DNA of 64,000 nt from the sequence record NC_101842.1. One strand, 5' to 3'. The position numbers and the translations under genes are program-made. Source of the stretch: a phage. Below, piece after piece: positions 1-64,000 of this stretch (within the stretch, counting starts at the first letter, position 1; each line of letters starts with the position of its first letter). The notes beneath the pieces were generated by a model, which worked only from the letters and a program-made list of their open reading frames with translations, did no database searches and was not told where the DNA came from.

Positions 1-2
1 TG

Positions 3-500
3 CACGATTTTGACAGCGGTATTATTTCTGACGCTATGGCCCGTGTTCTTCTACAAGGTGCTATTGGTCACACTGCAGCGGTAGAGATCTGGACTTACCA
101 CACCAAGAAACGTAATTTACCGGAAATCGGTCGGATTATGGCAGGTGGCTGCAAAGAATACGTAGGTCCTAAGCAGCCAGACATTTTGTGGATTCTTGGA
201 TCTGAAGGTTGTATCGCTATTCGCAATATGATGGAAAATGCAAGTATCTCAGACGAAGATCTTGTCAGCTGCGTGGCAAACTTCCTCGATTTCCTTTGGG
301 AAAACTTCAAGGACGAGAACCGAGATTTTGTATTCTCAGTCTTTATGGCGATGATGAAACCTAATGCCTTAGGAAATGCCTTGCTTATCGGTAAAGGGCG
401 TGACAAGATTGTTGCTCAGCTGATCAAAGCATACCCAAACCTGATGAAGATTGTAAAAGAGTTTGGTGAAGAGTTTAGCGCCATTTTGGCTAAAGCTTAA
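3..500 (+). CDS. hypothetical protein, 5'-partial (continues upstream of window)
   Basis: Frame is open from the window edge to the stop at 498-500; no RBS before the first ATG at 36. Confidence 0.4.
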   Translation, partial: HDFDSGIISDAMARVLLQGAIGHTAAVEIWTYHTKKRNLPEIGRIMAGGCKEYVGPKQPDILWILGSEGCIAIRNMMENASISDEDLVSCVANFLDFLWENFKDENRDFVFSVFMAMMKPNALGNALLIGKGRDKIVAQLIKAYPNLMKIVKEFGEEFSAILAKA

Positions 501-510
501 GGGGGGTTGT

Positions 511-891
511 ATGGCTAAAGTAGGTAAGCGGGGAAACTACCTGGTGGTATTGACCGAGGAGCCGGAGAAGGAGTATGAATGCAGCTCCACTTGCGTGATC
601 GATATCCGAGAAAAAGATGTAGATGAAGTCTGGTTTAAAATATTGGACGCTTGCGATAGCAGTGATTATTTCTTCATTTATGTCAACGATAAGGCTGGAT
701 TCTTCCATGACGACGGAGAGTTGCCGTATGAAATCTATGAACTTGTAGAGGCTTGCCATCGTGGAGATGCAGAGTTGTTTGGCCTACGGCTGAAAAGCGG
801 TAAATTCTTCTATCAAGATGAGTGCATGAATCTTCATAACTTTGTAGAGGGAACTTGCAACGATGGAGAGATTTTGGCACACTACGATTAA
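511..891 (+). CDS. hypothetical protein
   Basis: ATG at 511 preceded by GGGGGG RBS; followed by terminator hairpin; track ORF 463-891 trimmed to this start. Confidence 0.6.
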   Translation: MAKVGKRGNYLVVLTEEPEKEYECSSTCVIDIREKDVDEVWFKILDACDSSDYFFIYVNDKAGFFHDDGELPYEIYELVEACHRGDAELFGLRLKSGKFFYQDECMNLHNFVEGTCNDGEILAHYD

Positions 892-899
892 TTTCTAAG

Positions 900-930
900 A
901 CCTCCCCCGCTTCGGCGGGGATTTTCTATT
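900..930 (+). terminator. rho-independent terminator
   Basis: GC stem CCCCGC-TTCG-GCGGGG followed by ATTTTCTATTT. Confidence 0.6.
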
Positions 931-940
931 TGGAGTCATT

Positions 941-1441
941 GTGAAAATTAAGATCTTTGCTATTATTTTGAGCGCACTTTTATCGCTGCCTGTTGTTGCA
1001 GCACCAAAACAAAAAGTATATCATACTTGCAAGCCATCAGATACTAAGGAAAACATTCTGGCATGCAATATCTACAGGGAAGCTAGAGGAGATGGCACGA
1101 TGGGTATGCTGGCATCTGGGTTTGCCACACTAAACAGGAAATCCCACCCTAAATACCCAGACACTATAAGAAAGATTGTCTACCAACCTAACCAGTTTTC
1201 GTGGACAAACCACGGCAAAACTTTTAAGGTGACAGAAAAAGATTCATGGGATCACGCTAAAAGTCTTGCAAAGATGCTTCTAAAGGTCTATAATAACAAC
1301 CATGTTGCATACATGGCTATGGACATAACAGGTGGAGCAACACACTACCATACAACCAAAGTACGACCGAAATGGGCAAAAAAGATGCAGAGGACAGCTC
1401 AATTCGGGAGCCATATCTACTACAAGGAGCGCAATAAATGA
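941..1441 (+). CDS. secreted cell-wall hydrolase, SleB/CwlJ-like
   Basis: GTG start after GGAG; N-terminal signal peptide (MKIKIFAIILSALLSLPVVAA); motifs NIYREARGDG, ATLNR, VYQPNQFSW typical of the SleB/CwlJ hydrolase family. Confidence 0.65.
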   Translation: MKIKIFAIILSALLSLPVVAAPKQKVYHTCKPSDTKENILACNIYREARGDGTMGMLASGFATLNRKSHPKYPDTIRKIVYQPNQFSWTNHGKTFKVTEKDSWDHAKSLAKMLLKVYNNNHVAYMAMDITGGATHYHTTKVRPKWAKKMQRTAQFGSHIYYKERNK

Positions 1442-3420
1442 TTGTAAACAGTAATGAAACTAAAGCAGTGCTGACCGGAAATATGGAGGTCACCAGGGGC
1501 TCAATTTCTCTGAACAAAGAGACTTTTGGGCTAATCATTAAAGGGATTTACGAAGATAAGGTGCTGGCAAGCTGCCGTGAACCAATCTTCAATGCTGTGG
1601 ACTCCCATGTTGAGTCTGGACGGGGTGATGTACCGATCATCATTCACTCTCCTACAGACCTTGAACCATACTTCTTTGTGCAGGACGTTGGATTGGGCAT
1701 GTCAGAAGAGATGGTCCGCAACACTTTCATGAACCTCGGGGAGTCAACCAAGCGCAACAGCAACGCTCTGGTAGGTAATAAAGGTGTTGGTTCAAAGGCT
1801 CCGTTCAGCATGGTGGACACTTTCGATGTTATCAGTGTGCACAATGGTGTTGAAAGCACATATCTATTGTTCTTGGATCAGGGTATCCCAAACGTTACCA
1901 AGATCCGTGAGCGGAAGACTGAAGAGCACAACGGGGTAAAAGTTCAGTTCCATGTTAAGAAAGAGCATGTCCTGAAATATCGCACTGCTATTGCATCGTG
2001 CTTACGCTATGCGAAGTTTCCGTTCATCGTCACCGATCCTATGACCAGTAAGATGTTAGAAGGTGACAAGGTTGAGGCACAGTATCATTACGAGAAGGAT
2101 GGCTGGAAAATGACCATCCTGAAAGGTTATACCAGTTCTGATGAGAGCCGTGTTGTGATGGGTCACCAACCTTACCGCTCCAAGTTCCTGGAGACATTGA
2201 CCGATTACCCTGCAATCTGCGTGGAAATTCCTATTGGGGATTGCAATATTAACCCTGGGCGTGAATGGACCATAGAGGGCCATGACGACGGTGGATTCCA
2301 GGATCGCCTGGAGGCCTTTGTCAAAGAAGGTATACGTCTTCGCGGGGCAGAAGTTATTGCAGAACTGGAGACGGCAAAAACCTCCGCAGAAGCACGGGAA
2401 ATGATGAAGAATAGTGGAGTGTTCGGACACATCTTCGGCAAAAACTTTATGTGGAACCGTTGGGAAGAAACAGGGCTTGGCGACTTAGGCGATTGTGAAA
2501 TTTTCGCTGGCGGCTTAAATAAAGGCCGCATAGGCTATGCTCGTTACGGAAAGTCGGAGTTCTTACGAGGTGTATACCTTGTATTTAACGACGGAGATGG
2601 TAAATATAACCGAAATAAGTGTAACTACTTAAGCGAAATCACCGGACGCAACGTTTTCTATTGCCGGAACACGGATCTGGTGAAAGAGTTTAAAGAGGCG
2701 GCACACCATCCGTTCTTTGCAGATACTGTCAAATTGTTATCAGAGCTCCCTCGCCGACCTGCGAAGAAAGGTGAAACAAAAACTCATTACGAGCCAGGTT
2801 ATTGGGTTAAAAAGCTTGAGAAGGATGGTTACTTCCGTCGTGAACGTATTACTAAGGCAGAGTTCAAGAAGATTAAGCACTGCATTCCTTATGAGGGTGA
2901 TATCCAACGTGGAAGTTGTTGGCTGGGACAGCTGAGTAACATCTACCAGCAAAATTATGACCGTGTGCGTGCTGCACTCCAGATTCCTGAAGGTGAAGAT
3001 CTGTACTTGGTATCAGAATCTCGTCTGCTTTGGACTGATCCTGATTGCCAGTATGTTACAGAGAAGAATGTGGAACATCTGTTGAAAGAGGATGCTTGGA
3101 AATTCTTACTGACTCGCGCAGCAAATGAAACTTCATATGACAGCTTGTATAGACAATTAGGGAAAATTATCCCCATGCAGGATTTTGGAAATTATCGGCC
3201 ACATTTCCACAAGTGGGAAGGTAACACCGCGTGGAAGCACAGTGAGCTAAATCATCGTGCCAAAATCTTAATCGCCAACCGGGTTAAGTGCGGGAAGGCC
3301 TATATTGCAAGATTGGAAAAGAAATATCCACTTTTGAAGCATGTGGGCTTGAAATATTGGGACACCCCTGCTATGATTGAATACCGTGAGCTGATCGATA
3401 CAAAGAATAACATCAAATAA
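1438..3420 (+). CDS. rIIA: rIIA-like protein with GHKL-type ATPase domain
   Basis: Bergerat-fold motifs: N-box EPIFNAVDSH, G1 QDVGLGMS, G2 GNKGVGSKAPF; these match my recollection of T4 rIIA; AAGGAG RBS; ATGA overlap with upstream gene. Confidence 0.7.
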   Translation: MIVNSNETKAVLTGNMEVTRGSISLNKETFGLIIKGIYEDKVLASCREPIFNAVDSHVESGRGDVPIIIHSPTDLEPYFFVQDVGLGMSEEMVRNTFMNLGESTKRNSNALVGNKGVGSKAPFSMVDTFDVISVHNGVESTYLLFLDQGIPNVTKIRERKTEEHNGVKVQFHVKKEHVLKYRTAIASCLRYAKFPFIVTDPMTSKMLEGDKVEAQYHYEKDGWKMTILKGYTSSDESRVVMGHQPYRSKFLETLTDYPAICVEIPIGDCNINPGREWTIEGHDDGGFQDRLEAFVKEGIRLRGAEVIAELETAKTSAEAREMMKNSGVFGHIFGKNFMWNRWEETGLGDLGDCEIFAGGLNKGRIGYARYGKSEFLRGVYLVFNDGDGKYNRNKCNYLSEITGRNVFYCRNTDLVKEFKEAAHHPFFADTVKLLSELPRRPAKKGETKTHYEPGYWVKKLEKDGYFRRERITKAEFKKIKHCIPYEGDIQRGSCWLGQLSNIYQQNYDRVRAALQIPEGEDLYLVSESRLLWTDPDCQYVTEKNVEHLLKEDAWKFLLTRAANETSYDSLYRQLGKIIPMQDFGNYRPHFHKWEGNTAWKHSELNHRAKILIANRVKCGKAYIARLEKKYPLLKHVGLKYWDTPAMIEYRELIDTKNNIK

Positions 3421-3430
3421 GGAGACCAAG

Positions 3431-4636
3431 ATGATTTTCATCTACGAACATTTCAAAACCCGTAAAGAAGCACGAGACCGCCGTGCAGAACTTGAGAAGA
3501 AGGGTTTCACATGTGCCATTGAGAAAGGCGACACAACCTGGACACTGGCAGTTGGTGCCCCAGAGTTGTTCGATCCTGACCGTGACAGCGTCTGCTACAC
3601 CCGTGAGGATTTTGAAACCCGCGAAGAGGCCCGTTTATTTCGATACGGTCTGGAAGATAACGGTAAGTACGCTATGATCTTAGATTTAGGCGAAGGTTCC
3701 GTTAAACGTTGGGGCGTGGTATACCCACTGTGTGTTGTTCACGGTGTGGGGTTCACTGGGGTGGCAATCAAGTCAGAAGAACCTTTAGTAGAAGTCAAAG
3801 ATCCGGTGCTGGAGGTGGTGAGCAGTGTGTCTCAGCAACAGACTCGAAACATCGAGCCTTTGGTAGTTATTTGTGGGGAACTCCTCCAGATCACCTGCAA
3901 CGAAGGCATTTTTGAAATTCGCCGCAGCGAAAGTGAGGAAGTTTACCAGAAAGTCTTCGACCATATCTCTGTTCAGGAATATGACGAGGCAATTGGTGAA
4001 ATCCTTGTCTGGTTGGAACGCAAGAATGAGTTCACTACACTTGCAGACAACCTGATTATGAAAGATGGTAAGCTCTATTACTACGGTGTAGAGATGCAAT
4101 CTACCATTGCAAAGAAAATTGAGGAAGATTATATAGATGGAACACTGGACGACCGATATGTTAAATTCCTTGTCCGTCTGCTACGCAACCCGTCTGCAAA
4201 ATCTGTGAACATGCTCTACGATTTCATGCAGGCTAATGACATCCAGGTTGCAGAAGATGGTCGAATCATTTGCTATAAGGGGGTTCAGTTTAACGGAAGC
4301 AAGTGGGTGGATTGGCACAGCGGTAAAGTTCCACAATACCAGGGTGCTTTTGTATCCATGCCTCGTAACTTTGTAGAAGATGATCCGGAAGCTGCGTGTT
4401 CTTATGGCCTGCACTGCGCCAGCAAAGAGTATGCAGCGGGCTATGGCACCGTAATGATGGTTATGGTTGACCCTGCGGATGTGGTTAGTGTGCCATACCA
4501 ACACAACAGTGCTAAGTGCCGTGCATGCCGCTACGAAATCGTAGCAGCACCGGAATCACGCAAAGATGGCGATCCGATTGAATACGTGGTTGACCGTGAT
4601 GGTAACACTATCGACATTCTTTACGAGGAGGCGTAA
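3431..4636 (+). CDS. rIIB: rIIB-like protein (putative)
   Basis: Immediately downstream of the rIIA-like gene; C-terminal blocks (DFMQANDIQVAEDG, SMPRNFVEDDPEAACSYGLHCASKEY, VDPADVVSVP) resemble rIIB as I recall it; AAGGAG RBS. Confidence 0.5.
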   Translation: MIFIYEHFKTRKEARDRRAELEKKGFTCAIEKGDTTWTLAVGAPELFDPDRDSVCYTREDFETREEARLFRYGLEDNGKYAMILDLGEGSVKRWGVVYPLCVVHGVGFTGVAIKSEEPLVEVKDPVLEVVSSVSQQQTRNIEPLVVICGELLQITCNEGIFEIRRSESEEVYQKVFDHISVQEYDEAIGEILVWLERKNEFTTLADNLIMKDGKLYYYGVEMQSTIAKKIEEDYIDGTLDDRYVKFLVRLLRNPSAKSVNMLYDFMQANDIQVAEDGRIICYKGVQFNGSKWVDWHSGKVPQYQGAFVSMPRNFVEDDPEAACSYGLHCASKEYAAGYGTVMMVMVDPADVVSVPYQHNSAKCRACRYEIVAAPESRKDGDPIEYVVDRDGNTIDILYEEA

Positions 4637-6006
4637 TGGAAAAAGGGCAGTATGATGTAGGCACAGATGCTGCCCTCGTTGCAATCATGAGCGGTGAGAA
4701 TGTCTTCGTTTCAGGACCCGCAGGTTGTGGGAAGACGTACCTCATCAACATGATCCAGTCAATGTATGGAGACTCTTGCATAACGGTTGCCCCGACAGGG
4801 GTAGCCGCTTTAAACGTTAATGGAGCAACAGCACACCGAACCTTCGATCTTGCAGCAGGTGTGAGCATGGAGTCAGACTGGACCGCAATAAGGGCAAAAA
4901 CAGCAAAGCCTTTGAAGAGCAAGGCATTTACCATCCTAATTATCGATGAAATCTCTATGATCCGTGCTGATAAGTTTATAGAGATGGATAGGAAACTCCG
5001 CTTCCTTCGAAAAAATGACAAACCTTTCGGAGGCATACAGGTCATATTGTTTGGCGATTTTTACCAGGCACCTCCTGTTGTCTCTTCTATGGAGAAGGAA
5101 GCCTACTTCAACTTCTACCATACGGACTTGTGTTGCTATACCGAATCTTGGAAAGAGCTTGACCTCCACAACATAGCCCTAATAGATCAGTTCCGACAGG
5201 AGTCTATTCGATTTGCTACAATGCTCAACTGTGTTCGTGAGGGTCGTCGTATAAAAGAGGTTGTAGCAGAACTTAATGCTCGCTGTTACAAAGGAGGTGT
5301 ACCAACAGACGCTCTCACAATTTGCGCCACCAACAAACAAGCAGAGGAAGTGAACAGAAGGTTCTATGATGCCATCAACGCCCCAGAGAAGGTATACACT
5401 GGTGAAATGAAGGGTAAGTTTCCCTCCACCTTGCCAGTTGAGCAGGAGATGAAGTTGAAAATTGGCATGAAAGTTATGATAACCGCCAACGATGTTGACC
5501 CGACGCACAAAGTACCTTATTATGTTAACGGAACACGTGCCACAATTGTTAAATTTAAGAACAAGGCGGTGGTGGTGGAGCTTGAAGATGGAACACAGGT
5601 TGACATAGAACAAAGGTTGTGGGAGAATAACGAGTATAAGCCATCTCAAAGATACAACATTGCAGAAAGGAAGATGGAGAAGTTTATAGAGAGGGTAGTG
5701 ATTGGATCATACAAGCAACTCCCTCTGAAATCTGGGTACGCCGTAACATCTCATAAAAGTCAAGGACTTACGCTAGATTGTTACAACCTGGACCTTGGAA
5801 AGAACGGAGCTTTCTCTCCTGGGATGACGTATGTTGCTTTGAGTCGAGTTAAGACAATACAAGGAATAAACTTGTTGCGTCCACTAAGAGAAGTTGACAT
5901 TATTGTTGACCCGCGAGTAGTAGAGTTTTACAATACAACCTTTCCTGACTTAGACAAAATTGTCAGGAAAGATTTTGAAACCAGAGCAGAAGAGGGGGAC
6001 GTATGA
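4636..6006 (+). CDS. SF1B DNA helicase, Dda/RecD/Pif1-like
   Basis: Walker A GPAGCGKT; motifs IIDEISM, VTSHKSQGLT, TYVALSRV; start overlaps upstream stop (TAATG); GAGGAGG RBS. Confidence 0.85.
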   Translation: MEKGQYDVGTDAALVAIMSGENVFVSGPAGCGKTYLINMIQSMYGDSCITVAPTGVAALNVNGATAHRTFDLAAGVSMESDWTAIRAKTAKPLKSKAFTILIIDEISMIRADKFIEMDRKLRFLRKNDKPFGGIQVILFGDFYQAPPVVSSMEKEAYFNFYHTDLCCYTESWKELDLHNIALIDQFRQESIRFATMLNCVREGRRIKEVVAELNARCYKGGVPTDALTICATNKQAEEVNRRFYDAINAPEKVYTGEMKGKFPSTLPVEQEMKLKIGMKVMITANDVDPTHKVPYYVNGTRATIVKFKNKAVVVELEDGTQVDIEQRLWENNEYKPSQRYNIAERKMEKFIERVVIGSYKQLPLKSGYAVTSHKSQGLTLDCYNLDLGKNGAFSPGMTYVALSRVKTIQGINLLRPLREVDIIVDPRVVEFYNTTFPDLDKIVRKDFETRAEEGDV

Positions 6007-6344
6007 GTTTGTGGAGAAATATAGTTAACTACGTGTGTGGCAATCCAACTCCTGAAGAGAAGGATGTTGTGATTCACGATTTTACTAAAAGATCTCGTGA
6101 AAAAGATCTACTGCTGACAAAGGTGACTGATAAAGATCCTGCAGTAGGGGACTGGGCAGGTTTTGCGTTTACATCGGACAAATACACCTTTAACAAAGGT
6201 GACTATCTTGTTGTGGATTTTAACGAAGACATCGAGGGTGCTGAACCTTACTATCAGACCCTTATTGTTGCAGGGTGTGTCGATCTCTCTGCAGGCATGC
6301 ACAGTTTGATTCTTTTTGAGCTTGACTGTGAAGACCTTCAGTAG
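6003..6344 (+). CDS. hypothetical protein
   Basis: ATGA overlap with helicase stop; GGGGGA RBS; no recognisable domain. Confidence 0.6.
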   Translation: MSLWRNIVNYVCGNPTPEEKDVVIHDFTKRSREKDLLLTKVTDKDPAVGDWAGFAFTSDKYTFNKGDYLVVDFNEDIEGAEPYYQTLIVAGCVDLSAGMHSLILFELDCEDLQ

Positions 6345-6405
6345 TAAGATGTGAGTCTAAAGGGGAGGCACTCCTCCCCACAAAAACTAAGGAGAGCACC
6401 AAACT

Positions 6406-7731
6406 ATGAGCAAAACCAAATTAGAACTCACCTGGATAGGTAAAAACGAGCGCAAAAAGCTAGAGCCGCACACTTTGTTAGAAGATTCGAGCAAGTCTTA
6501 CCACAGCCAGAAAGTGACCGAAAACGATATTTTTGATAATAAGCTGATTTTTGGAGATAACTTATTAGCATTGAAGGCGCTAGAGCAAGAGTATGCAGGC
6601 AAAGTGAAGTGTGTTTACATAGACCCACCATTCAATACCGGAAGGGCTTTTGAGCACTACGATGATAGTCTGGAGCATTCCATTTGGCTGGGCTTAATGA
6701 GGGATAGGTTAGAAATAATTCGTAATCTTCTGAGTGATGATGGGGTAATATTCGTTCACTTAGATGGTTGCGAAATGGCGTATTTAAAAGTTTTGATGGA
6801 CGAGATTTTTGGTCGTGCAAATCAGTTAAATACCATATCGATGACCACAAATTCCCCTTCGGGATTTAAGGCAACAGGAGCCACAGTTTTCTCCACAGCA
6901 AACTTTTTGCTTGTATATGCAAAAGATCGCAACCAGAAACCGCTTAACAAAATCTATATAACTAAAGGGTATGATACAGGATATAACAAATACCTATTAA
7001 ACCCGGATGACCATTATAAAAATTGGACGTGGTGCGGTATTGCCGATGCGTTTGCAAAGGCCAATGGCTATAAAGATGCAAAAGAAGCTAAGAAAAAACT
7101 GCCTGACACATTCGATGATGAATTAGCACAATTCGCAATTGATAATGCAGAACGTGTATTTCAATCTGTTGCAATTGGTGGTGGCGCTAAAATAAAGAGA
7201 AAAGAAACTATCGAGAAGTCAAAGAAAGATAGGGATAAGGTTTATGTACATCCGAATGAGGATGTTGAAGGATTTTATATCGCAAATGGTAGGCAAATGG
7301 TCTTTTACTCCAACAGGCTTTTGGAAATTGACGGTGAGATGCAACCTGCGGAACTAATAACTGATGTTTGGACAGACATTAGTTGGAATGGAATAGCAAA
7401 TGAAGGCGGCGTTAGTTTCAAAAATGGAAAAAAACCAGAAGCGCTTTTGAAGCGGATTCTCGAAATGTGTACGCGAGAAGGTGATTTGGTATTGGATTCA
7501 TTCGGCGGTTCGGGAACTACTGCTGCTGTAGCCCACAAGATGAAAAGACGTTGGATCTTGATCGAACTGGGTGATCATTGTCATACCCATATTATCCCTC
7601 GCTTGCAAAAAGTGATTGATGGTGAAGATCAAGGTGGTATTTCTAAGTCTGCAAGCTGGCAAGGTGGCGGTGGCTTCCGCTATTACAAACTTACCCAGAC
7701 CTTAATTACGAAAGATAATTCTGATCAATAA
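6406..7731 (+). CDS. DNA methyltransferase, N6-adenine/N4-cytosine family (DPPF motif), orphan
   Basis: Catalytic motif IV VYIDPPFNTG and AdoMet motif DSFGGSGTT; AAGGAG RBS; no restriction endonuclease partner seen. Confidence 0.8.
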   Translation: MSKTKLELTWIGKNERKKLEPHTLLEDSSKSYHSQKVTENDIFDNKLIFGDNLLALKALEQEYAGKVKCVYIDPPFNTGRAFEHYDDSLEHSIWLGLMRDRLEIIRNLLSDDGVIFVHLDGCEMAYLKVLMDEIFGRANQLNTISMTTNSPSGFKATGATVFSTANFLLVYAKDRNQKPLNKIYITKGYDTGYNKYLLNPDDHYKNWTWCGIADAFAKANGYKDAKEAKKKLPDTFDDELAQFAIDNAERVFQSVAIGGGAKIKRKETIEKSKKDRDKVYVHPNEDVEGFYIANGRQMVFYSNRLLEIDGEMQPAELITDVWTDISWNGIANEGGVSFKNGKKPEALLKRILEMCTREGDLVLDSFGGSGTTAAVAHKMKRRWILIELGDHCHTHIIPRLQKVIDGEDQGGISKSASWQGGGGFRYYKLTQTLITKDNSDQ

Positions 7732-7744
7732 AGAGTACAATCAA

Positions 7745-8050
7745 ATGATGAAACGTTATAAACCATACACTTTTGAAATCGATTTCGAACTTGACGATAT
7801 GTTTACTGTGGAAGCTCAGGCAGTTGTTCAGTTGCCAGATCCGGAGTGCCGGGATTCTGATGTTGACTGTTACGGATTTAGACAAATCACCGATGTGCAT
7901 GTTTACCACAACGGTGAAGAGGTGGACTTCCACCAACTGCCAAACGATATGCGCCACTCAATTTACAAACGTGCAGCCCGTGAACTAGAGTCCTATCTGG
8001 ATGCAGCGACGACAGCAGCTGCATTTGCTGAAGAAGTGGGAGGTTTCTGA
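7745..8050 (+). CDS. hypothetical protein
   Basis: ORF in compact same-strand array; weak RBS. Confidence 0.5.
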   Translation: MMKRYKPYTFEIDFELDDMFTVEAQAVVQLPDPECRDSDVDCYGFRQITDVHVYHNGEEVDFHQLPNDMRHSIYKRAARELESYLDAATTAAAFAEEVGGF

Positions 8051-8445
8051 TGATTACAGGTGTGAAGATTATCCAATACCACTTAACCAAATTGGAAGAT
8101 GCTGAAAAAGAGCTTGCAGAAGTTCTGAATAGTGGATATACTTTGCTATCATGCGCCTGCTCAGACACATACGCTGTGTGGACACTTATCCGGAAGGAAG
8201 AGCCTGCGGGGATCTTGGTGCCAAACCCTAAGATCATTAGTGAGATGGATGACTACGCTCAGGACGGCCTGCCAGAAGGCTGGGAAGTATGGGAAGGTGG
8301 TGAAAACCCTGCACCAGGTAAGTGGGTAAAATACAAACTGCGTAGTGGCGCACAGTACGCTGACTATTCTGATGACCTGGACTGGAGTCATTCTTCACCA
8401 GAATCATCTGCAAGTTCCTATGATATCATAGCTTTTAAGGAATAA
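8050..8445 (+). CDS. hypothetical protein
   Basis: GGAGG RBS; start overlaps upstream stop. Confidence 0.6.
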   Translation: MITGVKIIQYHLTKLEDAEKELAEVLNSGYTLLSCACSDTYAVWTLIRKEEPAGILVPNPKIISEMDDYAQDGLPEGWEVWEGGENPAPGKWVKYKLRSGAQYADYSDDLDWSHSSPESSASSYDIIAFKE

Positions 8446-8457
8446 GGAGAAGGTGGT

Positions 8458-8940
8458 ATGTCAGATTTTATGTGGAAAGTTGGTTATTCCTCTCCTGAAA
8501 TGTGTAAGGCCTGTTTTGTGAAAATAGGTCGCGAGGATATCGACAAAGTGATTCTTAAGTTTCGTGATGTGGCTGTAATCGGCAACCGAGTGCTTAAGCA
8601 CTTAAAGAATCTGAAGCTCACCAAAAAGAAGTTCTTTGGACTTTTCGAAGAGAAGGTTGATGCTTGGACCCATTGCATTCAGGAAGCTAAATCTCACTAC
8701 AGTGCTATCATTACCCCAGAACGGGTAGCCAAGATGGAAGGATTCATCAACAGCACAGAGTTTGAGTGCCTGAAAGCTGCACTTGATAGTTATCCGAAAT
8801 GCCTCAAGCACTTGGACAAGTATGTAGAAAAGGATGGGGAAATGTATCTAACCCTGGACGCATATTATGAGATGCAAGAAATTTTAAATTTAGATTTGAC
8901 ATTGGTATCCACCGAGTATACAATAGGTATCCGGGTTTAA
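8458..8940 (+). CDS. hypothetical protein
   Basis: AAGGAGAAGG RBS; followed by terminator. Confidence 0.6.
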   Translation: MSDFMWKVGYSSPEMCKACFVKIGREDIDKVILKFRDVAVIGNRVLKHLKNLKLTKKKFFGLFEEKVDAWTHCIQEAKSHYSAIITPERVAKMEGFINSTEFECLKAALDSYPKCLKHLDKYVEKDGEMYLTLDAYYEMQEILNLDLTLVSTEYTIGIRV

Positions 8941-8945
8941 CACTA

Positions 8946-8974
8946 GGCCCTGCCCGAAAGGGTGGGGCTTTTTG
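8946..8974 (+). terminator. rho-independent terminator (repeated element, copy 1)
   Basis: Stem CCCTGCCC-GAAA-GGGTGGGG (with G-U pairs) then CTTTTTG; same 20-nt hairpin recurs at ~19083. Confidence 0.6.
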
Positions 8975-8991
8975 CATTAGGAGACAGCAAA

Positions 8992-9756
8992 TTGAAATTC
9001 ATCTACAAAGAACACTACCACAAAGGTGTTGTGTGGAGTCTATTTGACGGGTCTGGTGGTGCAGTTATTGACTGGGCAAAAGCTGGGTACCTGTGCCTGT
9101 GCTTTAATGCAGAAGGTGCTGACCACGGCAGTTATGCAGAGGTGATAACCGATCATCCTAACATTCACTATGTGGATTATTGGATTGACCCATGGTTCCC
9201 TCAGGAAACTTTTTGCATGTATCCAGCTCCAGACTTTATTCTTGCATTTCCTCCGTGCACGCATTTAGCGGTATCAGGTGCTGCACATTTTAAGAAAAAG
9301 CTGGCTAAGGATCCTTTGATCCAAATTAATGCTGTAAAGGATGCTCGGGTTGCGGAAGAGCTGGGAGAGATTTACGATTGCCCGTGGCATGTAGAGAATC
9401 CTGTTGGTGTTATGTCCACACTGTGGCGCAAACCTGATTACCGTTTTCATCCTTCTGACTATGGCGGGTATTTACCGGAGGATGATGTAAACCCCTGGTT
9501 TCCTGAATTTATAGCTCCACGTGATGCCTATCCAAAAATAACTTGCGGCTGGATAGGTAATGGATTTATAATCCCGGCCACAAAACCTGTCCCGCAAATA
9601 GTTGACGCGGTTAGCGGGTATTCCATGCAACACGCCAAGCTGGGTGGGAAGAGTGCAAGAACGAAGATGATCCGAAGCCTCACACCACGTGGCTGGGCAA
9701 AAGCTGTATTCTTAGCAAACGAGCCTGTAGTAAGGAGCAGAATTAATGGGAAGTAA
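8992..9756 (+). CDS. putative DNA (cytosine-5) methyltransferase-like protein
   Basis: C5-MTase-like motifs: I SLFDGSGG, IV FPPCTHLAVSG (Pro-Cys), VI HVENPVG; probable TTG start at ~8992 after AGGAGA; assignment tentative. Confidence 0.5.
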   Translation: MKFIYKEHYHKGVVWSLFDGSGGAVIDWAKAGYLCLCFNAEGADHGSYAEVITDHPNIHYVDYWIDPWFPQETFCMYPAPDFILAFPPCTHLAVSGAAHFKKKLAKDPLIQINAVKDARVAEELGEIYDCPWHVENPVGVMSTLWRKPDYRFHPSDYGGYLPEDDVNPWFPEFIAPRDAYPKITCGWIGNGFIIPATKPVPQIVDAVSGYSMQHAKLGGKSARTKMIRSLTPRGWAKAVFLANEPVVRSRINGK

Positions 9757-11824
9757 ATTTATGGCATCTGCATACAACCGTTTCGGTGAGCCAAACCCGA
9801 AAGCAACTAAGTATAAAAGTGGGGGAAGTGTGAAACGAGACTATCGTGATGAAAAAGAAGTTGAAACTGTAGAGACTGTTTTAGAAAATACTAAAATTGT
9901 CCCTGTCCCACAACAAAATATCGGTCTGATGGCTGCACAATATTTTGGTGTGCGATCAGCATTGTCCCAAGAAGACGGTGTGACAGTCACTGCAACATAT
10001 TTCCCATATTACGACCGCTACGGAAATCTGTCCGGTTTCAAAAAGCGCGACTGGACGATTCCTAAAGAGCAAAGGGGCCATTTCTCCGTTGTTGGCATCG
10101 TAAAGGCTAACTCCCAGATGTTTGGTCAAAAGCTGTGTGCATCTTCCAACAACCGTAAGCAGATTAACGTTTGCGAGGGAGAAGGTGATGTTATTGCAGC
10201 ATGGCAGGCTGCATATCAGATACAAGTAAAAGGGATTCTCACCAACGCTAAAGCCCCGGCAAAGGTGAAGCAGTGGGCTAAAGAGGTACAGGACGGGATC
10301 GATGCAGTTATCAACGGTGGTGATCTGGCAGGAAAACCCTGCCTACCTTTTGTTGGAATTAACTGCGGATGTGCAAACGCAGTAGATACTTTTGCAAACA
10401 ATGAGAAGTTTATCCGTAGCTATGGAACAGTTGTGCTGGCAATGGATAACGATGCAGCTAACGAGGTAGAGAAGCAAAAACACGTCATTAAAGGTGTTGA
10501 GGCTACGCACAATATCGCAGCATTTTTGATGGCTGATAACGTTTACCACGTAGAGTACCCTGGTGAAGTAAACGATCCTGACGGTGTAAAAGATATCCGT
10601 GACATGCTGAAGGCTAAAAAGCTGGAAGATATTGTAAACATGTTCCGGCATCCTGTTAAGTATGTACCGGATGCTGTATCGGATTTAGAAGACTTCTCTA
10701 TCGAATCTTTGCGGAAAAAGACTTCCAACGGGGTAGATATCAGCGCAGAGTTCCCAAAACTGCAAAAAATGCTAAAAGGCTTGCACAAAGGGACACTCGT
10801 AATGCTTACAGGTCCATCAGGAGGCGGTAAAACAACTGTAGCTAAAAAACTGGAACACTGTATTGCAAGATACCTAATGGACCCGACATGTCCAAAGGCT
10901 GATGATTACGAAGAGGATGATCGTCTATGCATGATTCATCTTGAGGAGGACCCAGAGGAAGCAATTAACTCCTTGTATGCAAACCAGTTAGGGTTTGATG
11001 TTAAAGAGTTTGTTGAAGATCCTAGCCAGTTTTTAACTGATCAAGAACACGCAGAGATTCACCAATCATGGGCAAAAGCTGGAAAAATCAAAGTGTTCAA
11101 ACATTTCGGGTCTATTCCAGTGGACGAGTTGATTACCAAGCTTAAGCAAATGGTTTGCCTGTACCATTGTCGTTATATTGTGCTGGATCACCTGTCCATG
11201 GTAATTTCAGGGCTTAATGTTAAGGATGAGCGAAAAGAACTGGACATGGCTATGACCCAACTGGCTGCGTTTTGTAAGCAGTTTAACGTGTTTATCTTGG
11301 TGATCGCTCACCTCAAACGTACAGAGATTGTGCCCCCTAAGGACAAGGATGGTAACCCATTACCTTTCTGGTATCCTGTGCGAAAAGAGAATTTGCGAGG
11401 ATCGGCTGGGCTTGAACAGTTGAGTTGGGTAGTCATAGGTGTCGAGGCCGAAGAAATGGTGGATCGTTCTCGTGGACGTGTCCGTCTGGTAGGTCTTAAA
11501 AACCGTCCAGCAAAAACTTTAGGTATTGCTGACACTTTAGTTATGGATCCGCATACAGGTAAGTTCCATGATGCCAGTAATTGGTACTGGGACAAAGAAA
11601 TGCAGATGTTTACAGACGGAGAAGGTGGGGAGGTTGTTTGGAGACCTCAGGCTATGTTTGAGGATCAGGAGCATGCAGTTGTAGAAACACCTATGGGCAA
11701 GGTTGTGGCTGATAAGGTTGTAACACCCACTGTCAAGCCTATTGACACGCAGGAAGACCTCCAATACGATGATCCATCCTCTGATCCGGTCCCTGGTTTT
11801 GAGGATGATGAAACACCTTTTTAA
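9746..11824 (+). CDS. bifunctional DNA primase-helicase
   Basis: TOPRIM-like VCEGEGDVIAAW and MDNDAANE; Walker A GPSGGGKTT, Walker B IVLDHL; acidic C-terminal tail ...FEDDETPF; AAGGAG RBS. Confidence 0.8.
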   Translation: MGSKFMASAYNRFGEPNPKATKYKSGGSVKRDYRDEKEVETVETVLENTKIVPVPQQNIGLMAAQYFGVRSALSQEDGVTVTATYFPYYDRYGNLSGFKKRDWTIPKEQRGHFSVVGIVKANSQMFGQKLCASSNNRKQINVCEGEGDVIAAWQAAYQIQVKGILTNAKAPAKVKQWAKEVQDGIDAVINGGDLAGKPCLPFVGINCGCANAVDTFANNEKFIRSYGTVVLAMDNDAANEVEKQKHVIKGVEATHNIAAFLMADNVYHVEYPGEVNDPDGVKDIRDMLKAKKLEDIVNMFRHPVKYVPDAVSDLEDFSIESLRKKTSNGVDISAEFPKLQKMLKGLHKGTLVMLTGPSGGGKTTVAKKLEHCIARYLMDPTCPKADDYEEDDRLCMIHLEEDPEEAINSLYANQLGFDVKEFVEDPSQFLTDQEHAEIHQSWAKAGKIKVFKHFGSIPVDELITKLKQMVCLYHCRYIVLDHLSMVISGLNVKDERKELDMAMTQLAAFCKQFNVFILVIAHLKRTEIVPPKDKDGNPLPFWYPVRKENLRGSAGLEQLSWVVIGVEAEEMVDRSRGRVRLVGLKNRPAKTLGIADTLVMDPHTGKFHDASNWYWDKEMQMFTDGEGGEVVWRPQAMFEDQEHAVVETPMGKVVADKVVTPTVKPIDTQEDLQYDDPSSDPVPGFEDDETPF

Positions 11825-11882
11825 TGTTTAACAAAGAGTGGGAGGGGTAGTACAACCGCCTCCCCTTTAAGGAGAACTGTAT

Positions 11883-14660
11883 ATGAGCATGTGGTCGTTC
11901 GACTTTGAGTCATCCGGTTTGCTGGAAGATCCAGATCTTTATTATCACTGCGGCCTGTTTAAAGAGCTGAATAAGAACCGTTTTATGCTGTTCCTTCCTC
12001 TAAATGACCGCACACACTACTCCGAAGAGGATATAGAGAAGGCTAAGAACTTTATTCTGGCAAAGAAAACTCTTCATAAAGATTTTGAAGTTCGCATAGC
12101 AGATTTTTCGGAGTTGGAAGGTTGGCTTACAGGCAATTCCGACTGGTCACCAACAGCTTTGAACTGCCATAACTGCTACAGTTATGACTTTATGCTGATA
12201 GAAAGATTATCCGGTATTCATTTTGATATGTTCCGTGATCCTAAATGCATGGGGACTATCAACGACCACCAGGTTAACCTGTTTGATACGTTGGCGATGA
12301 GCAGAATCTTGTGGCCTGATCGCCCTTTACCAAAAGGTTGTCCGGACTCTGTATTCAACCCGGTTACTAAGAAAATGCAGCCTGTTGGTCCTCACGGCCT
12401 TATGGCATGGGGCTACGCCCTTGGTAACCAGAAAGTTCAAATTGATGACTGGCGCGATCTTCCGTTGTGGAAGTATGTGGATCGTGTATTCGAGGACGTT
12501 ATCATCCAGGAGCTGCTCTGGAAAGAGCTGGTAGCGGAATCAAAAGGTGTATTCTACGGCAAATCTGACATGCAGAACTTTATGTACGATCCAGCCAAAG
12601 AGAAGCCGAAAGGGTTCAAGAAAATCACCTGGAAGAACGCATTACGCCGAGGCATGCTGCAGCACTTCCTGATGGAGCTGCAGGCCCGTCAGGGTGTGTA
12701 TTTCGACATAGATGGGGCTATTGCTTTACGTGACCGTTGCGATGCGTGGATGAAAGAGATCGCTGATCGTGTTGAACCTCAACTTCCTTTAAAAGAGTTG
12801 TCAATGTCTCAGCGGCCCAAGTTCCCTGAAAAGCCGTTTAACCAAGATGGGACAATCTCCAATAATGGTTGGAAATGGTTAAAAGATAAGCTTGGCTATC
12901 CTGTAGACATGAGCGCTTTAGAATTCAAAGCCCCGCCTAAGCGAGCATTTACCTCCACAGGAGATGTCAGCAAGATGGGGATAAAATGGTGCGAAGAGAT
13001 GGGCTGCAAAGACCCCGACAAGATGGCTGATTTCTTGAGAGGTTATATTAAGGGCACCTCCACACCACAACCTTTACCTAAAGAGCTGATGGATCAGGCA
13101 ATAAGTGATCTGCAGCAGAAGCGAATGCCTGACTGCAAGATACCTATGAAAATCAGCAATCAGGACGACATTAAGCGATACCTGATCAGTGCTGGTTGGC
13201 TTCCGACAATGTGGAGAACTAAGGATGTAACTAAGGACAGCAAGAAGAAAGCTCTACCTGATGCAGATGTTGATGCACGAGTATATGCATACATGGACGA
13301 GCTTTTAGAGTCAGAGTATTGTGACCTAATTATCAACTTCTGGAACAAAACTGATGCTAAGTTTCAGACAACAGTGCACAAGTTCCGAAGCTTTCCTAAC
13401 TCCGAAAGGATTAAAAAGGAAGTGTTCGGGAAAATACGCAGAAAAGCCAGGGCACTTATTACTTCTCCGCAACTGAAAGATACGTTTGGACACCTATGTC
13501 CGAATCTTGAAAAATTGAACGGAGAGATGGCTAAAGATATCGTCTTGTGGTTATCATTGCGAAACCGCAGATCGGTCCTTGATCCAATCAAGGAGGATAA
13601 GGTTGATACTGGTCTTCTTAATCACCCACGTTTGAAGATTGACCATAAGCTTCCTGCTAAAAGCTCTGGATTAACAAACACTTCCCGACAGAAACACAGT
13701 ATTTGTGCAAACATGCCTAAACCATCTCCTAAAGTGGTTATGGGTAAAGAGATGCGTAGCTTGTGGGGTGTTCCTCCTGGATACTTTGAGATCGGTATTG
13801 ACGGGTCCAACTTAGAGCAGCTTATCGGGGCTTGGGGTGCCTTTGAGTTCGACAACGGCTTGTACTATGATGTTGTAAGTAACGGGGACGCACACCAAAA
13901 CAATGCTGAGGCATATACAAAAGTAGCAGGCAGAGAGGTGTCTCGTAACGACGGTAAACCTATCACGTATGGGGTTATGTACGGGGCACAAAAAGATAAA
14001 GTTGCAGATATGCTGGATATCTCCCCAGAGTTGGGGCAAAGGGTGATCGATGCACTTTGGGATGCCAACCCCGGTCTTAAGGGGCGCAAAGAGGATCTGG
14101 AGAAATTCTGGGAAGCAACAGGTAAGAAGTTTATCTACTCTTTTGATGGTCATGCTATCTGGACCCGATCTAAACACTCTTTACTTAATGCATACCAACA
14201 AAATGGTGGTGCATCGCTGTGTGACTTAGTTGGGATACTCATGCACCACCAAATGGTGAAGCGTGGGTGGTACGATGAAGGTGTCCGTCGTATTATCTAT
14301 TACCATGACGAATATCAGCTTCAAGTGCCTGACACACCGAAGTATAAGACTGTGTACACCTTCGACACAATTGAAGAACTGGAAGCATTTAAGGCAGAGC
14401 AGGAAGCCAAACTTCATGTGTTCGACGGTCATAAGTACAAAAAGGCACGCAAGGATGAGGACGGAAACGAAGTGGTTGACAGAGACGGAAACACGGTGTA
14501 CGATCCTATCCTGAACGATGACGGAAAGCTTGAACTTATCTGGAGCCCTGTGGGTGAAATGGTGGTGCATTGCTTCTGGCAAGCTTCTAAAATGATGGGA
14601 GTCCCGTTCCAGATCACAGGTGAATACTTGTGTGGTCGTAACTGGGGTGATTGTCACTAA
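11883..14660 (+). CDS. DNA polymerase, family A, with N-terminal 3'-5' exonuclease motifs
   Basis: Exo I FDFESSG; pol motif A-like EIGIDGSNLEQL; motif B R...K...YGVMYG; motif C YYHDEY. Confidence 0.85.
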   Translation: MSMWSFDFESSGLLEDPDLYYHCGLFKELNKNRFMLFLPLNDRTHYSEEDIEKAKNFILAKKTLHKDFEVRIADFSELEGWLTGNSDWSPTALNCHNCYSYDFMLIERLSGIHFDMFRDPKCMGTINDHQVNLFDTLAMSRILWPDRPLPKGCPDSVFNPVTKKMQPVGPHGLMAWGYALGNQKVQIDDWRDLPLWKYVDRVFEDVIIQELLWKELVAESKGVFYGKSDMQNFMYDPAKEKPKGFKKITWKNALRRGMLQHFLMELQARQGVYFDIDGAIALRDRCDAWMKEIADRVEPQLPLKELSMSQRPKFPEKPFNQDGTISNNGWKWLKDKLGYPVDMSALEFKAPPKRAFTSTGDVSKMGIKWCEEMGCKDPDKMADFLRGYIKGTSTPQPLPKELMDQAISDLQQKRMPDCKIPMKISNQDDIKRYLISAGWLPTMWRTKDVTKDSKKKALPDADVDARVYAYMDELLESEYCDLIINFWNKTDAKFQTTVHKFRSFPNSERIKKEVFGKIRRKARALITSPQLKDTFGHLCPNLEKLNGEMAKDIVLWLSLRNRRSVLDPIKEDKVDTGLLNHPRLKIDHKLPAKSSGLTNTSRQKHSICANMPKPSPKVVMGKEMRSLWGVPPGYFEIGIDGSNLEQLIGAWGAFEFDNGLYYDVVSNGDAHQNNAEAYTKVAGREVSRNDGKPITYGVMYGAQKDKVADMLDISPELGQRVIDALWDANPGLKGRKEDLEKFWEATGKKFIYSFDGHAIWTRSKHSLLNAYQQNGGASLCDLVGILMHHQMVKRGWYDEGVRRIIYYHDEYQLQVPDTPKYKTVYTFDTIEELEAFKAEQEAKLHVFDGHKYKKARKDEDGNEVVDRDGNTVYDPILNDDGKLELIWSPVGEMVVHCFWQASKMMGVPFQITGEYLCGRNWGDCH

Positions 14661-14709
14661 TGTAAACTATCAGCACAGGGAGGTGCTGTTGAGCAAAGAG
14701 GAGACTTTT

Positions 14710-14994
14710 ATGGTAGTAGAGCCAACAAAAACATTTACATCCATGACCATTCCTGTTATTATGCAGGTGGAGTGTGTTCAGGTATCTCAAGTGTGGCCTG
14801 GCACCAAAATCCCAACAGGGCCTGATTTCTTTCAGGTTGGGAAAGTGTACAATGTCTGGAAGGCACCAGATTGTTACCCTTTCATTAAAGATGACCGTGG
14901 GATGCTGTGGTATCTTGGAAATGACTTGACACTGCACCTTGGGAATGCTATTATTGCAGTATTCAGACTTAACAAGAAGGAGACCGATCAATGA
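14710..14994 (+). CDS. hypothetical protein (tandem paralog family A, member 1)
   Basis: Internal ATG with AGAGGAG RBS; shares KDDRGMLWYLGND-type block with the next two ORFs. Confidence 0.55.
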   Translation: MVVEPTKTFTSMTIPVIMQVECVQVSQVWPGTKIPTGPDFFQVGKVYNVWKAPDCYPFIKDDRGMLWYLGNDLTLHLGNAIIAVFRLNKKETDQ

Positions 14995-15218
14995 CGACTT
15001 TGGTTAAAGCTACCTTTGTAGAAGAAAAGATGACAGACCTGTCATTCTTTAAAGAAGGAAAGACCTACGAGGTTTATTACGATAAAGCTCGTGCAAACAA
15101 AATGATTAAAGACGAGGAAGGGGTTGCCTGGTATATCTCTCACCTGGCAAACGGTGAGTATCATATCTACGGAACCACTTTGCTTGCCAAGTTTGTAGTT
15201 GTTGAAGAGGACCTATGA
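14991..15218 (+). CDS. hypothetical protein (paralog family A, member 2)
   Basis: ATGA overlap; block KDEEGVAWYISHLANG. Confidence 0.6.
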   Translation: MTTLVKATFVEEKMTDLSFFKEGKTYEVYYDKARANKMIKDEEGVAWYISHLANGEYHIYGTTLLAKFVVVEEDL

Positions 15219-15409
15219 AAGTAAAGTATCTTGCTGAAGGTATGAATAGGTATTTTACCCTTGGGGAAGAATATTGGCCCTTTACAAACAACGGTGATGT
15301 CTACGTGAAAGATAATTTCGGCACGCCGTGGTTTCTGCACTCTAATGGGCTGGGATACTCCATTTACTGCGGTGCAGTGAACAACACAACTCTTGCAGAG
15401 TTCGTTTAG
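15215..15409 (+). CDS. hypothetical protein (paralog family A, member 3)
   Basis: ATGA overlap; block KDNFGTPWFLHSNGLG. Confidence 0.6.
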   Translation: MKVKYLAEGMNRYFTLGEEYWPFTNNGDVYVKDNFGTPWFLHSNGLGYSIYCGAVNNTTLAEFV

Positions 15410-15419
15410 AGGAGGTAGG

Positions 15420-15791
15420 ATGTTAGTAAAAGGTACCCACACAGTCAAACAACGTATTGAAGTTGAGATTGATGATTGTGAGCTGAAGCATATTTTACGG
15501 TCATGCTCCAACGTTTTGCTCCTTAGTATTCTTCAGGAGCGAGCGGAGAACGAGTTCTTAAATGCATTGGCAGGCCGTCCCGGTGACTTCTGTGTGCGTA
15601 AGCGTGGTGACAACAAGTCATGGTTGTGGGAAATCGATGCCGACTGGGATTACCACAAAAATGAAGGTATAGATGAGCCTATTCGTGAACTGACTGACAA
15701 AGAGATTCAGATGTACAATGAAGTTTGTCATTGGGCAACACGCCAACAAATTTACCTAGACCCTGTGTGGCTGATTGAAAATAGCCATTGA
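15420..15791 (+). CDS. hypothetical protein
   Basis: ATG at 15420 after GAGGAGG RBS; track ORF 15393-15791 trimmed. Confidence 0.55.
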   Translation: MLVKGTHTVKQRIEVEIDDCELKHILRSCSNVLLLSILQERAENEFLNALAGRPGDFCVRKRGDNKSWLWEIDADWDYHKNEGIDEPIRELTDKEIQMYNEVCHWATRQQIYLDPVWLIENSH

Positions 15792-15816
15792 CAAGAAGTA
15801 AGATTAGATATAAGAT
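15788..15816 (+). promoter_or_regulatory. sigma70-like promoter
   Basis: TTGACA, 17-nt spacer, TAAGAT, upstream of the ORF at 15868. Confidence 0.45.
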
Positions 15817-15867
15817 GCTTCGCACAAACAGAGTGTTGATTTTTAAATAACTAAGGAGACTGCTAAG

Positions 15868-16122
15868 ATGAAAATTACTTTGAAGTCAGAATGCGTTGCA
15901 AATGACCGAGCTTTTAAAGATTGCACAGTCGGTGCAATTTATGAAGCAGAGTTTTGTGAGAACCCTCTGGTAAAAGCCCTCCTGGAAGAAGGGGCCCCTT
16001 TATCACAAGAAGAGATCGATGAGCTGGAAAACTCAGCACAGTGCCTTACCTTTAAAGATGATGAAGGAGACTCTGTATGGTGCACTGTTAATGAAGTAGT
16101 TTTTGTAAAACCTGAACATTAA
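15868..16122 (+). CDS. hypothetical protein (paralog family B, member 1)
   Basis: AAGGAG RBS; blocks DRAFKDCTVGAIYEAE and KDDEGDSVWCTV shared with the next ORF. Confidence 0.65.
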   Translation: MKITLKSECVANDRAFKDCTVGAIYEAEFCENPLVKALLEEGAPLSQEEIDELENSAQCLTFKDDEGDSVWCTVNEVVFVKPEH

Positions 16123-16125
16123 TAC

Positions 16126-16154
16126 TTGACAACAGTGATGGGGCCTAATATAAT
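16126..16154 (+). promoter_or_regulatory. sigma70 consensus promoter
   Basis: TTGACA, 17-nt spacer, TATAAT; lies inside the 5' extension of track ORF 16126-16446. Confidence 0.55.
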
Positions 16155-16185
16155 GGCCCTATCAAAACGAAAGGGGACCACAGCA

Positions 16186-16446
16186 ATGACCAAACAATAC
16201 CAACGAATTAAAGCCAAGGTTAAGCCAGACTATCTGGAGAAAGACTCTGCTTTTCGGGACTGCACAGCCGACAAAGTTTACACAGGGGCTGTCCTGTTGA
16301 ACGATAAACTTGAAGTAGATGTGCTGGGTAAAGAGGCCGTTATCGAGGATGACAACGGTGACTGTGTTTTCTGCACCACACGGGAGCTAGAAGTCTTAGA
16401 ATACTTCGGTGAAATCTTCAACTCTTTAGACGACGAGGAAGCGTGA
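16186..16446 (+). CDS. hypothetical protein (paralog family B, member 2)
   Basis: ATG downstream of the promoter; blocks DSAFRDCTADKVYTGA and EDDNGDCVFCTT. Confidence 0.6.
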   Translation: MTKQYQRIKAKVKPDYLEKDSAFRDCTADKVYTGAVLLNDKLEVDVLGKEAVIEDDNGDCVFCTTRELEVLEYFGEIFNSLDDEEA

Positions 16447-16835
16447 TGAAAAATATTTGGGATATTGATATCTTTGAAGCCTCTAAGCTTGACGGTGCTG
16501 ATGGAGTTATTATGGTGTCTGATGGCAAGGCAACACTAACTTCCGGAGATATCATCTATGCCTTGGACGAGCTGGCGCTTCTGAAATCTACCGGTAACAC
16601 TTTAGAGGAGCGTCTTCAAGGCTTCGCCTTCAAAGAAGGTACAAATACCGCCATGATGTGCACCACACGGACAGTTCAGGTTGGTAACGGTGTCTATATG
16701 ATCATTGCGGTGTGTCATAAATTCAGCAACGTCAATAAAGATGATGCTGACGCTGTCAACGATGTGGTTGTTCTCTTCGTAGGTGACGCTATGGCAGACC
16801 TGATGAATGCAGGAGAAGCGGCAAATGAAGACTGA
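16443..16835 (+). CDS. hypothetical protein
   Basis: ATGA overlap with upstream stop. Confidence 0.6.
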   Translation: MMKNIWDIDIFEASKLDGADGVIMVSDGKATLTSGDIIYALDELALLKSTGNTLEERLQGFAFKEGTNTAMMCTTRTVQVGNGVYMIIAVCHKFSNVNKDDADAVNDVVVLFVGDAMADLMNAGEAANED

Positions 16836-17127
16836 AAACATTACCCCAGCAGGGTTCTTAAAAGTATACCGTGAACTGCTATATACTACAGAGGACAGTG
16901 TTCTAGAGTATCCAGAATATCTTTTGCTGTATAAGTATCTGCAGGAGGCTGGTGAAAATCTGCCAGTTAGTGCAGAAGGTGGTCCGAACTGGATATACAG
17001 CGCATGGAGAAAGGTTGACATTCTCCCAGATCCAGGTAAAGATATGGTAGTTTGGCAGCTTATCAACAACATTGGGATTCCAATCTTTGATGAAGCTGTT
17101 AAAATCTATTTTGAACTTGACGATTAA
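16825..17127 (+). CDS. hypothetical protein
   Basis: ATG at 16825 after AGGAG; track ORF 16807-17127 trimmed. Confidence 0.5.
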   Translation: MKTENITPAGFLKVYRELLYTTEDSVLEYPEYLLLYKYLQEAGENLPVSAEGGPNWIYSAWRKVDILPDPGKDMVVWQLINNIGIPIFDEAVKIYFELDD

Positions 17128-17144
17128 TATCAGGAGACCTTAAG

Positions 17145-17390
17145 ATGACTGAAGTAGTTGCTCGCGCAGGACAGAAAGTACGTTGTGTTGAAGTAGGTTT
17201 TGGTGGCAAAGGGTGTCAAAACTTGACTCAAGGTAAGGAATACGCTGTTATTTCTGGTGGTGGCGACGAAAGTATTGTGTTCGAGGGCCACATCCTGGAT
17301 GCTGAAAACTTTGAAATCTTTGACGACGATGGGGATCCGATCACCTGCCTGCTGGACGGGAATTGGGGAACTTTCGAAGTGATTGGCTAA
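17145..17390 (+). CDS. hypothetical protein (DDDGD motif, related to paralog families A/B)
   Basis: CAGGAGA RBS; block FDDDGDPITCLLDGNWG. Confidence 0.6.
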   Translation: MTEVVARAGQKVRCVEVGFGGKGCQNLTQGKEYAVISGGGDESIVFEGHILDAENFEIFDDDGDPITCLLDGNWGTFEVIG

Positions 17391-17473
17391 CAAATACCTA
17401 TTGTAATTTGCAGAAGGGGATGCTAAAATAGTGTCTCCTTCTATGTTGTTCAAATAAAATCGGAGATTCCATA

Positions 17474-17839
17474 ATGGAACAAATGAACGATCAAGCGTCG
17501 GTTGCGATGAACGAGCAAGAACAACCTCAAGAATTTTTCTTAGGGTTAAGTAAAGATCAAGTGTCTCTTCTGCTAGTGCTTTCTTCTTTCATGGGAAGAC
17601 TTCAGGAGCTCACACAACAACCAGAGGCTGAACAATTATTTCAAGCTCTGCGTGAAGAAGAAAAATATCGTCGTTTGGACTATGCCTTAGGTTGGGTAGC
17701 TCAACAACGAGATATGCTGATGGCCCTCTCTGGGACCACAAGTTTTGCAATGGGGCTGTTGGCTCAAGTTCAGGACAAATTAATTCAAGCAGGGTTTGCA
17801 CACACGGCAAACACTAACGAAGAACAAGGAGACAAATAA
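17474..17839 (+). CDS. hypothetical protein
   Basis: GGAGA RBS; Q/E-rich. Confidence 0.6.
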   Translation: MEQMNDQASVAMNEQEQPQEFFLGLSKDQVSLLLVLSSFMGRLQELTQQPEAEQLFQALREEEKYRRLDYALGWVAQQRDMLMALSGTTSFAMGLLAQVQDKLIQAGFAHTANTNEEQGDK

Positions 17840-19065
17840 TGAGCGTTATTCAACAATTCGCTAACCCGATGAATCCGCGTGAAACTGTTTTACTGGCTCA
17901 CGGCATGATTAAACGTGTCAGCATCAAGCCTATCAAAGGTGCTGATCCTACAACAGGTATTAAAACCACTGTGTGGCAAGGTAAGAAAATTGAATCCAGC
18001 CACACCATCTCTTTACTGATTTCTGAACTGGATTCCTCTGATAACCTGCTTCAAAGTGGTGAAGAAGTTTGGATCAGCATGGGTGATAAGCTGCTTAAAC
18101 CTGGTCATCAAGACTCTGTCTCTGTTAAAATTGATGACAAGTGGGAAACCGTAACGCCGGGATGGATCGTAAATATCCCTTTGAAGGCAAACGAGCATAA
18201 CGGTAAGACCTATTACAAAGGCTCACTGGCTAAGATGGTCAAGCTGGGTGCAGGAGAGGCTCCAGCAGCGACTCAGCAGCAAAAACAGCAACAAGGTGCA
18301 CAATCACAAGGCCAGAAGCAGAAACCTCAGCAGAATGCCAATCAGGACGTTTTACGCATCTATGGCGATGTGACTCAGATTGTTGGCAACGTGGTTACTG
18401 TTAATGACCACAAGATTGGCGAAGGTGCTATGGTTGTAACTGATGAGCAGCTTAAAGACCTGGTGGTAGGTGGTCGTGTTGCAGCCATTGTTGACAAAGA
18501 CACCGGAAACATTATCAGTGGTTTCAAAGCCTATCCCCCTAAGGCAGAGAACGGCACTCAAGGCTCCGGTGGCAAGCGTAAATCCTCTTACGACCCTATC
18601 GGTGTGGAAACGGGGCATAGCATCAATGCGTTGCAGATCATCCTGGATCGCGGGTTTAAGGTAGACGACCCACTGGGCGTGGCTAAAACACTGCACGTAG
18701 TCACCATTGAGCTTAAGAAAGAGTATGCTCAAGCCACCAACCGAACTGAAGATGAAGTAGGTGCCAGTGTCGGTAATGCGGTGTTGAACGCTTGTCGCCG
18801 TATTGACAAGAAAACGAAAGTTGATGATTTTGCAGCGGCAATTACTGCAGAAGCAAAAGATGTCTTGACTAATCTGGCTGAACCGTTGTACGATTGGATC
18901 AAGAACGGTGCTGGGTCAACTGACTATCAAGAACCCCAGGCTGCCAAACAGGAAGCAGCTCCACAGCAAAACACTGTAGACGCTCCTCCTGTAAATGATG
19001 AGGAAGATGACCCAATGGATCAGAATCCAGCACAGTATACCTTTGATGATGACATCCCTTTTTAA
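17839..19065 (+). CDS. putative ssDNA-binding protein with SSB-like acidic C-terminal tip
   Basis: Ends ...FDDDIPF, identical in the last residues to E. coli SSB; Q-rich low-complexity linker; sits in the replication module; AAGGAGA RBS. Confidence 0.55.
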   Translation: MSVIQQFANPMNPRETVLLAHGMIKRVSIKPIKGADPTTGIKTTVWQGKKIESSHTISLLISELDSSDNLLQSGEEVWISMGDKLLKPGHQDSVSVKIDDKWETVTPGWIVNIPLKANEHNGKTYYKGSLAKMVKLGAGEAPAATQQQKQQQGAQSQGQKQKPQQNANQDVLRIYGDVTQIVGNVVTVNDHKIGEGAMVVTDEQLKDLVVGGRVAAIVDKDTGNIISGFKAYPPKAENGTQGSGGKRKSSYDPIGVETGHSINALQIILDRGFKVDDPLGVAKTLHVVTIELKKEYAQATNRTEDEVGASVGNAVLNACRRIDKKTKVDDFAAAITAEAKDVLTNLAEPLYDWIKNGAGSTDYQEPQAAKQEAAPQQNTVDAPPVNDEEDDPMDQNPAQYTFDDDIPF

Positions 19066-19080
19066 CATCTAGTTAACATA

Positions 19081-19110
19081 GCCCTGCCCGAAAGGGTGGG
19101 GCATTTTTGT
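19081..19110 (+). terminator. rho-independent terminator (repeated element, copy 2)
   Basis: Same CCCTGCCC-GAAA-GGGTGGGG hairpin followed by CATTTTTG. Confidence 0.6.
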
Positions 19111-19127
19111 ATAAGGAGATCTGAAAA

Positions 19128-19544
19128 ATGACATTAGAAGATATCATTGTTAAGCCTGAGAACTATGACCAATACAACCTGTCAACTCAATCTGTAGACC
19201 TTGGATGCGCCACGGTCAGTGCGTGGCTGGTTAACGGAAAAGAGCTGGATAAATGCTTAGAAGCTCACATGTCTATTAACAAGTTTCTGGATGAAAATAC
19301 TCACTGGCTTGAGGGTGCAGGCGTATATGCTTCATGGTTGGATAGTATGGGATTCGACTACCAATCTGAAGAGGGGTGGTGGAGCTATTTAGCTATCTGT
19401 CCAGAGACGCTACAATGCTTCATGAAATATTCTGAAGATTTGGAGTACCGGGCGGTGGTTGATAGTGCTATTGCCCGTTATAGCCGTAAACCTTTTTCCC
19501 ACGACATTAAAACTGTGGAAGAATTTGTTGAAGTTTTCTGTTGA
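19128..19544 (+). CDS. hypothetical protein
   Basis: AAGGAGA RBS. Confidence 0.6.
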   Translation: MTLEDIIVKPENYDQYNLSTQSVDLGCATVSAWLVNGKELDKCLEAHMSINKFLDENTHWLEGAGVYASWLDSMGFDYQSEEGWWSYLAICPETLQCFMKYSEDLEYRAVVDSAIARYSRKPFSHDIKTVEEFVEVFC

Positions 19545-19640
19545 CACAGATTGAAAGGTGTGCAATTATAACTTCATAGAACGGGAGGACGTGATGAACG
19601 AAGAAAACTGGGATGTATAACTAACAGGAGGCCACTGCCC

Positions 19641-19838
19641 ATGATTTATCGAATCCGTGTAAGAGAAGATGCACCAGGCTGTTACTTTGACTGGCGTGGG
19701 TGGTGGTTTATCCACCCAATGGATGGACTCACAGATAGAATGCTGGATGCTGCCCTTTACACAGATACCGACATAGAATATAATCTCTATCTGAAGGACG
19801 GTATAGATAACGGCCTGTTTGAAGCAATTCCTGTGTAA
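19641..19838 (+). CDS. hypothetical protein
   Basis: CAGGAGG RBS. Confidence 0.55.
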   Translation: MIYRIRVREDAPGCYFDWRGWWFIHPMDGLTDRMLDAALYTDTDIEYNLYLKDGIDNGLFEAIPV

Positions 19839-19906
19839 GAGACTGTGATAGCTATGTTTTATGATCTTCCTGTAGCGCCACCACCTGTTGAACCAGGAGA
19901 ACTAAG

Positions 19907-20332
19907 ATGATCTATGAAATGCCAAAACTGATTCGTGACGATGCCCAAAACGCTCACACCATTATTATGGGCAAACGCATGGATATTATTTGTCATAAAG
20001 ATTTCTGGGAAGGAAGTTACTTCACAGAGTATTTTGGTAAACTGGACAATGGTCTGCTGATCCAGTTCTACACCGATGCGGAAAACAACATTCCCTGGGA
20101 GTTCGAAACTGAAGATGTCTATAAACTTTTCACCTTCCTCGGTATTAAGGTTAAGGCCAAGTTTGAAGAAGGTGAGTGCGACGATTGTGGATTTTATGAG
20201 GTAACAGATTTCTACCTTCCTAGCGGTAAGAACCTTTACTATGAAAGCCACTTCGGTAACTCCAATATGCCACAGTGCTGGACTGAGTTTTTTGAAATTG
20301 CGGAAGAGGAGCTGGCTTACCGTGATTATTGA
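19907..20332 (+). CDS. hypothetical protein
   Basis: CAGGAGA RBS; directly upstream of, and overlapping, the macro-domain gene. Confidence 0.6.
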   Translation: MIYEMPKLIRDDAQNAHTIIMGKRMDIICHKDFWEGSYFTEYFGKLDNGLLIQFYTDAENNIPWEFETEDVYKLFTFLGIKVKAKFEEGECDDCGFYEVTDFYLPSGKNLYYESHFGNSNMPQCWTEFFEIAEEELAYRDY

Positions 20333-20780
20333 TACTGTAGAGGGAGATTTAATCTCCCTTTTTAAGAGCGGTGCTGGTCACCTGATCCACGGTTGTAACT
20401 GCTTCCACACAATGGGCAAGGGTATAGCAAAACAGATTGCCCGTGAGTTTCCTCAAGCACTGTCAGCCGACAAAGAGACTAGATACGGTTGCCTAAGTAA
20501 ACTGGGTGCGTTCTCCCGATGGGAGCACTTATCTCCGATAGGTATTGTCTACGGAATCAATCTATATACCCAGTTCTACCCAGGACCTAATGCTGAGTAT
20601 TTCTCAATCCTGAAAGGCTTTGAGCTAGTCAATGAAGTATTCAGCGGATCGACTTTACCATTCTACATCCCTAAGATCGGGTGCGGCATAGGCGGTTTGA
20701 AGTGGGAACACGTAGAGGACGTTATTAACCTTGCCACTTTCGACATAGATATTGTCGTGGTGGAGTACAAAAAGTGTTGA
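20322..20780 (+). CDS. macro-domain protein, TARG1/OARD1-like (putative ADP-ribose hydrolase)
   Basis: Motif HLIHGCNCFHTMGKGIAKQIAREF resembles the macro-domain fingerprint of the TARG1/DarG-type branch; probable GTG start at ~20322 overlapping upstream stop. Confidence 0.7.
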   Translation: MIIDTVEGDLISLFKSGAGHLIHGCNCFHTMGKGIAKQIAREFPQALSADKETRYGCLSKLGAFSRWEHLSPIGIVYGINLYTQFYPGPNAEYFSILKGFELVNEVFSGSTLPFYIPKIGCGIGGLKWEHVEDVINLATFDIDIVVVEYKKC

Positions 20781-21031
20781 CGACCATCTTCTGAGGTGAT
20801 ATAGTTTCCACGACAACTAAGAGAGGAGAGCACTGTGGAGACTAAAATCTTAATTCTTGCTGTGGTAGATACAACCGAAGGAGCTATATTCGAATCTGCA
20901 GGAGGGTATTTCTACCTACCATACGGAAAAAGAACTTCCGAGCCAAGTAAAGATTCAATCCTCAAAGTGTTCCCGTGTGCTTTCTGGCTGGAGATTTTGG
21001 TATAAGATTGCAGAGGATTTGGGAGAGAATT

Positions 21032-21226
21032 ATGAGAAACAAGAAAGAACTTTACTCCGGTGAGTGGATCAACGATCAACAGGTGGGAGAGGTAACCTGC
21101 TTCCGATGTTTTACCAGGTACAATCTTAAAACTGCACCAAAAAGTGTTCCAAAGACTGACGGTTACTACATAAAAGAACCTCATTGCCCAAAATGTAAAT
21201 GCCGATTGTACTGGAGCAATCTGTAA
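21032..21226 (+). CDS. small zinc-ribbon protein
   Basis: CxxC...CxxC (CFRC...CPKC); GGGAGAGAA RBS; track ORF 20975-21226 trimmed. Confidence 0.5.
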   Translation: MRNKKELYSGEWINDQQVGEVTCFRCFTRYNLKTAPKSVPKTDGYYIKEPHCPKCKCRLYWSNL

Positions 21227-21230
21227 GAGG

Positions 21231-21258
21231 TTGACATCTGAAAACTGCAGTGTATAAT
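21231..21258 (+). promoter_or_regulatory. sigma70 consensus promoter
   Basis: TTGACA, 16-nt spacer, TATAAT, upstream of the ORF at 21290. Confidence 0.55.
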
Positions 21259-21289
21259 ATACGCATAAACTAACAGAGGGTGATGTATT

Positions 21290-21481
21290 ATGGTAATTTT
21301 TAACCGGGATGGTATCATAGTTAGACAGCACCCGTTCCTTGAATACTATCAAATTGAGCAATGGTGCTACGGGGATTGCAGTCACTCCTATGGGCAAAGT
21401 TGGGGATATCGTACAGTTTTTGAATCCACAGACCTTGACAAAGTAAAACAGAAAGTTTTAGAACTTCTTAACAACAAGTGA
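21290..21481 (+). CDS. hypothetical protein
   Basis: AGAGGG RBS downstream of consensus promoter. Confidence 0.55.
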   Translation: MVIFNRDGIIVRQHPFLEYYQIEQWCYGDCSHSYGQSWGYRTVFESTDLDKVKQKVLELLNNK

Positions 21482-21491
21482 GTATCGTGCC

Positions 21492-21824
21492 ATGGTAACA
21501 TTGGAAAGACGTAAAGCTATTGCCGCCACACTGGCAGACATCTTTTGGGATTGTAATTTAAAATCTACCCGAAATTGTGGTGCATCTGTAGATGTATTAT
21601 TCCCACGGCCTACTATTGTTGCAATGGGCAACCTGCTCGATGTGGTATATGGAGCATGGGACAAGGAAGGTGGATTCTATATCTGGCAACCTGACTACGG
21701 GACTTGGAAAGAGGTTAGTGGTTCTTCGGACTTCACTCCTGCAGTGGCTAAAATGGATGGCTGGAAAATCTATGTCGGTAACGACATGGAACTGAAAGGC
21801 GAAATTGTTTACTGGTTACCTTAA
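21492..21824 (+). CDS. hypothetical protein
   Basis: ORF in same-strand array; weak RBS. Confidence 0.5.
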   Translation: MVTLERRKAIAATLADIFWDCNLKSTRNCGASVDVLFPRPTIVAMGNLLDVVYGAWDKEGGFYIWQPDYGTWKEVSGSSDFTPAVAKMDGWKIYVGNDMELKGEIVYWLP

Positions 21825-21845
21825 GAAAGTCCAGGAGATAAAGTT

Positions 21846-22091
21846 ATGAACAAAGGGTGGACATTTGTAGACGGCGTTAAAAACATGCCTCTAGGAAAGT
21901 ATATTGTAGCCATGGCAGATGAGAATGGCAAGGTTGATTTCGGAGTTTGCGAGGTTGTTCTTGCAGGATCTGGTGACTATGCTCACAAAACTGGGATAAT
22001 TAACGGTCATTTCTACTTTGATTACAACCCTGTTGTGGCGTATATGGCTATGCCAGAGTTCGAGCTCCCAAAGGAAGGTGCAGATGTTTAA
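21846..22091 (+). CDS. hypothetical protein
   Basis: CAGGAGA RBS. Confidence 0.6.
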   Translation: MNKGWTFVDGVKNMPLGKYIVAMADENGKVDFGVCEVVLAGSGDYAHKTGIINGHFYFDYNPVVAYMAMPEFELPKEGADV

Positions 22092-22156
22092 GCTTAAATC
22101 TGCATGGAACATCGCTGTGGGGGGACGAGATCCGTATCCCAGGTGGAAAGACCATT

Positions 22157-22282
22157 ATGAAAATATCTCGTATCGAGTACGAAGGTGATCGTGTATTTCA
22201 TATCTTTGCAGAAGATGGTCGAGAAATTTATATACAGGCAGGCTCTCACATCTATATTCGTAAGAAAGGGGAGGACAAATGA
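22157..22282 (+). CDS. small hypothetical protein (41 aa)
   Basis: Not in ORF track (<60 aa); GGTGGAAAG RBS; stop overlaps next start (ATGA). Confidence 0.4.
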   Translation: MKISRIEYEGDRVFHIFAEDGREIYIQAGSHIYIRKKGEDK

Positions 22283-22608
22283 CAGAGATCATCATTTCAA
22301 CTGCAGGGTATGTATTCCTGACAATCATTGCGCTGGCTATTCTGGTGGCGGTGTATGGATTTGTTATCCTTCCTATCCTTGAGACATTTAGTTTGTGTCG
22401 GTGTTGGAGAAAAGCTTACGGTCCACAACCATGGAAGGACTGGCCCCACCTGGTGCGCTTAGCGTTCTCTTATGCTTACGATCACTCCAGTAGTGCATGC
22501 ATAACCGGATACCACGCCCACAACTGGAGCTGGGAAGGGTTGAGGAAATGGAATGTTACAAAGACCATACCTCTGCGCATGTACAAACCTAAAAACAAAG
22601 ACAACTGA
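22279..22608 (+). CDS. membrane protein (hypothetical)
   Basis: N-terminal hydrophobic helix YVFLTIIALAILVAVYGFVILPIL; GGGGAGG RBS. Confidence 0.6.
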   Translation: MTEIIISTAGYVFLTIIALAILVAVYGFVILPILETFSLCRCWRKAYGPQPWKDWPHLVRLAFSYAYDHSSSACITGYHAHNWSWEGLRKWNVTKTIPLRMYKPKNKDN

Positions 22609-23220
22609 TACTTGAAAATTCCTGGCATATCAAGTATAAGGGGGATTTCTAAAATGGATTTCCTCCTTTTGATATTTCACCGGGCTGGATATTTTAAAAT
22701 TCTTAGAAAATCAGAAAATGGATCGAAAACTAAAATGGATTTTTCAGAGTAGGCGCGACAAGCTGAATAACTCATCCTATCGTTTGCACCATATTCCAGG
22801 CCACCATTATAGATTTCCCACACATGCTAACCTCCCTCTACTAGAACTTCCTCCACTTACCCTTGACCTTCTATGGTAACAATCTAACCGCTATCTTGAA
22901 GTTGCGGTGCAGCTTTCCAGGTACTCGATCTACTTTTCATTTCAGGGCTTGGATTTTCTGAAAATTTTTCTCGATAAATTTCTCAGTACTCGATCTGTTT
23001 TTCGTTTTCTGAATCGGATTTTCTGGAAATCGTTCCGGCTCTCAACCTGAAATTTTTGGGGACGAAATCGATTTTTCGTTTTCAGAAATGGATTTTTAAA
23101 ATTTCTATATGGGAATATTTTAGTGGATACTATTTTATAGTAAATTGTTACGGAGGGTAATTAGCGTGCTAATTAAATTTATTAAATGCGAGGAGTTCTC
23201 ATTTAGAATCTTGAATGATA
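22609..23220. repeat. non-coding repeat region: ~66-bp imperfect tandem duplication plus AAATGGAT motifs
   Basis: GTACTCGATCT at ~22921 and ~22987; GGATTTTCTGAAAAT / GGATTTTCTGGAAAT; AAATGGAT at ~22651, 22715, 22732, 23086; no ORFs. Confidence 0.6.
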
Positions 23221-23425
23221 ATCATTCTCGTTTGCAGAATAACGGGCAGGCCCGGTGATTGTCTCCCGGCCCCTGTTGCCCCGGCTTGTTATTATAGTAT
23301 CACACAGGACAAAGAAAGCAAGGATTTTTTTTGCATAAATTTTTAAATGATAATGATAACCGTTCTCATTTTATGCAGCGCTCATCCCTGGTGGTTGTCT
23401 CCCCCGTCACCGGTGCCTGCCGTCC
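23215..23425. repeat. two direct copies of a GC-rich element with GTCTCCC core
   Basis: GGCAGGCCCGGTGATTGTCTCCCGGCCCC (~23245) and GGTGGTTGTCTCCCCCGTCACCGGTGCCTGCCGT (~23390), each preceded by GATAATNATT...CTC. Confidence 0.5.
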
Positions 23426-23623
23426 TTTCGATAGGTATATTGTGCCACCTGTCGGGGCCGCTGTCAACACTTTTCAAAAAATTTTTCTAACCTGATGCGC
23501 TAACCGCTGCAACCTGGCAGGGCCAGCCTGGCAGGACCTAACTGACCAGGTGGGAGAGGGTGAAATCTTGCAAACCTGGTAGGCCCATGCTGTAGGGTAA
23601 ACAATTGAAGAGGAGGTACAAAA

Positions 23624-23656
23624 ATGAAAGGTAATGCTACTCACCTGGAAATGTAG
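23624..23656 (+). other. 10-codon mini-ORF with strong SD (possible leader peptide)
   Basis: GAAGAGGAGG, 7 nt, then ATG AAA GGT AAT GCT ACT CAC CTG GAA ATG TAG. Confidence 0.25.
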
Positions 23657-23756
23657 TGATTAATGATACAGAAGCGCGGGAACATAAAGAAGAGTACGAA
23701 AAAATGGTGGTTAACCTGGCGGGGGGCTCTATCATAAAAATAATTTAAAATAATCG

Positions 23757-23785
23757 TTGACAACAAGGTTAATCATGGTATTATT
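23757..23785 (+). promoter_or_regulatory. sigma70-like promoter
   Basis: TTGACA then TATTAT-like -10 with 16-17-nt spacing. Confidence 0.5.
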
Positions 23786-23834
23786 ACCCTACAAGGTGAA
23801 CAACACCGCACTAACCAGTAAAGAGGATAAATTT

Positions 23835-24032
23835 ATGAACGCATACGGGATCAAAGTACGTCGCAACACTCGCCAGGTGGTCACCGATCAAATGGTTTGC
23901 CAGGTGGACGTAACCATCAACAACGGGCAAGGCCTTTATAAATTCCGTCGCGGTCATAGCTATACCCTGCAACAGCTTAACCGTTGCGCCCTGACAAAAG
24001 GTCAGATCAACCACTGGTTTAATAAAAAATAA
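23835..24032 (+). CDS. small basic hypothetical protein
   Basis: ATG after AAGAGGATAAA RBS; track ORF 23757-24032 trimmed. Confidence 0.55.
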   Translation: MNAYGIKVRRNTRQVVTDQMVCQVDVTINNGQGLYKFRRGHSYTLQQLNRCALTKGQINHWFNKK

Positions 24033-24034
24033 TG

Positions 24035-24063
24035 TTGACATATGGTCTGACACAAAATACACT
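24035..24063 (+). promoter_or_regulatory. sigma70-like promoter
   Basis: TTGACA, 17-nt spacer, TACACT. Confidence 0.55.
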
Positions 24064-24095
24064 GAAATCGCAAAAGACACTAAGAGGATAAAATC

Positions 24096-24494
24096 ATGAA
24101 AACCACTACCTTTAATTTTGATAATGCGGACTTTTCTTTTTCTGATGTCAAGAACTGCCGCCGTGATCGTGGATTTTACAAGGCTTATAATCTGGTGGGC
24201 CTGGACGATGACAATAATTTGCACGAAGTAGCTGAGATCCGGTATTATGCCGCCGCCAGCGGGAACACTCACTACTGCGTGTTTTGGATTCACGACAACA
24301 AGAACAATAAGTACGGTTATACTGGCGGCAAGGCGAGCGGTCACGGTTACGATAAAGCTAACGCAGCACTTGAGAGCGCATTAAATGCTATGGGGATCAC
24401 TGCCGACGGCTGGATCTACGAAGAAGAGTTTTTGTCGGCACTTGCTGACCACCTGGGCTATAAAAAACACATTGTAACATGCGCCCACGAATAA
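24096..24494 (+). CDS. hypothetical protein
   Basis: AAGAGGATAAAATC RBS downstream of promoter. Confidence 0.65.
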   Translation: MKTTTFNFDNADFSFSDVKNCRRDRGFYKAYNLVGLDDDNNLHEVAEIRYYAAASGNTHYCVFWIHDNKNNKYGYTGGKASGHGYDKANAALESALNAMGITADGWIYEEEFLSALADHLGYKKHIVTCAHE

Positions 24495-24499
24495 AAATC

Positions 24500-24556
24500 A
24501 TTGACACGCTGCAAAATTTAAGTAAACTAGACACAAAAGGCGGGAATGTTTCCCGC
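24500..24556 (+). promoter_or_regulatory. sigma70-like promoter plus 5'-UTR GC hairpin
   Basis: TTGACA, 16 nt, TAAACT; then hairpin GGCGGGAATGTTTCCCGCC before the RBS. Confidence 0.5.
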
Positions 24557-24576
24557 CAGCACAAAGGAAAAAGATC

Positions 24577-24972
24577 ATGAATAAGAACGTACGCCGCATC
24601 ATGAACGAACTGGCAAACGATGAAAAAATTATTGATATGCATTTGGTCAACATTTGCCGCCGTTGTGTAACATATAACAACCGCGCCGCAAAAGCGCGTG
24701 AGATGAACGCAAAAGGCACCTTAAAGCCCTTTCAGGTGGTTGTAAAATCTATAACTAGCGCAGCAGGCCAGGCGCAGGACCACAACAACGAGAGCGCTAA
24801 TATTGATCCGTCTTACGTAATGAAACGGATCCGGACTTGCAAGAATAAAGAGCAGGTATATAACGTCATAGATTGGCTGGACTCCCTGGGCGATGTGGTT
24901 TACAATAGGTTTTCTGCAGCTATCGAGATCCAGCTTGACAGATTGGACGGGAAAGTGCTAAAAACTTATTGA
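24577..24972 (+). CDS. hypothetical protein
   Basis: AAAGGAAAAAG RBS. Confidence 0.65.
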   Translation: MNKNVRRIMNELANDEKIIDMHLVNICRRCVTYNNRAAKAREMNAKGTLKPFQVVVKSITSAAGQAQDHNNESANIDPSYVMKRIRTCKNKEQVYNVIDWLDSLGDVVYNRFSAAIEIQLDRLDGKVLKTY

Positions 24973-24973
24973 G

Positions 24974-25019
24974 TTTATTTTTAGATGGCCTTGACACCAG
25001 GGCCATCAATAAAGTAAAC
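24974..25019 (+). promoter_or_regulatory. repeated palindromic promoter element, copy 1
   Basis: TTTATTTTTAGATGGCC-TTGACACCAG-GGCCATCAATAAAGTAAAC; TTGACA sits in the loop of the GATGGCC/GGCCATC inverted repeat. Confidence 0.5.
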
Positions 25020-25052
25020 TAACCACAGTTGAGCGGAAAAGGAGGCTTAAAG

Positions 25053-25172
25053 ATGAGCACTACACGCCAGCACACAAAGGTAACCATCATCGTTTGCATC
25101 ATTGGGTACATCCTGGCGCAAATGTTGATGGGTAGCGCCAACGGTGTCGCAAAATTTTTCTTAAACTTTTAA
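25053..25172 (+). CDS. small hydrophobic peptide (39 aa)
   Basis: Not in ORF track; AAGGAGG RBS; MSTTRQHTKVTIIVCIIGYILAQMLMGSANGVAKFFLNF. Confidence 0.45.
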   Translation: MSTTRQHTKVTIIVCIIGYILAQMLMGSANGVAKFFLNF

Positions 25173-25225
25173 TTGACAAGCTAACTTAAATCGATATAAT
25201 AAGCACATAAACGGGAAAACTTCCC
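25173..25225 (+). promoter_or_regulatory. sigma70 consensus promoter plus 5'-UTR hairpin
   Basis: TTGACA, 16 nt, TATAAT; hairpin GGGAAAACTTCCC. Confidence 0.6.
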
Positions 25226-25251
25226 AGAACACACAAAAGGAGAAAAACACC

Positions 25252-25593
25252 ATGACTACTATGACCGCCTCAGAAAAAGCTATGCAGATCGCTGAACTGA
25301 AAAAACAGATCGCAGACCTTGAGAATAAGATCGATAACTTTGAAATCGACGAGGACAAGTACGACGAAAACTATGATGAATGGTTAGACGAGATCTACGG
25401 CGAAATTATGATCGGAAACATTTCTTTTCTTCCGTCGCGTATCCTCAAGGAGCTAGATCCTATCGCTTACCGCTGCGGATTTAGCGACTACATCGACAGC
25501 CTGGATATTGAGGACGATGAAGAATACCAGGAATTACAGACAGAGTTAGAAGAAGCAAAAGAAGAGCTTGCGGAGCTGGAAGAAAACGAGTAA
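25252..25593 (+). CDS. acidic coiled-coil hypothetical protein
   Basis: AAAAGGAGAAAA RBS; D/E-rich. Confidence 0.65.
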   Translation: MTTMTASEKAMQIAELKKQIADLENKIDNFEIDEDKYDENYDEWLDEIYGEIMIGNISFLPSRILKELDPIAYRCGFSDYIDSLDIEDDEEYQELQTELEEAKEELAELEENE

Positions 25594-25595
25594 GC

Positions 25596-25640
25596 TTATT
25601 TTTAGATGGCCTTGACACCAGGGCCATCAATAAAGTAAAC
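25596..25640 (+). promoter_or_regulatory. repeated palindromic promoter element, copy 2
   Basis: Near-identical to copy 1. Confidence 0.5.
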
Positions 25641-25682
25641 TTTATACTGTTAACACTGAACTAATGCATAGGAGTTAAAACC

Positions 25683-25928
25683 ATGGCAGCACTAATCACC
25701 AAATATTATGCCCCTACCAACACCAAAAGCGCCCGTATCATGGTAAAAGGCTTCGGACGTAAAAAGGTGTACACCTGGGATTATGCCTTAGACACGGAAG
25801 ACAACTACACCAACGCAATGACCGATTTTATTAATGAACTAAATAAGCAGATCTTGACAAGTTATAAAGTGACCGATATTGCTTATATAGGTGAAGGCGG
25901 GATCTGTTTTGTAGGCATTGTGAAATAG
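25683..25928 (+). CDS. hypothetical protein
   Basis: TAGGAGTTAAAACC RBS. Confidence 0.6.
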   Translation: MAALITKYYAPTNTKSARIMVKGFGRKKVYTWDYALDTEDNYTNAMTDFINELNKQILTSYKVTDIAYIGEGGICFVGIVK

Positions 25929-25976
25929 TTATTTTTTCGGTGGTCCTGGCTGCAGGGCCATCTATAAAGATAATTT
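25929..25976 (+). promoter_or_regulatory. degenerate fourth copy of the palindromic element
   Basis: TTATTTTTTCGGTGGTCC-TGGCTGCA-GGGCCATCTATAAAGATAATTTA. Confidence 0.35.
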
Positions 25977-26002
25977 ATCAACACCATGAAAGGAGAAAGT
26001 AC

Positions 26003-26356
26003 ATGATCAGCGGGGCTAGTTTTATTATTGGCGCTATTGCTACGGCTTTAATTGTAAACAAGATCCAATCTAAAAACGAAAAAGATAGCAACGCGCTCAC
26101 AGAATACCCATTTTGGGTATTCAACGACAACGAAGACTACATAATCAAGTACAAAGATGAGAGAGGCGACCAGGTAACACCGCGACCGATCCCAGCTTAC
26201 AAGATGCAGGAAACACTATACCGCCTAAAGGCCGGAGGCGCAAAGATCGTAGACTTTTGGGGATATGATTGCAAGGATCAGGAGGTCATAAAACGTCGTA
26301 TCCGGGCGATTCAGGCAAATATTGAAATTAGTAAAGGGGAAATTTATGAAAATTAA
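26003..26356 (+). CDS. membrane-anchored hypothetical protein
   Basis: AAAGGAGAAAG RBS; N-terminal helix MISGASFIIGAIATALIV; track ORF trimmed. Confidence 0.55.
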   Translation: MISGASFIIGAIATALIVNKIQSKNEKDSNALTEYPFWVFNDNEDYIIKYKDERGDQVTPRPIPAYKMQETLYRLKAGGAKIVDFWGYDCKDQEVIKRRIRAIQANIEISKGEIYEN

Positions 26357-26543
26357 TTTCGAAAAAATTGTAAAGCGCCCCCACGATTCCGAAGAGCTGC
26401 CGGAACGCCGCCAGCGTAACAATAAACTGAATAAACCGAAAAGGTTCGGGAAGATCTGGAGGAATCACTATGATCGCAAATTACCGGGCCTGCTTTTGGA
26501 ACGTGAACGACAGGCGGAACGATACCGCCACAAAGGCAAATAA
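26346..26543 (+). CDS. small Arg/Lys-rich basic protein
   Basis: ATG after AAAGGGGAAA; overlaps upstream stop. Confidence 0.5.
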   Translation: MKINFEKIVKRPHDSEELPERRQRNNKLNKPKRFGKIWRNHYDRKLPGLLLERERQAERYRHKGK

Positions 26544-26550
26544 CAACCAA

Positions 26551-26580
26551 CGCCCCGCCATTGTGCGGGGCTTTTTATTT
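26551..26580 (+). terminator. rho-independent terminator
   Basis: CCCCGC-CATTGT-GCGGGG then CTTTTTATTT. Confidence 0.65.
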
Positions 26581-26713
26581 CTATCCTACGAATAGCGCCC
26601 CTGGTTGGCCCCACAAACGCCACAAAAGCCCCTACCTATGCAATCCCCTTTCTTAGCCTGAAAACATCACCCAGGACCGTTTTATGGTGTTAAAAATATC
26701 TTTTATTTAAAGC

Positions 26714-26742
26714 TTGACACCTTGGAATCGCCTGGATATACT
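26714..26742 (+). promoter_or_regulatory. sigma70-like promoter
   Basis: TTGACA, 17 nt, TATACT. Confidence 0.5.
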
Positions 26743-26777
26743 AACCACATCAAAGCAAGAAGAAAGGAGTAAACGCC

Positions 26778-27038
26778 ATGCGTAAATTAAAAAATTTTGA
26801 TAAAGTCGATGTTGTCCTGAATAATTTTTACTACTGCAATAATAAGGCCGTTTGGTGGCGTGATAGTTCCACCGATAAAGTTAAAGCGCGCTTTCTCCAG
26901 GGGCACTGGCAAGGCCGCCCAGTGATTAAGATCCGGGGGCAATTGGTAGCGTTTAAAAATTGCCGCCGTGTTGATGACGTTGAAGAGATTCTAAACATTT
27001 TACGCCACAATAATTTAAAAAATAGTGTTGACAAGTAA
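26778..27038 (+). CDS. hypothetical protein
   Basis: AAAGGAG RBS. Confidence 0.6.
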   Translation: MRKLKNFDKVDVVLNNFYYCNNKAVWWRDSSTDKVKARFLQGHWQGRPVIKIRGQLVAFKNCRRVDDVEEILNILRHNNLKNSVDK

Positions 27039-27055
27039 GCCTCAATAAGTATACT
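27028..27055 (+). promoter_or_regulatory. sigma70-like promoter
   Basis: TTGACA, 16 nt, TATACT; followed by 5' hairpin GGCTGGAAAACTTCCCGCC. Confidence 0.5.
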
Positions 27056-27112
27056 TAAACACACAGGCTGGAAAACTTCCCGCCACTAACAAAGAAAATA
27101 GGAGAAAATATC

Positions 27113-27736
27113 ATGACCACCGTTAACATTACCGCAGGTTACAATTTATCTTTCGACGTGCTGACCGACGAACAAAAAGAAAAAGCCGTTGAAATGGTCC
27201 GCGAAAGAGAAGAACACAGCGGGGATAACTTTTTTGCAGAAAGTGTAATTGAATACTATAAAGAATATGTTTTTCCAGAGTATGGCCTTGAAGATACCGA
27301 AGTACATTGGTCAGGCTTTTGGTGCCAGGGTGACGGCGCGTCAATCAGTGCTGAAAACGTGGATTTAGAAAAATTTTTGCGTAAAGTAAAGGCCCTGACC
27401 AAGTTCCGATCAATTCGTCACTTGTTCGGCACAATGCACGATGGCGAGTTATCAGCCAGTGTTGAGCGTGATCCATATAGCCGCTATAGTCACGAAAACA
27501 CTGTAAGCGGATACATTGATACCACCTGGCTAGATCTGACCGCCAAACAAGAAAACAAAGTGGAAGACCTGGAAGAGCTGATCACCGAGACGGTACGGGA
27601 GCTATCCCGCAAGGTTTACGTAGACCTGGAGGAGGCCTATCTTGAACAGTTTACTACCGAAAACCTGATCGGCCTTATTGAGGCCAATGATTGGCGGTTT
27701 GATGTGGATGAATATGGCGAGATGACTTTTTCATAA
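27113..27736 (+). CDS. acidic hypothetical protein
   Basis: TAGGAGAAAA RBS; 207 aa; no confident family. Confidence 0.65.
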   Translation: MTTVNITAGYNLSFDVLTDEQKEKAVEMVREREEHSGDNFFAESVIEYYKEYVFPEYGLEDTEVHWSGFWCQGDGASISAENVDLEKFLRKVKALTKFRSIRHLFGTMHDGELSASVERDPYSRYSHENTVSGYIDTTWLDLTAKQENKVEDLEELITETVRELSRKVYVDLEEAYLEQFTTENLIGLIEANDWRFDVDEYGEMTFS

Positions 27737-27744
27737 ATAAAGTG

Positions 27745-27801
27745 TTGCAATAACCTAAAAACCTGCTATATTAAAACTCAAGGGGGCAAGACGTTTGCCC
27801 C
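27745..27801 (+). promoter_or_regulatory. sigma70-like promoter plus 5'-UTR hairpin
   Basis: TTGCAA, 16 nt, TATATT; hairpin GGGGGCAAGACGTTTGCCCC. Confidence 0.45.
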
Positions 27802-27825
27802 ACACAAAACAAAGAGGAAAACATT

Positions 27826-28206
27826 ATGAAAAACACTACCAAGGCTATTGACACCGTTATGTTTAACCTGGTTACATTCCGTGAAGATATGAAAGATCTT
27901 CCACGTGAAACAGTGTGCGATCACATTGAAAACTATCGCAAACTAATCAAAGAGTTGCCCCTAAAACGTGACCAGTATGCGGCTAACGCTATGCTCAACG
28001 CCATGATCAAAAAGATGATCCAGTGTGATTTAACCCTGGCCTATGACTATGCGGGTGGTCGTTTTGCAGTATACAATCAGCCCGTGCCCGGTATGGGCAC
28101 CACCGAAGAATTGCACGCGCTCAATCTAAAACAAGACGTATGGGATAACATGCCCCGCGTGGTGGTGTGGGCAGAAAGCGGAAAGATTTACGGCGATAAT
28201 TTTTAA
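27826..28206 (+). CDS. hypothetical protein
   Basis: AAAGAGGAAAA RBS. Confidence 0.65.
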   Translation: MKNTTKAIDTVMFNLVTFREDMKDLPRETVCDHIENYRKLIKELPLKRDQYAANAMLNAMIKKMIQCDLTLAYDYAGGRFAVYNQPVPGMGTTEELHALNLKQDVWDNMPRVVVWAESGKIYGDNF

Positions 28207-28270
28207 TCAGGTAACAGGCGGCATATTTGCCGCCTTATTATTAAACAGAACTGCAAAAGAGGTACATAGA

Positions 28271-28642
28271 ATGGAATTTATTATTTTGGCTGTAGTAGTT
28301 GCCTTGTTCAACGCCTGGATCGCTGGCAAGATGGGTAGATCCTCCTTTTTATGGTTTATTATATCTATTTTCCTGGGGGTGGTTGCAACTATTGTACTTG
28401 TTATCCTTGCAATTGTTGACAAGGGGAATAATAGAAAGGGTAAAGTATTTTCAGACCTGTACGACGCTCAAACGTTTGTCAACGCCTATTATAGTGATCT
28501 TCCAGTCTCCCTACGCTGCAGCCTGGCACAACAAGTTTTCGATGAGGCTAAAACCAGAGATCAAGCCCATGAGATATGTTTAACTGAGGCGGATCGCCTA
28601 TTTGAGAGGAATAGAAAATATGTGGGCCAACCGTTTAAATAA
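28271..28642 (+). CDS. membrane protein (two predicted TM helices)
   Basis: AAGAGG RBS; hydrophobic stretches IILAVVVALFNAWIAG and FLWFIISIFLGVVATIVLVILAIV. Confidence 0.6.
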   Translation: MEFIILAVVVALFNAWIAGKMGRSSFLWFIISIFLGVVATIVLVILAIVDKGNNRKGKVFSDLYDAQTFVNAYYSDLPVSLRCSLAQQVFDEAKTRDQAHEICLTEADRLFERNRKYVGQPFK

Positions 28643-28841
28643 TGCCACGTTAATTAATCCCTTTAGTGAAGATTTGAAGCCAGCCGCCTGGCGTGATGGA
28701 TTCAATAACGAACGCTTTATTTTCAAGCCTGATCTTGAGGAATTTTATAACAATGGATCGAACAACGACAGAGATAATTTTTCTTGTGGTGTGCGTAGTG
28801 ATGGTACTCCTGGTGGCCATTGTAAACCACGTCACTACTAA
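28620..28841 (+). CDS. hypothetical protein
   Basis: ATG after GAGAGGA; overlaps upstream gene by ~23 nt in another frame. Confidence 0.4.
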   Translation: MWANRLNNATLINPFSEDLKPAAWRDGFNNERFIFKPDLEEFYNNGSNNDRDNFSCGVRSDGTPGGHCKPRHY

Positions 28842-28862
28842 CAGGGGGGAAAGGGGGAGACG

Positions 28863-28982
28863 ATGACACCCAAGGATAAGCCCCGCACCGATAAGGCGCG
28901 CCGTGTTATGGTATGGCTTGAGATCATCGCCCTTGAAATATTGTTAGGGGTAGGGATGTACTTTATCGCTGTAAGTAACTAA
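28863..28982 (+). CDS. small membrane peptide (39 aa)
   Basis: Not in ORF track; GGGGGAG RBS; MTPKDKPRTDKARRVMVWLEIIALEILLGVGMYFIAVSN. Confidence 0.45.
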   Translation: MTPKDKPRTDKARRVMVWLEIIALEILLGVGMYFIAVSN

Positions 28983-28986
28983 GAAC

Positions 28987-29015
28987 GGCCCCCCGATCAT
29001 GGGGGCCTATCTTTT
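28987..29015 (+). terminator. rho-independent terminator
   Basis: GGCCCCCC-GATCAT-GGGGGCC then TATCTTTT. Confidence 0.6.
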
Positions 29016-29030
29016 AAAAAAAAAAAAAAA
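29016..29030. repeat. A15 homopolymer
   Basis: 15 consecutive A directly after the terminator. Confidence 0.9.
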
Positions 29031-29043
29031 TTCTTCCGGGGTG

Positions 29044-29096
29044 TTGCAATCCGGTCCGGAATGTGGATAATAACAATCAACGGGGAGCTAATCCCC
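29044..29096 (+). promoter_or_regulatory. sigma70-like promoter plus 5'-UTR hairpin
   Basis: TTGCAA, 17 nt, ATAATA; hairpin GGGGAGCTAATCCCC. Confidence 0.45.
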
Positions 29097-29127
29097 ACCA
29101 CCACAAAAACCAGAAAGGAGAAACAAA

Positions 29128-29328
29128 ATGAGCAACAATATCCGCGTTATTAACTTCAAAAAAGAAGAAAAAATTGCCGTGCTGATTGACGGTCAAGAAA
29201 TCTTCAAGGGCGACTATGAAGATCATCAAACGGCGATTAGTATCACTCGCGTGATTGGTTACCATAATTTTTACCCCCAAGGCGCTGAGGCAGCGGTTAA
29301 ACGAATCAAAGAGATTGTAGGCCTGTAA
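29128..29328 (+). CDS. hypothetical protein
   Basis: AAAGGAGAAA RBS. Confidence 0.6.
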   Translation: MSNNIRVINFKKEEKIAVLIDGQEIFKGDYEDHQTAISITRVIGYHNFYPQGAEAAVKRIKEIVGL

Positions 29329-29330
29329 AA

Positions 29331-29376
29331 TTTATTTTTAGATGGCCTTGACTCCAGGGCCATCAATAAAGTAAAT
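29331..29376 (+). promoter_or_regulatory. repeated palindromic promoter element, copy 3
   Basis: TTTATTTTTAGATGGCC-TTGACTCCAG-GGCCATCAATAAAGTAAAT. Confidence 0.5.
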
Positions 29377-29422
29377 TTAAACCCTGTTAAATATACCACG
29401 CAGTTAACAAGGAGTGATAGAC

Positions 29423-29722
29423 ATGTTTATCCAGGCTAATAATCTTTATTTCTTTGATGGTCAGATCGTAGACGGTGTGGAAGTGGAGATCACCGGGTGC
29501 CCTGGCGGTCAGGCTATGACTTTTCGGAATAATGCCTTTGATGATTCTCATATCGTTATGAGAATGGAAGTTACGAAGCTGGACGACAAGAAAACACTTA
29601 TTGACTATTCTGTGAAAGATCATCCAGACTACCGCATGATCCATGGCGATTTGTGCATTGTTGACCGTGACAAGGTGGGCGGCATTGTGATCGCTATTGT
29701 GAACGATGTTTTCTCAAACTAA
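29423..29722 (+). CDS. hypothetical protein
   Basis: AAGGAGTGATAGAC RBS; track ORF trimmed. Confidence 0.6.
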   Translation: MFIQANNLYFFDGQIVDGVEVEITGCPGGQAMTFRNNAFDDSHIVMRMEVTKLDDKKTLIDYSVKDHPDYRMIHGDLCIVDRDKVGGIVIAIVNDVFSN

Positions 29723-29739
29723 TTTCAGCAGGTGATTTT

Positions 29740-30090
29740 ATGAAAGTCAAACTATATTACCTTAATGAGCTTAACCCCCTTGCCCAGGTCCGCGCCCTAG
29801 CTAATACCTTGATTTGTGAGAAATCTGCATATTGTGTTGAGCTTAACGCCATGCGTGAACGTCTCAAAGGGGGTTACTTTGACATCCATGCTGCAATCAA
29901 CGGCCTGAATATGGAATTTATACGCTTACGTAACAGCCGCCGGAATCTGGCAAGAATGGAACAAGATCCGGCCCACCTTCGTAAGCTGGTTATTGAAAAT
30001 CATCTGATGTTTAATGCCGAGGGTGATTATTACCATTTTCACCGCAAACGCTGGTACCGTGGCGGCAATACAGGCAAGAATGCAAAATAA
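29740..30090 (+). CDS. hypothetical protein
   Basis: ORF in array; basic C-terminus. Confidence 0.55.
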   Translation: MKVKLYYLNELNPLAQVRALANTLICEKSAYCVELNAMRERLKGGYFDIHAAINGLNMEFIRLRNSRRNLARMEQDPAHLRKLVIENHLMFNAEGDYYHFHRKRWYRGGNTGKNAK

Positions 30091-30128
30091 GGCCCCAGGC
30101 AGGGCCTGCAGCGATATAATCACATAAA

Positions 30129-30160
30129 GGCTATGCGGTTGCATGGCCTTTATTATTTTA
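30129..30160 (+). terminator. rho-independent terminator
   Basis: GGCTATGC-GGTT-GCATGGCC then TTTATTATTTTA. Confidence 0.55.
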
Positions 30161-30291
30161 GCGTTACAGCGGCCCCAAGGCGCTTAAAAAATTTTTAAAG
30201 AAGTACTTGCATCAAGTCCTACAATATGGATAATAGGACGTGTCAGGGGGGCGGCCCCCAATCATTAACCGGATAGATAGGAGTTAAAATC

Positions 30292-30576
30292 ATGGCTATT
30301 GTCACCGTTGGCGATGTAGTGGAAATGGAAGCAAAATACTTAAAAGCGGGTATGCATATCCTACGGAATGATCAAGAATTGTTATTAACGATGGTAGACT
30401 ATAATCCCGGCCAGGATTATCCAAGCATCGACTACTTTTTTGAGTATGTTGATGAAGAATTGAAAGAGGATGAGGCTTATCAGGGTGAATTCTGCAATTT
30501 CTTTTGCCCTGATGAGGTTGTAAAAGTTATCTATCAACCTGGAGTACCTTTCCCGCTGCACGCTATCAATAAATAA
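30292..30576 (+). CDS. hypothetical protein
   Basis: TAGGAGTTAAAATC RBS; upstream hairpin GGGGGCGGCCCCC. Confidence 0.6.
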   Translation: MAIVTVGDVVEMEAKYLKAGMHILRNDQELLLTMVDYNPGQDYPSIDYFFEYVDEELKEDEAYQGEFCNFFCPDEVVKVIYQPGVPFPLHAINK

Positions 30577-30630
30577 ACCTGGCGGGGCCGAAAAGGCCCC
30601 AATTATGAAAATAAAGAGAGGTAAATCATC

Positions 30631-30864
30631 ATGATGGAACAAATTAAACGCGCTGAGGCTATTAATGGCAATGTGATCTATTTTGTCAGCAAAAACGAAA
30701 AAGGCGTACCATATGCGGCGGTAATAGTACAACCTGACGGCGATTATTGGTTTACTGTATACGGATCTTATTCTTTCGGGCGTCCGGTTCATGATAGAAT
30801 TTTGAAAGTAGCAAATCCGACCGGGAAAAATATCACAGCAGAAAAATTTTTTGAAAATAGTTGA
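30631..30864 (+). CDS. hypothetical protein
   Basis: AGAGAGG RBS. Confidence 0.55.
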   Translation: MMEQIKRAEAINGNVIYFVSKNEKGVPYAAVIVQPDGDYWFTVYGSYSFGRPVHDRILKVANPTGKNITAEKFFENS

Positions 30865-30916
30865 CATGACCATATAAGACTGTAATATATAAATCAAAAG
30901 GGGGGCAACAAGCCCC
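30861..30916 (+). promoter_or_regulatory. sigma70-like promoter plus 5'-UTR hairpin
   Basis: TTGACA, 16 nt, TAATAT; hairpin GGGGGGCAACAAGCCCC. Confidence 0.55.
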
Positions 30917-30941
30917 ACCAACCACAAAGAGGATAAAAATC

Positions 30942-31121
30942 ATGGCTATTATTGCAAAGACTGAGATCGTAGGCTTAGATTCTATTCTCCTCGCATATGA
31001 GGAAGCTATAGAAATGTATGTGGTTTCCTATGGTGAATATATCCGTGAATATAAATCTATTGATCTAGCTTTTGAATGTTATATTCGCCAGGTCAATAAA
31101 GCATATGATGATTATCGTTAA
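30942..31121 (+). CDS. small hypothetical protein (59 aa)
   Basis: Not in ORF track; AAAGAGGATAAAAATC RBS behind promoter and hairpin. Confidence 0.5.
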   Translation: MAIIAKTEIVGLDSILLAYEEAIEMYVVSYGEYIREYKSIDLAFECYIRQVNKAYDDYR

Positions 31122-31203
31122 AATAGTTTGACAATAGTCAACAATCTGGTAAAGTGTACTACATAGCGCGGGAATACTTCCCGCCATTAATGAGGGTAAT
31201 TTA

Positions 31204-31341
31204 ATGAAAACTTTCAACGCAACAGCCTCGACAATTGGTTATATTATTACAGTACAAGCCGTGGATCTGGTAGCAGCAGCAAACAAGATTAAAAAGATGA
31301 TTCCGCCAGGTAGTGAATTTTCCGTTTGGGAAGTAAAATAA
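31204..31341 (+). CDS. small hypothetical protein (45 aa)
   Basis: Not in ORF track; promoter-hairpin-RBS cassette nearly duplicated at the next gene. Confidence 0.45.
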   Translation: MKTFNATASTIGYIITVQAVDLVAAANKIKKMIPPGSEFSVWEVK

Positions 31342-31424
31342 ATCTTGACAATAGTTTATTACTTGATAGGCTGTATTTCGTAGGGCGGGGCAATAAGGCA
31401 ACGCCCATTAATGAGGGTAGAATC

Positions 31425-31529
31425 ATGTTAGAGAAAATTTTCACGGTTGTAGTAGTTGGCCTGGCATTATCGGTTGGAGTGGTTGCAACTATGGCTAACA
31501 TGATCCTATCTTCCCACGGTATCGGTTAA
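31425..31529 (+). CDS. small hydrophobic peptide (34 aa)
   Basis: MLEKIFTVVVVGLALSVGVVATMANMILSSHGIG behind a duplicated cassette (TTGACAATAGT...hairpin...AATGAGGGTA). Confidence 0.45.
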   Translation: MLEKIFTVVVVGLALSVGVVATMANMILSSHGIG

Positions 31530-31530
31530 G

Positions 31531-31755
31531 GTGAATCAAATGATCACGAATAAGACAGGTAAAACAGAATTTTTACGCGGCTTGCAAATAGGTAAGCCTG
31601 AGATCTGGCATTGCACTAAAACACCACGTGACGAAATGAAAGACTTCACCGCCACGCTGCAACGGGTAAAGATATCCATCGCGCAGAAAAAGGCCTTGAT
31701 AGTGGTGGAAGGTGAGATCCCTCAAACCGTTGTTATAGTTGAGCGTACAGCATAG
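31531..31755 (+). CDS. hypothetical protein
   Basis: GTG start directly after upstream stop. Confidence 0.5.
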   Translation: MNQMITNKTGKTEFLRGLQIGKPEIWHCTKTPRDEMKDFTATLQRVKISIAQKKALIVVEGEIPQTVVIVERTA

Positions 31756-31846
31756 TTTAATTTATAGCGATACCTGAAAATTAACCAATAAATCATAAAC
31801 AGGCGGTTACCGCCGCCTTAAACGTAGCAGAAAGAGGATAGACACA

Positions 31847-32131
31847 ATGAAAAAGATGATCGCAGTAGTTGCCCTGGTTGTTGGACTTAATGCGCCTGTA
31901 ATGGCTAAAGAGCTGGCAAAAGAGGTTGATCTAACGGATATCCATGCCGTCAATCAAATCGGGGTTACTTATCGCTTATGCCTTGCCGCTAAAACTTTTA
32001 ATGACGGTACAACAGAGTACTACGGATTCGAGGGTATCCGGTGCGGTGAGCTTGCTCGCGACCTTAAGGAAGATCCAGACCTGGAGGATCTACCCATAAC
32101 CGTGAACGGTAAAGCTTACGTTAACCGTTAA
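31847..32131 (+). CDS. secreted/periplasmic small protein
   Basis: AAAGAGGATAGAC RBS; signal peptide MKKMIAVVALVVGLNAPVMA. Confidence 0.65.
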   Translation: MKKMIAVVALVVGLNAPVMAKELAKEVDLTDIHAVNQIGVTYRLCLAAKTFNDGTTEYYGFEGIRCGELARDLKEDPDLEDLPITVNGKAYVNR

Positions 32132-32133
32132 CC

Positions 32134-32268
32134 GTGAAAAAGATAATCATTACCTTGGGGATTGTGGCGGGATCGCTGGCGCTCTTTCCCCTTATGGTTA
32201 GATATGTGCTGATCAGTATTGTCCTGGTGGTCAGTGATCTACTAGAAACGGTTGGCACCTTGTTTTAA
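32134..32268 (+). CDS. possible small membrane peptide (44 aa, GTG start)
   Basis: Hydrophobic ORF; no clear RBS. Confidence 0.3.
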   Translation: MKKIIITLGIVAGSLALFPLMVRYVLISIVLVVSDLLETVGTLF

Positions 32269-32280
32269 AGAGCGATAAAA

Positions 32281-32472
32281 ATGAATGTTGAACAAGTTAG
32301 AAAGGTATTGGCGGTACTGCGTTATCATAATCATAGAAAGGTCATAGACGATCCTGATTATGTTGATTCAAGTCTGGAAGAGGATACACTACAAGCCATA
32401 AGTAACATGCAAGAATTGCTAAAGCGCATGACAGAGAAAAACCGACCGGACTACATAGGCGAAAAAATATAA
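32281..32472 (+). CDS. hypothetical protein
   Basis: ORF followed by terminator. Confidence 0.55.
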   Translation: MNVEQVRKVLAVLRYHNHRKVIDDPDYVDSSLEEDTLQAISNMQELLKRMTEKNRPDYIGEKI

Positions 32473-32487
32473 TCCTTATTAACTAGA

Positions 32488-32518
32488 AAACAGGGCTTGC
32501 AATGGTCCTGTTTTTTGT
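32488..32518 (+). terminator. rho-independent terminator
   Basis: AAACAGG-loop-CCTGTTT then TTTTGTTA. Confidence 0.5.
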
Positions 32519-32530
32519 TATACTTATTAC

Positions 32531-32578
32531 ACGGCAGGCACCTGGCGACGGGGGGAGACAATCACCGGGCCTGCCTGT
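32531..32578. repeat. inverted copy of the GC-rich GTCTCCC element seen at 23.2-23.4 kb
   Basis: GGGAGACAATCACCGGGCCTGCC is the reverse complement of GGCAGGCCCGGTGATTGTCTCCC at ~23245; the left half matches the second 23.4-kb copy. Confidence 0.6.
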
Positions 32579-32601
32579 CATATAAGAACTATAAAAACCG
32601 T

Positions 32602-32660
32602 TGACATCTGCCAGGTGGTGGGGTAACATTTATCTTGAAGGGGCAAAAGTGCCCACACAA
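32602..32660 (+). promoter_or_regulatory. sigma70-like promoter plus 5'-UTR hairpin
   Basis: TTGACA ... TAACAT; hairpin GGGCAAAAGTGCCC. Confidence 0.45.
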
Positions 32661-32683
32661 CAACCAGAAGAGAGGAAAACATT

Positions 32684-32956
32684 ATGTCAAGCTGGATTAA
32701 TCAAGAAGTCGAATCACGTTTTAATGCTATTTGGGATCTCATCGAAAAAGAGGACGGAACATCAAGCCCTTATCTCAATAATCTTGAATTCCATTTCGTG
32801 GAAGCGATGAACGCAGAACATGATCACGAAGGTGGTGCGGATGAGTTCGCTAAATGGTATGGCTTCAACAATGCCAACGAAATGATCGAGGCGGTTGTAC
32901 TCCAGGCTGAGGAAGATTATCAATTAAAAACGCTTGAATTCTGCCGCCGTAAGTAA
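32684..32956 (+). CDS. acidic hypothetical protein
   Basis: AGAGAGGAAAAC RBS. Confidence 0.6.
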   Translation: MSSWINQEVESRFNAIWDLIEKEDGTSSPYLNNLEFHFVEAMNAEHDHEGGADEFAKWYGFNNANEMIEAVVLQAEEDYQLKTLEFCRRK

Positions 32957-33018
32957 TAAGATAATGACACGGGCCAAAAGGCCCACTAAACAAAAACCAC
33001 ATAAAGAGGAAAAACATC

Positions 33019-33282
33019 ATGAAACGTCTTGACCAGCTCAAACTAGTTCAATATATGGCTTATCGTGTTCTGGAAGTCCAGAAAGGTAGCAAAAAAGAGG
33101 TTTGCGAGAAAGCTTATAAGATCTTTACCCGCAAAAAAGATGACTGGATGCTACGCCAGACCAAAAAGGCTGACATCTTGGGGTACCTGGAAGAAGAGAT
33201 CCGACTTGAAGAACAAGAAGAGATCCGCCGTAGTGAGGCAGATTATCAGGCAGCTTGGGAAAACTGGATGAGCAACAAATAA
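33019..33282 (+). CDS. hypothetical protein
   Basis: AAAGAGGAAAAAC RBS after hairpin GGGCCAAAAGGCCC. Confidence 0.6.
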   Translation: MKRLDQLKLVQYMAYRVLEVQKGSKKEVCEKAYKIFTRKKDDWMLRQTKKADILGYLEEEIRLEEQEEIRRSEADYQAAWENWMSNK

Positions 33283-33301
33283 TACAACAAGATGAACGGT
33301 C

Positions 33302-33327
33302 AGGGGCTTAAAGCCCCTTTCTTTTTG
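33302..33327 (+). terminator. rho-independent terminator (end of + strand island)
   Basis: AGGGGC-TTAAA-GCCCCT then TTCTTTTTG. Confidence 0.7.
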
Positions 33328-33929
33328 TCTTCTCTTTTCCTACCATAAACGGCCCTACCTGGCAAGTGGAATAATTGACGAGCCATCAATCCCACACACT
33401 GTACAAATATACATGGAAAATAACTATTGCATAATTTTTCATTGTGTGGTAGCAAGGCCATTTTTACCCGTTTTACCTTCCAAAATTGCACGTAATGCCG
33501 CTATTGCACAAATTTTAACCTGATGCACATCTCCAATATCTTGTCAACAACTAAAAATCTTTATAAGTCATGCACTTACATAACCACAAAAGCGTGTTCT
33601 ACGTGAAAAATCGAGTATAACTATAGCCGCCAGATCTCAGAATTTACGTACGCTCACCAGTCTATAGCCTGCTAAGTATTTATTCCAACCATAGAATAAC
33701 GGAATAGTCAATACCTGCATAAAATAATTATTCGTGTAAACTGCATAACATAAATCGGCTAGGATGTCAACATTTTTCGTAAACAGCTCGAAATTATAAC
33801 GGTGAGTTATAATAAACAGAGAAATCTTTAGTCGTCTAATGTTTACTGTACATTACTATACTGACTGGAATCATTAGATGACTAAGAGAAAGATAAGAAA
33901 TCATTAACAATGCAATTGTTTTATTCGTA

Positions 33930-34115
33930 ACAATAAGGCAACTATGCAAACGAATGGCATGGCGCGACGGAGTCGCGACATAATATAAAAGCAGTAACCA
34001 TCACCCCCGTGATAGTTTGTCTGCAAACTATTAATCAGATCATAGTTGCCTTGTATTTAGTTAATCATGACATAACAAGCAAGGCAACTATAGATCTGCT
34101 AATAGTTGCCCTGCT
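33930..34115. repeat. iteron cluster: AAGGCAACTAT motif x4 (two direct, two inverted)
   Basis: Sites at ~33935 (+), 34042 (-), 34081 (+), 34102 (-); the last two form a 9-bp-arm palindrome around AGATCT. Confidence 0.6.
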
Positions 34116-34194
34116 TTTATATTATGTCATGCTAATTATAATCAGTGCGATTATTGTCATGTATAATTATTGTCATGCAAACGAATGGCATGGC
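33944..34194. repeat. 20-nt exact direct repeat ATGCAAACGAATGGCATGGC
   Basis: Copies at ~33944-33963 and ~34175-34194. Confidence 0.65.
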
Positions 34195-34199
34195 TGATT

Positions 34200-34295
34200 A
34201 TCGGTGTGTAAACAGTCAATCATGTAAATGGTTAGCATGTGAACAATCAGGAATGTAAACAATCCAGTGTGTAAACTAATAGGTGTGTAAAAGTG
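34200..34295. repeat. array of GTGTAAAC-like motifs
   Basis: Six copies (GTGTGTAAACAG, CATGTAAATGG, CATGTGAACAA, GAATGTAAACAA, GTGTGTAAACTA, GTGTGTAAAAG) at 11-22-bp spacing; more copies at ~33731, 34546, 35195, 35270. Confidence 0.6.
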
Positions 34296-34849
34296 TCATG
34301 TTGTGTCAGTTAGGTCACATTATGTCAGACAAGTTTTTCCCCTCTTTGTCAAGTGCTGCATGAAAAATTTACAAGCTTGTATGGTAGCATTTTTGCGGCC
34401 CTGTTTACATTCAGGAGTGTATGTATAATCCTTGGTGTGTGGGCGTTTAGACGTCTAGACGGTTGGAAGTATGCAGGTCAATATCTAATCTATTGGCTGC
34501 TAACTATATCCCACACAAATGATAAGAAATATAATTGTTATATGCGTAAACTGTAACTCATGTTATCAATCCCTGTATGTATCGCCAGTGGTGCGCATAA
34601 TGGGTATTATGTTAAATTGCCCGTAATGATAACTATTCTCACAATGATAGGTATTCTCATTCACCCCCACAAGATAGGTTGCAAATGTTGTGCCACTGTG
34701 TGAACGGCCTAGCCTATTAATTTGCCTCACTGCCTTGATATTTGAGAATTGTTATAAGAATGAGAAGTATTCCCATTTCGTCCGCCTGGCAGCACTCCTG
34801 TAGGTCAGGTCAAAATCGTGGTAGAATTGGGCCTGTTCAGATATTTCTG

Positions 34850-35065
34850 GCTGACTCTTCAGGTCTGTGTGGGAAAAGCCAACCTCTCCGGCGGGGCATG
34901 GGGTCATGACGGGAAAATTGCAGGTCAATTAAAAAATTTACGTGGTGTATGAAGCGCTCTTCAGGTAAGGCATGTATTATGGGATGAAACCCTCTTCAGG
35001 CAATGATATTTGTGGGTGTGATATTTGCTGGAAAGCCAGATATGACGGGACTCCCGGCGGGGCAG
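34850..35065. repeat. degenerate ~140-bp tandem repeat with CTCTTCAGG and CCGGCGGGGCA motifs
   Basis: CTCTTCAGG at ~34855, 34957, 34992 (also 35406, 36056); CCGGCGGGGCA(T/G)GGG at ~34888 and ~35055; GCAGGTCAAT at ~34473 and ~34920. Confidence 0.5.
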
Positions 35066-35766
35066 GGGTAGTACAGACAGGGAAAATATGGAGGATGTGG
35101 TTGGGTAAATTGATCAGGCAGGTAGAGTATGGAATATGTTACAGGTATGTTAAATAGGGAGGCTGAATATCTGTAGGATTTGTGTGTAAAATCAAAGACT
35201 TAAGTGGTGTTGTGGTATTTTCTATAAATAATTCAAGTTTAATAGGTAATATTTGTCTCTATTCGCTTTGTGTGGTAAACAGATTCAGATGAGATTGGTT
35301 TACAAGTGTATACATAATATACAAATTAAAGATACAAGAAACCCCCCTCCCCCTTCGGCTACCATTCACCTTTTCCTCTGACTGGTACTTAAACACTTAT
35401 TCAGACTCTTCAGGTTATCACCCATATATCATATGGCAGTGACTGGTGTCCTCCGGCCCCTCTTTCGTCACCCGTCCGCTTCGCCATGCTAATGCCATAG
35501 CCAATGGTTCGGTTGTTCACCCTGCTCACTCAGGTGTATCTCCATACCCCTTCAAACCGAAGAGAACAGAAAACCCGAATTACTCGGTAAAAGAAAAGAG
35601 AAGAACTTAATTTTATCAGGATAGGCAAGAATGTCAAGGCATGACTGCTCACTAAACAAGCAAACAGTCATGTGTGGGAGGTAAGTGATTGTGGTGGTGG
35701 GAAATTTAGTTGAAAGATGTGCTACAGGTGCGCTTCCAGCACTTTAGCAGGGCAGCTAATTGTGTG

Positions 35767-35982
35767 TCAGTCCAGCGGTTCATCCTCTACTTCACTGAAA
35801 TCAATGTTCATGGTCTCTTCCCAACCATCGATCTCAGCACAAGAGTGGAGTTCTTTAGGACTTACTCCCAAAGCATCAGCAACAGAGTCCATATTTAACA
35901 CCTCTGGCAGGTATGATTCATCGAATTCAAGGTAAATCAGGCCACGAGTGTTGTCAGCTCCACCAAATATTTCTATCTTCAT
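35767..35982 (-). CDS. acidic hypothetical protein
   Basis: First gene (lowest coordinate) of the - strand array. Confidence 0.55.
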   Translation of the reverse strand: MKIEIFGGADNTRGLIYLEFDESYLPEVLNMDSVADALGVSPKELHSCAEIDGWEETMNIDFSEVEDEPLD

Positions 35983-36103
35983 GAAATCTCCTCTGGAAAT
36001 GAGAGTGTGAACAGGGTTTTATACGTTCCGATGCACAGGAATTATGCACGTTTGCCTCTTCAGGTCATGCTTTAGCATGAGGAACCTGTGTGGGCTCGGT
36101 GCT

Positions 36104-36316
36104 TCATAGTCTACCACCCCTGAACTCTTCGTGCTCAGGCATAATAGAGAACCAGATATCTACGATGTCCTCCCACGTCAGGTCATCAGCCTCAGGATCT
36201 GTCTGGGACGAAGATGAAGAGTCCTCAGAATATAAGTTTTCCTCTTTAACTGGCTCATCCAAGGGACATATGGTCACTCCTTCGGATGTCTCTTCAGATA
36301 CATGTGTGTTGATCAT
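36104..36316 (-). CDS. acidic hypothetical protein
   Basis: ORF in - strand array. Confidence 0.55.
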   Translation of the reverse strand: MINTHVSEETSEGVTICPLDEPVKEENLYSEDSSSSSQTDPEADDLTWEDIVDIWFSIMPEHEEFRGGRL

Positions 36317-36414
36317 GTTCCACCCGTGAGTATTCCGGCAACAGCCGCTATGGAAGTAATGATCATCAGGATCACCACTAAAACTTCAGACAATGTTCTC
36401 ATTGTGTATTCCAT
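36313..36414 (-). CDS. small hydrophobic peptide (33 aa)
   Basis: Not in ORF track; MEYTMRTLSEVLVVILMIITSIAAVAGILTGGT; stop overlaps downstream start (ATGA). Confidence 0.4.
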   Translation of the reverse strand: MEYTMRTLSEVLVVILMIITSIAAVAGILTGGT

Positions 36415-36619
36415 ATTCTCCAAACTGTGTGGATACTATCACGGTAGCGGTAATGTGTCAACAGAAACGCCGCGAGGGTTTGGTTAAAATCCGAGCGTAT
36501 GGTGATTTGGGTCAAAACGGACGTGCGTTCTCGCTACGCTCGAAAGAGAGATTTGTTTGTAGGAAGCTCTTAAACGCTCTGTAATGAGATTATCTGTCCA
36601 AGGTATGCAATCGTGCACC

Positions 36620-36650
36620 AGATAAAGAAAAGGACGCCACAGAGCGTCCT
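36620..36650 (-). terminator. rho-independent terminator on - strand
   Basis: GGACGC-loop-GCGTCC followed on the - strand by TTTTCTTTATC. Confidence 0.55.
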
Positions 36651-36674
36651 AGGTGTCTTAAATTTGATATTTTG

Positions 36675-36986
36675 CTATACCCATGAGGGCTTATCAAGGT
36701 TGGAGTAGCTGAAAGGTGTCAAAAGGTGACTGTCAAAATCTCTCAAACTATCTAAATCTTTTTCCTCGTCCTGACACCATCTGTGCCTACATTTATTGTT
36801 GTAGTGCATAGAATGCATAGCGTTCTGCAATTTAACAGGCACAAGTGATTCAGGAGTAGATAGTATTGTTGGGTATGCCAGAACCACCTCAAACAGTGGA
36901 AACACATCGAAACTAAAGTCTACCTCTGCAGAGGTTGATGGCATGTAAGAGTATTTAGCCGCCTTTGTAGACATAATCCACCTCAC
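36675..36986 (-). CDS. hypothetical protein
   Basis: ORF in - strand array. Confidence 0.55.
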   Translation of the reverse strand: MRWIMSTKAAKYSYMPSTSAEVDFSFDVFPLFEVVLAYPTILSTPESLVPVKLQNAMHSMHYNNKCRHRWCQDEEKDLDSLRDFDSHLLTPFSYSNLDKPSWV

Positions 36987-37309
36987 ACAGGTTTGATAAT
37001 ACCTTTACCGAATAACTCTTCGTATCTAATCTTATCCGGATCCCACTCCTGGATAATTTCGAAGACAATATCCAACCCTGGGATAATCACTTCTCCAGTG
37101 TCGAGCTTAGCAAGAACAAAACCGGAAGGTTGAATGGTTTCCCAGTTGCGCCGATTGGAATAGAAGACCTCGAAAATATCGCCGACCTTTATCTGTTGAT
37201 CAAGATGTTCAAGATTCTCTTTCATATAGACGCAGCGGATTTTTCGTGCAGGCCATAGACCACCTGCATCACGTTCATTTAGCTCTTTTACAGTAATCGG
37301 TATACCCAT
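36983..37309 (-). CDS. hypothetical protein
   Basis: ATGA overlap with neighbour. Confidence 0.6.
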   Translation of the reverse strand: MGIPITVKELNERDAGGLWPARKIRCVYMKENLEHLDQQIKVGDIFEVFYSNRRNWETIQPSGFVLAKLDTGEVIIPGLDIVFEIIQEWDPDKIRYEELFGKGIIKPV

Positions 37310-37365
37310 CTCAAATCTCCTTCATAGATAGTAAAAAGAGGGGCCCAAGCCCCCCCTCTTTGTCA

Positions 37366-37671
37366 TTATTCTACAGAGCGTTTGAACAGAATGTCTGCCT
37401 CAGACATGTGCTCAACCTCTTCTTCGATTTTAGCGCGACGTTTTTCAGCCTCATAGCGAATATCGAACTCGGTAGCCACCAGAGATTTGATGAATTTAGG
37501 AGAATACAGGTGATCCTGCTTCTCAACGAGAATGATATCCTTAATGGCATCTTTCAGATCTTTAATCTGAAGTTGGAGTTCTACCAGTTCTTCGATTGTT
37601 TTGCGAAGGCGATCACGCTCTGCAGTGTCAGAAGGAAGAGAGGTGAACAGTTCAACTTTAGATTTAGCCAT
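37366..37671 (-). CDS. coiled-coil hypothetical protein
   Basis: ORF in array; charged helical sequence. Confidence 0.6.
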   Translation of the reverse strand: MAKSKVELFTSLPSDTAERDRLRKTIEELVELQLQIKDLKDAIKDIILVEKQDHLYSPKFIKSLVATEFDIRYEAEKRRAKIEEEVEHMSEADILFKRSVE

Positions 37672-37699
37672 AGTAAGAGTCTCCTTATATTGTTTTAAA

Positions 37700-37951
37700 T
37701 TAACGTTCTACAAAAATACCGTTCAGTTCAATAACCAGGAATTTCTGGTCTTCACTATCGTCTCGTGCCAGCACCTCACAGACGTATCGGTCATCCCCAT
37801 CATCATCGCAGTCAAATACAAGACTGAGGACTTTATCATGGTAAACCTTCGCCACTACCGCCTCGTAAGTATTGCCGATTGTGAATCCAAGATAATCTCC
37901 GATGCATTTGACAACAACATGGTCTCCAGCATTTAAGTCAATCTTCGTCAT
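37700..37951 (-). CDS. hypothetical protein (DDDGDD motif)
   Basis: ATG (MTKIDLNAGDH) after AAGGAG; track ORF 37700-38017 trimmed. Confidence 0.55.
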   Translation of the reverse strand: MTKIDLNAGDHVVVKCIGDYLGFTIGNTYEAVVAKVYHDKVLSLVFDCDDDGDDRYVCEVLARDDSEDQKFLVIELNGIFVER

Positions 37952-38106
37952 TACTGCGCTCCTTGGGTAATAATACTGTATGTAAAACTTTAACCAGAGA
38001 TGTGAATAACGCCCCAAAACACACCGATAGCGCTAAAACAGACAAGGCCATCATTAAAGCTTCAGTAAAATCAGTCATTCCTCACCTCTTGTTAGTCACT
38101 ATACTA

Positions 38107-38370
38107 TCATTTATCCTTGTCGTCAAGAACTTTTTTAAATCTTTCAGGGATATCTCCCGTTCTTAGATAGTTCATGACCTCGCAAGGTTCCCACTTGAAT
38201 TTCTTACAGAGCAGGGCGGCTGAGATTGTTTCATTGCGAAAAGAAAGGATATTAATATCCCACTCTGAGAACCCCAACTTCCGAAGGGTAGCTACAGAAA
38301 TCCTCACCGCAACCCAGCAGCAAAAACATGCAACAAACGCCACTGCTACAACCCACATCAGGATGTTCAT
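38107..38370 (-). CDS. membrane-anchored hypothetical protein
   Basis: N-terminal helix MNILMWVVAVAFVACFCCWVAV. Confidence 0.55.
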   Translation of the reverse strand: MNILMWVVAVAFVACFCCWVAVRISVATLRKLGFSEWDINILSFRNETISAALLCKKFKWEPCEVMNYLRTGDIPERFKKVLDDKDK

Positions 38371-38459
38371 ATAAGCACCTTACTGAAATACAAGACACAG
38401 TGTTAAGGTTACTGACCAGCAAATAATTAGCAGGACCATTGCAACCTTGGCAAGATTTA

Positions 38460-38747
38460 TCATAGTGCCTCTAAGATTTCATATCCTTCAGGTCGAAATA
38501 CAAGCCACTCCGTGGCTCCGTTTGGTCGATACGCTTTATACAGAACAACCTGATCTCGGCACATGCACATGGCTACATAGTTTTCATCCACACCTGCAGC
38601 CTGCATTGCATCTTCTTCTCCGGCAACTGCTTTGCTTACAACTTCCTTGGTAGGCAGGTGTGCGATCAGCTCGTCACCATCATTAATTCCAAAATGACTG
38701 AGTTCTCCATTGGTATCTTTAATCTTAATCTTAACCAGATCTTTCAT
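38460..38747 (-). CDS. hypothetical protein
   Basis: ORF in array. Confidence 0.6.
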   Translation of the reverse strand: MKDLVKIKIKDTNGELSHFGINDGDELIAHLPTKEVVSKAVAGEEDAMQAAGVDENYVAMCMCRDQVVLYKAYRPNGATEWLVFRPEGYEILEAL

Positions 38748-39076
38748 TAGTCTTTCTCCAGGTTCAAAGGTCCTAAGATTTCATATGCCAGATTAGAAGT
38801 TACCAGAGGGTCTTCTGCATCTTTAGTATTGTACCACCCGTGAATAACCAGAGTCCCACTTTGTTTCATATCCAACTGGAACTGTTCTGCAGTTTCCTCA
38901 TCCAGCTCCAAGATTTCCATAAGGTATTTGATGTTAGGAAGGTATGCAGCTGTTACAGTTCCCTCCACCAAACCTTCGGGCCAACCTACATCCGGATGAC
39001 AAGTAGGAACCAGGTTGGTCAACTTAATGGTGTACGCTTTTTCTGCACGAGCCTTCAGTAACGGGTCAATCTTCAT
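38747..39076 (-). CDS. hypothetical protein
   Basis: Start/stop overlap with neighbours. Confidence 0.6.
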   Translation of the reverse strand: MKIDPLLKARAEKAYTIKLTNLVPTCHPDVGWPEGLVEGTVTAAYLPNIKYLMEILELDEETAEQFQLDMKQSGTLVIHGWYNTKDAEDPLVTSNLAYEILGPLNLEKD

Positions 39077-39426
39077 TATTCGTCCTCCTCTTCGGTGCCT
39101 GCTTCCAGTAATAAGTTAAGAATATCTTCTGCACAAGGCTCATAGAACTCTTGGCCTTCATTATCGATGATTTTGTAGTCATCTCCACGAATAATCAGGG
39201 GATCACTCTCAAAATTATCGAGACCTTTAACAACGACAACACGATCGATTGCCATCATTGTAAGAACTTTATCGACATCTTCCTCTGCTACACCATACTG
39301 CAGCAGAATGTCTTTGGTAGGAGGAACAGCATCCACCACAACGCCGTTACCAAAACCTTCTGGAAGTTTAGCTAAAATATCTTCCGGAACCACATTCACA
39401 TCAAAACCGGTAATTTCTACTTTCAT
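39076..39426 (-). CDS. acidic hypothetical protein
   Basis: ORF in array. Confidence 0.6.
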   Translation of the reverse strand: MKVEITGFDVNVVPEDILAKLPEGFGNGVVVDAVPPTKDILLQYGVAEEDVDKVLTMMAIDRVVVVKGLDNFESDPLIIRGDDYKIIDNEGQEFYEPCAEDILNLLLEAGTEEEDE

Positions 39427-39687
39427 TTACAGCACCTCTTCGTCAACTACTTCATAAAAATGGCCTGGGATTGCAATAGCGTTCTCACCTTCACCTACAA
39501 ACACAGTTCCGTCAAGAATCAACATCATAAGAATTTCTGTAATATCCTCTTCCGGAACGTTGCCAAAACCTTTAATCAGCTCGTAGGTTGGAATATTTAC
39601 CTCTAAGATGTCACCATCTTTAGAACGGAAATCAACACCGTCCTGAATCTCTGCCGTTTCAAGGTTTTTCAATTTAATCTTCATCAA
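39427..39687 (-). CDS. hypothetical protein (MKIK-type N-terminus)
   Basis: ORF in array. Confidence 0.6.
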   Translation of the reverse strand: MMKIKLKNLETAEIQDGVDFRSKDGDILEVNIPTYELIKGFGNVPEEDITEILMMLILDGTVFVGEGENAIAIPGHFYEVVDEEVL

Positions 39688-39763
39688 TCGGTCTCCTGTC
39701 TTGTTAAGATGAAGGTATTATTTCACACAGGGTTGGCGTTGTCAACACCTGTGTGCAAGAAAA

Positions 39764-40159
39764 TTACTGAAACAGTGCGGATAAATTACCTTCTGGTGGG
39801 AACTTATCTGCCAAAAACGGTGTTAGCACAGTAGCCTTCTGAAGATCTGGGGTCCACTCGTTGTTCAGAACATCCCAGTAGTACGCAATGTTGCTGTGTG
39901 GGTGCCGCATTACGAACTTTTTCCCTTCGTAGTCGTCTGAAACCTCTACAGAAGAAATAACAACAGAATCTTCAAGGGTTTCTTCATAGAAAGATCCCCC
40001 TTCAAATTTCCAACGAGATGCAAGAGCCCCTGCCTTGAACGCTGCAGATAACGGACTGTCGGCAAGAACATACATTTCTTGCACTCTGTCGCTGCGATCT
40101 TTGCTTCTTACGTTGTATACAGTATCTGAGCTATACTCAACACGGTATAGGCTTACCAT
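39764..40159 (-). CDS. hypothetical protein (paralog of 41966-42364)
   Basis: Shared block HPHSNIAYYWDVLNNEWTP vs HPDSRVKHYWNARTKTWTP. Confidence 0.6.
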   Translation of the reverse strand: MVSLYRVEYSSDTVYNVRSKDRSDRVQEMYVLADSPLSAAFKAGALASRWKFEGGSFYEETLEDSVVISSVEVSDDYEGKKFVMRHPHSNIAYYWDVLNNEWTPDLQKATVLTPFLADKFPPEGNLSALFQ

Positions 40160-40491
40160 TACCGCACCTCCTCAATAACTTCCACATCTGAACCTACCAC
40201 AAATGCAAAAGGACAGGTTTCATGAAAGACATCTGGATCGCCGCCAAGCTTGCTAACAATCTCTCCACCACTAATAAACACAAGCTCACCGATATTCATC
40301 AGATTGCTGAAATAGTACCCATAATGATTAAAGAATGCAGCAGGGTCAGGTAGACTGGTAGCCTCAAGCACTACATCGGTTGAGGTTACTTTCTTATCAT
40401 AACCTCTCGCCTTTTGAGATGCAAGATCTGCAGAATCCTCAGGAGACCGGAGATGCACAGGAATTGTTTCACCAATAAAGCGTACTTTCAT
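40159..40491 (-). CDS. hypothetical protein
   Basis: Start at internal ATG (MKVRFIGE); track ORF trimmed. Confidence 0.55.
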   Translation of the reverse strand: MKVRFIGETIPVHLRSPEDSADLASQKARGYDKKVTSTDVVLEATSLPDPAAFFNHYGYYFSNLMNIGELVFISGGEIVSKLGGDPDVFHETCPFAFVVGSDVEVIEEVR

Positions 40492-40495
40492 ATTA

Positions 40496-40759
40496 TCACC
40501 CAACAACCATAGCTTCAAAAGGAGTCATGAACGAATAAACGGCATCATCATCTGCTTCAGGGAATGCTCCCAAAGACTTCATATCTGAACCCTTGACAAA
40601 TACAAGGTTTTGATCAAAGGCTTCTTGGGGGTCAATCCGATACATATTTCGTAGAATATCGCTTACCTCCTCATCAAGAGGTGAGTATGCTGTGCACGTT
40701 TTTCCGATCAAGCTTTGAGAATCAGGGTATCCACCTGAAGTTTTAAAATAAACAATCAT
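40496..40759 (-). CDS. hypothetical protein
   Basis: ORF in array. Confidence 0.55.
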   Translation of the reverse strand: MIVYFKTSGGYPDSQSLIGKTCTAYSPLDEEVSDILRNMYRIDPQEAFDQNLVFVKGSDMKSLGAFPEADDDAVYSFMTPFEAMVVG

Positions 40760-40850
40760 ATAGTATCACCTCTGGTAAGAGATTGGGATTCCTTTCCCAC
40801 AAATAATTACAAATCTTCCTTATCGAGGAAGTATGCTAATCCAAGCAGGA

Positions 40851-41120
40851 TTATTCCTCTACAATCTCATACACATCAGGAGTTACAATCAATTCTTCTC
40901 CGTTACCCGGTGCAACAAACACCACCAAACCTTCAGGTGTGTGCTTTTTAGCCATCTCGATAACATCTTCTCGCAGAGCTGGCTCCATCAGATCAAAACC
41001 TTCACCCAGGGCATCACGAACCACCTTCATATAGTCCACTGGTTGTGCTTCAACAATCATGCCTTCAACCAGTCCACAGTTTTTGTCTGCCAGCTCAGTT
41101 TTGAATAATTTAATTTTCAT
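40851..41120 (-). CDS. hypothetical protein (MKIK-type N-terminus)
   Basis: ORF in array. Confidence 0.6.
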   Translation of the reverse strand: MKIKLFKTELADKNCGLVEGMIVEAQPVDYMKVVRDALGEGFDLMEPALREDVIEMAKKHTPEGLVVFVAPGNGEELIVTPDVYEIVEE

Positions 41121-41150
41121 TTAGAGGTCTCCTCAATTATTTGATATTAA

Positions 41151-41252
41151 TAGCCGTAACCTAACACATTAACTACAACTGCGATTGCAAACATAATTTC
41201 AAAGCATGCAATCTCTACATTTGGGACTAATTTCTTAATCACACCCATTGTA
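41151..41252 (-). CDS. small hydrophobic peptide (33 aa)
   Basis: Not in ORF track; MGVIKKLVPNVEIACFEIMFAIAVVVNVLGYGY; GAGG RBS. Confidence 0.4.
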
Positions 41253-41257
41253 GCACC

Positions 41258-41575
41258 TCATTCTCCAAAGTCAATCTTTACTTTGCCTTTCCCCTTACCT
41301 TTCTTTCCACCGCATTTAGCCAGCTGACGTGCTGCAACATCTACCATACGGTCAGTTGCCTCGTAAGCATCACTACCTTTAGCCTTGGCAATAACTTCTT
41401 TTCCAGAATTGTCAAAAATGAACGCCATAACTTCCTGGTGATCATTTTCAACTTTTACACTCACACGTGCATAGTTGGCAGAGGGGTGCAAACGCTCCAG
41501 TTTAGACATTTTGTTGGAAATGAAAGACACCATACCTTCAGTGATTTCTACGTTGCCAGTGATTTCAATTTGCAT
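41258..41575 (-). CDS. hpf: ribosome hibernation promoting factor / RaiA-family protein
   Basis: Aligns along its length to E. coli HPF as I recall it: MQIEITGNVEITEG...KLE...VKVE...AKAKGSDAYEATDRMVDVAARQLAK; own promoter and 5' hairpin. Confidence 0.8.
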   Translation of the reverse strand: MQIEITGNVEITEGMVSFISNKMSKLERLHPSANYARVSVKVENDHQEVMAFIFDNSGKEVIAKAKGSDAYEATDRMVDVAARQLAKCGGKKGKGKGKVKIDFGE

Positions 41576-41594
41576 AACGTGTTCCTTTTAAAGA

Positions 41595-41651
41595 AGAGGG
41601 AACCAAACCCTCTTTGAAAACAATGATACTAAATCTGAAGCGTTGTGTCAA
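41595..41651 (-). promoter_or_regulatory. sigma70-like promoter plus 5'-UTR hairpin for hpf
   Basis: On - strand: TTGACA (41651-41646), 17 nt, TATCAT (41628-41623); hairpin AGAGGG-loop-CCCTCT at ~41595-41613. Confidence 0.55.
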
Positions 41652-41657
41652 CAGTTT

Positions 41658-41948
41658 TTACAGATTGTTGTCGATAGTTTTTAAAATATCCACAGCAAGA
41701 TCTGCCATTTTTCGAACATACTCTGCAAACTCAACAGGATCCTTGATCAAAGAATTCACAGGGTCGTACCCTAGAGCGTTCAAAATGGCTGCAGCATCTA
41801 CAACCTTCTCATCATTTGCGAAGATCTCTCCATCAAACTTGTAGGTCCATTTTGAGTCAATCTTGGCAGGGAAGGATTGGTCAACGCTTGTTACACCATC
41901 CTTTTTAAACGCTCCGGTGTTATCAGTGTCCAGAACTAAATCCATCAT
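41658..41948 (-). CDS. hypothetical protein
   Basis: ORF in array. Confidence 0.6.
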   Translation of the reverse strand: MMDLVLDTDNTGAFKKDGVTSVDQSFPAKIDSKWTYKFDGEIFANDEKVVDAAAILNALGYDPVNSLIKDPVEFAEYVRKMADLAVDILKTIDNNL

Positions 41949-41965
41949 GTTAGTACCCCACTGTT

Positions 41966-42364
41966 TCAGTTTAGCTTTTCTTCAACAACCCCATAGCTCG
42001 GGACAGAGTCAAGAGCTTTCTGGTTTAAAAGTGGTGTAGCAGAATCTGCAAACGGTGTCCAAGTTTTTGTTCTGGCATTCCAGTAATGCTTCACTCTGGA
42101 ATCTGGATGCACTATAACAAAAACTTTTTCACTTGTCAACACATTAATTTCTTCTACACCCTTGCTGATAATTTCTCCGTCATAGCCCCCAGTCTGGTAT
42201 CCTTCGTACCAGGTTCTTGCATAGGCATAGCCAGCTTGCCAGCATGCAGCCTCCTCCGAGGTGGAGACTACGTAGAAGTCTTTCTCAAATTCTGGAATAC
42301 GCCCTTGCTTTATGCTCCAAGCTCCGCGAATTTTCATTGTAACTTTGAACAGTTTATTTTTCAC
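41966..42364 (-). CDS. hypothetical protein (paralog of 39764-40159)
   Basis: Shared blocks with 39764-40159. Confidence 0.6.
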   Translation of the reverse strand: MKNKLFKVTMKIRGAWSIKQGRIPEFEKDFYVVSTSEEAACWQAGYAYARTWYEGYQTGGYDGEIISKGVEEINVLTSEKVFVIVHPDSRVKHYWNARTKTWTPFADSATPLLNQKALDSVPSYGVVEEKLN

Positions 42365-42376
42365 AACGGTTACCCA

Positions 42377-42631
42377 TCACAGCTCTACAATATCTGCATC
42401 TGACCCTACCCCAAAGGCATAATAGGACTCTTCCCCGAAATAATATTCAGGTGCACCAGCGGTGATCAGGTCTGCTCCTAAGATAAACACTACGTTGTGG
42501 CCTACATAACTGTGATGTTGCCGAACAGGATCATCCCACGGCAACCCTTCAAAGTATACCGCAGGAACGACCTTTCCCTTCAGGAAGGATTGTCCCAAGT
42601 AGACGTTAGAATCAAGAATTTTAACCTTCAT
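42377..42631 (-). CDS. hypothetical protein (MKVK paralog family, member 1)
   Basis: MKVKILDS...GADLITAGA. Confidence 0.6.
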   Translation of the reverse strand: MKVKILDSNVYLGQSFLKGKVVPAVYFEGLPWDDPVRQHHSYVGHNVVFILGADLITAGAPEYYFGEESYYAFGVGSDADIVEL

Positions 42632-42848
42632 GATTGTCCTCCACTATCTCTACATCCTCACCTAGGGCAAAGTTGTAGGTCCACTGACTGTCAAAGCATT
42701 CCTGAGATGCACCAGCGGCAATAAGATCTGCCCCTTTTATTTTTAAAAGGTCGGGGTAATCTTCGTTAGGGACAGCAGTAAACACTTTCCCCACTAAGGG
42801 CTCCTGACCAATATAGAAGCTTGAATCTAAAACTTTAACTTTCATCAA
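42621..42848 (-). CDS. hypothetical protein (MKVK paralog family, member 2)
   Basis: MKVKVLDS...GADLIAAGA; tandem with member 1. Confidence 0.6.
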   Translation of the reverse strand: MMKVKVLDSSFYIGQEPLVGKVFTAVPNEDYPDLLKIKGADLIAAGASQECFDSQWTYNFALGEDVEIVEDNHEG

Positions 42849-43132
42849 CGGTCTCCATCAGGTGGTTGTGGGACGTAAACACTGTTACGAATATCGTCCG
42901 CAGTATAGTAATAAGTGTCTCCAACCCTATCTCTGGCTGCAATGTACTCTGCTATACCAATAAGTGCCATTGATTTGGTGGCGTATCTTCCCCACTCGTT
43001 AGCTCCCCAGTAGAATTTAGACCAGTAAGGAATAAGACCGAACAAATATACCTTTTGACGAACTTCCCAGTAAGTGCCTTTTCCGACAAGTTTAAACTCG
43101 ACTTCACTACTGTTAATCTTTTTCATTATCAA
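42845..43132 (-). CDS. hypothetical protein
   Basis: ATGA overlap. Confidence 0.6.
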   Translation of the reverse strand: MIMKKINSSEVEFKLVGKGTYWEVRQKVYLFGLIPYWSKFYWGANEWGRYATKSMALIGIAEYIAARDRVGDTYYYTADDIRNSVYVPQPPDGDR

Positions 43133-43425
43133 TCTCCCTCTACCGTGGTAGGATTGTCAGTAAGAAATTGAGCATTGGCTGGAGGCACGCCTGACATTTT
43201 CCACACAACCATAAGTTTGTAACCAGGCACTCTATTAAGTGCAGATCGAGTAGAGTTTGTGCACGTATACTTTCGCTTTCCAAACCCGTTCTCCATCATA
43301 ATCCAGTACCCAGTATCTTTGTCACCAGGTATCGGTAGACCACCTTCATCAACCCACTGAATGGACCACGGCACGATGGCTACAGCTTTATATTTAAACT
43401 TTTTAAACCACTCAAAAAGTTTCAT
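43129..43425 (-). CDS. hypothetical protein
   Basis: ORF in array. Confidence 0.6.
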   Translation of the reverse strand: MKLFEWFKKFKYKAVAIVPWSIQWVDEGGLPIPGDKDTGYWIMMENGFGKRKYTCTNSTRSALNRVPGYKLMVVWKMSGVPPANAQFLTDNPTTVEGD

Positions 43426-43432
43426 AATTCAG

Positions 43433-43522
43433 CCTCGCATAGACATAATCACTATAAACAGGCAAACAATGAATCCGAATGCCACGCCACCCATAAACGT
43501 TAATATTGATGCAATCATAGTC
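43433..43522 (-). CDS. possible small hydrophobic peptide (~29 aa)
   Basis: Not in ORF track; MIASILTFMGGVAFGFIVCLFIVIMSMRG; coordinates approximate. Confidence 0.3.
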
Positions 43523-43706
43523 AATCAGCCTCGCTTGGCAACTCTTCTACCTTAACATGCCGAAAAGTGTTACCGTAATGGTTGATCCATGACATCAGCT
43601 CGCTTTCTTGCTCTTCCTCTGGGATGAACTCTCGAATGCTGACAAGTTTTAAGAAAACCCAATCACAATCTGCACCCATTCTACCAGACAGGCAATAGTG
43701 CTTCAT
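43521..43706 (-). CDS. hypothetical protein
   Basis: ORF in array. Confidence 0.5.
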   Translation of the reverse strand: MKHYCLSGRMGADCDWVFLKLVSIREFIPEEEQESELMSWINHYGNTFRHVKVEELPSEAD

Positions 43707-43724
43707 AAAACCCTCCCGCCTGGT

Positions 43725-43919
43725 TTAGAATATTGCTTCTTCCATTGCGCCTGAGAGCAACAAAGAGGTGATCTGGCTAACATTCATCTCAGACTCTACT
43801 TCCTCCCCTTTGAAAGGTTCGCGGCAGAATAGGACTGTTTCAGGACTTTTACTTCGAACAATATAATACAAATCATTCAATGTGTTGTAGTAATAAGTGT
43901 TAAAACGTAAGTTTTTCAT
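43725..43919 (-). CDS. hypothetical protein
   Basis: ORF in array. Confidence 0.5.
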   Translation of the reverse strand: MKNLRFNTYYYNTLNDLYYIVRSKSPETVLFCREPFKGEEVESEMNVSQITSLLLSGAMEEAIF

Positions 43920-44203
43920 TTTCTAGTCCTCTTCTTAGATTTTTGGGGAGAAACGCTTTCTGCAATACGAGACAGACGTTCTTCTGAAGCCTTACCTACT
44001 CCAGGTTTTTTGAGTGGATTATCTTTATGACCACAATCCAACTGGATATTGGATACCTCTCCAACTTTGTAAGTCAATTCTAGCAAAAGGTTGTCGTCCT
44101 TGTCAAATGTTTTTACGATAAATTTTTTATCGTTCTCCTGAACTTCATATCTGGTACCTGCAGTATACAGCATGGTGCCATCAGCATAGGATATCCAAAT
44201 CAT
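43916..44203 (-). CDS. hypothetical protein
   Basis: ATGA overlap. Confidence 0.6.
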   Translation of the reverse strand: MIWISYADGTMLYTAGTRYEVQENDKKFIVKTFDKDDNLLLELTYKVGEVSNIQLDCGHKDNPLKKPGVGKASEERLSRIAESVSPQKSKKRTRK

Positions 44204-44547
44204 TGAGCCTCCTTTTGCTGCAACAGCATTAACTCTTTGTTAGAAATCTTTACTGCTGTTTTTATTGTTCCATCTTCACGAAACCACGACCAGAACTCTA
44301 CAGTGTCACCACTATCAAGTAAAGCATGCCCATGGTAAAAATCTTTGTCCTTAGACAGTTTCTCATCTATATCTGCATCAACACATTCGTGATCCATAGC
44401 ATTTTGCCTGAACGCATCGGTTATGCCAATGCACGCCTTGCTCTCAAGACTGGTATATCCGATATCTTTTAATTCAGTTTCCCAAGTCCAGTACCCTATA
44501 AAAGCTAAAACAGCTACCCACAGTAATAACGTTTTAATCTTTGGCAT
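44200..44547 (-). CDS. membrane-anchored or secreted hypothetical protein
   Basis: N-terminal hydrophobic segment LLLWVAVLAFIGYWTW. Confidence 0.6.
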   Translation of the reverse strand: MPKIKTLLLWVAVLAFIGYWTWETELKDIGYTSLESKACIGITDAFRQNAMDHECVDADIDEKLSKDKDFYHGHALLDSGDTVEFWSWFREDGTIKTAVKISNKELMLLQQKEAQ

Positions 44548-44609
44548 TCTCTCTACCTCTTTCTTAGTTTATTTCACTATGGCACATCCTTTGTGCCATA
44601 TCTCAACTA

Positions 44610-45080
44610 CTATTTAAATAGTAGTTCAAAATAGTGCAAAATTAACAGAAGTTGAACTACACCTAGTGCAACGGCGAGTATGTTAATCTTAGAATCGAAA
44701 AACTTCTTAACTTTTACTCTAAAAGGTTCCTTAATGTCCTTTACGATCCTATCTATAGATGACCTCATATCTCTGATTACCATCCTGAACATTAAAGACG
44801 GATGCTCCCCCATCTCTGTAACGGAATCGAAAACATACTCTCTTCGGTCATAAGGGCCGCCAGCTCTGCGTATTAACCTCTCCACAGAGACCTCGAACGT
44901 CACACCTGTAACGTAATCATCTATAACAAGTCGTGACGGGTCTTTACCTTTACTATCAAGAGGTATCAAAGTTATCTTTCCAGATTTTGTTAAAATTTCC
45001 CCTTTTTCAAGCAAGGTGTACCAATGCTCTCTGCCAAGACTGTTGAGGCACGTTTTTACATATTTAACAAACATCGTCAC
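44610..45080 (-). CDS. hypothetical protein with C-terminal TM helix
   Basis: C-terminal ILAVALGVVQLLLILHYF. Confidence 0.6.
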   Translation of the reverse strand: MTMFVKYVKTCLNSLGREHWYTLLEKGEILTKSGKITLIPLDSKGKDPSRLVIDDYVTGVTFEVSVERLIRRAGGPYDRREYVFDSVTEMGEHPSLMFRMVIRDMRSSIDRIVKDIKEPFRVKVKKFFDSKINILAVALGVVQLLLILHYFELLFK

Positions 45081-45262
45081 CCCTCATCGCACGTCTGATA
45101 TAACCACTCTATAAAATCTTGATACCATTCGCCCTCTGAGCGCTCCGTAGGCCAATAATCTTCACCCTCTCGTGCATTAAAATCTGAGTATTCAACTTTC
45201 CACTCCTTTACCAGCTCGTGGAGAAGGTTTTCAGCCTGCTCTAAAGATTTATTTTTTACCAT
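45077..45262 (-). CDS. hypothetical protein
   Basis: ATG (MVKNK) after AAGGAG; track ORF 45077-45280 trimmed. Confidence 0.5.
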   Translation of the reverse strand: MVKNKSLEQAENLLHELVKEWKVEYSDFNAREGEDYWPTERSEGEWYQDFIEWLYQTCDEG

Positions 45263-45354
45263 TGCTGTCTCCTTTTTCAAGATAGTTATACATCAGAACT
45301 GCACCACCTAAGATGGCTACCAGTAACAATACCCCAGATAGCATCTCAATAAAC
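45247..45354 (-). CDS. possible small hydrophobic peptide (~35 aa)
   Basis: Not in ORF track; MFIEMLSGVLLLVAILGGAVLMYNYLEK...; overlaps downstream start; coordinates approximate. Confidence 0.3.
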
Positions 45355-45481
45355 ATGGCTTGAAACACTGGAAGGCCTCCCTAAATTAACGCACCATTTT
45401 AAATACATGCTCTTTTCCCATAAAGGTGCCTGGCTAAGATCTGCGTAGAACGCAATCTCTTTAAGAACAGTATAAACAGTT

Positions 45482-45718
45482 TTAGGTGCGGTCTCCATCC
45501 CTACCCTCCTTTTTCTCCTTACGGATATTCTTGTAGTAATCAACCAGGCACATTATCACGATGAAGATAACAACAGGCCAAAAAGGTGCAGCAGTGATGA
45601 TGGTGATAAAATCATCAAACTTCACCCTTCGTCTGGACACGATGCATACACCTGTCAAGAATACCGCTGTTATAACGGACATTACCAGGTAACCTATTAG
45701 CACAACATTTATACTCAT
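45482..45718 (-). CDS. membrane protein (two TM helices)
   Basis: VVLIGYLVMSVITAVFLTGVCIV and FWPVVIFIVIMCLV. Confidence 0.55.
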   Translation of the reverse strand: MSINVVLIGYLVMSVITAVFLTGVCIVSRRRVKFDDFITIITAAPFWPVVIFIVIMCLVDYYKNIRKEKKEGRDGDRT

Positions 45719-45748
45719 TGGTCCTCCCTTTGTAGGTTAAATTGTATA

Positions 45749-46282
45749 CTACAAATGGCAACTGAGGGTGTCAAGAAAATTATCCCGTTCTTTCTCAGAG
45801 TTTTCATGGGTGTAGCTGAAAAACATATCGAGAATAACCTTATTGATATATTCCAGCTCCTCTGTGTTCAGATGCTTAGCAGGATCTACAATGACATCCC
45901 AAATATCATACAGACCACACTCATGATACCCATAACGCCACTCAATTGTCAAGCTGAGCGGCAAATCTTTACCGTCACAAACAACCTTCCATCTACATAT
46001 GTTGGTATCTGGTCGTATCTGTGCACGGTACACCTGTACAAAATCCAATTTGAATTTGAGGTACTCGTCATACAATTTAAGCACAAAGCTCTCGATTTGT
46101 GGAGACACTTTTGCAGCAAACTGTGCGTATTTGTACTTGCACTGGATGATCTTTCTGCGTTTTGCAGTTAAATTTTTTGCCGCCAGTTGTTCTTCAGTGT
46201 ATCTCCACCTACGATCAACAAACGCAACAGGGTCTTTGTCCCCATAGAGGTCTTCCCAGTTAATCAGAAGCATACCTGTCAC
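45749..46282 (-). CDS. hypothetical protein
   Basis: ORF in array. Confidence 0.6.
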   Translation of the reverse strand: MTGMLLINWEDLYGDKDPVAFVDRRWRYTEEQLAAKNLTAKRRKIIQCKYKYAQFAAKVSPQIESFVLKLYDEYLKFKLDFVQVYRAQIRPDTNICRWKVVCDGKDLPLSLTIEWRYGYHECGLYDIWDVIVDPAKHLNTEELEYINKVILDMFFSYTHENSEKERDNFLDTLSCHL

Positions 46283-46512
46283 TCCTCCACAACTTCAAGG
46301 CCTTTACCGCCTCGCTCTGGCAGATTACTTAAAGATAGGTAATACATATAATCAGGAGAGATCCTGCCAGACTCTGCACCTGCAGCTAGTAAATCCTTCC
46401 CTTTAACCAGGACAACATTCTCGTTTGCAGATAGCTGTTTTGCTTCCACAATTTTACCAACACAGTCAACCAAGGAAGGGTACCCTAAATCTGTAAGAAA
46501 TTTAACTTTCAT
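46279..46512 (-). CDS. hypothetical protein (MKVK paralog family, member 3)
   Basis: MKVKFLTD...GKDLLAAGA. Confidence 0.6.
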   Translation of the reverse strand: MKVKFLTDLGYPSLVDCVGKIVEAKQLSANENVVLVKGKDLLAAGAESGRISPDYMYYLSLSNLPERGGKGLEVVEE

Positions 46513-46551
46513 GCTACCTCCTGCTTCTACCGTCCCTGGTAAGATAAATTA

Positions 46552-46953
46552 TTACTGAACAGAGCGCGGGGCTAGGAAGGATAACTCTTCTAAAGAGAAG
46601 ATTTCATTTCCTACCACCCAAGTTGCTGGATCATCTGGGTCAACAGGCTGGATAATCATTACCTCATCCGCCTCGCACACACGTTTCCCACCTATAGTAG
46701 CGGAGTCAGCCACTAGCATACGAGGCTCTTCAGAAATGCACAGGTAACCTCCTCGGCCCACTGTTCCTTCCACAGGATCCTGCCCTTTGACCACAATGAA
46801 TACCTTCTCTCCTGTGGCGATATTACTTTGCACACTAACAGTTTGACCAACTTTAGATGTACCGATCTTGGTGGCTTCAAACATTAAATCCCGAATTACT
46901 GTTGCATAGTTGCCGGACACTTTCTTACCTTCTTTAGTAATCTCAATCTTCAT
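46552..46953 (-). CDS. hypothetical protein
   Basis: ORF in array. Confidence 0.6.
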   Translation of the reverse strand: MKIEITKEGKKVSGNYATVIRDLMFEATKIGTSKVGQTVSVQSNIATGEKVFIVVKGQDPVEGTVGRGGYLCISEEPRMLVADSATIGGKRVCEADEVMIIQPVDPDDPATWVVGNEIFSLEELSFLAPRSVQ

Positions 46954-47225
46954 AATCTAGGCTCCTTAAATGAATCTATGTAATCAATTAAATCCCAAGC
47001 ATCGCGATGGGCTGTCAGAGGGTATACTTCTCCGAGAGGGATCATAGCAATAAGTCTATCAAAAACCCAGTCTGGACGCAACATTTTATGGTGATATTCC
47101 CACTCACCTTCCACAGATTTTTTCTGAGTGATCAGGATCTCTGTGTAGTGTTTCGACTGTCTTGAGTAGATTGAAAATGACTTGTACATAAATGACCCCC
47201 TCTTGTTGAAAACAACAATACACAA
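46950..47225 (-). CDS. hypothetical protein
   Basis: ATGA overlap. Confidence 0.6.
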   Translation of the reverse strand: MCIVVFNKRGSFMYKSFSIYSRQSKHYTEILITQKKSVEGEWEYHHKMLRPDWVFDRLIAMIPLGEVYPLTAHRDAWDLIDYIDSFKEPRL

Positions 47226-47540
47226 CTACCAGGTTACTGTCAAGTAGGCAACCGTATTATTTTTCTCTGGGGAGATGCCAACAACATCTACCTGCAGACC
47301 TCCTGCCCTTAAATCTCCAACAATGTGCGGGAAGTAATCTGAGAGATGCGATGGTAGATTTATCGAAAATCCGCACCCCAGAAAGCCTGCTAACGCTTTA
47401 TTTTGTATCTCCCCTACAATCGCATCATAAATAGAGTTAAGCTCGTCAGGAAGCGTTACAGGACGTTTTAGCGCTAACTGGTGTAATTTGTCCTTAGCAC
47501 TCATTTTCATTTCAGGTCTACCTCTGGAGGTGCCAACCAC
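47226..47540 (-). CDS. hypothetical protein
   Basis: ORF in array. Confidence 0.55.
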   Translation of the reverse strand: MVGTSRGRPEMKMSAKDKLHQLALKRPVTLPDELNSIYDAIVGEIQNKALAGFLGCGFSINLPSHLSDYFPHIVGDLRAGGLQVDVVGISPEKNNTVAYLTVTW

Positions 47541-48040
47541 ATAAATGGCGGCAAGTCTAAACGGTTTTTCTTATCCCAGACAAAATATGCATATGCTTGC
47601 CCGTCAGTTCTGCCATTTGATTGAAAAGATGGACGCTTAGATATTGTGATCACAGTGGTAGGTGCATTATCAAGCCACCATTCAAATCTGGCTTTGCTTT
47701 CCAGAAAATTAAGACGCAAAAGCATAATAACTACGTCAGCATCTTTCAACGCCTTGTCTACAAACTCACGAGCCAAACTGTATGGTGGGTTGGTGATAAT
47801 ACAGTCAACATGGTTGTATTCTGTATTCAGATAGTCAACACCTTCTTGGATTTCTCCCCATGCAGATCCTAACGGCATACGTGAGTAGAACACACCTGAG
47901 GCACTATTCCTGCAAGGCTCTAAATAGGTCCAGTCTTCTGGGAACGTAATAAGGTCATACAGCCCTTCTGCACACCACTCCGGTGTCACATACTCATCGT
48001 AAGCGTTACGTTGTTCATCAGGTTTTCTAGCACAAGTCAT
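47507..48040 (-). CDS. phage-type DNA N6-adenine methyltransferase (Dam-like, NPPY motif)
   Basis: Catalytic motif DCIITNPPY; N-terminal YVTPEWCAEG typical of small phage Dam-family MTases. Confidence 0.75.
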   Translation of the reverse strand: MTCARKPDEQRNAYDEYVTPEWCAEGLYDLITFPEDWTYLEPCRNSASGVFYSRMPLGSAWGEIQEGVDYLNTEYNHVDCIITNPPYSLAREFVDKALKDADVVIMLLRLNFLESKARFEWWLDNAPTTVITISKRPSFQSNGRTDGQAYAYFVWDKKNRLDLPPFMWLAPPEVDLK

Positions 48041-48091
48041 GCAAATCTCCAGATCATAAAAGCCCTCCGAAGAGGGCTTTAGAATTAATGT

Positions 48092-49138
48092 TTAAGCTTC
48101 TTCGACAATTCCTGCACCCAGGATTTTTTCATTGAGCTCTTTTGCTGTTTTAATAATATTGTCCACCAGACGCTTGCGAGTCTTATCTTTTACCTTAACC
48201 TCTTCACCGCCGTTCAGGGTTGTCTTCAATTGGGACAGAATGTCTTGAAGTTCAACGACAGAGAATCGCTGCAGATCTTCTGAGGTAATCTCACCTAAGG
48301 CAATCTTAATGGTCTCACCACTTTCCATCTGCAGATTTAGGAACACAGTGTGAACATCACCTTTCGAACCAACCGCTTTCGCAGATTCAACAGCATGAAC
48401 TAGCTCATCTAAAGAGGTGCACTGGTGAATCTCAGGAAGACCTGCTTCACCTAACACGCCTTCATCACCTTTTGCCAGAAGCTTTTTAGGTTTTTGTCCG
48501 TTCTGGATGCGCTGTATGTTACCTTCATCCAGAATGATGGCTCCAGTTCGAGCTGCCAGCTCCTCTCCGTCCAACCACACTTCACCACCAGCTGTGATGG
48601 ATGCGATCTCATCTTCTGTCAGCACCCCACCGTAGTATTTTTCGATCAGGCGTTCAAAACGTTTTTTCCAGTAGCTGACCTGAGTATTCATGTTCACACC
48701 GTTACCATAAGTGCCACCTTGATAGTAGTGGAACATAAATTCTGTGTCCGGAGCCACAGTGCGTTCTTTACAACCCAGCCATAAGATTGTTCCCGCAGAG
48801 CAGCACATCCCTTCAGCATGTGCAACAACGCTTGCCTGAGACTCGCGGAATGCCTGTAGATAAGCCATTGCAATGTGCACGCAACCACCAGGGCTATTGA
48901 TGATCACCCGAATGCTTTCTTCCGGCTGAGCCATACGGATCGTCTGCAGACGAGACATATGATCCTGCAGGTCTTCCAAATCGTCGATATAAAGAACGTG
49001 GTCAACAACAGGTGTTGGGTAGCTGTATGTTTCCATGATACCGCCCGGCATACCAAACATTTTATTACTCATAGGTTCGAAACCGTTCTGTTTTTCTTTC
49101 ATGCCGTGTACCATGGTGCTGCGAGGTGTTAAATTCAT
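48092..49138 (-). CDS. ClpP-family serine peptidase with N- and C-terminal extensions
   Basis: INSPGG motif, Ser-containing GMCCSAGT, His in EFMFHYY, in ClpP-like order; 348 aa. Confidence 0.7.
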   Translation of the reverse strand: MNLTPRSTMVHGMKEKQNGFEPMSNKMFGMPGGIMETYSYPTPVVDHVLYIDDLEDLQDHMSRLQTIRMAQPEESIRVIINSPGGCVHIAMAYLQAFRESQASVVAHAEGMCCSAGTILWLGCKERTVAPDTEFMFHYYQGGTYGNGVNMNTQVSYWKKRFERLIEKYYGGVLTEDEIASITAGGEVWLDGEELAARTGAIILDEGNIQRIQNGQKPKKLLAKGDEGVLGEAGLPEIHQCTSLDELVHAVESAKAVGSKGDVHTVFLNLQMESGETIKIALGEITSEDLQRFSVVELQDILSQLKTTLNGGEEVKVKDKTRKRLVDNIIKTAKELNEKILGAGIVEEA

Positions 49139-49198
49139 GAGAAATCCTTAATATTGGAAGTTGAAAGCTATTTATTTAAACCTGATTCACATTTACCT

Positions 49199-49510
49199 TT
49201 ATTTAGCAATCACTATGGAATACTTACGATTGTCAGAAGCATCACAACTCAATGATTGCCAGTCTACCACATACCACGTATCATTGTCAACAATTACTTT
49301 ATCGCCTGTTCTGTAGCAGGTGCTGCTTTCAATAATTCGAGACTCGATAAAGAATCTGTGTCGGCGCTCACGTAGCAACGCTAAGTTGATTATATTACCA
49401 CCACTGTCCTTGATCCACACATTCTTGGATCCTTTATTTGCCAAAATTGTCTCACCGTTGTAGACGAACAGGCAGTATATTTTATTCAGTCTCTCTTGTA
49501 TTGTAGCCAT
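49199..49510 (-). CDS. hypothetical protein
   Basis: ATG (MATIQERL) after AAGGAGAAGGAG; track ORF 49199-49636 trimmed. Confidence 0.5.
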   Translation of the reverse strand: MATIQERLNKIYCLFVYNGETILANKGSKNVWIKDSGGNIINLALLRERRHRFFIESRIIESSTCYRTGDKVIVDNDTWYVVDWQSLSCDASDNRKYSIVIAK

Positions 49511-49614
49511 ACTATCTCCTTCTCCTTGTTTTGTCCGATGATAATATCTAAAGCTTACCTGTTTGTCAACAACTGTTTTAGATATTTTAAGGGTGGAATA
49601 ACCACCCTTCTGTA

Positions 49615-50403
49615 TTACTCGGAAACAGGGGTCCAAATATGATTTGCACGATCTTCAATAAGATTGAGTGCAATCTGACGACCCAACCCGGAACGAACGA
49701 CATCGTCTGGACTATCAAAGCTAATCATTCCAACCTCAGGATCTGGATGACGAGTAAAGAAATCCGTCACCCATGCGAGGCCAGATTTACCAGGGATGTC
49801 ACGTTGGCTATTATCACCCATAATTACAAGGGTGGCTTGATCAGAGATCCTTGTGATAATTGACAACATTTCTTCAGGGTTAGTTTGCTGTGCCTCGTCA
49901 ATCAGGACAAAGCATCGCTCATCGAAACTACGACCACGAATGCTTTCAACTTCACAAATCTCGATACGACTGTTCTGACCGTCTCCCAGCATTGCGGTAA
50001 AAGCACCTTTGCCAACACGACGACAAATCGTGTCCATCATGCTTCGAAGATAGGGCCACAGTTTCTGCATTGCATTTCCGGGTTTAAATCCTGAAGTCTT
50101 TCCTGTCTGGACGTAAGGACGTGCAACAATGATCTTATCAATCTCGTTCTTACGCAGAAGATCACCTGCATATGCAGATGCCATAAATGTCTTACCGGAT
50201 CCAAACACACCGTTTACAATAATAATCTTACGTGACCCTAGATAATCAAGATACTTTTGCTGCTTCTTATTCATTGGTCGGAGAGCTGGAGCGGTGTGCT
50301 CTCTTTCGTCAGCAAATTTCTCAGCAGCCTTACGCAGGCGATCAGATTTGCGAGCCTCTCTAGCTTCATCACGCATGCGTTTTGTTTCTTTAGCTCGACC
50401 CAT
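49615..50403 (-). CDS. phoH: PhoH-like ATPase
   Basis: Walker A GVFGSGKTF; blocks VARPYVQTGKTSGFKPG, IRGRSF, IDEAQQT, MGDNSQRD. Confidence 0.85.
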   Translation of the reverse strand: MGRAKETKRMRDEAREARKSDRLRKAAEKFADEREHTAPALRPMNKKQQKYLDYLGSRKIIIVNGVFGSGKTFMASAYAGDLLRKNEIDKIIVARPYVQTGKTSGFKPGNAMQKLWPYLRSMMDTICRRVGKGAFTAMLGDGQNSRIEICEVESIRGRSFDERCFVLIDEAQQTNPEEMLSIITRISDQATLVIMGDNSQRDIPGKSGLAWVTDFFTRHPDPEVGMISFDSPDDVVRSGLGRQIALNLIEDRANHIWTPVSE

Positions 50404-50441
50404 GTTGGGACTCCTTTCAGATTGAGATGTGCCAAGTACTT

Positions 50442-50792
50442 TTACTGCAACAGTTTTTCAATAGCCGCTTCCATGCTGCTTGCAACAGCCTGAACTCGGA
50501 TATTCATCTCTTCTTGGTGGATCAGCTCCTTAAGCTCTTTAATGGTAAATTCTTTAGAGAAACCTTCCACCATAATCTTGTGCAAGGCTTCTTGCGTGTC
50601 TACTTGCAAGAACTTTTCCAGTTTGTTGGCAGAGGCTTCTAAATCAGCCCGAATACGAGGGTCATCTGTGCGATTCAGCATTAGGCGTAAGCCATCAAGA
50701 TTAGTAGAAATAGCATCTGCATGTTGAGTAACTAACCGTGGCAAAATGAGATCTACAAACTTATTAGCCAAATCGATACGTTCTTGTGTCAC
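50442..50792 (-). CDS. hypothetical protein
   Basis: GTG start overlapping upstream stop. Confidence 0.55.
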   Translation of the reverse strand: MTQERIDLANKFVDLILPRLVTQHADAISTNLDGLRLMLNRTDDPRIRADLEASANKLEKFLQVDTQEALHKIMVEGFSKEFTIKELKELIHQEEMNIRVQAVASSMEAAIEKLLQ

Positions 50793-50902
50793 TGTTGCAC
50801 CCCCTCTTCATCTTCATGATGTTTATTTTCACGCTTGTGTTTTTTCTTAAGCTCAAGCGCAATCTCTTTCTTGTACGCCTTCTTCAAGGCTTTTTTAGCC
50901 AT
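50789..50902 (-). CDS. small Lys-rich basic protein (37 aa)
   Basis: Not in ORF track; GAGGAGG RBS; MAKKALKKAYKKEIALELKKKHKRENKHHEDEEGVQQ. Confidence 0.45.
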   Translation of the reverse strand: MAKKALKKAYKKEIALELKKKHKRENKHHEDEEGVQQ

Positions 50903-50964
50903 TTGGCACCTCCTCTGCTTTCATTACGACAATTATAACCGACTTAACAAAGCTTTGTCAACGA

Positions 50965-51438
50965 TTAGTCAACCTGAACCCAACCATCTGCTACCTTTTT
51001 AAACATTCTTTGGTTATCACTGCCTCTAAAGGGTTTTTTGGTGGGGTTATCTTTTTCGTACTTACCGTCCATAATGTAATCAACACTATCTTTAATGTAA
51101 TCGGGGACTTCTTCAAACAAATACCCTGTGTACACCCAGATAGTTTTTGTGTTGCCGAAGCGTTCACGGATAGCGCAAATGATTGAATACATACCATCAA
51201 TATTGTAAGGTGCTAAAGGCTCTCCACCGCATAATGTAACGCCGGTAATATGGTTTGGTTCTATAGAGCTAAGTATGCTCTCGATTGTGTCATTTGTTAA
51301 CGGTTCCCCTTTAGCGGGGGACCAAACACTTTTGTTTTGGCAACCGACGCAGTGATGTGGACAACCAGAACAGAACACCGTTGTCCTGATACCTGGGCCG
51401 TCAACCATGCTACACTCTATAATATTGACAACATTCAT
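50965..51438 (-). CDS. nrdG: anaerobic ribonucleotide reductase activating protein (radical SAM)
   Basis: Cys cluster CSGCPHHCVGC near N-terminus; adjacent to nrdD. Confidence 0.8.
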   Translation of the reverse strand: MNVVNIIECSMVDGPGIRTTVFCSGCPHHCVGCQNKSVWSPAKGEPLTNDTIESILSSIEPNHITGVTLCGGEPLAPYNIDGMYSIICAIRERFGNTKTIWVYTGYLFEEVPDYIKDSVDYIMDGKYEKDNPTKKPFRGSDNQRMFKKVADGWVQVD

Positions 51439-51671
51439 TCCTTACCCTCTTTGAGATAGGGATATTCAGGCCCACAATAAGCTCTATCTAAGAAAACAGC
51501 TTCTTCCCCTCTGGAATCAGTAGATCTATAATACCCATCACCCTGGTAACTAACGAACCAGTAGCACCCATCATTACTTTCTACTGTTGTGGCTCTGTCC
51601 GAATGAAAGATAATTTCGTAATCCTTACCGAATGTAAACCATCTGTTAGCTTTTACACAGACACCTATCAT
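51435..51671 (-). CDS. hypothetical protein
   Basis: ATGA overlap with nrdG. Confidence 0.55.
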   Translation of the reverse strand: MIGVCVKANRWFTFGKDYEIIFHSDRATTVESNDGCYWFVSYQGDGYYRSTDSRGEEAVFLDRAYCGPEYPYLKEGKE

Positions 51672-51822
51672 AAGGAACCTCTCTTCTGTGGTGTGCTTCT
51701 ATTCAAGATAAACTTATAAAAGTCCATTTGATGAAGCCGTATAACTTTTTATACTTACGCTTCAGTGCTAACAATTTTATCTTGATTTTCTTGATAGATT
51801 TCCGCATTTCGACCCCTTATGC

Positions 51823-51939
51823 TTATAAGTACTCCGCATCGCATTCAGGGCAATGCCAAATAAAATCGTCCAGTGCCTTGCACCAACGAAGATTGCAATG
51901 ACAGCCGCACTTGCAAATTTTATAAATACCTGTAGACAT
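51823..51939 (-). CDS. small Cys-rich zinc-finger-like peptide (38 aa)
   Basis: Not in ORF track; GGAGG RBS; MSTGIYKICKCGCHCNLRWCKALDDFIWHCPECDAEYL. Confidence 0.45.
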   Translation of the reverse strand: MSTGIYKICKCGCHCNLRWCKALDDFIWHCPECDAEYL

Positions 51940-52008
51940 ACTGCACCTCCTACTCCTAGCTCACTGTGTGTCAATAATATGCCACATCCTTGTGGCTTTT
52001 GTCAAGTA

Positions 52009-54132
52009 TCAGCAACCACAACTTCCGTAGTGCTTAACTCGCTCGATAACTTCCGCTTGCTTACCTTTATTGTAAGGACGAGAGTTAGGACTGGAAAGGT
52101 ATCCAGACACACGTCGAATTACGCTGATCGTTCCCTCTTCATGGTTTCCACACTCTGGGCATACAAAGCCTTTAGCTGTTGCACTGAACTCACCAGAGAA
52201 ACCACACTTGAGACATTTATCCACAGGCTGGTTGATACCAAAATACATAATGTGTTTATATCCGAAATCAACAAGAGCTTCCAAAGCATCTAAGTTGTTT
52301 TTCAGATTTGGTGTCTCTACGTATCCGATGTTGCCACCAGAGGAGATCATAGCAAAACCTTCCTCATACTCCCACTTATCAAAAGGAGAGCTATTGATCC
52401 ATACTGGCTGATGGAAACTGTTGGTGAGATATTCATGCTCGTGCTTCAACACTTCAGGATATTCACGATCCAGACAGGTTGCAGCTTTATAGCATAGACT
52501 CTCAGAAGGGGTGCCGTACAAGCTAAACGCTAGTCTACTTTCCTTCTTGTATCTCTCACAAGCATCTCTCATGTGCTGAAGTATTCCAAGAGCTAAAGCC
52601 TTGTCACCCTCCCTGCCCAAAATCTGACAGGTTTCATACACACCAATATACCCAATACTGATGGAAGCGTACCCGTCGTAGAAGAGTTTATCAATACTCT
52701 CTTCAGGGTCCAGGCGAGCAAGAGCGCCTTCACACCACATGATAGGGTTCTGCCCTGCCTTTGTCCCTTTTAGACGATTAACCCTTACAAGGTGAGCCTC
52801 GTATGCAAGATCCAGGTATTCGTCAAGAACTGCAAAGAAATCAACACCTTCCGTTTTAGCTTTTGCCGCAATCATTGGCAGATTAAGGCTAACAACGCCT
52901 AAGTTAAATCTGCCAAGGTATTTCTCCTCGCCTGTTTCCAAGTCATTGTATTTGCTAAGAAAACTCCGGCAACCCATGCTCGTTACTTTACCATCTGTCG
53001 AGCCTGTCACTTTACGATTTAGTGGAACAGAAACAAAGTCAGGATAAATCCGCTCTGCAGAGCATTCCAGAGCTAATCGTTTCAAATCATAGTTAGGATC
53101 TCCAGGGTTCATGTTGACACCCTCTTCTAGGAAGAACAACACTTTAGGGAACACAGGTGTGATACGTTCTTCACCAAGACCCATTTTGTGGACTTTCAAG
53201 TAGTTTTTGGTAATCATTCTACCAAAGACTGAGGTGTCCAGACCTAAACTTAATGTGATGAATGGGGTTTGCCCGTTGACAGAAGTTAACGTATTGATTT
53301 GATAGAGTAAAGTCTGCATGCTGTCAAATACGTCTTTATCTGTCATCTGCATTGCAACAGTCTCAGCATCTGGCAACCAATGTTCCTGGCAAAATTTAAG
53401 GTTCTTCTCATAAGTCGCCTCAGCATACTGTGCCAGATAATGATCAATATGGCTCATAGTCTGACCCCCATATTGAGCACTAGCTACCGCACTAGAGATT
53501 TGGCTAAGGATTGTTGTTGCAACCCCTATTGACTTCGGCTTACTGACATGGGCGTTACCAATGTTGAATCCGTTTTCCAACATATCTGGATAATTTACCA
53601 AACAACAGTTTGTTAACGGACTGATCAAGTAGTCAAGATCATGCACATGGATGAAGCCTTTATTGTGCTCTTCTGAGACACGGTCTGGCAGGATCTGTGT
53701 TGATGCAAGGTGTTTGCTAAGGATGCCTGCAAGCAGGTCACGATGAGTGTGTACATGATTGGTAGGCTTATTTGCGTTTTCTTTTGTAAATTCATCACAA
53801 GTTCGATCCAAGAAGCCACTAATATCTGCAAGCAGTTTTCCACCTGCCTCTCTGTTATTATCTCTTGTCTGTCTATACTGGATGTATTCTCTGGCTGCAC
53901 ATTTTAAACCCATATCCATAAGAGCATCTTCAACAAGGATATGGATATTTTTTACAGAGATCGTGCACTGGTCGGTTGGTAGATTGTTAGCAACAACTTC
54001 ATTAACCGCACAAGCGATCCGGTAAGCTTCTTCTTCAGTATGTCCAGACTCAAGTAAGGCGGACTCTGCCGCCTTGATCACCTTAATTCCGTTATAGAAC
54101 TCTTCTCTACCGTCCCGTTTTACAACTTTCAC
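52009..54132 (-). CDS. nrdD: anaerobic ribonucleoside-triphosphate reductase (class III)
   Basis: C-terminal glycyl-radical motif RRVSGYL; Zn ribbon CLKCG...CPECG; 707 aa. Confidence 0.9.
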   Translation of the reverse strand: MKVVKRDGREEFYNGIKVIKAAESALLESGHTEEEAYRIACAVNEVVANNLPTDQCTISVKNIHILVEDALMDMGLKCAAREYIQYRQTRDNNREAGGKLLADISGFLDRTCDEFTKENANKPTNHVHTHRDLLAGILSKHLASTQILPDRVSEEHNKGFIHVHDLDYLISPLTNCCLVNYPDMLENGFNIGNAHVSKPKSIGVATTILSQISSAVASAQYGGQTMSHIDHYLAQYAEATYEKNLKFCQEHWLPDAETVAMQMTDKDVFDSMQTLLYQINTLTSVNGQTPFITLSLGLDTSVFGRMITKNYLKVHKMGLGEERITPVFPKVLFFLEEGVNMNPGDPNYDLKRLALECSAERIYPDFVSVPLNRKVTGSTDGKVTSMGCRSFLSKYNDLETGEEKYLGRFNLGVVSLNLPMIAAKAKTEGVDFFAVLDEYLDLAYEAHLVRVNRLKGTKAGQNPIMWCEGALARLDPEESIDKLFYDGYASISIGYIGVYETCQILGREGDKALALGILQHMRDACERYKKESRLAFSLYGTPSESLCYKAATCLDREYPEVLKHEHEYLTNSFHQPVWINSSPFDKWEYEEGFAMISSGGNIGYVETPNLKNNLDALEALVDFGYKHIMYFGINQPVDKCLKCGFSGEFSATAKGFVCPECGNHEEGTISVIRRVSGYLSSPNSRPYNKGKQAEVIERVKHYGSCGC

Positions 54133-54407
54133 TTTTTCTCTCCAAAACCATTCTTAACAAAAGAGATGAAATCGTCGGCACCGCCTATATGGATACTGTC
54201 AAGATCGCTTTCTAAGAAGATCTGCGGCAACGTTCTGGGGACGATTGGACTACACTTCTCAATAAGCTCTTCTTTTGTGTATCCCTCGCCAAGTGTCTTA
54301 TATACAAAAGGCAGACCTTTGCTGATTGCAAATTCTTTTGCTCTGACACAATGTGGGCAGTTATCCTTACCGTAAATGATGATGAAAAAAGATTTTTCGC
54401 AGCTCAT
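54129..54407 (-). CDS. glutaredoxin-like protein
   Basis: CPHC active site in IIIYGKDNCPHCVRAKEF; sits between nrdD and nrdB. Confidence 0.8.
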   Translation of the reverse strand: MSCEKSFFIIIYGKDNCPHCVRAKEFAISKGLPFVYKTLGEGYTKEELIEKCSPIVPRTLPQIFLESDLDSIHIGGADDFISFVKNGFGEKK

Positions 54408-54410
54408 ATA

Positions 54411-55499
54411 TTAAAACTCCCAAATTTCTTCTTCAGCGTCGTTAACAGTTGTGTTGACGCGGTAGTCAGTGTTCGACATTTCTTGGTTCGCCGTCTGTTG
54501 CAATGAAGGTTTCATCCACACCTGCATAAACGGTAGCGGGTCCTTTGTTGGCGGCACAAAGTCTTTGTCGATGTCGTAGTAATCATAAATCGGTGAACAG
54601 TTATAGTCAACCCATTCTTTAAGCAACGGTGAGTTAAGACCTATAATCGCTCTTCCTTCGCTGAAAATATAGTCACTCCAACCGTACTCTTTGGTTCGTA
54701 CTTCATCAAGAATCTCTTTTAACTCCCCTTTTATCTCCAGGAAGCTTTTCTCCCATGCGGGATCGTTAAGCAAGATATCAATGATGGCAAAATCACCTTT
54801 CGAATGTAGCATTTCGTCAAGCATGATTTTTTGAACAAGCTGCGCCACCTGAACAAAAATACCCTGTTCAGCTACTGCGAAAGTGCATGCAAAACTTGCA
54901 ATAAACTCAATACTTTCCAGGGCTAAAAGTGCAAAAAGCGCTCTAAGAATGCATTTCCGCACAATATCTTCTTCAACACTAGAAGGATCCAGTCGGTATT
55001 TTGCACCAATAACCTCAAGCTCTTGCATGTATTTGACAATAACGCCAGATCTGCTCAGAACGTTTTGGTTTTCCTGAATCTCTTCTATAATCTCACGGGC
55101 ATTGGGGAGGCATTGTCTAACAATCTCTGAGTAAGTTAGTGCGTGAAGAACTTCAATCTCTGACTGTTTCATCAATAGAGTGAAAAGCTCACTATTAGTG
55201 ATGAATGGTGAAAAGAGGCAGATGATCGATCTTGCCGCAACGCTATCAGCCTCCCATTGCCACATCAAGGTCTGCACCATCACGTCATAAGTTGACTTTG
55301 AGCATGTTACAAAATCTGAAATAGATTGCGACAAATCCACTTCATCCTCTGCCCAATCTTGCTCTTTTTGTTTTTTGTATAGTTCAAACAGTTGTGGATA
55401 TTTTTTGTTGATAGAGTCGTACATACCCATTTGCTGTCCCAGAAACAGCGGATAGTCACCAGTTTTATGAGCGGTGTTCTCAGCATTAAATACAGCCAT
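54411..55499 (-). CDS. nrdB: ribonucleotide reductase class Ia beta subunit
   Basis: Probable start MAVFNAENT after AGAGG RBS (track ORF 54411-55559 trimmed); GC hairpin GGGGCTTCGGCCCC in the nrdA-nrdB spacer. Confidence 0.8.
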   Translation of the reverse strand: MAVFNAENTAHKTGDYPLFLGQQMGMYDSINKKYPQLFELYKKQKEQDWAEDEVDLSQSISDFVTCSKSTYDVMVQTLMWQWEADSVAARSIICLFSPFITNSELFTLLMKQSEIEVLHALTYSEIVRQCLPNAREIIEEIQENQNVLSRSGVIVKYMQELEVIGAKYRLDPSSVEEDIVRKCILRALFALLALESIEFIASFACTFAVAEQGIFVQVAQLVQKIMLDEMLHSKGDFAIIDILLNDPAWEKSFLEIKGELKEILDEVRTKEYGWSDYIFSEGRAIIGLNSPLLKEWVDYNCSPIYDYYDIDKDFVPPTKDPLPFMQVWMKPSLQQTANQEMSNTDYRVNTTVNDAEEEIWEF

Positions 55500-55537
55500 T
55501 ATTCTACCTCTAAAATGGGGCCGAAGCCCCTTTAAAA

Positions 55538-57853
55538 TTATAGTGCACAGCTTTCGCAATACGGATCTTCAACTGAACTATCTGCAATCAAAGGATAGTT
55601 CTTTCTGGTTTCATCTTCAGCCTGTTTCTTGGCATGAAGTTCCTCTGCCAAGGAGTCACCAGCACCAACCCTAGAGTTTAAATAATACCATGTCTTCATC
55701 CCGAATTTAGTGGCACGGATAAGGTACCCTAGCTGCTCCTTCATTGAAATTTTACCATCTTTCAACTTGGTGTAGTCTATGTATAAATCCGCGCTGATTG
55801 CCTGACCTGTGAATTTTTGAATCACAGCATACATATCGATCATGTCGTTAGTATCAACGTCCCAAGCCGAAGTGTAATACTCTTTCAACTCATCGTATTC
55901 AGGAACGATAAACAGCACCTGCCCTTGTGGCGACTTTTTAAAGATAATGTGCTCACGGACAGGATAAACCCCGTTAGTGGTGTTTGTTGCCAGCGAAGAG
56001 CTTTCATTAGGCATATATGCTTCAAGAACGCTATTACGTAGCCCACCATTTTCAATGATTTCTTTACGTAACCCTTCCCAATCCTGTTTAAGAGAAGGAT
56101 CTTTCACCACACTATCGACCTCTTTGTTATAAGTGTCGATTGGTAACCAACCTTCTGGATATTTTGTTTTATACATCCACTCGCAGACACCACGCTCTTT
56201 TGCCAACCGTAAACTTGCCTTATGCAAGCTGTAGCTGTGAAGTTCTGCAAGATCGTGAACAAGCTGTTTACTTTCAGGAGATCCGTAAGTAACCTTGTGG
56301 CTGGCAATAAAATGTGCAACATTGGTAAGGCCAACCCCGATGGATCTGCGTTTTTTAACAGTACTCTCCATGTTTTCATACGGATATGTCATGATTTCCA
56401 TAACATTGTCAATCATAAGCACCGTGTAGTATGCAACATCCTCATACTCCTCTGGGGTAACCCTTCCAGCTACAAGAGATGACAGGAAGCACAATGCAAC
56501 CTCACCATCATCAACATCGTACTTGAAGATATTACGCATATCTGAATAGCCTTTTGTCGGGAGGGCTATTTCTGCACACAGGTTGCTTGAATAGATCACA
56601 TCTTTAAAAGGTGTATGTCTATTCATCTCATCTGTCCAGTATACGTACAGCCTTCCCACCTCAGTACGCTGCGTGATCAGCTCAACAGCAAGATCTCTAG
56701 CCCGGATCCATGTCTTAGGAATACTGTCATCTTTAGCAATACGCTCAACCTCTGCATCGAACTCCTCCATAGACATGGTGAAGATACCCTCATGCAGTTG
56801 AGGAGCGTGCTTATAAGAAACAAGCATCCAATCTAAATTCTTAGCCACACGGTTGATAAACGACCTATTAATACCGATGGAGTAGTCCATGGTGTTGATT
56901 CTTTTTGAAGCAACAGTCATAGGGTTTCTCAAACGGATTAGCTCATCAATCTGCGGGTCCAGTGCAAGGAATGATACTGTTGCAGAACCGCCACGTGATT
57001 GTTGTCTGTTCTCCTTAACACCAGCATCAATACCTCGATAATATGGAATCTTACCCATGTGTTTAATAGTGTTACCGCGAACACCATCACCTGCAGATCT
57101 TGATGATAAATAGTAGCCGATACCTGCTTGGTTAACCGTCATTGTGTACGCAACTTCACGTGCCACACCAATAGATTTTGCTGTATCGTCAGCTTTTATT
57201 ACACAACAAGATGCATACCCTGTCTTACCTGTGCGCAGCCCGTTTAAGTACGGTGTCGGGGCATTGATCTTTAAGTCGGACAGATAAGTGTATAATTTTA
57301 CAACATCGTTGATACGACGTTCTTTCGGCATATTCTTCATGACAGCCATTGCTATCCCCATAAACATCATCTGGGGAGATTCAAACAAGGTGTCTTTAAG
57401 AGTATCCTTGATCCCGTATTTGTCGCGAAACTGTTTAAGGACTGCATAGCCATAACCGAGATCTTTACTGTGGTCAATAACAGCGTCTAAAGTGTTTAGC
57501 TCGGTAAAGCTATATCCCATATCCTCCCAATACCCTTTCTCAACCATGTCGTTGTAAAATGATGGTAAGGAAGGGATCTTTGTAAACCCTCCAAAAGCCT
57601 CTTTATAAATCTGACCAATAAGAACACGACCAGCCATACGGGAATGTGCTTCGTCTTTACGGCTAACACAGGAGTCTATGATAGCTTGGTTAACTTCTTT
57701 GGTTGTACATCCATCATACAGTCGTTTGTATGCATCCAGTGCAATATGTGACCAATTGCCGTTACCGTCGTCACCGAAAATAGCTGCCTTATTTAAACGT
57801 TCTGGATCGAATGCCACTTCACATCCGTTGCTTTTAATTACCTTGGTGATCAA
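55538..57853 (-). CDS. nrdA: ribonucleotide reductase class Ia alpha subunit
   Basis: Catalytic NLCAEI block; C-terminal CESC pair; 771 aa. Confidence 0.9.
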   Translation of the reverse strand: MITKVIKSNGCEVAFDPERLNKAAIFGDDGNGNWSHIALDAYKRLYDGCTTKEVNQAIIDSCVSRKDEAHSRMAGRVLIGQIYKEAFGGFTKIPSLPSFYNDMVEKGYWEDMGYSFTELNTLDAVIDHSKDLGYGYAVLKQFRDKYGIKDTLKDTLFESPQMMFMGIAMAVMKNMPKERRINDVVKLYTYLSDLKINAPTPYLNGLRTGKTGYASCCVIKADDTAKSIGVAREVAYTMTVNQAGIGYYLSSRSAGDGVRGNTIKHMGKIPYYRGIDAGVKENRQQSRGGSATVSFLALDPQIDELIRLRNPMTVASKRINTMDYSIGINRSFINRVAKNLDWMLVSYKHAPQLHEGIFTMSMEEFDAEVERIAKDDSIPKTWIRARDLAVELITQRTEVGRLYVYWTDEMNRHTPFKDVIYSSNLCAEIALPTKGYSDMRNIFKYDVDDGEVALCFLSSLVAGRVTPEEYEDVAYYTVLMIDNVMEIMTYPYENMESTVKKRRSIGVGLTNVAHFIASHKVTYGSPESKQLVHDLAELHSYSLHKASLRLAKERGVCEWMYKTKYPEGWLPIDTYNKEVDSVVKDPSLKQDWEGLRKEIIENGGLRNSVLEAYMPNESSSLATNTTNGVYPVREHIIFKKSPQGQVLFIVPEYDELKEYYTSAWDVDTNDMIDMYAVIQKFTGQAISADLYIDYTKLKDGKISMKEQLGYLIRATKFGMKTWYYLNSRVGAGDSLAEELHAKKQAEDETRKNYPLIADSSVEDPYCESCAL

Positions 57854-58080
57854 TTTGCTTCCTCCACTTCATCAACGTATTTATCAAGGCAGGTATCAGT
57901 ATCTTGCTGGATAAAGGTATCCTCTTCTACAGAGATATTTATAATTTTGCCTGTATACTCGTCATAATAAACATCATCATACATTTTAATATCGTTTGTC
58001 AGGCCGTTGAACCAAAGCCAACCAACATACTCTGACCGACTTGCAAAACCAAGATCCTTCCACTTGGAGTTATGACTCAT
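57850..58080 (-). CDS. hypothetical protein
   Basis: Internal ATG (MSHNSKWKDLGF); track ORF trimmed. Confidence 0.5.
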   Translation of the reverse strand: MSHNSKWKDLGFASRSEYVGWLWFNGLTNDIKMYDDVYYDEYTGKIINISVEEDTFIQQDTDTCLDKYVDEVEEAN

Positions 58081-58090
58081 CTTCACCACC

Positions 58091-58552
58091 TTAGCTTTCA
58101 ATACCGAATAATTTTTCCAGGCGATGCAGATCTTCAAAATTGAAAGGTTCATCAACAATATGAATATCTTCAGCCTTTTCAGATTGTTTTGTATACTTTC
58201 TTACATTAACACGATCCTCTACAGGAATATCATACGGAAGATCTTGAACAAGCATTGCCTCACCAGGTGCTTTATCCACATCTAAAATATCTACACCGTT
58301 ATACATTTGCGGGTATCTAAAGTCTGCACGCATGACACCAGCAAATACATCTGCCTTTCGATAATGTGTTGGCTTATTTTTGCATCGAACGTTTTTTCCA
58401 CGAAGAACATCAATACTTTTTAAATCAAACCCTACGGCAAAGAGTGCAGCTCGGAGACCGTTTCGTGTGCGAACGTTAAACCCGGGAACGGTAGATAGGA
58501 AATCCAAAGTAACTGAAATAAATGTCTTTTTAGGAATCATAACATTACTCAT
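58091..58552 (-). CDS. hypothetical protein
   Basis: Internal ATG (MSNVMIPKK) after GGAGA; between nrdA and ThyX-like gene. Confidence 0.5.
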   Translation of the reverse strand: MSNVMIPKKTFISVTLDFLSTVPGFNVRTRNGLRAALFAVGFDLKSIDVLRGKNVRCKNKPTHYRKADVFAGVMRADFRYPQMYNGVDILDVDKAPGEAMLVQDLPYDIPVEDRVNVRKYTKQSEKAEDIHIVDEPFNFEDLHRLEKLFGIES

Positions 58553-58650
58553 ATCTGTCTCCATTTCTGGCTCACCAACAAAGTGAGCCATTATTATAGA
58601 TTATCTAATACTATTAGTCAACACAAAAGTTACCTATCGCTGTGATAGGA

Positions 58651-59634
58651 TTAACCTTTCACGAAGTGGTTATTAAGCAGTTGTCTGTGCTGAACCCACC
58701 CACAAAAGTTGGCAGACCAGAATTTACCATCACGGTCTTGATGGGTTACACCTTCCTGCCAAGTACTGATGTCTTGTGTGATTTCACATGAAGACAGGTA
58801 GTAGTTTAAACGTTCCATTGCGTTATCGTGATCCATAGGTGTTGCCTGGTGCTCGTAAGGGCTTGCATGAATACGATCCCCACCAATCAATTTTTTAGCC
58901 ACACTGTCTGCCTTTTCAAACGTGCTGTCAATATTTCGATAAGATACTTGTGCACAGCAACTAGCACTGATAGACAGAGCTTCTTTAGTATCGAGAATGC
59001 AGAGCTTTCCTTCTGTGTCACGTACAGCGTAGTTAAACTCCCCGTCCAAATAAACGTGCTCTACATATGGAGTGTGCCATTGACCCGGTTTAAGGATTTC
59101 AGGAGTGCTATTCACAAGAGCCTCCCACATACAATTAGCTAACATCTGAATCGTAGGATCCGCATCGTGCCAGCAACGGAGGTGGAAAAAATTATTCCAC
59201 TCGGTGCTTGTTACAACTGTTTTCATGCGCTGAAAAGGCTCCACTAAGCGGTTACATACTTGCTTATGGTAACCAGCAAGGGCAAACTTCTCTGCATGCC
59301 AAGCGGCGTTTTTTGCAGCTTCTTTCCAAAACTCTTCCGGAGTTAGCTCCATATCAGTGTACTCTACACGGATCTTTTGATCGTGTTCCCCACCATCTTC
59401 CATTCCTCGCTTATTTACACCGAAGCGAACTGGCATTGCCGGATTCTCCACAATCTGTTGCAGCATCTTTCCGACAGGCACTGCACGGGAAGACATGGCG
59501 TTTCGGCTGAACACTCGGTGCGTCATAAGCTCTGAGTGAATAATTCGAGGATACTCTAGCTCAAAAGTGGTGATGCGCTTACCTTTCTCGGAAATGCTGT
59601 CAGCAATGATCTTTGCAGTGCACAGTTTTAGCAT
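58651..59634 (-). CDS. thyX: flavin-dependent thymidylate synthase (ThyX-like)
   Basis: ThyX-like signature HRVFSRNAMSSRA; nucleotide-metabolism context; longer than typical ThyX. Confidence 0.6.
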   Translation of the reverse strand: MLKLCTAKIIADSISEKGKRITTFELEYPRIIHSELMTHRVFSRNAMSSRAVPVGKMLQQIVENPAMPVRFGVNKRGMEDGGEHDQKIRVEYTDMELTPEEFWKEAAKNAAWHAEKFALAGYHKQVCNRLVEPFQRMKTVVTSTEWNNFFHLRCWHDADPTIQMLANCMWEALVNSTPEILKPGQWHTPYVEHVYLDGEFNYAVRDTEGKLCILDTKEALSISASCCAQVSYRNIDSTFEKADSVAKKLIGGDRIHASPYEHQATPMDHDNAMERLNYYLSSCEITQDISTWQEGVTHQDRDGKFWSANFCGWVQHRQLLNNHFVKG

Positions 59635-59834
59635 TATTTAGCTCTCCTTGTTTTAATTTTGGAAATTTCGTCTGGGTTTATGTTGGCCTTAAATGCAAGG
59701 TATCTGTTGAACATATCGGAGCACATGTCTTGGGTGATCCTGGAGGCATACACCAGCTTACCTCCCAGATCATACACCTCTAGCCAGTCACCGTATCTGA
59801 CTACAGGATCGCCACCTTTAGAACATCTGCCCAT
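59634..59834 (-). CDS. hypothetical protein
   Basis: Start/stop overlap. Confidence 0.55.
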   Translation of the reverse strand: MGRCSKGGDPVVRYGDWLEVYDLGGKLVYASRITQDMCSDMFNRYLAFKANINPDEISKIKTRRAK

Positions 59835-59835
59835 T

Positions 59836-60429
59836 TCAAATACCTTCTAAAAACTTTCCTATTTTATACCAGCTATTAGCGGTATAGTCAACACTGACCT
59901 TTAACTCCTCAAATTGCTCATAAGGCGTATCTTTTAGGATTTTAATAACTTCAGGGCGTGAAGCGAATTGGTTCAGGTATTCATGCCTGTCGTCAATTAT
60001 AACATCTACAGCCACATTTCCCTTGAAATGCGTGGCGTAGAAGCCGTGACCCTGGGTGTGATCGTCCAGATCCATAAAATCACTAGTCCAACGCTTTAAG
60101 AACCTTGATTTAGATGCAAGGTGACCTTTCTTGCATACCGAGATAAATGCAAGCTTGTGACCACGAGCCACCAAATCTTTCATAACCTCAATAGCCCCCT
60201 CTTCAGGCTTAAGAAAGTCGTAGAGGAACGGGTCACTCCAGAAATCAAAAGGCCCTATGATGTTTTCTTTGGGGCGATCAGGCCAATACTTTGACAGATC
60301 GTAATACATTAACCCATTAGAAGGTTTAGTGACTGTCTTACTGGCTGGACCATATAAACGCTCCAACCACTCCCACCATGCTGTTCCTGAATCTACCAGT
60401 GTCAAATCTACATCAATACCGATTAACAT
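59836..60429 (-). CDS. HAD-superfamily 5'(3')-deoxyribonucleotidase-like protein
   Basis: HAD motif I IGIDVDLTLVDS (DxDxT). Confidence 0.55.
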   Translation of the reverse strand: MLIGIDVDLTLVDSGTAWWEWLERLYGPASKTVTKPSNGLMYYDLSKYWPDRPKENIIGPFDFWSDPFLYDFLKPEEGAIEVMKDLVARGHKLAFISVCKKGHLASKSRFLKRWTSDFMDLDDHTQGHGFYATHFKGNVAVDVIIDDRHEYLNQFASRPEVIKILKDTPYEQFEELKVSVDYTANSWYKIGKFLEGI

Positions 60430-61040
60430 TCTTCTTGGGCCTCTTTAGCATCAATATACTTGCACACAATCTCCGATGCACATTCCCAAGGTGCACCTTC
60501 AGGGTTTACAACATCGAACTCAATTCCTTTTATTCCGTTCTTTTCCAGACTTAGATAGGTTCTGGAATCATTTCCCCAGTCATATCCGACACGGTGAATA
60601 CGGAACAACAACAGATCTCCACCTGTGCTGTACGCGTACTCGCTAAGGCATGCCAGCTCCTCTTTGAATCCACCATCGGAGTAAACAACAACCCCTTTAC
60701 CTTTAGGGAAATCTTTCTTCAAAGATGCGACTGCGGCTTTACCGAAAGCATCTTCACCAAAGATAGGTTTAATCAGATTTTCACTACAATGGATCATCCA
60801 TTCTCGCGGAGAAACATGCTTGCCGTCTATCATTAAGAAAGGGCAAGGCTCTTCTTTGTAGTGGCGGTCATAAAGTGCATTCCAGAGTTGAGGAGTTACA
60901 CCAGCTGCCTTAATTGCCACACTGAAGAGCATCTCCTTAACCTCACGGTGGTGTGAGTTAGGAATAGCTTCCAACAAGAGATCTGCAATGTGATCCTTAC
61001 CACTGCTGGGTGGGGCGTTAAGAACAATAATATCCATCAA
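60423..61040 (-). CDS. P-loop kinase, putative deoxynucleoside monophosphate kinase
   Basis: N-terminal P-loop LNAPPSSGKD resembling T4 gp1-type dNMP kinases. Confidence 0.5.
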   Translation of the reverse strand: MMDIIVLNAPPSSGKDHIADLLLEAIPNSHHREVKEMLFSVAIKAAGVTPQLWNALYDRHYKEEPCPFLMIDGKHVSPREWMIHCSENLIKPIFGEDAFGKAAVASLKKDFPKGKGVVVYSDGGFKEELACLSEYAYSTGGDLLLFRIHRVGYDWGNDSRTYLSLEKNGIKGIEFDVVNPEGAPWECASEIVCKYIDAKEAQEEC

Positions 61041-61240
61041 AAACCTCCGTGGTATTCTTCAACTGCATCAATAATACTTTTACACTTATCTACCAGCTCG
61101 TTAGCCACTACAGCATCGTCTTCCCAAACAGCTTCCTCGATCTGATCAAGCAATGATCGCATCTTACCCATCATTTCTGGGATAAAGTCTTCTGAAAAGC
61201 TGTCTGGAATTGTTAACTTTAGTGTCATTGCGTTCTCCAA
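61037..61240 (-). CDS. hypothetical protein
   Basis: ATGA overlap. Confidence 0.55.
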   Translation of the reverse strand: MENAMTLKLTIPDSFSEDFIPEMMGKMRSLLDQIEEAVWEDDAVVANELVDKCKSIIDAVEEYHGGF

Positions 61241-61255
61241 TCATACTATGCGTTA

Positions 61256-61714
61256 TTAGAAGTTTGTTTTTACACGTCCCTTTTCATCAACCTCGTTGTT
61301 GGCTAGAAGCGTTACAAAGTCTGTGAAACGGACATGAAGAACTCTTTTCTTATCAAGGTATCCTAAAGCCACCCCTGAGAAATTTAGCATCAAAGGGGCT
61401 AAAGAAGCTCTGGCACTGAAATGCTGTTGTTCTACCCTTCCAACACCCTTAGTGTAGGATGGGTTAAGATTGTAAGTTCTGAATCCCAGTTTTGTTGGAG
61501 CTTTAGAATTAAAAACAACTTTATAGCGTTTCTTACTCAACTTATGCTCCAGGATAAGCATTCCCTTATCACCCTTGATAAGTTGAAAATCTGTAAAGTG
61601 CTCTTTTAATACGAAAGGTAGTGCCAGTCCCATCGCCTGCCCCCTTTGTACCGCTGTCTCACCAAAAGCTTTTGCATCAGTAAGTTCTTTGGTCAAGTCT
61701 ATGCTTTTGATCAT
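61256..61714 (-). CDS. hypothetical protein
   Basis: ORF in array. Confidence 0.55.
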   Translation of the reverse strand: MIKSIDLTKELTDAKAFGETAVQRGQAMGLALPFVLKEHFTDFQLIKGDKGMLILEHKLSKKRYKVVFNSKAPTKLGFRTYNLNPSYTKGVGRVEQQHFSARASLAPLMLNFSGVALGYLDKKRVLHVRFTDFVTLLANNEVDEKGRVKTNF

Positions 61715-62525
61715 ACCTAGTCTCCAAAATGTATTGTAGTTCTTTCTTACCTATACTCTTCATTCCGGCAGTCTTACCTGCTTCTTCTTGAAAAGAAGAA
61801 TAGCATTCAGCAAACACTCTGTCAACACCGTCAACTAAAGATTTTATGAAATATGTTGATTCTTCAGATTTTGGGTCATCCTCCCCCAATACTTTTCCAG
61901 CATTATACCCAACACGTCTTACACAGAAGTCGTAGTCATCTGGAGTGCTAAAAGAAAATAACTTATTCTCCCCAATCTCTACAGGATCCCTGTTGCACGC
62001 CTTTTTCTCCCAAATTTGGAAAACACACGGCACGTCATAAGGTTTGCCATTAAGTAGAAACGAGTTCTTAGGGCACCTTTCACTGTAGACAAGGTGCATC
62101 GACATGTCCAGTTTGTTTGCAAAAAATATTTTTTCAAATGTCCGTGGCAAGATGAAGGCTATAGCCCCTCCAAGCTCTAGCAATGATGCACAATGGTTAA
62201 AGAATTTGCAAGCTAAAGATGAATTCTTGCCAAATGGTGGGTTACCTATGAAGACATCTGCCTTGGGATGCACCTCCAAGAAGTTTGCCTGAATGCACGG
62301 TGTTGGTCCTTCAAATTCAGGATCTGGTACTAGATCGTAAGACAGTATCTCTGAAAATAGTTTTGAAAAAGAACCCCTTCCAGCAGAAGGCTCAACGTAT
62401 GCACAATTTCCATACTTATCTTTTACTTTACCAACAAGATATTCTGCATACTCAGGGTTTGTGTAATATTTGTCGTTGGACTCTTTCTTGCTCAAAGTGC
62501 CTCCAAAAGGAAAAGGGAGGCGCAA
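61677..62525 (-). CDS. DNA N6-adenine methyltransferase (NPPF motif)
   Basis: Motif I EPSAGRGSF and motif IV FIGNPPFG; N-terminal KYYTNPEYAEYL. Confidence 0.75.
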   Translation of the reverse strand: MRLPFPFGGTLSKKESNDKYYTNPEYAEYLVGKVKDKYGNCAYVEPSAGRGSFSKLFSEILSYDLVPDPEFEGPTPCIQANFLEVHPKADVFIGNPPFGKNSSLACKFFNHCASLLELGGAIAFILPRTFEKIFFANKLDMSMHLVYSERCPKNSFLLNGKPYDVPCVFQIWEKKACNRDPVEIGENKLFSFSTPDDYDFCVRRVGYNAGKVLGEDDPKSEESTYFIKSLVDGVDRVFAECYSSFQEEAGKTAGMKSIGKKELQYILETRYDQKHRLDQRTY

Positions 62526-62541
62526 GCCTCCCTATACTTGA

Positions 62542-63531
62542 TTAGATTATCTGAATCAGGGTGTTTTTCATTTCTTCTCTGGTACGGATGTTGTTACGGT
62601 CACGAACAACAGATCCACAACCTTCGCAGCGATATGTTTTAAATGCACTCAGTTGAGTATACGCCAAAGCTTCTTCCTCGTGAAGGTGTTCTCCACCGCA
62701 GCGTGGGCAACGAACTTTTGGCTCCTCATCCTGGTAGTACAATGACATGTTGGGGTGCTGCTTAGCAAACGGGCGTGCCAGCAAATACAGGCCTTCCAGA
62801 GATAGGATATCACCAACATTGTACTCCCGCATCTGTTTAAACGCCTCAAGATCACCATGAACACACTTGATCCACATTTCAAATGTGTGGTCAATCAGTT
62901 TCTGTCGGGCAAGTTGGAAGTATTTGCATGCATACTCCAAAGTGTTTGCATTCAAACGGAATGCCTTCTTGATCATTTTAAGGGTGTCAACCTCTTTGTA
63001 TGGGCTTGTTGGAGGCAACCCGTGAAATGCAAATCGTTGGTTTGCCCACCCACAGTCAAAACCTGAATTGTGGGCTACTGCGACATCACATTTATCCAGA
63101 TAATACCACAAGTCCTGAATCAATTCGAGGTCATTGTGAATATCCTCATCCCACATTTTGTAATCGGGAAGAGCGCAGTCAACCACACTAGGACTGTCTA
63201 ACCACTTACCTGCGAAAGTTAGCATATAGGGCATAATTTCAATACCGCAGGTTTGAATGTTGGTCTTATAGTGCCCAAAGAACCAGCCGTTTGTTGGTGA
63301 TGTTTCTGTATCATACACCCAAACTTTAGCTCCTTTGTGTTCTTCAAGGAAGCGCTCCGTTGCTTCTCCTACAATCTCTGACATATTCTCTTGTGCACGT
63401 TTAAGCTGTAGTCGGATCCAACTCTCACGTGACTCACGGCCTAAAAATTCACGAGCAATTTGTCTATTAGTGTATCCCTGCTGCTTTAGTGTTAAAATTT
63501 GCTCAAGAGTTAACTTTGTCATCATCGTCAA
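62542..63531 (-). CDS. DEDDh 3'-5' exonuclease with N-terminal HTH and C-terminal zinc ribbon
   Basis: Exo I VWVYDTETSP, Exo II VAHNSGFDCGW, Exo III YNVGD; HTH-like LTLKQQGYTNRQIAREF; CPRCGG...CEGCG. Confidence 0.7.
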   Translation of the reverse strand: MTMMTKLTLEQILTLKQQGYTNRQIAREFLGRESRESWIRLQLKRAQENMSEIVGEATERFLEEHKGAKVWVYDTETSPTNGWFFGHYKTNIQTCGIEIMPYMLTFAGKWLDSPSVVDCALPDYKMWDEDIHNDLELIQDLWYYLDKCDVAVAHNSGFDCGWANQRFAFHGLPPTSPYKEVDTLKMIKKAFRLNANTLEYACKYFQLARQKLIDHTFEMWIKCVHGDLEAFKQMREYNVGDILSLEGLYLLARPFAKQHPNMSLYYQDEEPKVRCPRCGGEHLHEEEALAYTQLSAFKTYRCEGCGSVVRDRNNIRTREEMKNTLIQII

Positions 63532-63537
63532 AATTCC

Positions 63538-63759
63538 TTAGTAAAACTGAAGAATGTCTTTTAAAGCGAAGTCACGATATTCGCCCTTGTCTACATCAAA
63601 GGCATGCATCAACCACTGCTCTTCTTTATGATACTCTGTAGAGCCAAACCATAAATTAGGCTCAGTAACGCAGCGATCTGCAACAACACCTTTCCAGTTA
63701 CGGTATTTCATCCTGATCAGGACTGAGTCGCAAGGATTGAATACCTTTTTCATCCCCAT
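63538..63759 (-). CDS. hypothetical protein
   Basis: GGAGAG RBS before ATG. Confidence 0.5.
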   Translation of the reverse strand: MGMKKVFNPCDSVLIRMKYRNWKGVVADRCVTEPNLWFGSTEYHKEEQWLMHAFDVDKGEYRDFALKDILQFY

Positions 63760-63976
63760 AGAAATCTCTCTCCTCAGTTTTCTTTATAAACTCCTGCATG
63801 TAGGACTCAATAGCCTCATGCTTGGTGCACTCTGGATTAATGACAAGATTGAGATCTGATTCTGCTCGTGCAATAATCGTAGCTTTAGAGCATCTCCTCA
63901 AGAACTTTGTCATATCATCTCTGTAGTTTTTGTGGAGCGGGAAGTCGCTGTAGTCTTTCTCCAGATAGTCAGCCAT
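63698..63976 (-). CDS. hypothetical protein
   Basis: Probable ATG start MADYLEKDY (track start is a TTG); 3' end overlaps next gene. Confidence 0.4.
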   Translation of the reverse strand: MADYLEKDYSDFPLHKNYRDDMTKFLRRCSKATIIARAESDLNLVINPECTKHEAIESYMQEFIKKTEERDFYGDEKGIQSLRLSPDQDEIP

Positions 63977-64000
63977 CCGGCGCAACGCCTCTGATAAACT

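Follow-up and report, generated by a model that had tools for sequence, protein, structure and literature searches.

An HPF/YfiA-family protein encoded by rV5-like phages: conserved promoter, strong purifying selection and a possible RaiA-like role at the host ribosome

We analyzed a 64,000-nucleotide stretch of a phage genome (sequence record NC_101842.1), referred to below as the window. A 105-aa coding sequence of the HPF/YfiA family lies on the minus strand at 41258..41575, where the ORF list places an ATG start and a stop codon at 41258..41260; it is the orthologue of rV5 ORF144. The initial annotation treated this gene and its promoter as a discovery, but both are already known as rV5 ORF144 and P144: the rV5 record (GenBank DQ832317) annotates ORF144 as 'sigma 54 modulation factor' with a 'Sigma70-type promoter; P144' directly upstream, and a 2019 paper described the gene as a phage HPF. 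Work by Kropinski et al. predicted 33 sigma70 promoters in rV5 (Kropinski et al., 2013; PMC3606486). Mizuno et al. listed HPF in rV5 and five relatives, and reported that the rV5 protein clusters with gammaproteobacterial sequences (Mizuno et al., 2019; Nat Commun 10:752; PMC6375957). The rV5-type HPF was mentioned again with five new rV5 isolates (Mathieu et al., 2020), and we found no later functional studies or transcriptomes on the Vequintavirus HPF in the literature. Our analysis adds the strength of selection on the gene, a copy in a sister lineage, an audit of the ribosome-contact residues, scores below the equivalog cut-offs and an uneven conservation of the 5' hairpin.

Around the gene, the 3-kb stretch 40000..43000 shares 99.9% identity with CarlMeissner and MaxTheCat, both Vequintavirus phages, and 95-99% with about a hundred coliphages of the rV5 type. 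The window genome is closest to the first two rather than to rV5 itself, and its HPF has 100% identity with the protein that both annotate as 'ribosome hibernation factor'. The rV5 product gp144 (ABI79209) is encoded by the same gene and is 99% identical, the single difference being H21 where the window has N21; the two phages agree in length, tail, promoter hexamers, spacing, hairpin and neighbours of the gene. We also observed that 18 records deposited as 'Campylobacter phage' with C. jejuni as host (MG065635-MG065690) are 96-99% identical to the rV5-like coliphages at this stretch. The host label of these records looks doubtful.

The product had been described from the sequence as resembling HPF/YfiA along its length, and BLASTP reproduces the motifs on which this was based (MQ.ITGN.VEITE, KLE, VKVE, G.D.Y.A.D and ARQL.K), with 39/92 identities to E. 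coli HPF (42%, E 4e-18); identity to RaiA is 22%. Among cellular sequences, enterobacterial short HPFs match best (42-45% identity), and the best PDB sequence matches are solved E. coli HPF chains, 2rql being found at E 5.7e-12. The profile search proposed in the initial annotation returned a significant family match. The Pfam profile PF02482 (Ribosomal_S30AE) scores 48.9 bits (gathering score 23.7) and spans residues 3-88 of the protein (profile positions 1-83/88), and the NCBIfam profile TIGR00741 (HPF/YfiA family) scores 46.1 bits with a cut-off of 40.9. More specific profiles were also compared. The short-HPF equivalog (NF007780/PRK10470) gives 56.2 bits, below its 125-bit cut-off, and the RaiA equivalog (NF007654/PRK10324) 18.2 bits, below its 158-bit cut-off. 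Long HPF is defined by S30AE followed by a C-terminal dimerisation domain, in about 180-190 aa; we found no such domain in the 105-aa phage protein, in which S30AE is the sole Pfam match above gathering score. By both sequence and fold, the phage protein thus belongs to the broad HPF/YfiA family, since profile score and fold, the two defining features tested, both agree with that family. It cannot be classed as a short-HPF orthologue because of its equivalog score and its length, nor as RaiA because of the low RaiA equivalog score, nor as long HPF because the second domain is absent. Among phage proteins it forms its own PHROG family (phrog_12469), separate from phrog_8990, which holds other phage S30AE proteins and is matched weakly (8.9e-07).

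The predicted structure agrees with this assignment. An AlphaFold2 model built on a 24-sequence alignment has a mean pLDDT of 81, with strands at residues 2-7, 33-43, 46-55 and 60-67 and helices at 13-29 and 70-89. The fold check suggested in the initial annotation therefore returned the beta-alpha-beta-beta-beta-alpha topology, carried by a folded S30AE core of residues 1-88 (41312..41575, minus strand; block pLDDT 85-92). Foldseek aligns the model with two solved HPFs, 4hei from V. cholerae and 6h4n_x from E. coli, at TM 0.90-0.93 and rmsd 1.0-1.1 A, and the 36 top PDB fold matches are HPF, RaiA or plastid pY without exception. The nearest well-studied relative is E. coli short HPF (YhbH, 95 aa; 2rql, 6h4n), whose fold superposes at about 1 A rmsd and whose sequence is 42% identical over 92 residues, but which stops shortly after helix alpha-2; the phage protein has 10 more residues and carries a Lys/Gly tail. 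E. coli RaiA (YfiA/protein Y, 113 aa; 4v8i, 1n3g) has in common with it both the fold and a C-terminal extension past alpha-2, which in RaiA goes with 70S rather than 100S hibernation. The RaiA tail, however, ends acidic (NFVEEVEEE) whereas that of the phage is Lys/Gly-rich, and overall identity is only 22%. HPF-fold proteins of other large enterobacterial myoviruses, the jumbo phages GAP32 (Cronobacter, K4F6Q6) and PBECO4 (Escherichia, L7TII8), are more distant (TM 0.65-0.77, 24-25% identity) and belong to phrog_8990, as opposed to phrog_12469 here. The GAP32 protein lies elsewhere in the published tree, which implies an independent acquisition (Mizuno et al., 2019).

The Lys/Gly-rich C-terminal tail noted at first sight is confirmed as CGGKKGKGKGKVKIDFGE. 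It comprises residues 89-105 (GGKKGKGKGKVKIDFGE; 41261..41311, minus strand) and is predicted to be disordered (pLDDT 44-51), so that 16-17 disordered residues (89/90-105) follow the last helix in the model. Its charge is about +3.8, and the core is acidic (pI 5.6). The extension has 17 residues compared to about 23 in RaiA, its sequence is unrelated, and a similarity between the two tails is not demonstrable; at a pLDDT below 50, the model does not give its path. The tail ends hint at a resemblance (VKIDFGE in the phage, VKDANFVEE in RaiA, AKWDY in the sister lineage described below), over a stretch too short for a test, and we take this as no more than a lead. Within the genus the tail is nearly invariant, and the sister lineage, 64% identical, has another basic tail (SKSKGIDKRTAKWDY). 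Genus-wide, we counted 4 non-synonymous alleles over the 17 tail codons versus 7 over the 88 codons of the core; the tail shows fewer synonymous changes than the core and relatively more amino-acid changes. Tail codons 99-103 carry no synonymous change within the genus.

Some records differ in this part of the gene. In Murica (KT001917), the GGGGAAAGG run of the tail has lost 1 nt, which shortens the protein to 99 aa, and in APECc02 (KR698074) the alignment to the phage HPF covers residues 1-88 only. Either a sequencing error in a homopolymer or a natural variant lacking the tail might account for this. A clade formed by V18, A6-1 and Murica has an extra Asn codon at codon 9 (GNNVEIT, 106 aa), which restores the spacing of E. 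coli HPF; the same clade has the weakened 5' hairpin described below.

We found the gene in 118 phage records, where its label is 'ribosome hibernation factor', 'sigma 54 modulation factor', 'RaiA' or 'hpf'. Several of the records MT884008-MT884011, OR062525 and OR062530 call it 'ATP-dependent protease La type I', a mis-annotation, and in the A6-1 record the 'sigma 54 modulation factor' label has been given to ORF146, two genes further on. An uncultured sister lineage of Vequintavirus, with no counterpart in the phage isolate collection, is represented by the Logan/ENA contigs L002..L005 (15.7-125.8 kb), and its contigs with the syntenic HPF copy measure 124-137 kb; over a 5-kb stretch, alignments at 77-83% identity cover about 28%. 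This lineage has a 64%-identical 103-aa HPF copy at the syntenic position, with a TTGACA -35 element placed alike, and keeps the order of the small genes around it, including a PF27050 (Phage_P22_Y8K6) gene downstream. An exhaustive search of a 1.8-billion-sequence protein library gave 24 matches at E <=0.001. The only matches above 45% identity among them are sister-lineage phage proteins, and no cellular protein more than about 45% identical to the phage HPF was found in this library. A word-indexed protein search returned only five close relatives, and an IMG/VR single-protein scan added just two more rV5-like contigs. One candidate relative of 1160 aa (P0006) was rejected as a repeat-driven artefact. 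A tblastn survey of other phage HPFs, with a Firmicutes-type HPF (P0021) as query, gave mostly short unannotated fragments, perhaps bacterial DNA.

Across genus members, dN/dS of the gene is 0.04-0.07 with dS up to 0.6, which points to strong purifying selection. Judged from the sequences, HPF is an old, retained resident of the phage lineage and not a recent capture, because it is found in 118 records, has a syntenic 64%-identical copy in the sister lineage and has no closer cellular sequence. These data bear on the idea that the gene is a functionless passenger captured from a host. We found no published phenotype, which would agree with a passenger; yet the dN/dS values contradict it, the number of records, the same locus in the sister lineage, the conserved promoter and the absence of any cellular sequence above about 45% identity, indicative of an old capture, all speak against it too, and we consider it extremely improbable.

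Upstream of the gene, the sequence TTGACA-17-TATCAT (rV5 P144; 41623..41651, minus strand) agrees with the sigma70 consensus at 11/12 positions, taking as criterion a -35 TTGACA and a -10 TATAAT placed 16-18 nt apart upstream of a same-strand gene. The preceding gene stops at 41658 and the TTGACA follows directly. In the 64-kb window, TTGACA-N16-18-TATNAT occurs nine times where 0.17 would be expected, and each site has the orientation of the genes around it; as they are enriched and all so oriented, we regard the nine sites as a genuine feature of the genome. Both P144 hexamers are invariant in the genus. Contig L002 of the sister lineage keeps the -35 element and reads AATTAT at the -10. A Shine-Dalgarno-like AAGGA lies 7 nt upstream of the ATG (41583..41587, minus strand), where the Murica record annotates a ribosome binding site.

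The 5' hairpin mentioned in the initial annotation was found as a 7-bp stem-loop (AAGAGGG/CCCUCUU; 41614..41594, minus strand; -9.9 kcal/mol) that begins 1-2 nt past the predicted transcription start. Taken alone, it folds better than most shuffled sequences (z = -2.45; 5/200 shuffles fold equally well), and the fold of its 63-nt context is unremarkable (z = -0.44). It is retained in rV5, FV3 and Aya; in the V18/A6-1/Murica clade an uncompensated G>A drops it to -5.0 kcal/mol, it is missing in L002, and no compensatory change maintaining it was seen in the compared relatives. The stem-loop was rejected as a general promoter feature, as only three of the nine consensus sites have one near the predicted 5' end, those with long leaders of at least 47 nt: 23757..23784 (plus strand), 25173..25200 (plus strand) and the HPF promoter. 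Consensus promoters with 29-36-nt leaders have none. It was also rejected as a terminator of the upstream gene, the T-run being too weak for the terminator scan and rV5 having none annotated there. In E. coli, a 5'-terminal stem-loop of the ompA type shields mRNAs from 5'-end-dependent attack by RNase E. By analogy, the position of the HPF hairpin at the extreme 5' end of the predicted transcript would match this protective geometry.

Two small genes follow HPF on the same strand. ORF145 (41147..41248) encodes a 33-aa hydrophobic peptide (MGVIKKLVPNVEIACFEIMFAIAVVVNVLGYGY) present in the ORF list and matching phrog_15151 over its full length. It is conserved in the genus, annotated in rV5, FV3, V18 and Murica, and absent from L002. 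ORF146 (40851..41120) encodes 89 aa of phrog_11868, a family of unknown function. As the Shine-Dalgarno of ORF145 (GAGGTG) overlaps the HPF stop codon, and the terminator scan gives no terminator-like site before a hairpin at 40831..40815, the first downstream of the promoter, P144 probably heads a three-gene unit of HPF, ORF145 and ORF146, with ORF146 last. The promoter had been called dedicated to HPF. Its sequence and conservation stand, while exclusive use by HPF is improbable, ORF145 and ORF146 being probably driven from it too. Another sequence resembling a sigma70 promoter, TTGACT-16-TACAAT (extended TG; 41247..41274, minus strand), sits in the last HPF codons (K-I-D-F) and over the ORF145 ATG. 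It is conserved across the genus, with TATAAT in phage Aya, and could drive ORF146. The lack of synonymous change in the tail may be due to this promoter-like site in its last codons.

To relate the protein to the ribosome, we used the contacts described in a cryo-EM preprint (10.1101/2025.10.07.680626), in which K80, R83, K87 and K91 are basic contacts common to HPF and YfiA, and K26, Q29/Y30, T53, H55, E60, H62 and D75 also contribute. The same preprint describes a RaiA tail that heads for the RMF site, a course not clearly seen for the C-terminus of short HPF. Three of the four residues of the basic track on helix alpha-2 are retained in the phage protein (R83, K87 and K91); K80 is replaced by Val. 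K25 (the K26 equivalent), E60 and D75 are retained as well, so that equivalents of K26, E60, D75, R83, K87 and K91 of E. coli short HPF are found in both proteins. The contact substitutions relative to E. coli HPF are K80V, T53F, H55F, Y30L and K89G (phage V80, F52, F54, L29 and G89). Position 80 is Thr in the sister-lineage copy, and V, T or Q are also seen there in some cellular family members, so the change at K80 does not decide the matter.

Experimental data on the rV5 protein come from Mizuno et al. (2019), who expressed it from pBAD24 in E. coli NM522. Peptides were found in the crude extract and were absent from purified 70S and 100S particles, and expression caused no discernible change in 100S. 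The ribosomes were pelleted through a 500 mM NH4Cl cushion from cells at an OD600 of 1, and the host carried hpf, raiA and rmf of its own; dissociation in salt and an unsuitable growth phase are explanations of the negative result that the authors considered possible. Because of the salt, the growth stage and the host's own factors, we take this negative on ribosome association as weak but real. The roles suggested in the initial annotation, that the protein could dimerise, silence or protect ribosomes, are thus still speculative.

One way to read these results is that the protein has kept the S30AE fold and lost stable ribosome binding in favour of another target, for example as a decoy for RMF or a host factor, or through RNA binding mediated by the tail. 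Its absence from purified ribosomes while present in extracts would fit, as would the five substituted contacts and the combination of an acidic core (pI 5.6) with a basic tail, unlike the host proteins. On the other side, a high-salt wash is expected to strip hibernation factors, a cause that the authors themselves considered possible, R83, K87, K91, K25, E60 and D75 are all retained, the residues V, T and Q at position 80 also occur in cellular members, and strong purifying selection acts over the whole core. We regard such a change of target as doubtful, though worth keeping in mind.

We favour a role as an early-expressed RaiA-like factor that would hold idle host ribosomes as protected 70S particles through the decoding channel, and give this reading a probability of roughly 0.5. 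Soon after infection begins, host RNA polymerase would transcribe HPF, with ORF145 and ORF146 probably on the same transcript; no expression timing data for rV5-type phages were found in the literature. The S30AE core would then enter the channel between the 30S head and body of vacant host ribosomes, in the fashion of HPF and RaiA, with K25, E60, D75, R83, K87 and K91 as predicted contacts. From helix alpha-2, the 17-residue tail would exit toward the RMF/anti-Shine-Dalgarno site, as the RaiA tail does, where it may add rRNA affinity and clash with RMF. Idle ribosomes would thereby be shielded as 70S monomers, neither locked in host-controlled 100S dimers nor degraded, and a usable ribosome pool would outlast the takeover, above all in slow-growing or stationary hosts. 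The extended basic tail would make the protein more RaiA-like (70S, RMF-incompatible) than HPF-like (100S-promoting), and the lack of a 100S increase in the work of Mizuno et al. (2019) is compatible with a factor that does not promote dimers. Several observations weigh against the RaiA-like role: the rV5 protein was seen in extract and not in purified 70S or 100S; the contacts K80V, T53F, H55F, Y30L and K89G are altered; the scores lie below both the HPF (56 vs 125 bits) and the RaiA (18 vs 158 bits) equivalog cut-offs; and the tail differs in the sister lineage, shows relatively more amino-acid changes within the genus than the core and has no demonstrable likeness to that of RaiA.

Alternatively, the protein could be a true HPF-type factor that, with host RMF, drives 70S into 100S dimers and so silences host translation during shut-off. 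Its core is indeed nearer to short HPF than to RaiA (56 vs 18 bits, 41-42% vs 22% identity), and the best fold matches are HPFs, including the HPF of the E. coli 100S particle 6h4n. Yet no change in 100S could be discerned when the protein was expressed in E. coli (Mizuno et al., 2019), the protein is 10 residues longer than HPF with a tail that would fill space near the RMF site, and it scores below the HPF equivalog cut-off. Global silencing would also hit the phage's own Shine-Dalgarno-dependent genes. Taken together, we judge a dimer-promoting role unlikely.

The genomic setting of the gene is as the initial annotation had it: the neighbours are all small ORFs without a Pfam hit, in PHROG families of unknown function. 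We found no translation-related neighbours, tRNAs or Rfam families in the 64-kb window. Five flanking genes, all on the minus strand (39764..40159, 40496..40759, 41966..42364, 42377..42631 and 42621..42848), have no assigned function and are paralogous, two of them falling in phrog_7379 and two or three in phrog_5009; this suggests local duplication in the small-gene cluster. A variant of the RaiA-like role can be considered in this setting, in which the protein would shield ribosomes against host defence, that is, against ribosome-directed host toxins. An early-type promoter placed in a cluster of small genes without known function would suit it indirectly, as would the reported protection of S. 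aureus ribosomes from RNase R degradation by HPF (PMC8406268). No sequence feature points to a particular defence system, however, and the neighbours lack informative family hits, which leaves a defence shield decidedly unlikely in our estimate.

Returning to the RaiA-like role, Mizuno et al. (2019) proposed that a viral HPF might compete with its cellular homologues and prevent dimers. A related and tentative possibility, which we hold with little confidence, is that the phage protein is more than a plain copy of host HPF and acts as an anti-hibernation or shielding factor, whose tail would fill the RMF/anti-Shine-Dalgarno region, exclude RMF, and dissolve or prevent 100S particles. If so, protected 70S monomers would be reusable, and rV5-type phages would have an advantage on stationary-phase or toxin-armed hosts. 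Working out the function would show in what way a lytic phage makes use of the host's own ribosome-parking mechanism. This bears on the infection of slow-growing and stationary bacteria by rV5-like phages, which are widely used in therapy and biocontrol cocktails.

Follow-up and report, generated by a model that had tools for sequence, protein, structure and literature searches.

Among the described ClpP-fold peptidases, bacterial ClpP (S14; E. coli, PDB 1TYF/1YG6/6WR2), the ClpP-related head-maturation proteases of phages (NF045542; PHROGs 1684, 94, 2976 and 133; Vibrio phage K283 gp4) and the genuine ClpP-ClpX pair gp257/gp258 of Bacillus megaphage G (PMC12484599) are the closest to the protein considered here, a ClpP-like serine protease of Escherichia phage MaxTheCat. 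It has in common with bacterial ClpP the alpha/beta core fold, the INSPGG oxyanion loop, the Ser and His at the same positions and an acid at the Asp171 site, and its Gly-rich strand and long helix match the ClpP handle. However, the phage protein is ~20% identical to bacterial ClpP, has no propeptide homology and carries an additional C-terminal linker and domain of 135 aa, and a cognate AAA+ unfoldase gene is absent. Head-maturation proteases, the nearest by profile score, are likewise Ser proteases of the ClpP fold that phages encode, and C-terminal extensions are frequent among them; their genes, however, are located between portal and MCP, whereas the MaxTheCat gene is located among the genes of nucleotide metabolism. 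The megaphage G pair likewise consists of a ClpP-fold peptidase beside a P-loop ATPase gene; however, its ATPase is a real ClpX unfoldase, while the conserved neighbour in the clade described here is PhoH, an SF1-helicase-like ATPase that is associated with RNA and not known to unfold proteins.

The window, i.e. the whole stretch of 64,000 nucleotides that was analysed (NC_101842.1), is 100% identical to MaxTheCat (Bas57, rV5-like), a tractable phage of the BASEL collection with E. coli K-12 as the host. The gene (bas57_0175; 348 aa; 48092..49138, minus strand) is annotated there as 'ClpP-like protease', and its orthologue is rV5 gp122, labelled "ClpP protease subunit" since 2013; the long-standing database annotation is 'ATP-dependent protease subunit'. 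The gene, which belongs to the core set of a phage group with uses in therapy and biocontrol, is already known and catalogued and is not a discovery in itself. It matches phrog_5410 (2.3e-153, spanning residues 24-344) and phrog_1827 (2.6e-40, core only), whose name 'ATP-dependent protease' derives from homology and not from experiment. In the literature we found neither an experimental study of the clade nor a description of the PhoH/ClpP-like pair, and the gene goes unmentioned in the PAK_P3/P4 transcriptome paper. What is new here is the recurrent adjacency to PhoH across the clade. We suggest that the gene product is, on balance, probably a non-structural, cytoplasmic ClpP-fold serine peptidase of a phage-specific clade.

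Gene order and expression signals

The interval 48092-50403 comprises three genes, whereas the sequence-only reading had counted two. The PhoH-like P-loop ATPase (bas57_0177; 262 aa; 49615..50403, minus strand; Pfam PhoH 3.1e-47) is followed by a small ORF of 103 aa (bas57_0176; 49199..49510, minus strand; phrog_5456 1e-38), and then by the ClpP-like gene itself; across Vequintavirinae, the small ORF is conserved at this place between the two. PADLOC (defence/anti-defence) gives no match for the ClpP-like protease or the 103-aa ORF. Just outside the interval, downstream of the terminator, the N6-adenine DNA methyltransferase is encoded (177 aa; 47507..48040, minus strand; phrog_799 1.7e-66, weak Pfam Dam/EcoRI_methylase matches). 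This gene order bears out the earlier placement of the protease in an early/metabolic block between a Dam-like MTase and PhoH, a position atypical for a prohead protease.

Promoters and terminators were called as consensus predictions. A strong predicted intrinsic terminator (AAAGCCCTC-TTCG-GAGGGCTTT plus TAT; 48055..48080, minus strand; RNA fold -16 kcal/mol) is located 12 nt past the stop codon of the ClpP-like gene. It is identical to t122 of rV5, given at -14.9 kcal/mol in rV5 Table S4, and the Gotham record has an ARNold terminator. Upstream, the promoter scan and the sequence give a predicted sigma70-type promoter (TTGACA-17-TATTAT, 11/12; 49541..49569, minus strand), which is identical to rV5 P121 (Table S4) and appears as a PhagePromoter feature in Gotham. 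This predicted promoter, internal to a larger unit, would drive the 103-aa ORF and the ClpP-like gene. In MaxTheCat PhoH and the ClpP-like gene are separated by a hairpin, a promoter and the extra ORF. Another predicted promoter of the full sigma70 consensus (TTGACA-18-TATAAT, 12/12; 50932..50961, minus strand) is found by the scan at the position equivalent to rV5 P118. Since no terminator is predicted between this promoter and t122, a single unit of ~2.9 kb may extend over two small ORFs, PhoH, the 103-aa ORF and the ClpP-like gene.

Fold, active site and docking surface

The top 50 Foldseek matches of the predicted monomer are all ClpP (E ~1e-10, TM(target) 0.63-0.74), and Pfam CLP_protease (PF00574) is matched at E=2.1e-12 with 47.7 bits against the cut-off of 20.2. 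The catalytic core of the ClpP fold (residues 45-212; 48503..49006, minus strand; pLDDT ~85-94) contains INSPGG (80-85), Ser114, His137, the Gly-rich handle strand (141-149) and Glu186. In the translation Ser114 is found within MCCSAGT (codon 48797-48799) and His137 within FMFHYYQGG (codon 48728-48730), and Glu186 (48581-48583) aligns to Asp171 of E. coli ClpP, so that the Ser-His-acid triad is present on alignment. The 348-aa ORF with INSPGG, a Ser-containing block and a His, as first noticed in the letters, is therefore borne out by translation, Pfam and Foldseek.

Neither Ser114 nor His137 varies across 22 homologues or across 20 representatives of lineages. The assignment to the ClpP family stands, and nucleophile and base are intact. 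The oxyanion-hole glycines G84 and G85 are also invariant in all sampled lineages, despite the overall identity of 22-30%. The Asp171 column is occupied by D/E in 15 of the 20 lineage representatives and by Q or S in the other 5, and among the 22 close homologues Gln is the third catalytic residue in 18. With Gln or Ser at this position in many homologues, strict conservation of the triad does not extend to the whole clade. In Vibrio phage F99 the residue is Ser.

The variability of the third residue (Gln in most Vequintavirinae-type homologues, Ser in F99), along with the remodelled N-terminus and surface pockets, speaks for a catalytically weak or inactive binder, which might serve as a decoy or poison subunit against host ClpP or as a chaperone-like cage. 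We consider such a binder highly improbable, as the invariance of Ser114, His137, G84 and G85 at 22-30% identity is the pattern left by selection for catalysis.

The profile search proposed in the sequence-only reading for separating ClpP proper from the S49 and prohead protease families places the protein within Pfam CLP_protease and below the cut-offs of TIGR00493, NF045542 and TIGR00706. Every ClpP equivalog model scores ~10-fold under its cut-off: TIGR00493 (ClpP) gives 33.2 bits against 308.6, and all PRK ClpP models give at most 39 bits against 228-361. The best NCBIfam match is NF045542, 'head maturation protease, ClpP-related', with 60.4 bits against the cut-off of 120. TIGR00706 SppA_dom (S49) is matched at E=0.023, with 14 bits against 155, and, in line with S14, His137 serves as the general base rather than the Lys of the S49 Ser-Lys dyad.

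The hydrophobic pocket of E. coli ClpP is replaced in the alignment. Its residues Y60/F82/I90/M92/F112/L114 correspond to R77/E99/H107/E109/T127/A129 in the phage protein, and Y62 aligns to I79. R77, E99, H107 and E109 are invariant among the 22 homologues, and the pocket positions are polar or charged in all 20 lineage representatives. The N-terminal segment (residues 1-44; 49007..49138, minus strand), predicted to be disordered (pLDDT <50), does not align to ClpP residues 1-27. Its conservation is limited to residues ~25-44 with the motifs FG (28-29) and YxYP (38-41), and the short-form members of the clade have 13-22 residues ahead of strand 1. Thus, where an extension of ~60 added aa had been described, ~44 predicted-disordered residues replace the axial loops and helix A of ClpP. 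By these alignments, the phage protein has lost both the docking pocket for ClpX/ClpA and the gating elements of the N-terminus, and it is not a canonical ClpP. As it has none of the features by which ClpP is coupled to ClpX/ClpA, 'ATP-dependent protease subunit' is probably a misleading label.

These features bear directly on whether the protein is an alternative proteolytic subunit, which would form tetradecamers on the ClpX/ClpA of the host, or enter mixed assemblies with its ClpP, and thereby redirect the ATP-dependent proteolysis of the host during infection. The ClpP fold, the Ser-His-acid triad, the conserved handle region and the long-standing annotation speak for such a subunit, as does the occurrence of genuine ClpP with ClpX in some phages, e.g. 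phage G. Nevertheless, we find it unlikely: the IGF/LGF-loop pocket is charged or polar throughout the clade, the axial loops and helix A needed for gating and communication with the unfoldase are absent, the equivalog scores are an order of magnitude too low, and no ClpX/ClpA-like gene adjoins the locus, nor does the annotation of the phage genome contain any Clp-type ATPase. In the handle region G141, G142, G145, G147 and N149 are invariant in the alignment of the 22 homologues; these residues are compatible with stacking of rings, without proving ring assembly.

C-terminal to the core, where ~110 aa of extension had been estimated, we measure ~135 aa, composed of a flexible Gly/Lys-rich linker (residues 213-242; 48413..48502, minus strand) and an alpha/beta domain (residues 243-341, or 243-348 up to the C-terminus; 48095..48412, minus strand). 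In the predicted structure the linker is disordered, like the N-terminus (pLDDT <50 at 223-235), and it is variable and gapped in the alignment. The C-terminal domain is restricted to Vequintavirinae-type phages, and no recognisable fold was found for it. No homology to the Vequintavirinae extension is detectable in those of ICP1 and Vibrio F99; the homology of the ICP1 and Vequintavirinae C-terminal extensions was accordingly rejected. There is a weak HeH/SAP/Rho_N-like hint in the domain near F292, E296-L297 ... R321, L324.

Capsid module and virion proteins

The sequence-only reading had also offered a displaced prohead protease/scaffold fusion and had proposed checking the rest of the genome for a capsid module with its own protease. 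Such a module is found ~100 kb from the ClpP-like gene, outside the window, with TerL, portal, S78_2/XkdF protease, scaffold, decoration protein and MCP. Its protease (Pfam Peptidase_S78_2, E=8.7e-18) is placed between portal and scaffold. The two-protease arrangement is also present in Pakpunavirus Ab1, Barba phages and P26059A.

On this alternative, the protein would be a prohead protease that is displaced or a second one, and its C-terminal domain might be scaffold-like or serve for capsid targeting; it would enter procapsids and cleave capsid, scaffold or internal proteins. NF045542 as the best NCBIfam match (60 bits), the matches to several PHROG head-maturation families at 1e-14 to 1e-22 and the head-maturation proteases as the out-group of the profile search are in line with this role. 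Moreover, C-terminal extensions on such proteases commonly give procapsid targeting; in HK97 gp4 and lambda C/Nu3 the C-terminal extension targets the protease to the procapsid. However, the NF045542 score is half of the cut-off, a protease and a scaffold are already present in the capsid module, and hhalign finds no similarity of the C-terminal domain to the scaffold or the S78 protease. Mass spectrometry of rV5 virions identified 19 proteins, and gp122 is not among them; among the 26 proteins of CB7 virions the capsid-module protease CB7_5 was detected and the ClpP-like protein was not, though its gene is present in the CB7 genome. The predicted promoters are of the sigma70 type rather than the T4-late-like motif that the rV5 authors describe upstream of structural genes; near the ClpP-like gene this late motif gives a single match with 1 mismatch, within the 103-aa ORF. 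Finally, extension-free short forms occur in the same non-capsid context in the T4-like KVP40 and in T5-like phages, both of which have dedicated prohead proteases (gp21, pb11).

Prohead proteases are often lost on maturation, so a transient role in the procapsid is compatible with the absence from mature virions. Given that the capsid module is separate, and given the virion proteomes and the hhalign result, we reject the prohead protease/scaffold fusion, and a prohead protease of any kind is very unlikely.

Phage-specific clade and linkage to PhoH

By profile comparison, the ClpP-like protein falls into a phage-only clade with a long form (PHROG 5410) and a short form (PHROG 1827), which is distinct from the ClpP of cells and also from its own nearest relatives, the head-maturation proteases of the ClpP type. 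In the profile search the score drops from 139 to 76 bits between the clade and the next matches, and 'head maturation protease, ClpP-related' is among those below the gap. K283 has a bona fide protease in its capsid module, which scores 72 bits versus at least 167 for clade members. The clade is found in rV5-like phages, ICP1, KVP40, T5-like phages, Pakpuna-, Otago- and Barbaviruses and many metagenomic phages. The short forms (ICP1, KVP40, Pakpunavirus orf40, T5-like, Barbavirus; 167-248 bits with the A4 profile) have in common with the MaxTheCat protein the non-capsid context and the loss of docking, and PhoH is upstream in most of their lineages; most PHROG 1827 members are 180-250 aa long and lack the C-terminal domain. 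As a clade, these non-capsid peptidases of phages are widespread and uncharacterised, and host proteins could be their targets.

The neighbourhood census covered 31 loci from 15 divergent lineages. PhoH is upstream on the same strand at 24 of the loci and in 10 of the lineages, which makes it the most recurrent neighbour of the clade; the runner-up family occurs in only 6 of the 15. Wherever PhoH is the neighbour, it is upstream and in the same direction. Like the loss of the docking elements, this conservation had gone unnoticed in the sequence-only reading. The gap from PhoH to the protease is -8 to +11 nt in five lineages, and the two genes often overlap. PhoH is locally unlinked in KVP40, one T5-like phage and one N4-like phage. 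The pocket residues do not co-vary with PhoH linkage and are polar in linked and unlinked lineages alike. The linkage may result partly from the shared ancestry of one module.

We consider a cytoplasmic protease acting on host or phage proteins the most plausible reading, and we infer its function as follows. The peptidase would be made early or in mid-infection by the host RNA polymerase. Assembled into ClpP-like rings, it would cut proteins or peptides of host or phage in the cytoplasm, independently of the Clp unfoldases of the host. The flexibly linked C-terminal domain of Vequintavirinae might serve as a tether or adaptor by which the peptidase reaches its substrates or a particular place in the cell. 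As the gene is conserved directly downstream of PhoH, we suggest that PhoH and the peptidase belong to one pathway. PhoH as an obligate partner was rejected, since the ClpP-like protease is present in Pakpunavirus Ab1 and PhoH is found nowhere in its whole genome.

PhoH and the peptidase might also be physical partners in a ClpX-independent, ATP-driven degradation machine, which could, e.g., dismantle host ribonucleoprotein or protein complexes. PhoH would stand in for the AAA+ unfoldase, and this replacement would explain the remodelling of the docking pocket. We regard the physical partnership as rather improbable. If the partnership were true, it would provide the first mechanistic context for phage PhoH, a widely used marker gene. 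The position of the peptidase gene downstream of PhoH, often overlapping it, is in any case a testable handle on the role of PhoH in phages.

Other genes of the MaxTheCat locus recur within the clade as well. 4MG_142 is homologous to the 103-aa ORF (BLASTP 4e-09, phrog_5456 9e-46), and an MTase is located 0-2 genes downstream of the ClpP-like gene in 4MG, P7_Pc, Barba9A, L016, L022 and L023.

Identity, fold and catalytic residues

The 348-aa ClpP-like ORF at 48092..49138 (minus strand) lies in a 3-kb query that matches Escherichia phage MaxTheCat (Bas57, MZ501094.1; Vequintavirus, rV5-like) at 100% identity and about 100 further rV5-like genomes at 95–99%. The MaxTheCat record, whose positions minus 56,816 give window positions, names the ORF bas57_0175 'ClpP-like protease', and its rV5 orthologue gp122 appears as 'ClpP (ATP-dependent) protease subunit' in Table S3 of the 2013 rV5 paper (PMC3606486). 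Hence, the gene is already catalogued and does not count as a new element; it represents a probably mislabelled, uncharacterised variant of the ClpP family, and we found no experimental work on bas57_0175/gp122 in the literature. In the 'phages' collection 19 'Campylobacter phage' records (e.g. MG065672.1 A141, host C. jejuni) are also 95–99% identical to window 47500-50500; probably these host labels are wrong or the preparations were contaminated.

The ClpP-like active-site elements reported by the sequence-only reading are present, and Pfam, PHROG and Foldseek agree. Residues 59-168 match Pfam CLP_protease above the gathering score (E=2.1e-12), residues 24-344 match PHROG 5410 'ATP-dependent protease', the long form of the clade (2.3e-153), and the core matches PHROG 1827, the short form (2.6e-40). 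Foldseek against the PDB returned ClpP structures exclusively (E ~1e-10, TM ~0.7 of target). INSPGG occupies residues 80-85, the nucleophile is Ser114 within MCCSAGT and the base is His137 within FMFHYYQGG; neither residue varies among 22 homologues or among 20 representatives drawn from 15 divergent lineages. The third position of the triad is acidic here, Glu186 aligning with Asp171 of E. coli ClpP, and D/E in 15/20 lineage representatives; it is Ser in one lineage and Gln in most Vequintavirinae-type homologues. A non-catalytic decoy, to which these substitutions would be relevant, is the least probable of the alternatives, and we give it hardly any weight: Ser, His, the oxyanion loop and the Gly-rich strand of the handle (G141, G142, G145, G147, N149) are strictly conserved in the 22 homologues, which speaks for a functional peptidase built around a ClpP-like chamber.

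In the AlphaFold2 model (mean pLDDT 77), residues 45-212 make up a core predicted with confidence. The N-terminus (1-44) and a Gly/Lys-rich linker (~213-242) come out as disordered, and residues 243-341 fold as an alpha/beta domain of their own. The extensions had been put at ~60 and ~110 aa; instead, ~44 disordered residues stand in place of ClpP's own N-terminal elements, and the C-terminal extension is ~135 aa. We suggest that in Vequintavirinae this lineage-specific domain on its flexible tether likely serves substrate or site recruitment.

With a clade profile built from 11 divergent core sequences, members extend down to 139 bits and scores then fall to 76 bits, where PF01972/PF25145 matches appear, with names like 'head maturation protease, ClpP-related'. 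When 1.84 billion representatives were searched exhaustively by HMMER with the full-length profile, 85 clusters matched at E<=1e-30 and 1,815 clusters at E<=1e-10. Just ~7 clusters match via the C-terminal domain, so by sequence the long form is confined to Vequintavirinae-type phages.

Departures from functional ClpP

In E. coli ClpP, Y60, Y62, F82, I90, M92, F112 and L114 make up the hydrophobic pocket that receives the IGF/LGF loops of ClpX/ClpA. In the alignment, ungapped between the INSPGG and Ser anchors, they correspond to R77, I79, E99, H107, E109, T127 and A129; R77, E99, H107 and E109 are invariant across 22 close homologues, and the pocket positions are polar or charged in 20/20 lineage representatives. 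Neither the alignment with ClpP nor the AlphaFold2 model contains a counterpart of the N-terminal axial loops and helix A, and short-form clade members have just 13-22 residues ahead of the first strand. The protease scores about ten-fold under the cut-off of every NCBIfam ClpP model, the best NCBIfam match being NF045542 'head maturation protease, ClpP-related' (60 vs a cut-off of 120 bits). Judged from these comparisons, several defining features of functional ClpP fail in the bas57_0175 protein. An alternative proteolytic core dependent on host ClpX/A is what the database label implies; given the altered pocket we consider it improbable.

No Clp-type unfoldase is annotated in the full phage genome. 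Its sole AAA+ protein is a MoxR-type ATPase (MaxTheCat record 56145-57329, window <1-513), paired with a VWA/DUF2201 metallopeptidase (record 51033-52493, positions 1033-2493 of the retrieved stretch L002) as a classic MoxR-VWA pair; the PHROG 1314 label 'HNH endonuclease' for the DUF2201/VWA protein conflicts with the Pfam result.

The explanation that we favour as a whole, and hold to be reasonably probable, is that bas57_0175 encodes a ClpP-fold serine peptidase that is cytoplasmic and non-structural and belongs to a phage-specific clade, one that probably descends from ClpP-type prohead proteases. The peptidase would work without host ClpX/ClpA and be expressed from host-type promoters.

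Capsid proteases and virion proteomes

A check of the genome for a capsid module with its own protease located one outside the window (MaxTheCat record 683-6820), comprising terminase, Mu-like portal, a 139-aa protein, scaffold, decoration protein and lambda-E-type major capsid protein; the 139-aa protein matches Pfam Peptidase_S78_2 (XkdF; 8.7e-18). Pakpunavirus Ab1 has a homologue of this capsid-module protease, bas57_0005, between its portal and scaffold genes (E=2.7e-7), and a capsid-module protease together with a separate ClpP-like gene occurs also in Ab1, Barba phages and P26059A. Unlike bas57_0175, the bona fide ClpP-type head-maturation protease of Vibrio phage K283 lies in the order TerL-portal-protease-MCP, and it scores 72 bits against the clade profile, whereas clade members score 167-248.

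Mass spectrometry of rV5 virions identified 19 proteins, locus 122 not among them. Certrevirus CB7, whose genome does carry a ClpP-like gene, yielded 26 virion proteins; the capsid-module 'prohead core protein protease' CB7_5 was one of them, and the ClpP region contributed none (PMC7344957); both proteomes describe mature particles and are compatible with transient procapsid presence. The C-terminal domain has no detected similarity to the phage's own scaffold or S78 protease. A displaced prohead protease/scaffold fusion, as had been proposed, is thus very unlikely, as is a second prohead protease. The earlier observation is confirmed and its interpretation partly supported.

PHROG 1530 calls the XkdF/S78_2-type capsid protease family 'DNA methyltransferase' (MaxTheCat record 3955-4374, stretch L001; Ab1 record 27604-28074, locus L035), a label carried into the RefSeq-style annotation of Ab1 orf_49 and a probable annotation error from fused proteins.

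Transcription and the PhoH neighbourhood

A near-consensus sigma70 promoter (TTGACA-17-TATTAT) is predicted at 49569..49541 (minus), ahead of a 103-aa ORF, and a GC-rich hairpin with a T-run (48055..48080, minus; -16 kcal/mol) lies 12 nt past the protease stop codon. The rV5 authors' predictions P121 and t122 are the same promoter and terminator, and a further annotation record likewise places both at these sites. A perfect 12/12 sigma70 promoter at 50961..50932 (minus), equivalent to rV5 P118, precedes two small ORFs and PhoH. Immediately past the PhoH stop codon lies a hairpin, GGGTGG-TTATT-CCACCC, without U-tract (49570-49612). Since no terminator is predicted between the P118 equivalent and t122, the protease gene may belong to one ~2.9 kb unit with PhoH and the 103-aa ORF, with a promoter inside it. 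The T4-late-like motif of rV5 structural genes is absent here as a promoter, its only copy, with 1 mismatch, lying inside the 103-aa ORF. From the predicted sigma70 promoters, the terminator and the lack of a late-type promoter we infer early or middle expression; the peptidase would be expressed together with nucleotide-metabolism genes.

The protease gene had been placed between a methyltransferase and PhoH. The methyltransferase is indeed downstream and PhoH (49615..50403, minus; Pfam PhoH 3.1e-47) upstream, but the 103-aa ORF (49199..49510, minus; phrog_5456) separates PhoH from the protease. Downstream of clade genes a DNA adenine methyltransferase recurs frequently, as it does in the window.

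Of the results on the gene's surroundings, its linkage to PhoH tells the most. Among annotated phages, Seunavirus 4MG, Certrevirus P7_Pc, ICP1, Otagovirus UNO-G1W1, Barbavirus and Vibrio phage F99 carry PhoH 0-4 genes upstream of the protease gene and on its strand, as do 8/8 metagenomic contigs selected on divergence and length alone. An HMM scan found it upstream and co-directional in 24 of 31 clade loci, and downstream or on the opposite strand in none (0/31). Collapsing the loci at <45% protease identity gave 15 lineages, a small sample that is not phylogenetically independent, with PhoH within 5 kb in 10/15; the RNR small subunit follows (6/15), and all other families reach <=4/15. Five lineages have the two genes overlapping or abutting (-8 to +11 nt), an arrangement typical of translationally coupled partners; in the window phage they are separated by a hairpin, a promoter and an ORF. 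The pair is found in the window (49615-50403 with 48092-49138) and in retrieved loci L004, L005, L008, L011, L013, L014, L016-L025 and L028-L033, contig L017 having a PIN-PhoH fusion in place of plain PhoH.

Local linkage is absent in KVP40, a T5-like phage and an N4-like phage. The entire 92.8-kb Ab1 genome carries a clade protease and no PhoH, so PhoH is not an obligate partner. From gene order, a functional PhoH-protease connection is plausible at somewhat under even chances; that the two make up a ClpX-independent ATP-driven degradation machine is doubtful. For Iyer et al. 2021, phage ClpP is a peptidase of patchy distribution, possibly directed at the host, and the role of phage PhoH is 'enigmatic' (PMC7824862). 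As far as the literature shows, the gene pair appears undescribed, and the conserved association lends itself to direct tests in a tractable phage of E. coli K-12.

Three further features were observed. The DNA polymerase CDS bas57_0074 (window 10554-13607, record 67370-70423) is annotated as two joined segments, implying a frameshift, an intron or an intein-like interruption. No genes are annotated in a 2.5-kb stretch (window ~33235-35768, record 90051-92584) at a switch of gene orientation and GC skew; it contains no Rfam family, no ORF >87 aa and a single weak 18-nt tandem repeat. A 'non-coding' box is drawn in the rV5 paper too (PMC3606486), and the stretch may serve as an origin or in regulation. 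A 'ribosome hibernation factor', bas57_0152, is annotated (window 41257-41574, record 98073-98390) in the minus-strand early/middle block that also holds the protease gene, and may be relevant if the PhoH/peptidase pair targets ribosomes or RNPs.

What the first reader, a model, noticed from the sequence alone, without database searches (positions are those of the whole stretch)
62542..63531. DEDDh exonuclease fused to an N-terminal HTH and a C-terminal zinc ribbon
The exonuclease I, II and III motifs are flanked by an HTH-like N-terminus and CPRCGG...CEGCG at the C-terminus. This is an unusual domain combination for a stand-alone phage exonuclease; it may be a proofreading subunit, a host-DNA degradation enzyme or a nucleic-acid-sensing regulator.
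Basis: partly seen in the sequence, partly recalled or inferred. Interest (0 to 1): 0.45.

Follow-up and report, generated by a model that had tools for sequence, protein, structure and literature searches.

The report
Common phage 3'-5' exonuclease, DEDDy type
The gene encodes a widespread, already annotated phage 3'-to-5' exonuclease with a DNA-binding helix-turn-helix in front and a zinc ribbon behind, so the domain layout is ordinary for this family, although no member has been tested biochemically.

Summary
The ORF (62542-63531, minus strand; likely true start ATG 63525) is real. The window is 100% identical to rV5-like coliphages (Vequintavirus), where the gene is annotated as a "DnaQ-like 3'-5' exonuclease".

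- an N-terminal helix-turn-helix;
- an exonuclease core with motifs I-III;
- a C-terminal four-cysteine zinc ribbon.

Two claims fail:
- The active site is DEDDy (D74, E76, D159, Y237-x3-D241), not DEDDh. No histidine is conserved. The fold is closest to the proofreading domains of family B and T7 DNA polymerases.
- The architecture is not unusual. It is the standard layout of PHROG 403, with matches in 1,527 phage records and about 5,700 protein clusters.

The exonuclease plus zinc ribbon is the constant core. The N-terminal DNA-binding module is swapped or absent in relatives.

The gene sits in the replication/recombination module. A 5'-3' exonuclease and endonuclease VII lie upstream, and nucleotide-synthesis genes lie downstream.

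Neighbouring polymerases keep their own exonuclease motifs, and a mycobacteriophage with no polymerase still carries a family member. An obligate "polymerase subunit" role is therefore unlikely.

The most likely function is a free-standing DNA 3'-end-trimming nuclease. I found no experimental study of any member.

The parts
62542..63531 (-). Whole ORF: 329 aa from TTG 63531, or 327 aa from the more likely ATG at 63525. Stop codon TAA at 62544-62542.
   Evidence: PHROG 403, E=1.4e-110, profile positions 2-320 of 321. Annotated as bas48_0199 'DnaQ-like 3'-5' exonuclease'.
63535..63539 (-). Shine-Dalgarno AAGGA. It overlaps the stop codon of the upstream 73-aa ORF and lies 9 nt before ATG 63525.
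   Evidence: Read directly from the sequence.
63388..63510 (-). N-terminal tri-helical helix-turn-helix, residues about 8-48 (helices 9-17, 22-29, 33-48). It resembles transposase/resolvase/LuxR-type HTHs.
   Evidence: AF2 secondary structure. HTH_38 E=0.0034 and HTH_7 E=0.009 for this protein. In relatives, 13 of 36 N-termini hit HTH_38, 11 hit HTH_23 and 5 hit GerE. NarL HTH at E=0.27 in the PDB profile search.
63334..63387 (-). Helical linker, residues about 49-66. This is the lowest-confidence part of the model. Its length varies, with inserts of up to about 40 aa in Certrevirus-like relatives.
   Evidence: pLDDT 67-71 for residues 41-60. Alignment columns 60-120.
62746..63333 (-). DnaQ-fold 3'-5' exonuclease domain of the DEDDy type, residues about 67-262.
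63304..63312 (-). Exo I motif D74-T-E76 (GAT ACA GAA).
   Evidence: Invariant. D and E each present in 214 of 218 members; the other 4 are gaps.
63055..63069 (-). Exo II motif N155-S-G-F-D159.
   Evidence: D159 in 218 of 218 and N155 in 216 of 218 members. It aligns with the HNAAFD motif of Pol III epsilon.
62809..62823 (-). Exo III motif Y237-N-V-G-D241, i.e. Y-x3-D, the DEDDy signature.
   Evidence: Y and D each in 217 of 218 members. hhalign pairs it with YNVQD (Y170..D174) of T7 DNA polymerase.
62584..62718 (-). C-terminal zinc ribbon, residues about 272-316. The knuckles are C275-P-R-C278 (62698-62709) and C302-E-G-C305 (62617-62628), with three beta strands (283-291, 296-302, 308-314).
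   Evidence: four Cys in 214 of 218 members. Sub-threshold hits to several zinc-ribbon Pfam families at E about 0.002-0.005.
62514..62533 (-). Intrinsic terminator hairpin (AGGGAGGC-TTGC-GCCTCCCT followed by TTTCCTTTT), starting 9 nt after the stop codon. The exonuclease gene therefore closes a transcription unit.
   Evidence: A 'terminator' feature is annotated at this place in phages EdH4 and HdK5.

Best explanation
The gene encodes a free-standing, metal-dependent 3'-to-5' exonuclease of the DEDDy branch of the DnaQ-like superfamily. This is the branch that holds the proofreading domains of family A and B DNA polymerases.

Chemistry (inferred from the family). D74, E76, D159 and D241 would hold two divalent metal ions. 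Y237 would position the attacking water. Nucleotides would be removed one at a time from a 3'-OH end.

Domain roles. The zinc ribbon is packed onto the catalytic domain and is as conserved as the active site, so it is an integral part of the enzyme. It most likely contacts the nucleic-acid substrate or a partner protein (inferred). The N-terminal HTH is an exchangeable accessory. Relatives carry Myb-like or NUMOD1 modules instead, or nothing. It probably tethers the enzyme to duplex DNA (inferred).

Biological role (inferred from gene context). The enzyme is a DNA 3'-end-trimming nuclease of the phage replication/recombination module. It would act beside the FEN-type 5'-3' exonuclease and endonuclease VII. 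It would process recombination and replication intermediates, and it may help convert broken DNA to nucleotides for the adjacent nucleotide-synthesis genes. It is probably not an obligate subunit of the phage DNA polymerase.
For: Enzyme class:
- PHROG 403 matches full length at E=1.4e-110.
- The AF2 model has mean pLDDT 89.9 and pTM 0.78.
- D-E-D-Y-D is intact in 213 of 218 diverse members and four Cys in 214 of 218.
- Distant homologues in ICP1, phiKMV-like, RSB3 and mycobacteriophage Geralt keep all nine residues.

Accessory HTH:
- 26 of 218 members have fewer than 15 residues before the core.
- HTH, Myb and NUMOD1 variants occur in relatives.

Context, from 82 loci:
- A 5'-3' exonuclease (PHROG 107) lies upstream on the same strand in 25 loci.
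- Endonuclease VII lies upstream in 10 loci, at a median distance of about 220 bp.
- NrdA lies downstream in 22 loci.
- Primase/helicase and PolA lie further upstream.
- The same order is seen in rV5-like, phiKMV-like, RSB3 and JG068 phages.

Against an obligate polymerase subunit:
- Of the five distinct PolA sequences next to a family member whose ORF starts inside the locus (six loci; four share two identical sequences), each begins with D-x-E and carries an N-x3-[FY]-[DE] motif. The other PolA hits are cut by a locus end or are C-terminal halves, so they cannot be judged.
- The window's own PolA (11883-14660) aligns with T7 polymerase at D5/E7, D65 and D174.
- Mycobacteriophage Geralt has a family member (gp35) but no annotated DNA polymerase among its 97 features.
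- In the window the polymerase gene is 48 kb away on the other strand.
Against: - No member has been assayed. I found no experimental paper.
- Substrate (DNA or RNA, single- or double-stranded) is not determined by sequence. RNase D and Rrp6 are also DEDDy enzymes.
- The gene-context argument covers only 25-40% of the loci, and BLAST/HMM clustering of neighbours is insensitive.
- In the window's PolA the Exo III tyrosine is not at the canonical Y-x3-D spacing (KYVDRVFED against T7 DYNVQD). A compensating trans-acting exonuclease therefore cannot be excluded for this phage.
- Zinc binding and DNA binding by the two flanking modules are inferred only.
- The active-site geometry of the model could not be inspected.
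Confidence: 0.55

Rival explanations
1. Trans-acting proofreading subunit. The protein would dock on the phage replicative polymerase (or on the host Pol III in phages without a polymerase) and excise misincorporated 3' nucleotides, as epsilon does for E. coli Pol III.
For: - The PHROG 403 label and many GenBank names say so.
- The fold is that of polymerase proofreading domains.
- The gene belongs to the replication module.
- The window's PolA lacks a tyrosine at canonical Exo III spacing.
Against: - The names are transitive annotations with no experiment found.
- Of the five distinct PolA sequences next to a family member whose ORF starts inside the locus, each keeps Exo I and Exo II.
- The window's PolA keeps all four carboxylates.
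- Geralt has the gene but no phage polymerase.
- The protein is not DEDDh and scores far below the epsilon equivalog cut-offs (26.8 against 196 bits).
- The gene is never immediately adjacent to pol in the loci inspected.
Confidence: 0.2
2. Host-DNA scavenging nuclease. Together with endonuclease VII and the 5'-3' exonuclease, it would degrade host chromosome fragments to mononucleotides for phage DNA synthesis. This would be analogous to T7 gp3/gp6 and T4 DexA (established knowledge, not tested here).
For: - Synteny with both nucleases upstream, and with thymidylate synthase, RNR, a P-loop kinase-like gene and a HAD-like phosphatase downstream.
- The same exo - ThyA - MTase - Nrd order in ICP1.
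Against: - The family is also present in a temperate mycobacteriophage (Geralt), next to the lysis cassette and integrase. Wholesale host-DNA degradation is not expected there.
- I found no data on host-DNA breakdown in rV5-like phages.
- This overlaps with the main explanation rather than excluding it.
Confidence: 0.12
3. RNA 3'-end processing or degradation enzyme. It would act in an RNase D-like way on phage tRNA precursors, on host or phage transcripts, or on a nucleotide-based defence signal.
For: - rV5-like phages carry a tRNA cluster.
- There is a weak hit to a CRISPR-associated DEDDh model in PADLOC (E=3.7e-6).
Against: - The best structural matches are DNA-polymerase exonuclease domains, which score clearly above the RNases.
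- phiKMV-like members occur in phages without tRNAs.
- The gene context is DNA metabolism.
- The PADLOC hit covers only the generic Exo II region.
Confidence: 0.06
4. HTH-directed regulator or nucleic-acid sensor, in which the nuclease fold serves as a binding module.
For: An N-terminal HTH is present.
Against: - All five catalytic residues are kept in 213 of 218 members, which argues for catalysis.
- The HTH is missing in 26 of 218 members and replaced by unrelated DNA-binding modules in others.
Confidence: 0.04

Closest known systems
PHROG 403 ('DNA polymerase exonuclease subunit'), which appears to correspond to the phage cluster of Pfam PF13482 (RNase_H_2, 'YprB-like'), cluster F.23 of Majorek et al. 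2014 (PMC3985635). That correspondence is my inference, not a tested mapping.
   Same: - Full-length match covering HTH, exonuclease and zinc ribbon.
- The nearest BFVD model is the LKA1 'YprB ribonuclease H-like domain' protein, TM 0.72.
- 13 of 34 close relatives pass PF13482.
   Different: Nothing structural: this protein is a typical member. The family name implies a polymerase-subunit role that is not supported here. Majorek et al. list the family as uncharacterised.
3'-5' proofreading domains of family B DNA polymerases (Pol II, Pol epsilon, archaeal PolB, RB69/T4 gp43) and of T7 DNA polymerase
   Different: It is a stand-alone 37-kDa protein without a polymerase domain. It carries an HTH and a zinc ribbon that the polymerase domains lack. 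Sequence identity is only 11-18%.
E. coli DNA polymerase III epsilon subunit (DnaQ), RNase T and Cas2-DEDDh (the DEDDh branch, PF00929)
   Different: The Exo III H-x4-D is absent. The PF00929 match stops before Exo III and is below the gathering score (21.7 against 24 bits). The epsilon equivalog models score 23-27 bits against cut-offs of 196-223.
T4 DexA (exonuclease A), a free-standing phage DEDD 3'-5' exonuclease. This comparison is from my own knowledge and was not tested here.
   Same: A stand-alone phage 3'-5' exonuclease that is not part of a polymerase.
   Different: As I recall, DexA is a small DEDDh enzyme without an HTH or a zinc ribbon. No sequence comparison was run.

Membership tests
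DnaQ-like (DEDD) 3'-5' exonuclease superfamily | Exo I D-x-E, Exo II N/x-x3-F/Y-D and an Exo III acidic residue, on an RNase H-like fold | tested here: met
DEDDh subfamily (DnaQ / RNase T, PF00929) | Exo III motif H-x4-D with a conserved catalytic histidine | tested here: not met
   The column aligned with DnaQ H162 (window H215) is E 69, G 53, D 29, T 18 among 218 members. The H225 column is E/K/N/A. PF00929 scores 21.7 bits, below the gathering score of 24, and the match ends at residue 211.
DEDDy subfamily (polymerase-type and RNase D-type) | Exo III motif Y-x3-D | tested here: met
   Y237-NVG-D241 is present in 217 of 218 members. It aligns with T7 polymerase Y170..D174. Relatives hit PF13482, PF10108, PF03104 and PF01612 through Exo III.
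PHROG 403 | Full-length profile match | tested here: met
   E=1.4e-110; residues 4-328 on profile positions 2-320 of 321.
Pfam PF13482 (RNase_H_2 / YprB-like) | Score above the gathering threshold (22 bits) | tested here: inconclusive
   The window protein gives no PF13482 hit at E<=1. However, 13 of 34 aligned relatives (best E=1e-14) and all ten of the longer family members scanned pass it.
DNA polymerase III epsilon subunit (DnaQ proper) | Equivalog-level similarity plus DEDDh | tested here: not met
   NF004316 scores 26.8 bits against a cut-off of 196, and TIGR01406 scores 23 against 222.7. The protein is DEDDy, not DEDDh.
Accessory proofreading subunit of a phage DNA polymerase | Occurs together with a polymerase that lacks its own proofreading site | tested here: not met
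   Of the five distinct PolA sequences next to a family member whose ORF starts inside the locus, each keeps Exo I and Exo II. The window's PolA keeps D, E, D, D. Geralt has the gene but no annotated polymerase.
Accessory proofreading subunit of a phage DNA polymerase | Physical binding to the polymerase | not testable with these tools
   No complex prediction or interaction data were available.
Zinc ribbon | Two CxxC knuckles flanking a three-stranded antiparallel sheet | tested here: met
   C275/C278 and C302/C305 are present in 214 of 218 members. Strands 283-291, 296-302 and 308-314 have pLDDT 92-95.
Zinc ribbon | Bound zinc ion | not testable with these tools
   Requires metal analysis of purified protein.
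Helix-turn-helix DNA-binding domain (HTH_38 / HTH_23 / HTH_7-like) | Tri-helical bundle with a profile match | tested here: inconclusive
   Three helices are predicted. The window protein's own hits are sub-threshold (E=0.0034-0.009; 16.5-17.5 bits against cut-offs of 24-27). Homologous N-termini of relatives hit HTH_38 (13 of 36, best E=1.2e-5), HTH_23 (11, best E=2.3e-6) and GerE (5, best E=4.8e-7).

The most novel reading that the evidence does not exclude
PHROG 403 proteins may be a distinct and so far unstudied class of phage enzyme. In this reading, a polymerase-derived DEDDy exonuclease is locked to a zinc ribbon and forms a conserved three-nuclease set with a FEN-type 5'-3' exonuclease and endonuclease VII. 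The set would process 3' ends during recombination-dependent replication or DNA scavenging, independently of any polymerase. The exchangeable N-terminal HTH would set where on DNA the enzyme acts. A variant of this reading applies to Vequintaviruses. There, the PolA Exo III tyrosine is displaced and this protein has taken over part of the proofreading in trans.
Probability: 0.25. Interest if true: 0.45.

Novelty: already known. Interest (0 to 1): 0.22.

Why it matters
For this window, little changes. The gene is a catalogued, routinely annotated phage exonuclease.

Two corrections are useful for annotation:
- The family is DEDDy (polymerase-proofreading-like), not "DnaQ / Pol III epsilon".
- The label "DNA polymerase exonuclease subunit" is not backed by co-occurrence with exonuclease-deficient polymerases.

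The family is very large. It has matches in 1,527 of 50,697 phage records and in about 5,700 clusters at 50% identity. It spans myo-, podo- and siphoviruses of Gram-negative hosts and actinobacteria. A single biochemical study would therefore fix the function of thousands of genes.

Tried and rejected
- Direct BLASTP of the exonuclease against the N-terminus of the window's own PolA found nothing (best E=2.8). The two are not recent paralogues.
- hhalign of the family profile against the T7 polymerase N-terminus aligned only the Exo III segment (probability 20%). This is useful for the motif but is not proof of specific kinship.
- Pfam, NCBIfam and PDB sequence searches with the single protein gave only weak DnaQ-type hits that stop before Exo III. 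Taken alone they would have wrongly suggested DEDDh.
- PADLOC gave only a generic DEDDh hit over Exo II. There is no evidence for a defence or anti-defence role.
- Literature searches found no experimental characterisation. They covered rV5/Vequintavirus, the 'DNA polymerase exonuclease subunit' label, ICP1 gp189, phiKMV gp24, PF13482 and DEDDy in phages.
  - The phiKMV-like knockout screen in PMC11596505 did not include the orthologue gp30.
  - The mycobacteriophage toxicity screen concerns a different 183-aa DnaQ-like pham.
- MAFFT alignment of the phiKMV-type PolA with T7 polymerase was unreliable and was not used.
- The afdb50 fold library was unavailable.
- I considered using the second structure job on the PolA N-terminus.

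Full report
**What the window is.** The 2-kb stretch around the finding is 100% identical to Escherichia phages EdH4, HdK5 and CarlMeissner, and 90-100% identical to 120 phage records in all, mostly rV5-like coliphages of the genus Vequintavirus. In those records the gene is called 'DnaQ-like 3'-5' exonuclease', 'putative DNA polymerase/exonuclease', 'nuclease', 'DNA polymerase III, epsilon subunit' or 'hypothetical protein'.

**The ORF.** The ORF listing gives 62542-63531 on the minus strand, 329 aa from a TTG. The sequence upstream reads TAAGGAATTTTGACGATGATG. The AAGGA (63539-63535) lies 3 nt from the TTG but 9 nt from the first ATG (63525). The real product is therefore probably the 327-aa form used in GenBank and in the 100%-identical cluster P0001. 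I keep the 329-aa numbering; subtract 2 for the shorter form. An intrinsic terminator (8-bp stem, 6 G-C pairs, T-rich tail) starts 9 nt after the stop codon, at 62533-62514 on the minus strand. The gene therefore ends a transcription unit.

- *Whole protein.* It matches PHROG 403 end to end at E=1.4e-110.
- *Catalytic residues.* In a 34-sequence alignment (28-77% identity) the invariant residues are D74, E76, N155, D159, K211, W220, Y237, D241, C275, C278 and C302, with C305 nearly invariant. I aligned 218 diverse family members to that profile. These were the 71 word-index hits plus the 150 best 50%-cluster representatives. D-E-D-Y-D is complete in 213 of them, and the four cysteines in 214.
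- *Model.* The AlphaFold2 model is confident (mean pLDDT 89.9, pTM 0.78). It shows three short N-terminal helices plus a long linker helix. An alpha/beta core follows, then a three-stranded sheet between and after the two CxxC knuckles, and finally a C-terminal helix.
- *HTH.* For the window protein alone the HTH is only suggested (HTH_38 E=0.0034, HTH_7 E=0.009, NarL HTH E=0.27). The homologous N-termini of relatives give clear hits: 13 of 36 to HTH_38, 11 to HTH_23 and 5 to GerE/LuxR. Single members carry Myb-like or NUMOD1 modules instead.

**What is wrong in the observation.** The enzyme is not DEDDh.
- The single-sequence hits to RNase_T (PF00929), Pol III epsilon and PolC all stop at about residue 211, before Exo III.
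- In the profile alignment to epsilon, DnaQ H162 falls on window H215. That column is E/G/D/T in the family, and the position five residues on is the invariant W220, not an aspartate.
- The other nearby histidine, H225, sits in a column that is E/K/N/A.
- The conserved Exo III is Y237-x3-D241. hhalign pairs it with Y170-NVQ-D174 of T7 DNA polymerase.
- Relatives pass Pfam thresholds for PF13482 (to the end of the profile), PF10108, PF03104 and PF01612, all DEDDy-type families.
- The DEDDy and DEDDh definitions follow the usage summarised in PMC12926913.

**Is the architecture unusual?** No.
- tblastn finds relatives in 1,527 of 50,697 phage records, 762 of them covering at least 80% of the query. 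Hosts include Mycobacterium, Escherichia, Pseudomonas, Vibrio, Xanthomonas, Klebsiella and Acinetobacter.
- An exhaustive profile search finds 5,739 50%-identity cluster representatives at E<=1e-3, of which 2,589 reach E<=1e-30.
- Of the 218 members examined, 168 have a 40-100-residue N-terminal extension, 16 have a longer one and 26 have none.
- RSB3 gp29 and mycobacteriophage Geralt gp35 lack the HTH. ICP1 gp189 and phiKMV-like ABTNL_29 have an N-terminal extension of 79-94 residues that I did not scan. All four keep the nine key residues.
- The constant unit is therefore exonuclease plus zinc ribbon, and the N-terminal DNA-binding module is an exchangeable accessory.
- Majorek et al. 2014 already placed phage PF13482 sequences in a cluster (F.23) tightly linked to the PolB exonuclease clusters. 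They listed the family as uncharacterised, presumed 3'-5' exonucleases. That this protein's family is their cluster F.23 is my inference.
- The best BFVD match is the LKA1 'YprB ribonuclease H-like domain' protein, TM 0.72.

**Gene context.** In CarlMeissner the order on the coding strand is as follows:
- DNA ligase, then further genes, then a 5'-exonuclease and two small ORFs;
- endonuclease VII, a 73-aa ORF, this exonuclease and the terminator;
- an N6-adenine methyltransferase and small ORFs;
- a P-loop NTPase, a HAD-like protein, thymidylate synthase, NrdAB and NrdDG.

I fetched 80 related viral loci and clustered the neighbouring ORFs across 82 loci. The results were:
- a PHROG 107 5'-3' exonuclease upstream and co-oriented in 25 loci;
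- endonuclease VII upstream in 10 loci, at a median distance of about 220 bp;
- an HNH endonuclease within 6 kb in 15 loci (upstream in 13);
- a primase/helicase upstream in 13 loci;
- PolA upstream in 11 loci;
- NrdA downstream in 22 loci.

The same order, 5'-3' exonuclease then endonuclease VII then this gene, holds in three other phages. These are phiKMV-like ABTNL (directly adjacent), RSB3 (one gene between) and JG068 (one small ORF between). In ICP1 the gene is followed by thymidylate synthase, an adenine methyltransferase and NrdA.

**Is it a polymerase subunit?**
- The window's own DNA polymerase (11883-14660, plus strand, 925 aa) is a T7-like family A enzyme, with E=7e-16 to T7 gp5.
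- Its N-terminus aligns with T7 D5/E7 (FDFES), D65 (HNCYSYD) and D174 (FEDV), so the four metal-binding carboxylates are present.
- The tyrosine is not at the canonical spacing (KYVDRVFED). I could not resolve this further.
- Of the five distinct PolA sequences next to a family member whose ORF starts inside the locus, each begins with D-x-E and has an N-x3-[FY]-[DE] motif. The remaining PolA hits are cut by a locus end or are C-terminal halves of split genes, so they cannot be judged.
- Mycobacteriophage Geralt carries a clear family member (E=4e-36, all key residues) between its lysis cassette and integrase. No DNA polymerase is annotated among its 97 features.
- The exonuclease shows no detectable pairwise similarity to the PolA N-terminus.

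Together these results argue against an obligate proofreading-subunit role. They do not exclude an auxiliary one in this phage.

**Most likely mechanism.**
- *Shown.* The fold, the full DEDDy catalytic set, an integral four-Cys ribbon, an HTH-type N-terminus, and membership of the replication/recombination gene module.
- *Inferred from family knowledge.* Two-metal-ion hydrolysis of the 3'-terminal phosphodiester. D74, E76, D159 and D241 would act as metal ligands, and Y237 would orient the nucleophilic water.
- *Inferred from anatomy.* The zinc ribbon and HTH increase affinity for DNA, or position the enzyme on it.
- *Inferred from context.* The enzyme trims 3' ends of recombination, replication or breakdown intermediates, beside the 5'-3' exonuclease and endonuclease VII. 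This may feed the adjacent nucleotide-synthesis genes.
- *Rivals, in order of likelihood.* Trans-proofreader, dedicated host-DNA scavenger, RNA 3'-end nuclease, and non-catalytic regulator. The last is disfavoured by the strict conservation of the active site and the dispensability of the HTH.

**Literature.** I found no experimental work on any member.
- The rV5 genome paper does not mention the gene.
- JG068 gp24 was called a DNA exonuclease from an HHpred match to epsilon.
- A phiKMV-like knockout screen did not test the orthologue.

**Verdict.** This is a correct sighting of a real three-module protein, but it is an ordinary, widely distributed and already annotated phage exonuclease. The subtype call (DEDDh) and the claim of an unusual architecture are wrong. 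Its interest is low. What remains of value is that a very large family still lacks a tested function, and that its usual functional label looks unfounded.

Noticed in passing
window 11883-14660 (+): The phage's T7-like family A DNA polymerase (925 aa) keeps Exo I (FDFES), Exo II (HNCYSYD) and the Exo III aspartate. Where T7 has DYNVQD it reads KYVDRVFED, so the Exo III tyrosine is not at Y-x3-D spacing. The rV5 paper annotated a shorter 775-aa form.
   Followed up: partly
window 62514-62533 (-) and 61677-62525 (-): The mechanical TTG start of the downstream N6-adenine methyltransferase ORF (62525) lies inside the terminator hairpin that follows the exonuclease gene. GenBank uses a start about 30 nt further in (819-nt CDS). 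The methyltransferase therefore probably begins a new transcription unit.
   Followed up: partly
window 63538-63759 (-): A 73-aa ORF lies between endonuclease VII and the exonuclease. It matches only the middle (positions 122-189 of 251) of PHROG 3715 (unknown function, E=6e-26), and its start overlaps the end of the endonuclease VII ORF. In my neighbour clustering it chained with HNH-endonuclease ORFs, so it may be a detached domain.
   Followed up: no
phage records matched (e.g. MG065674.1 Campylobacter phage A140): Twenty records named 'Campylobacter phage', with host given as C. jejuni, matched this E. coli rV5-type query in the megablast (90-100% DNA identity band). For A140 the encoded protein is 99.1% identical. 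This is surprising for such different hosts and suggests mislabelling or contamination.
   Followed up: no
proteins P0121 (576 aa) and P0166 (587 aa): These two family members match the profile in two separate stretches. The C-terminal half of the exonuclease starts only at about residue 408. This suggests a large insertion (perhaps an intein or homing-endonuclease-like element) inside the exonuclease domain. Pfam found nothing in the insert.
   Followed up: partly
window 59836-61040 (-): Downstream of the exonuclease and methyltransferase lie a HAD-type phosphatase-like ORF (MLIGIDVDLT..., 197 aa) and a P-loop NTPase ORF (205 aa). Thymidylate synthase and the RNR genes follow. This looks like a nucleotide-salvage block next to the nuclease block.
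   Followed up: no
L004 633-3056 and L003 3-2417 (phiKMV-like and RSB3 PolA): These PolA proteins have HNAMFE or HNAPFE at Exo II, i.e. a glutamate where the canonical motif has aspartate.
   Followed up: no
L006 19969-20622 (Mycobacterium phage Geralt gp63): Geralt carries a second gene annotated as a DnaQ-type exonuclease ('Rnase H' / DnaQ exonuclease) in its early region, in addition to the PHROG 403-type gp35 next to the lysis cassette.
   Followed up: no
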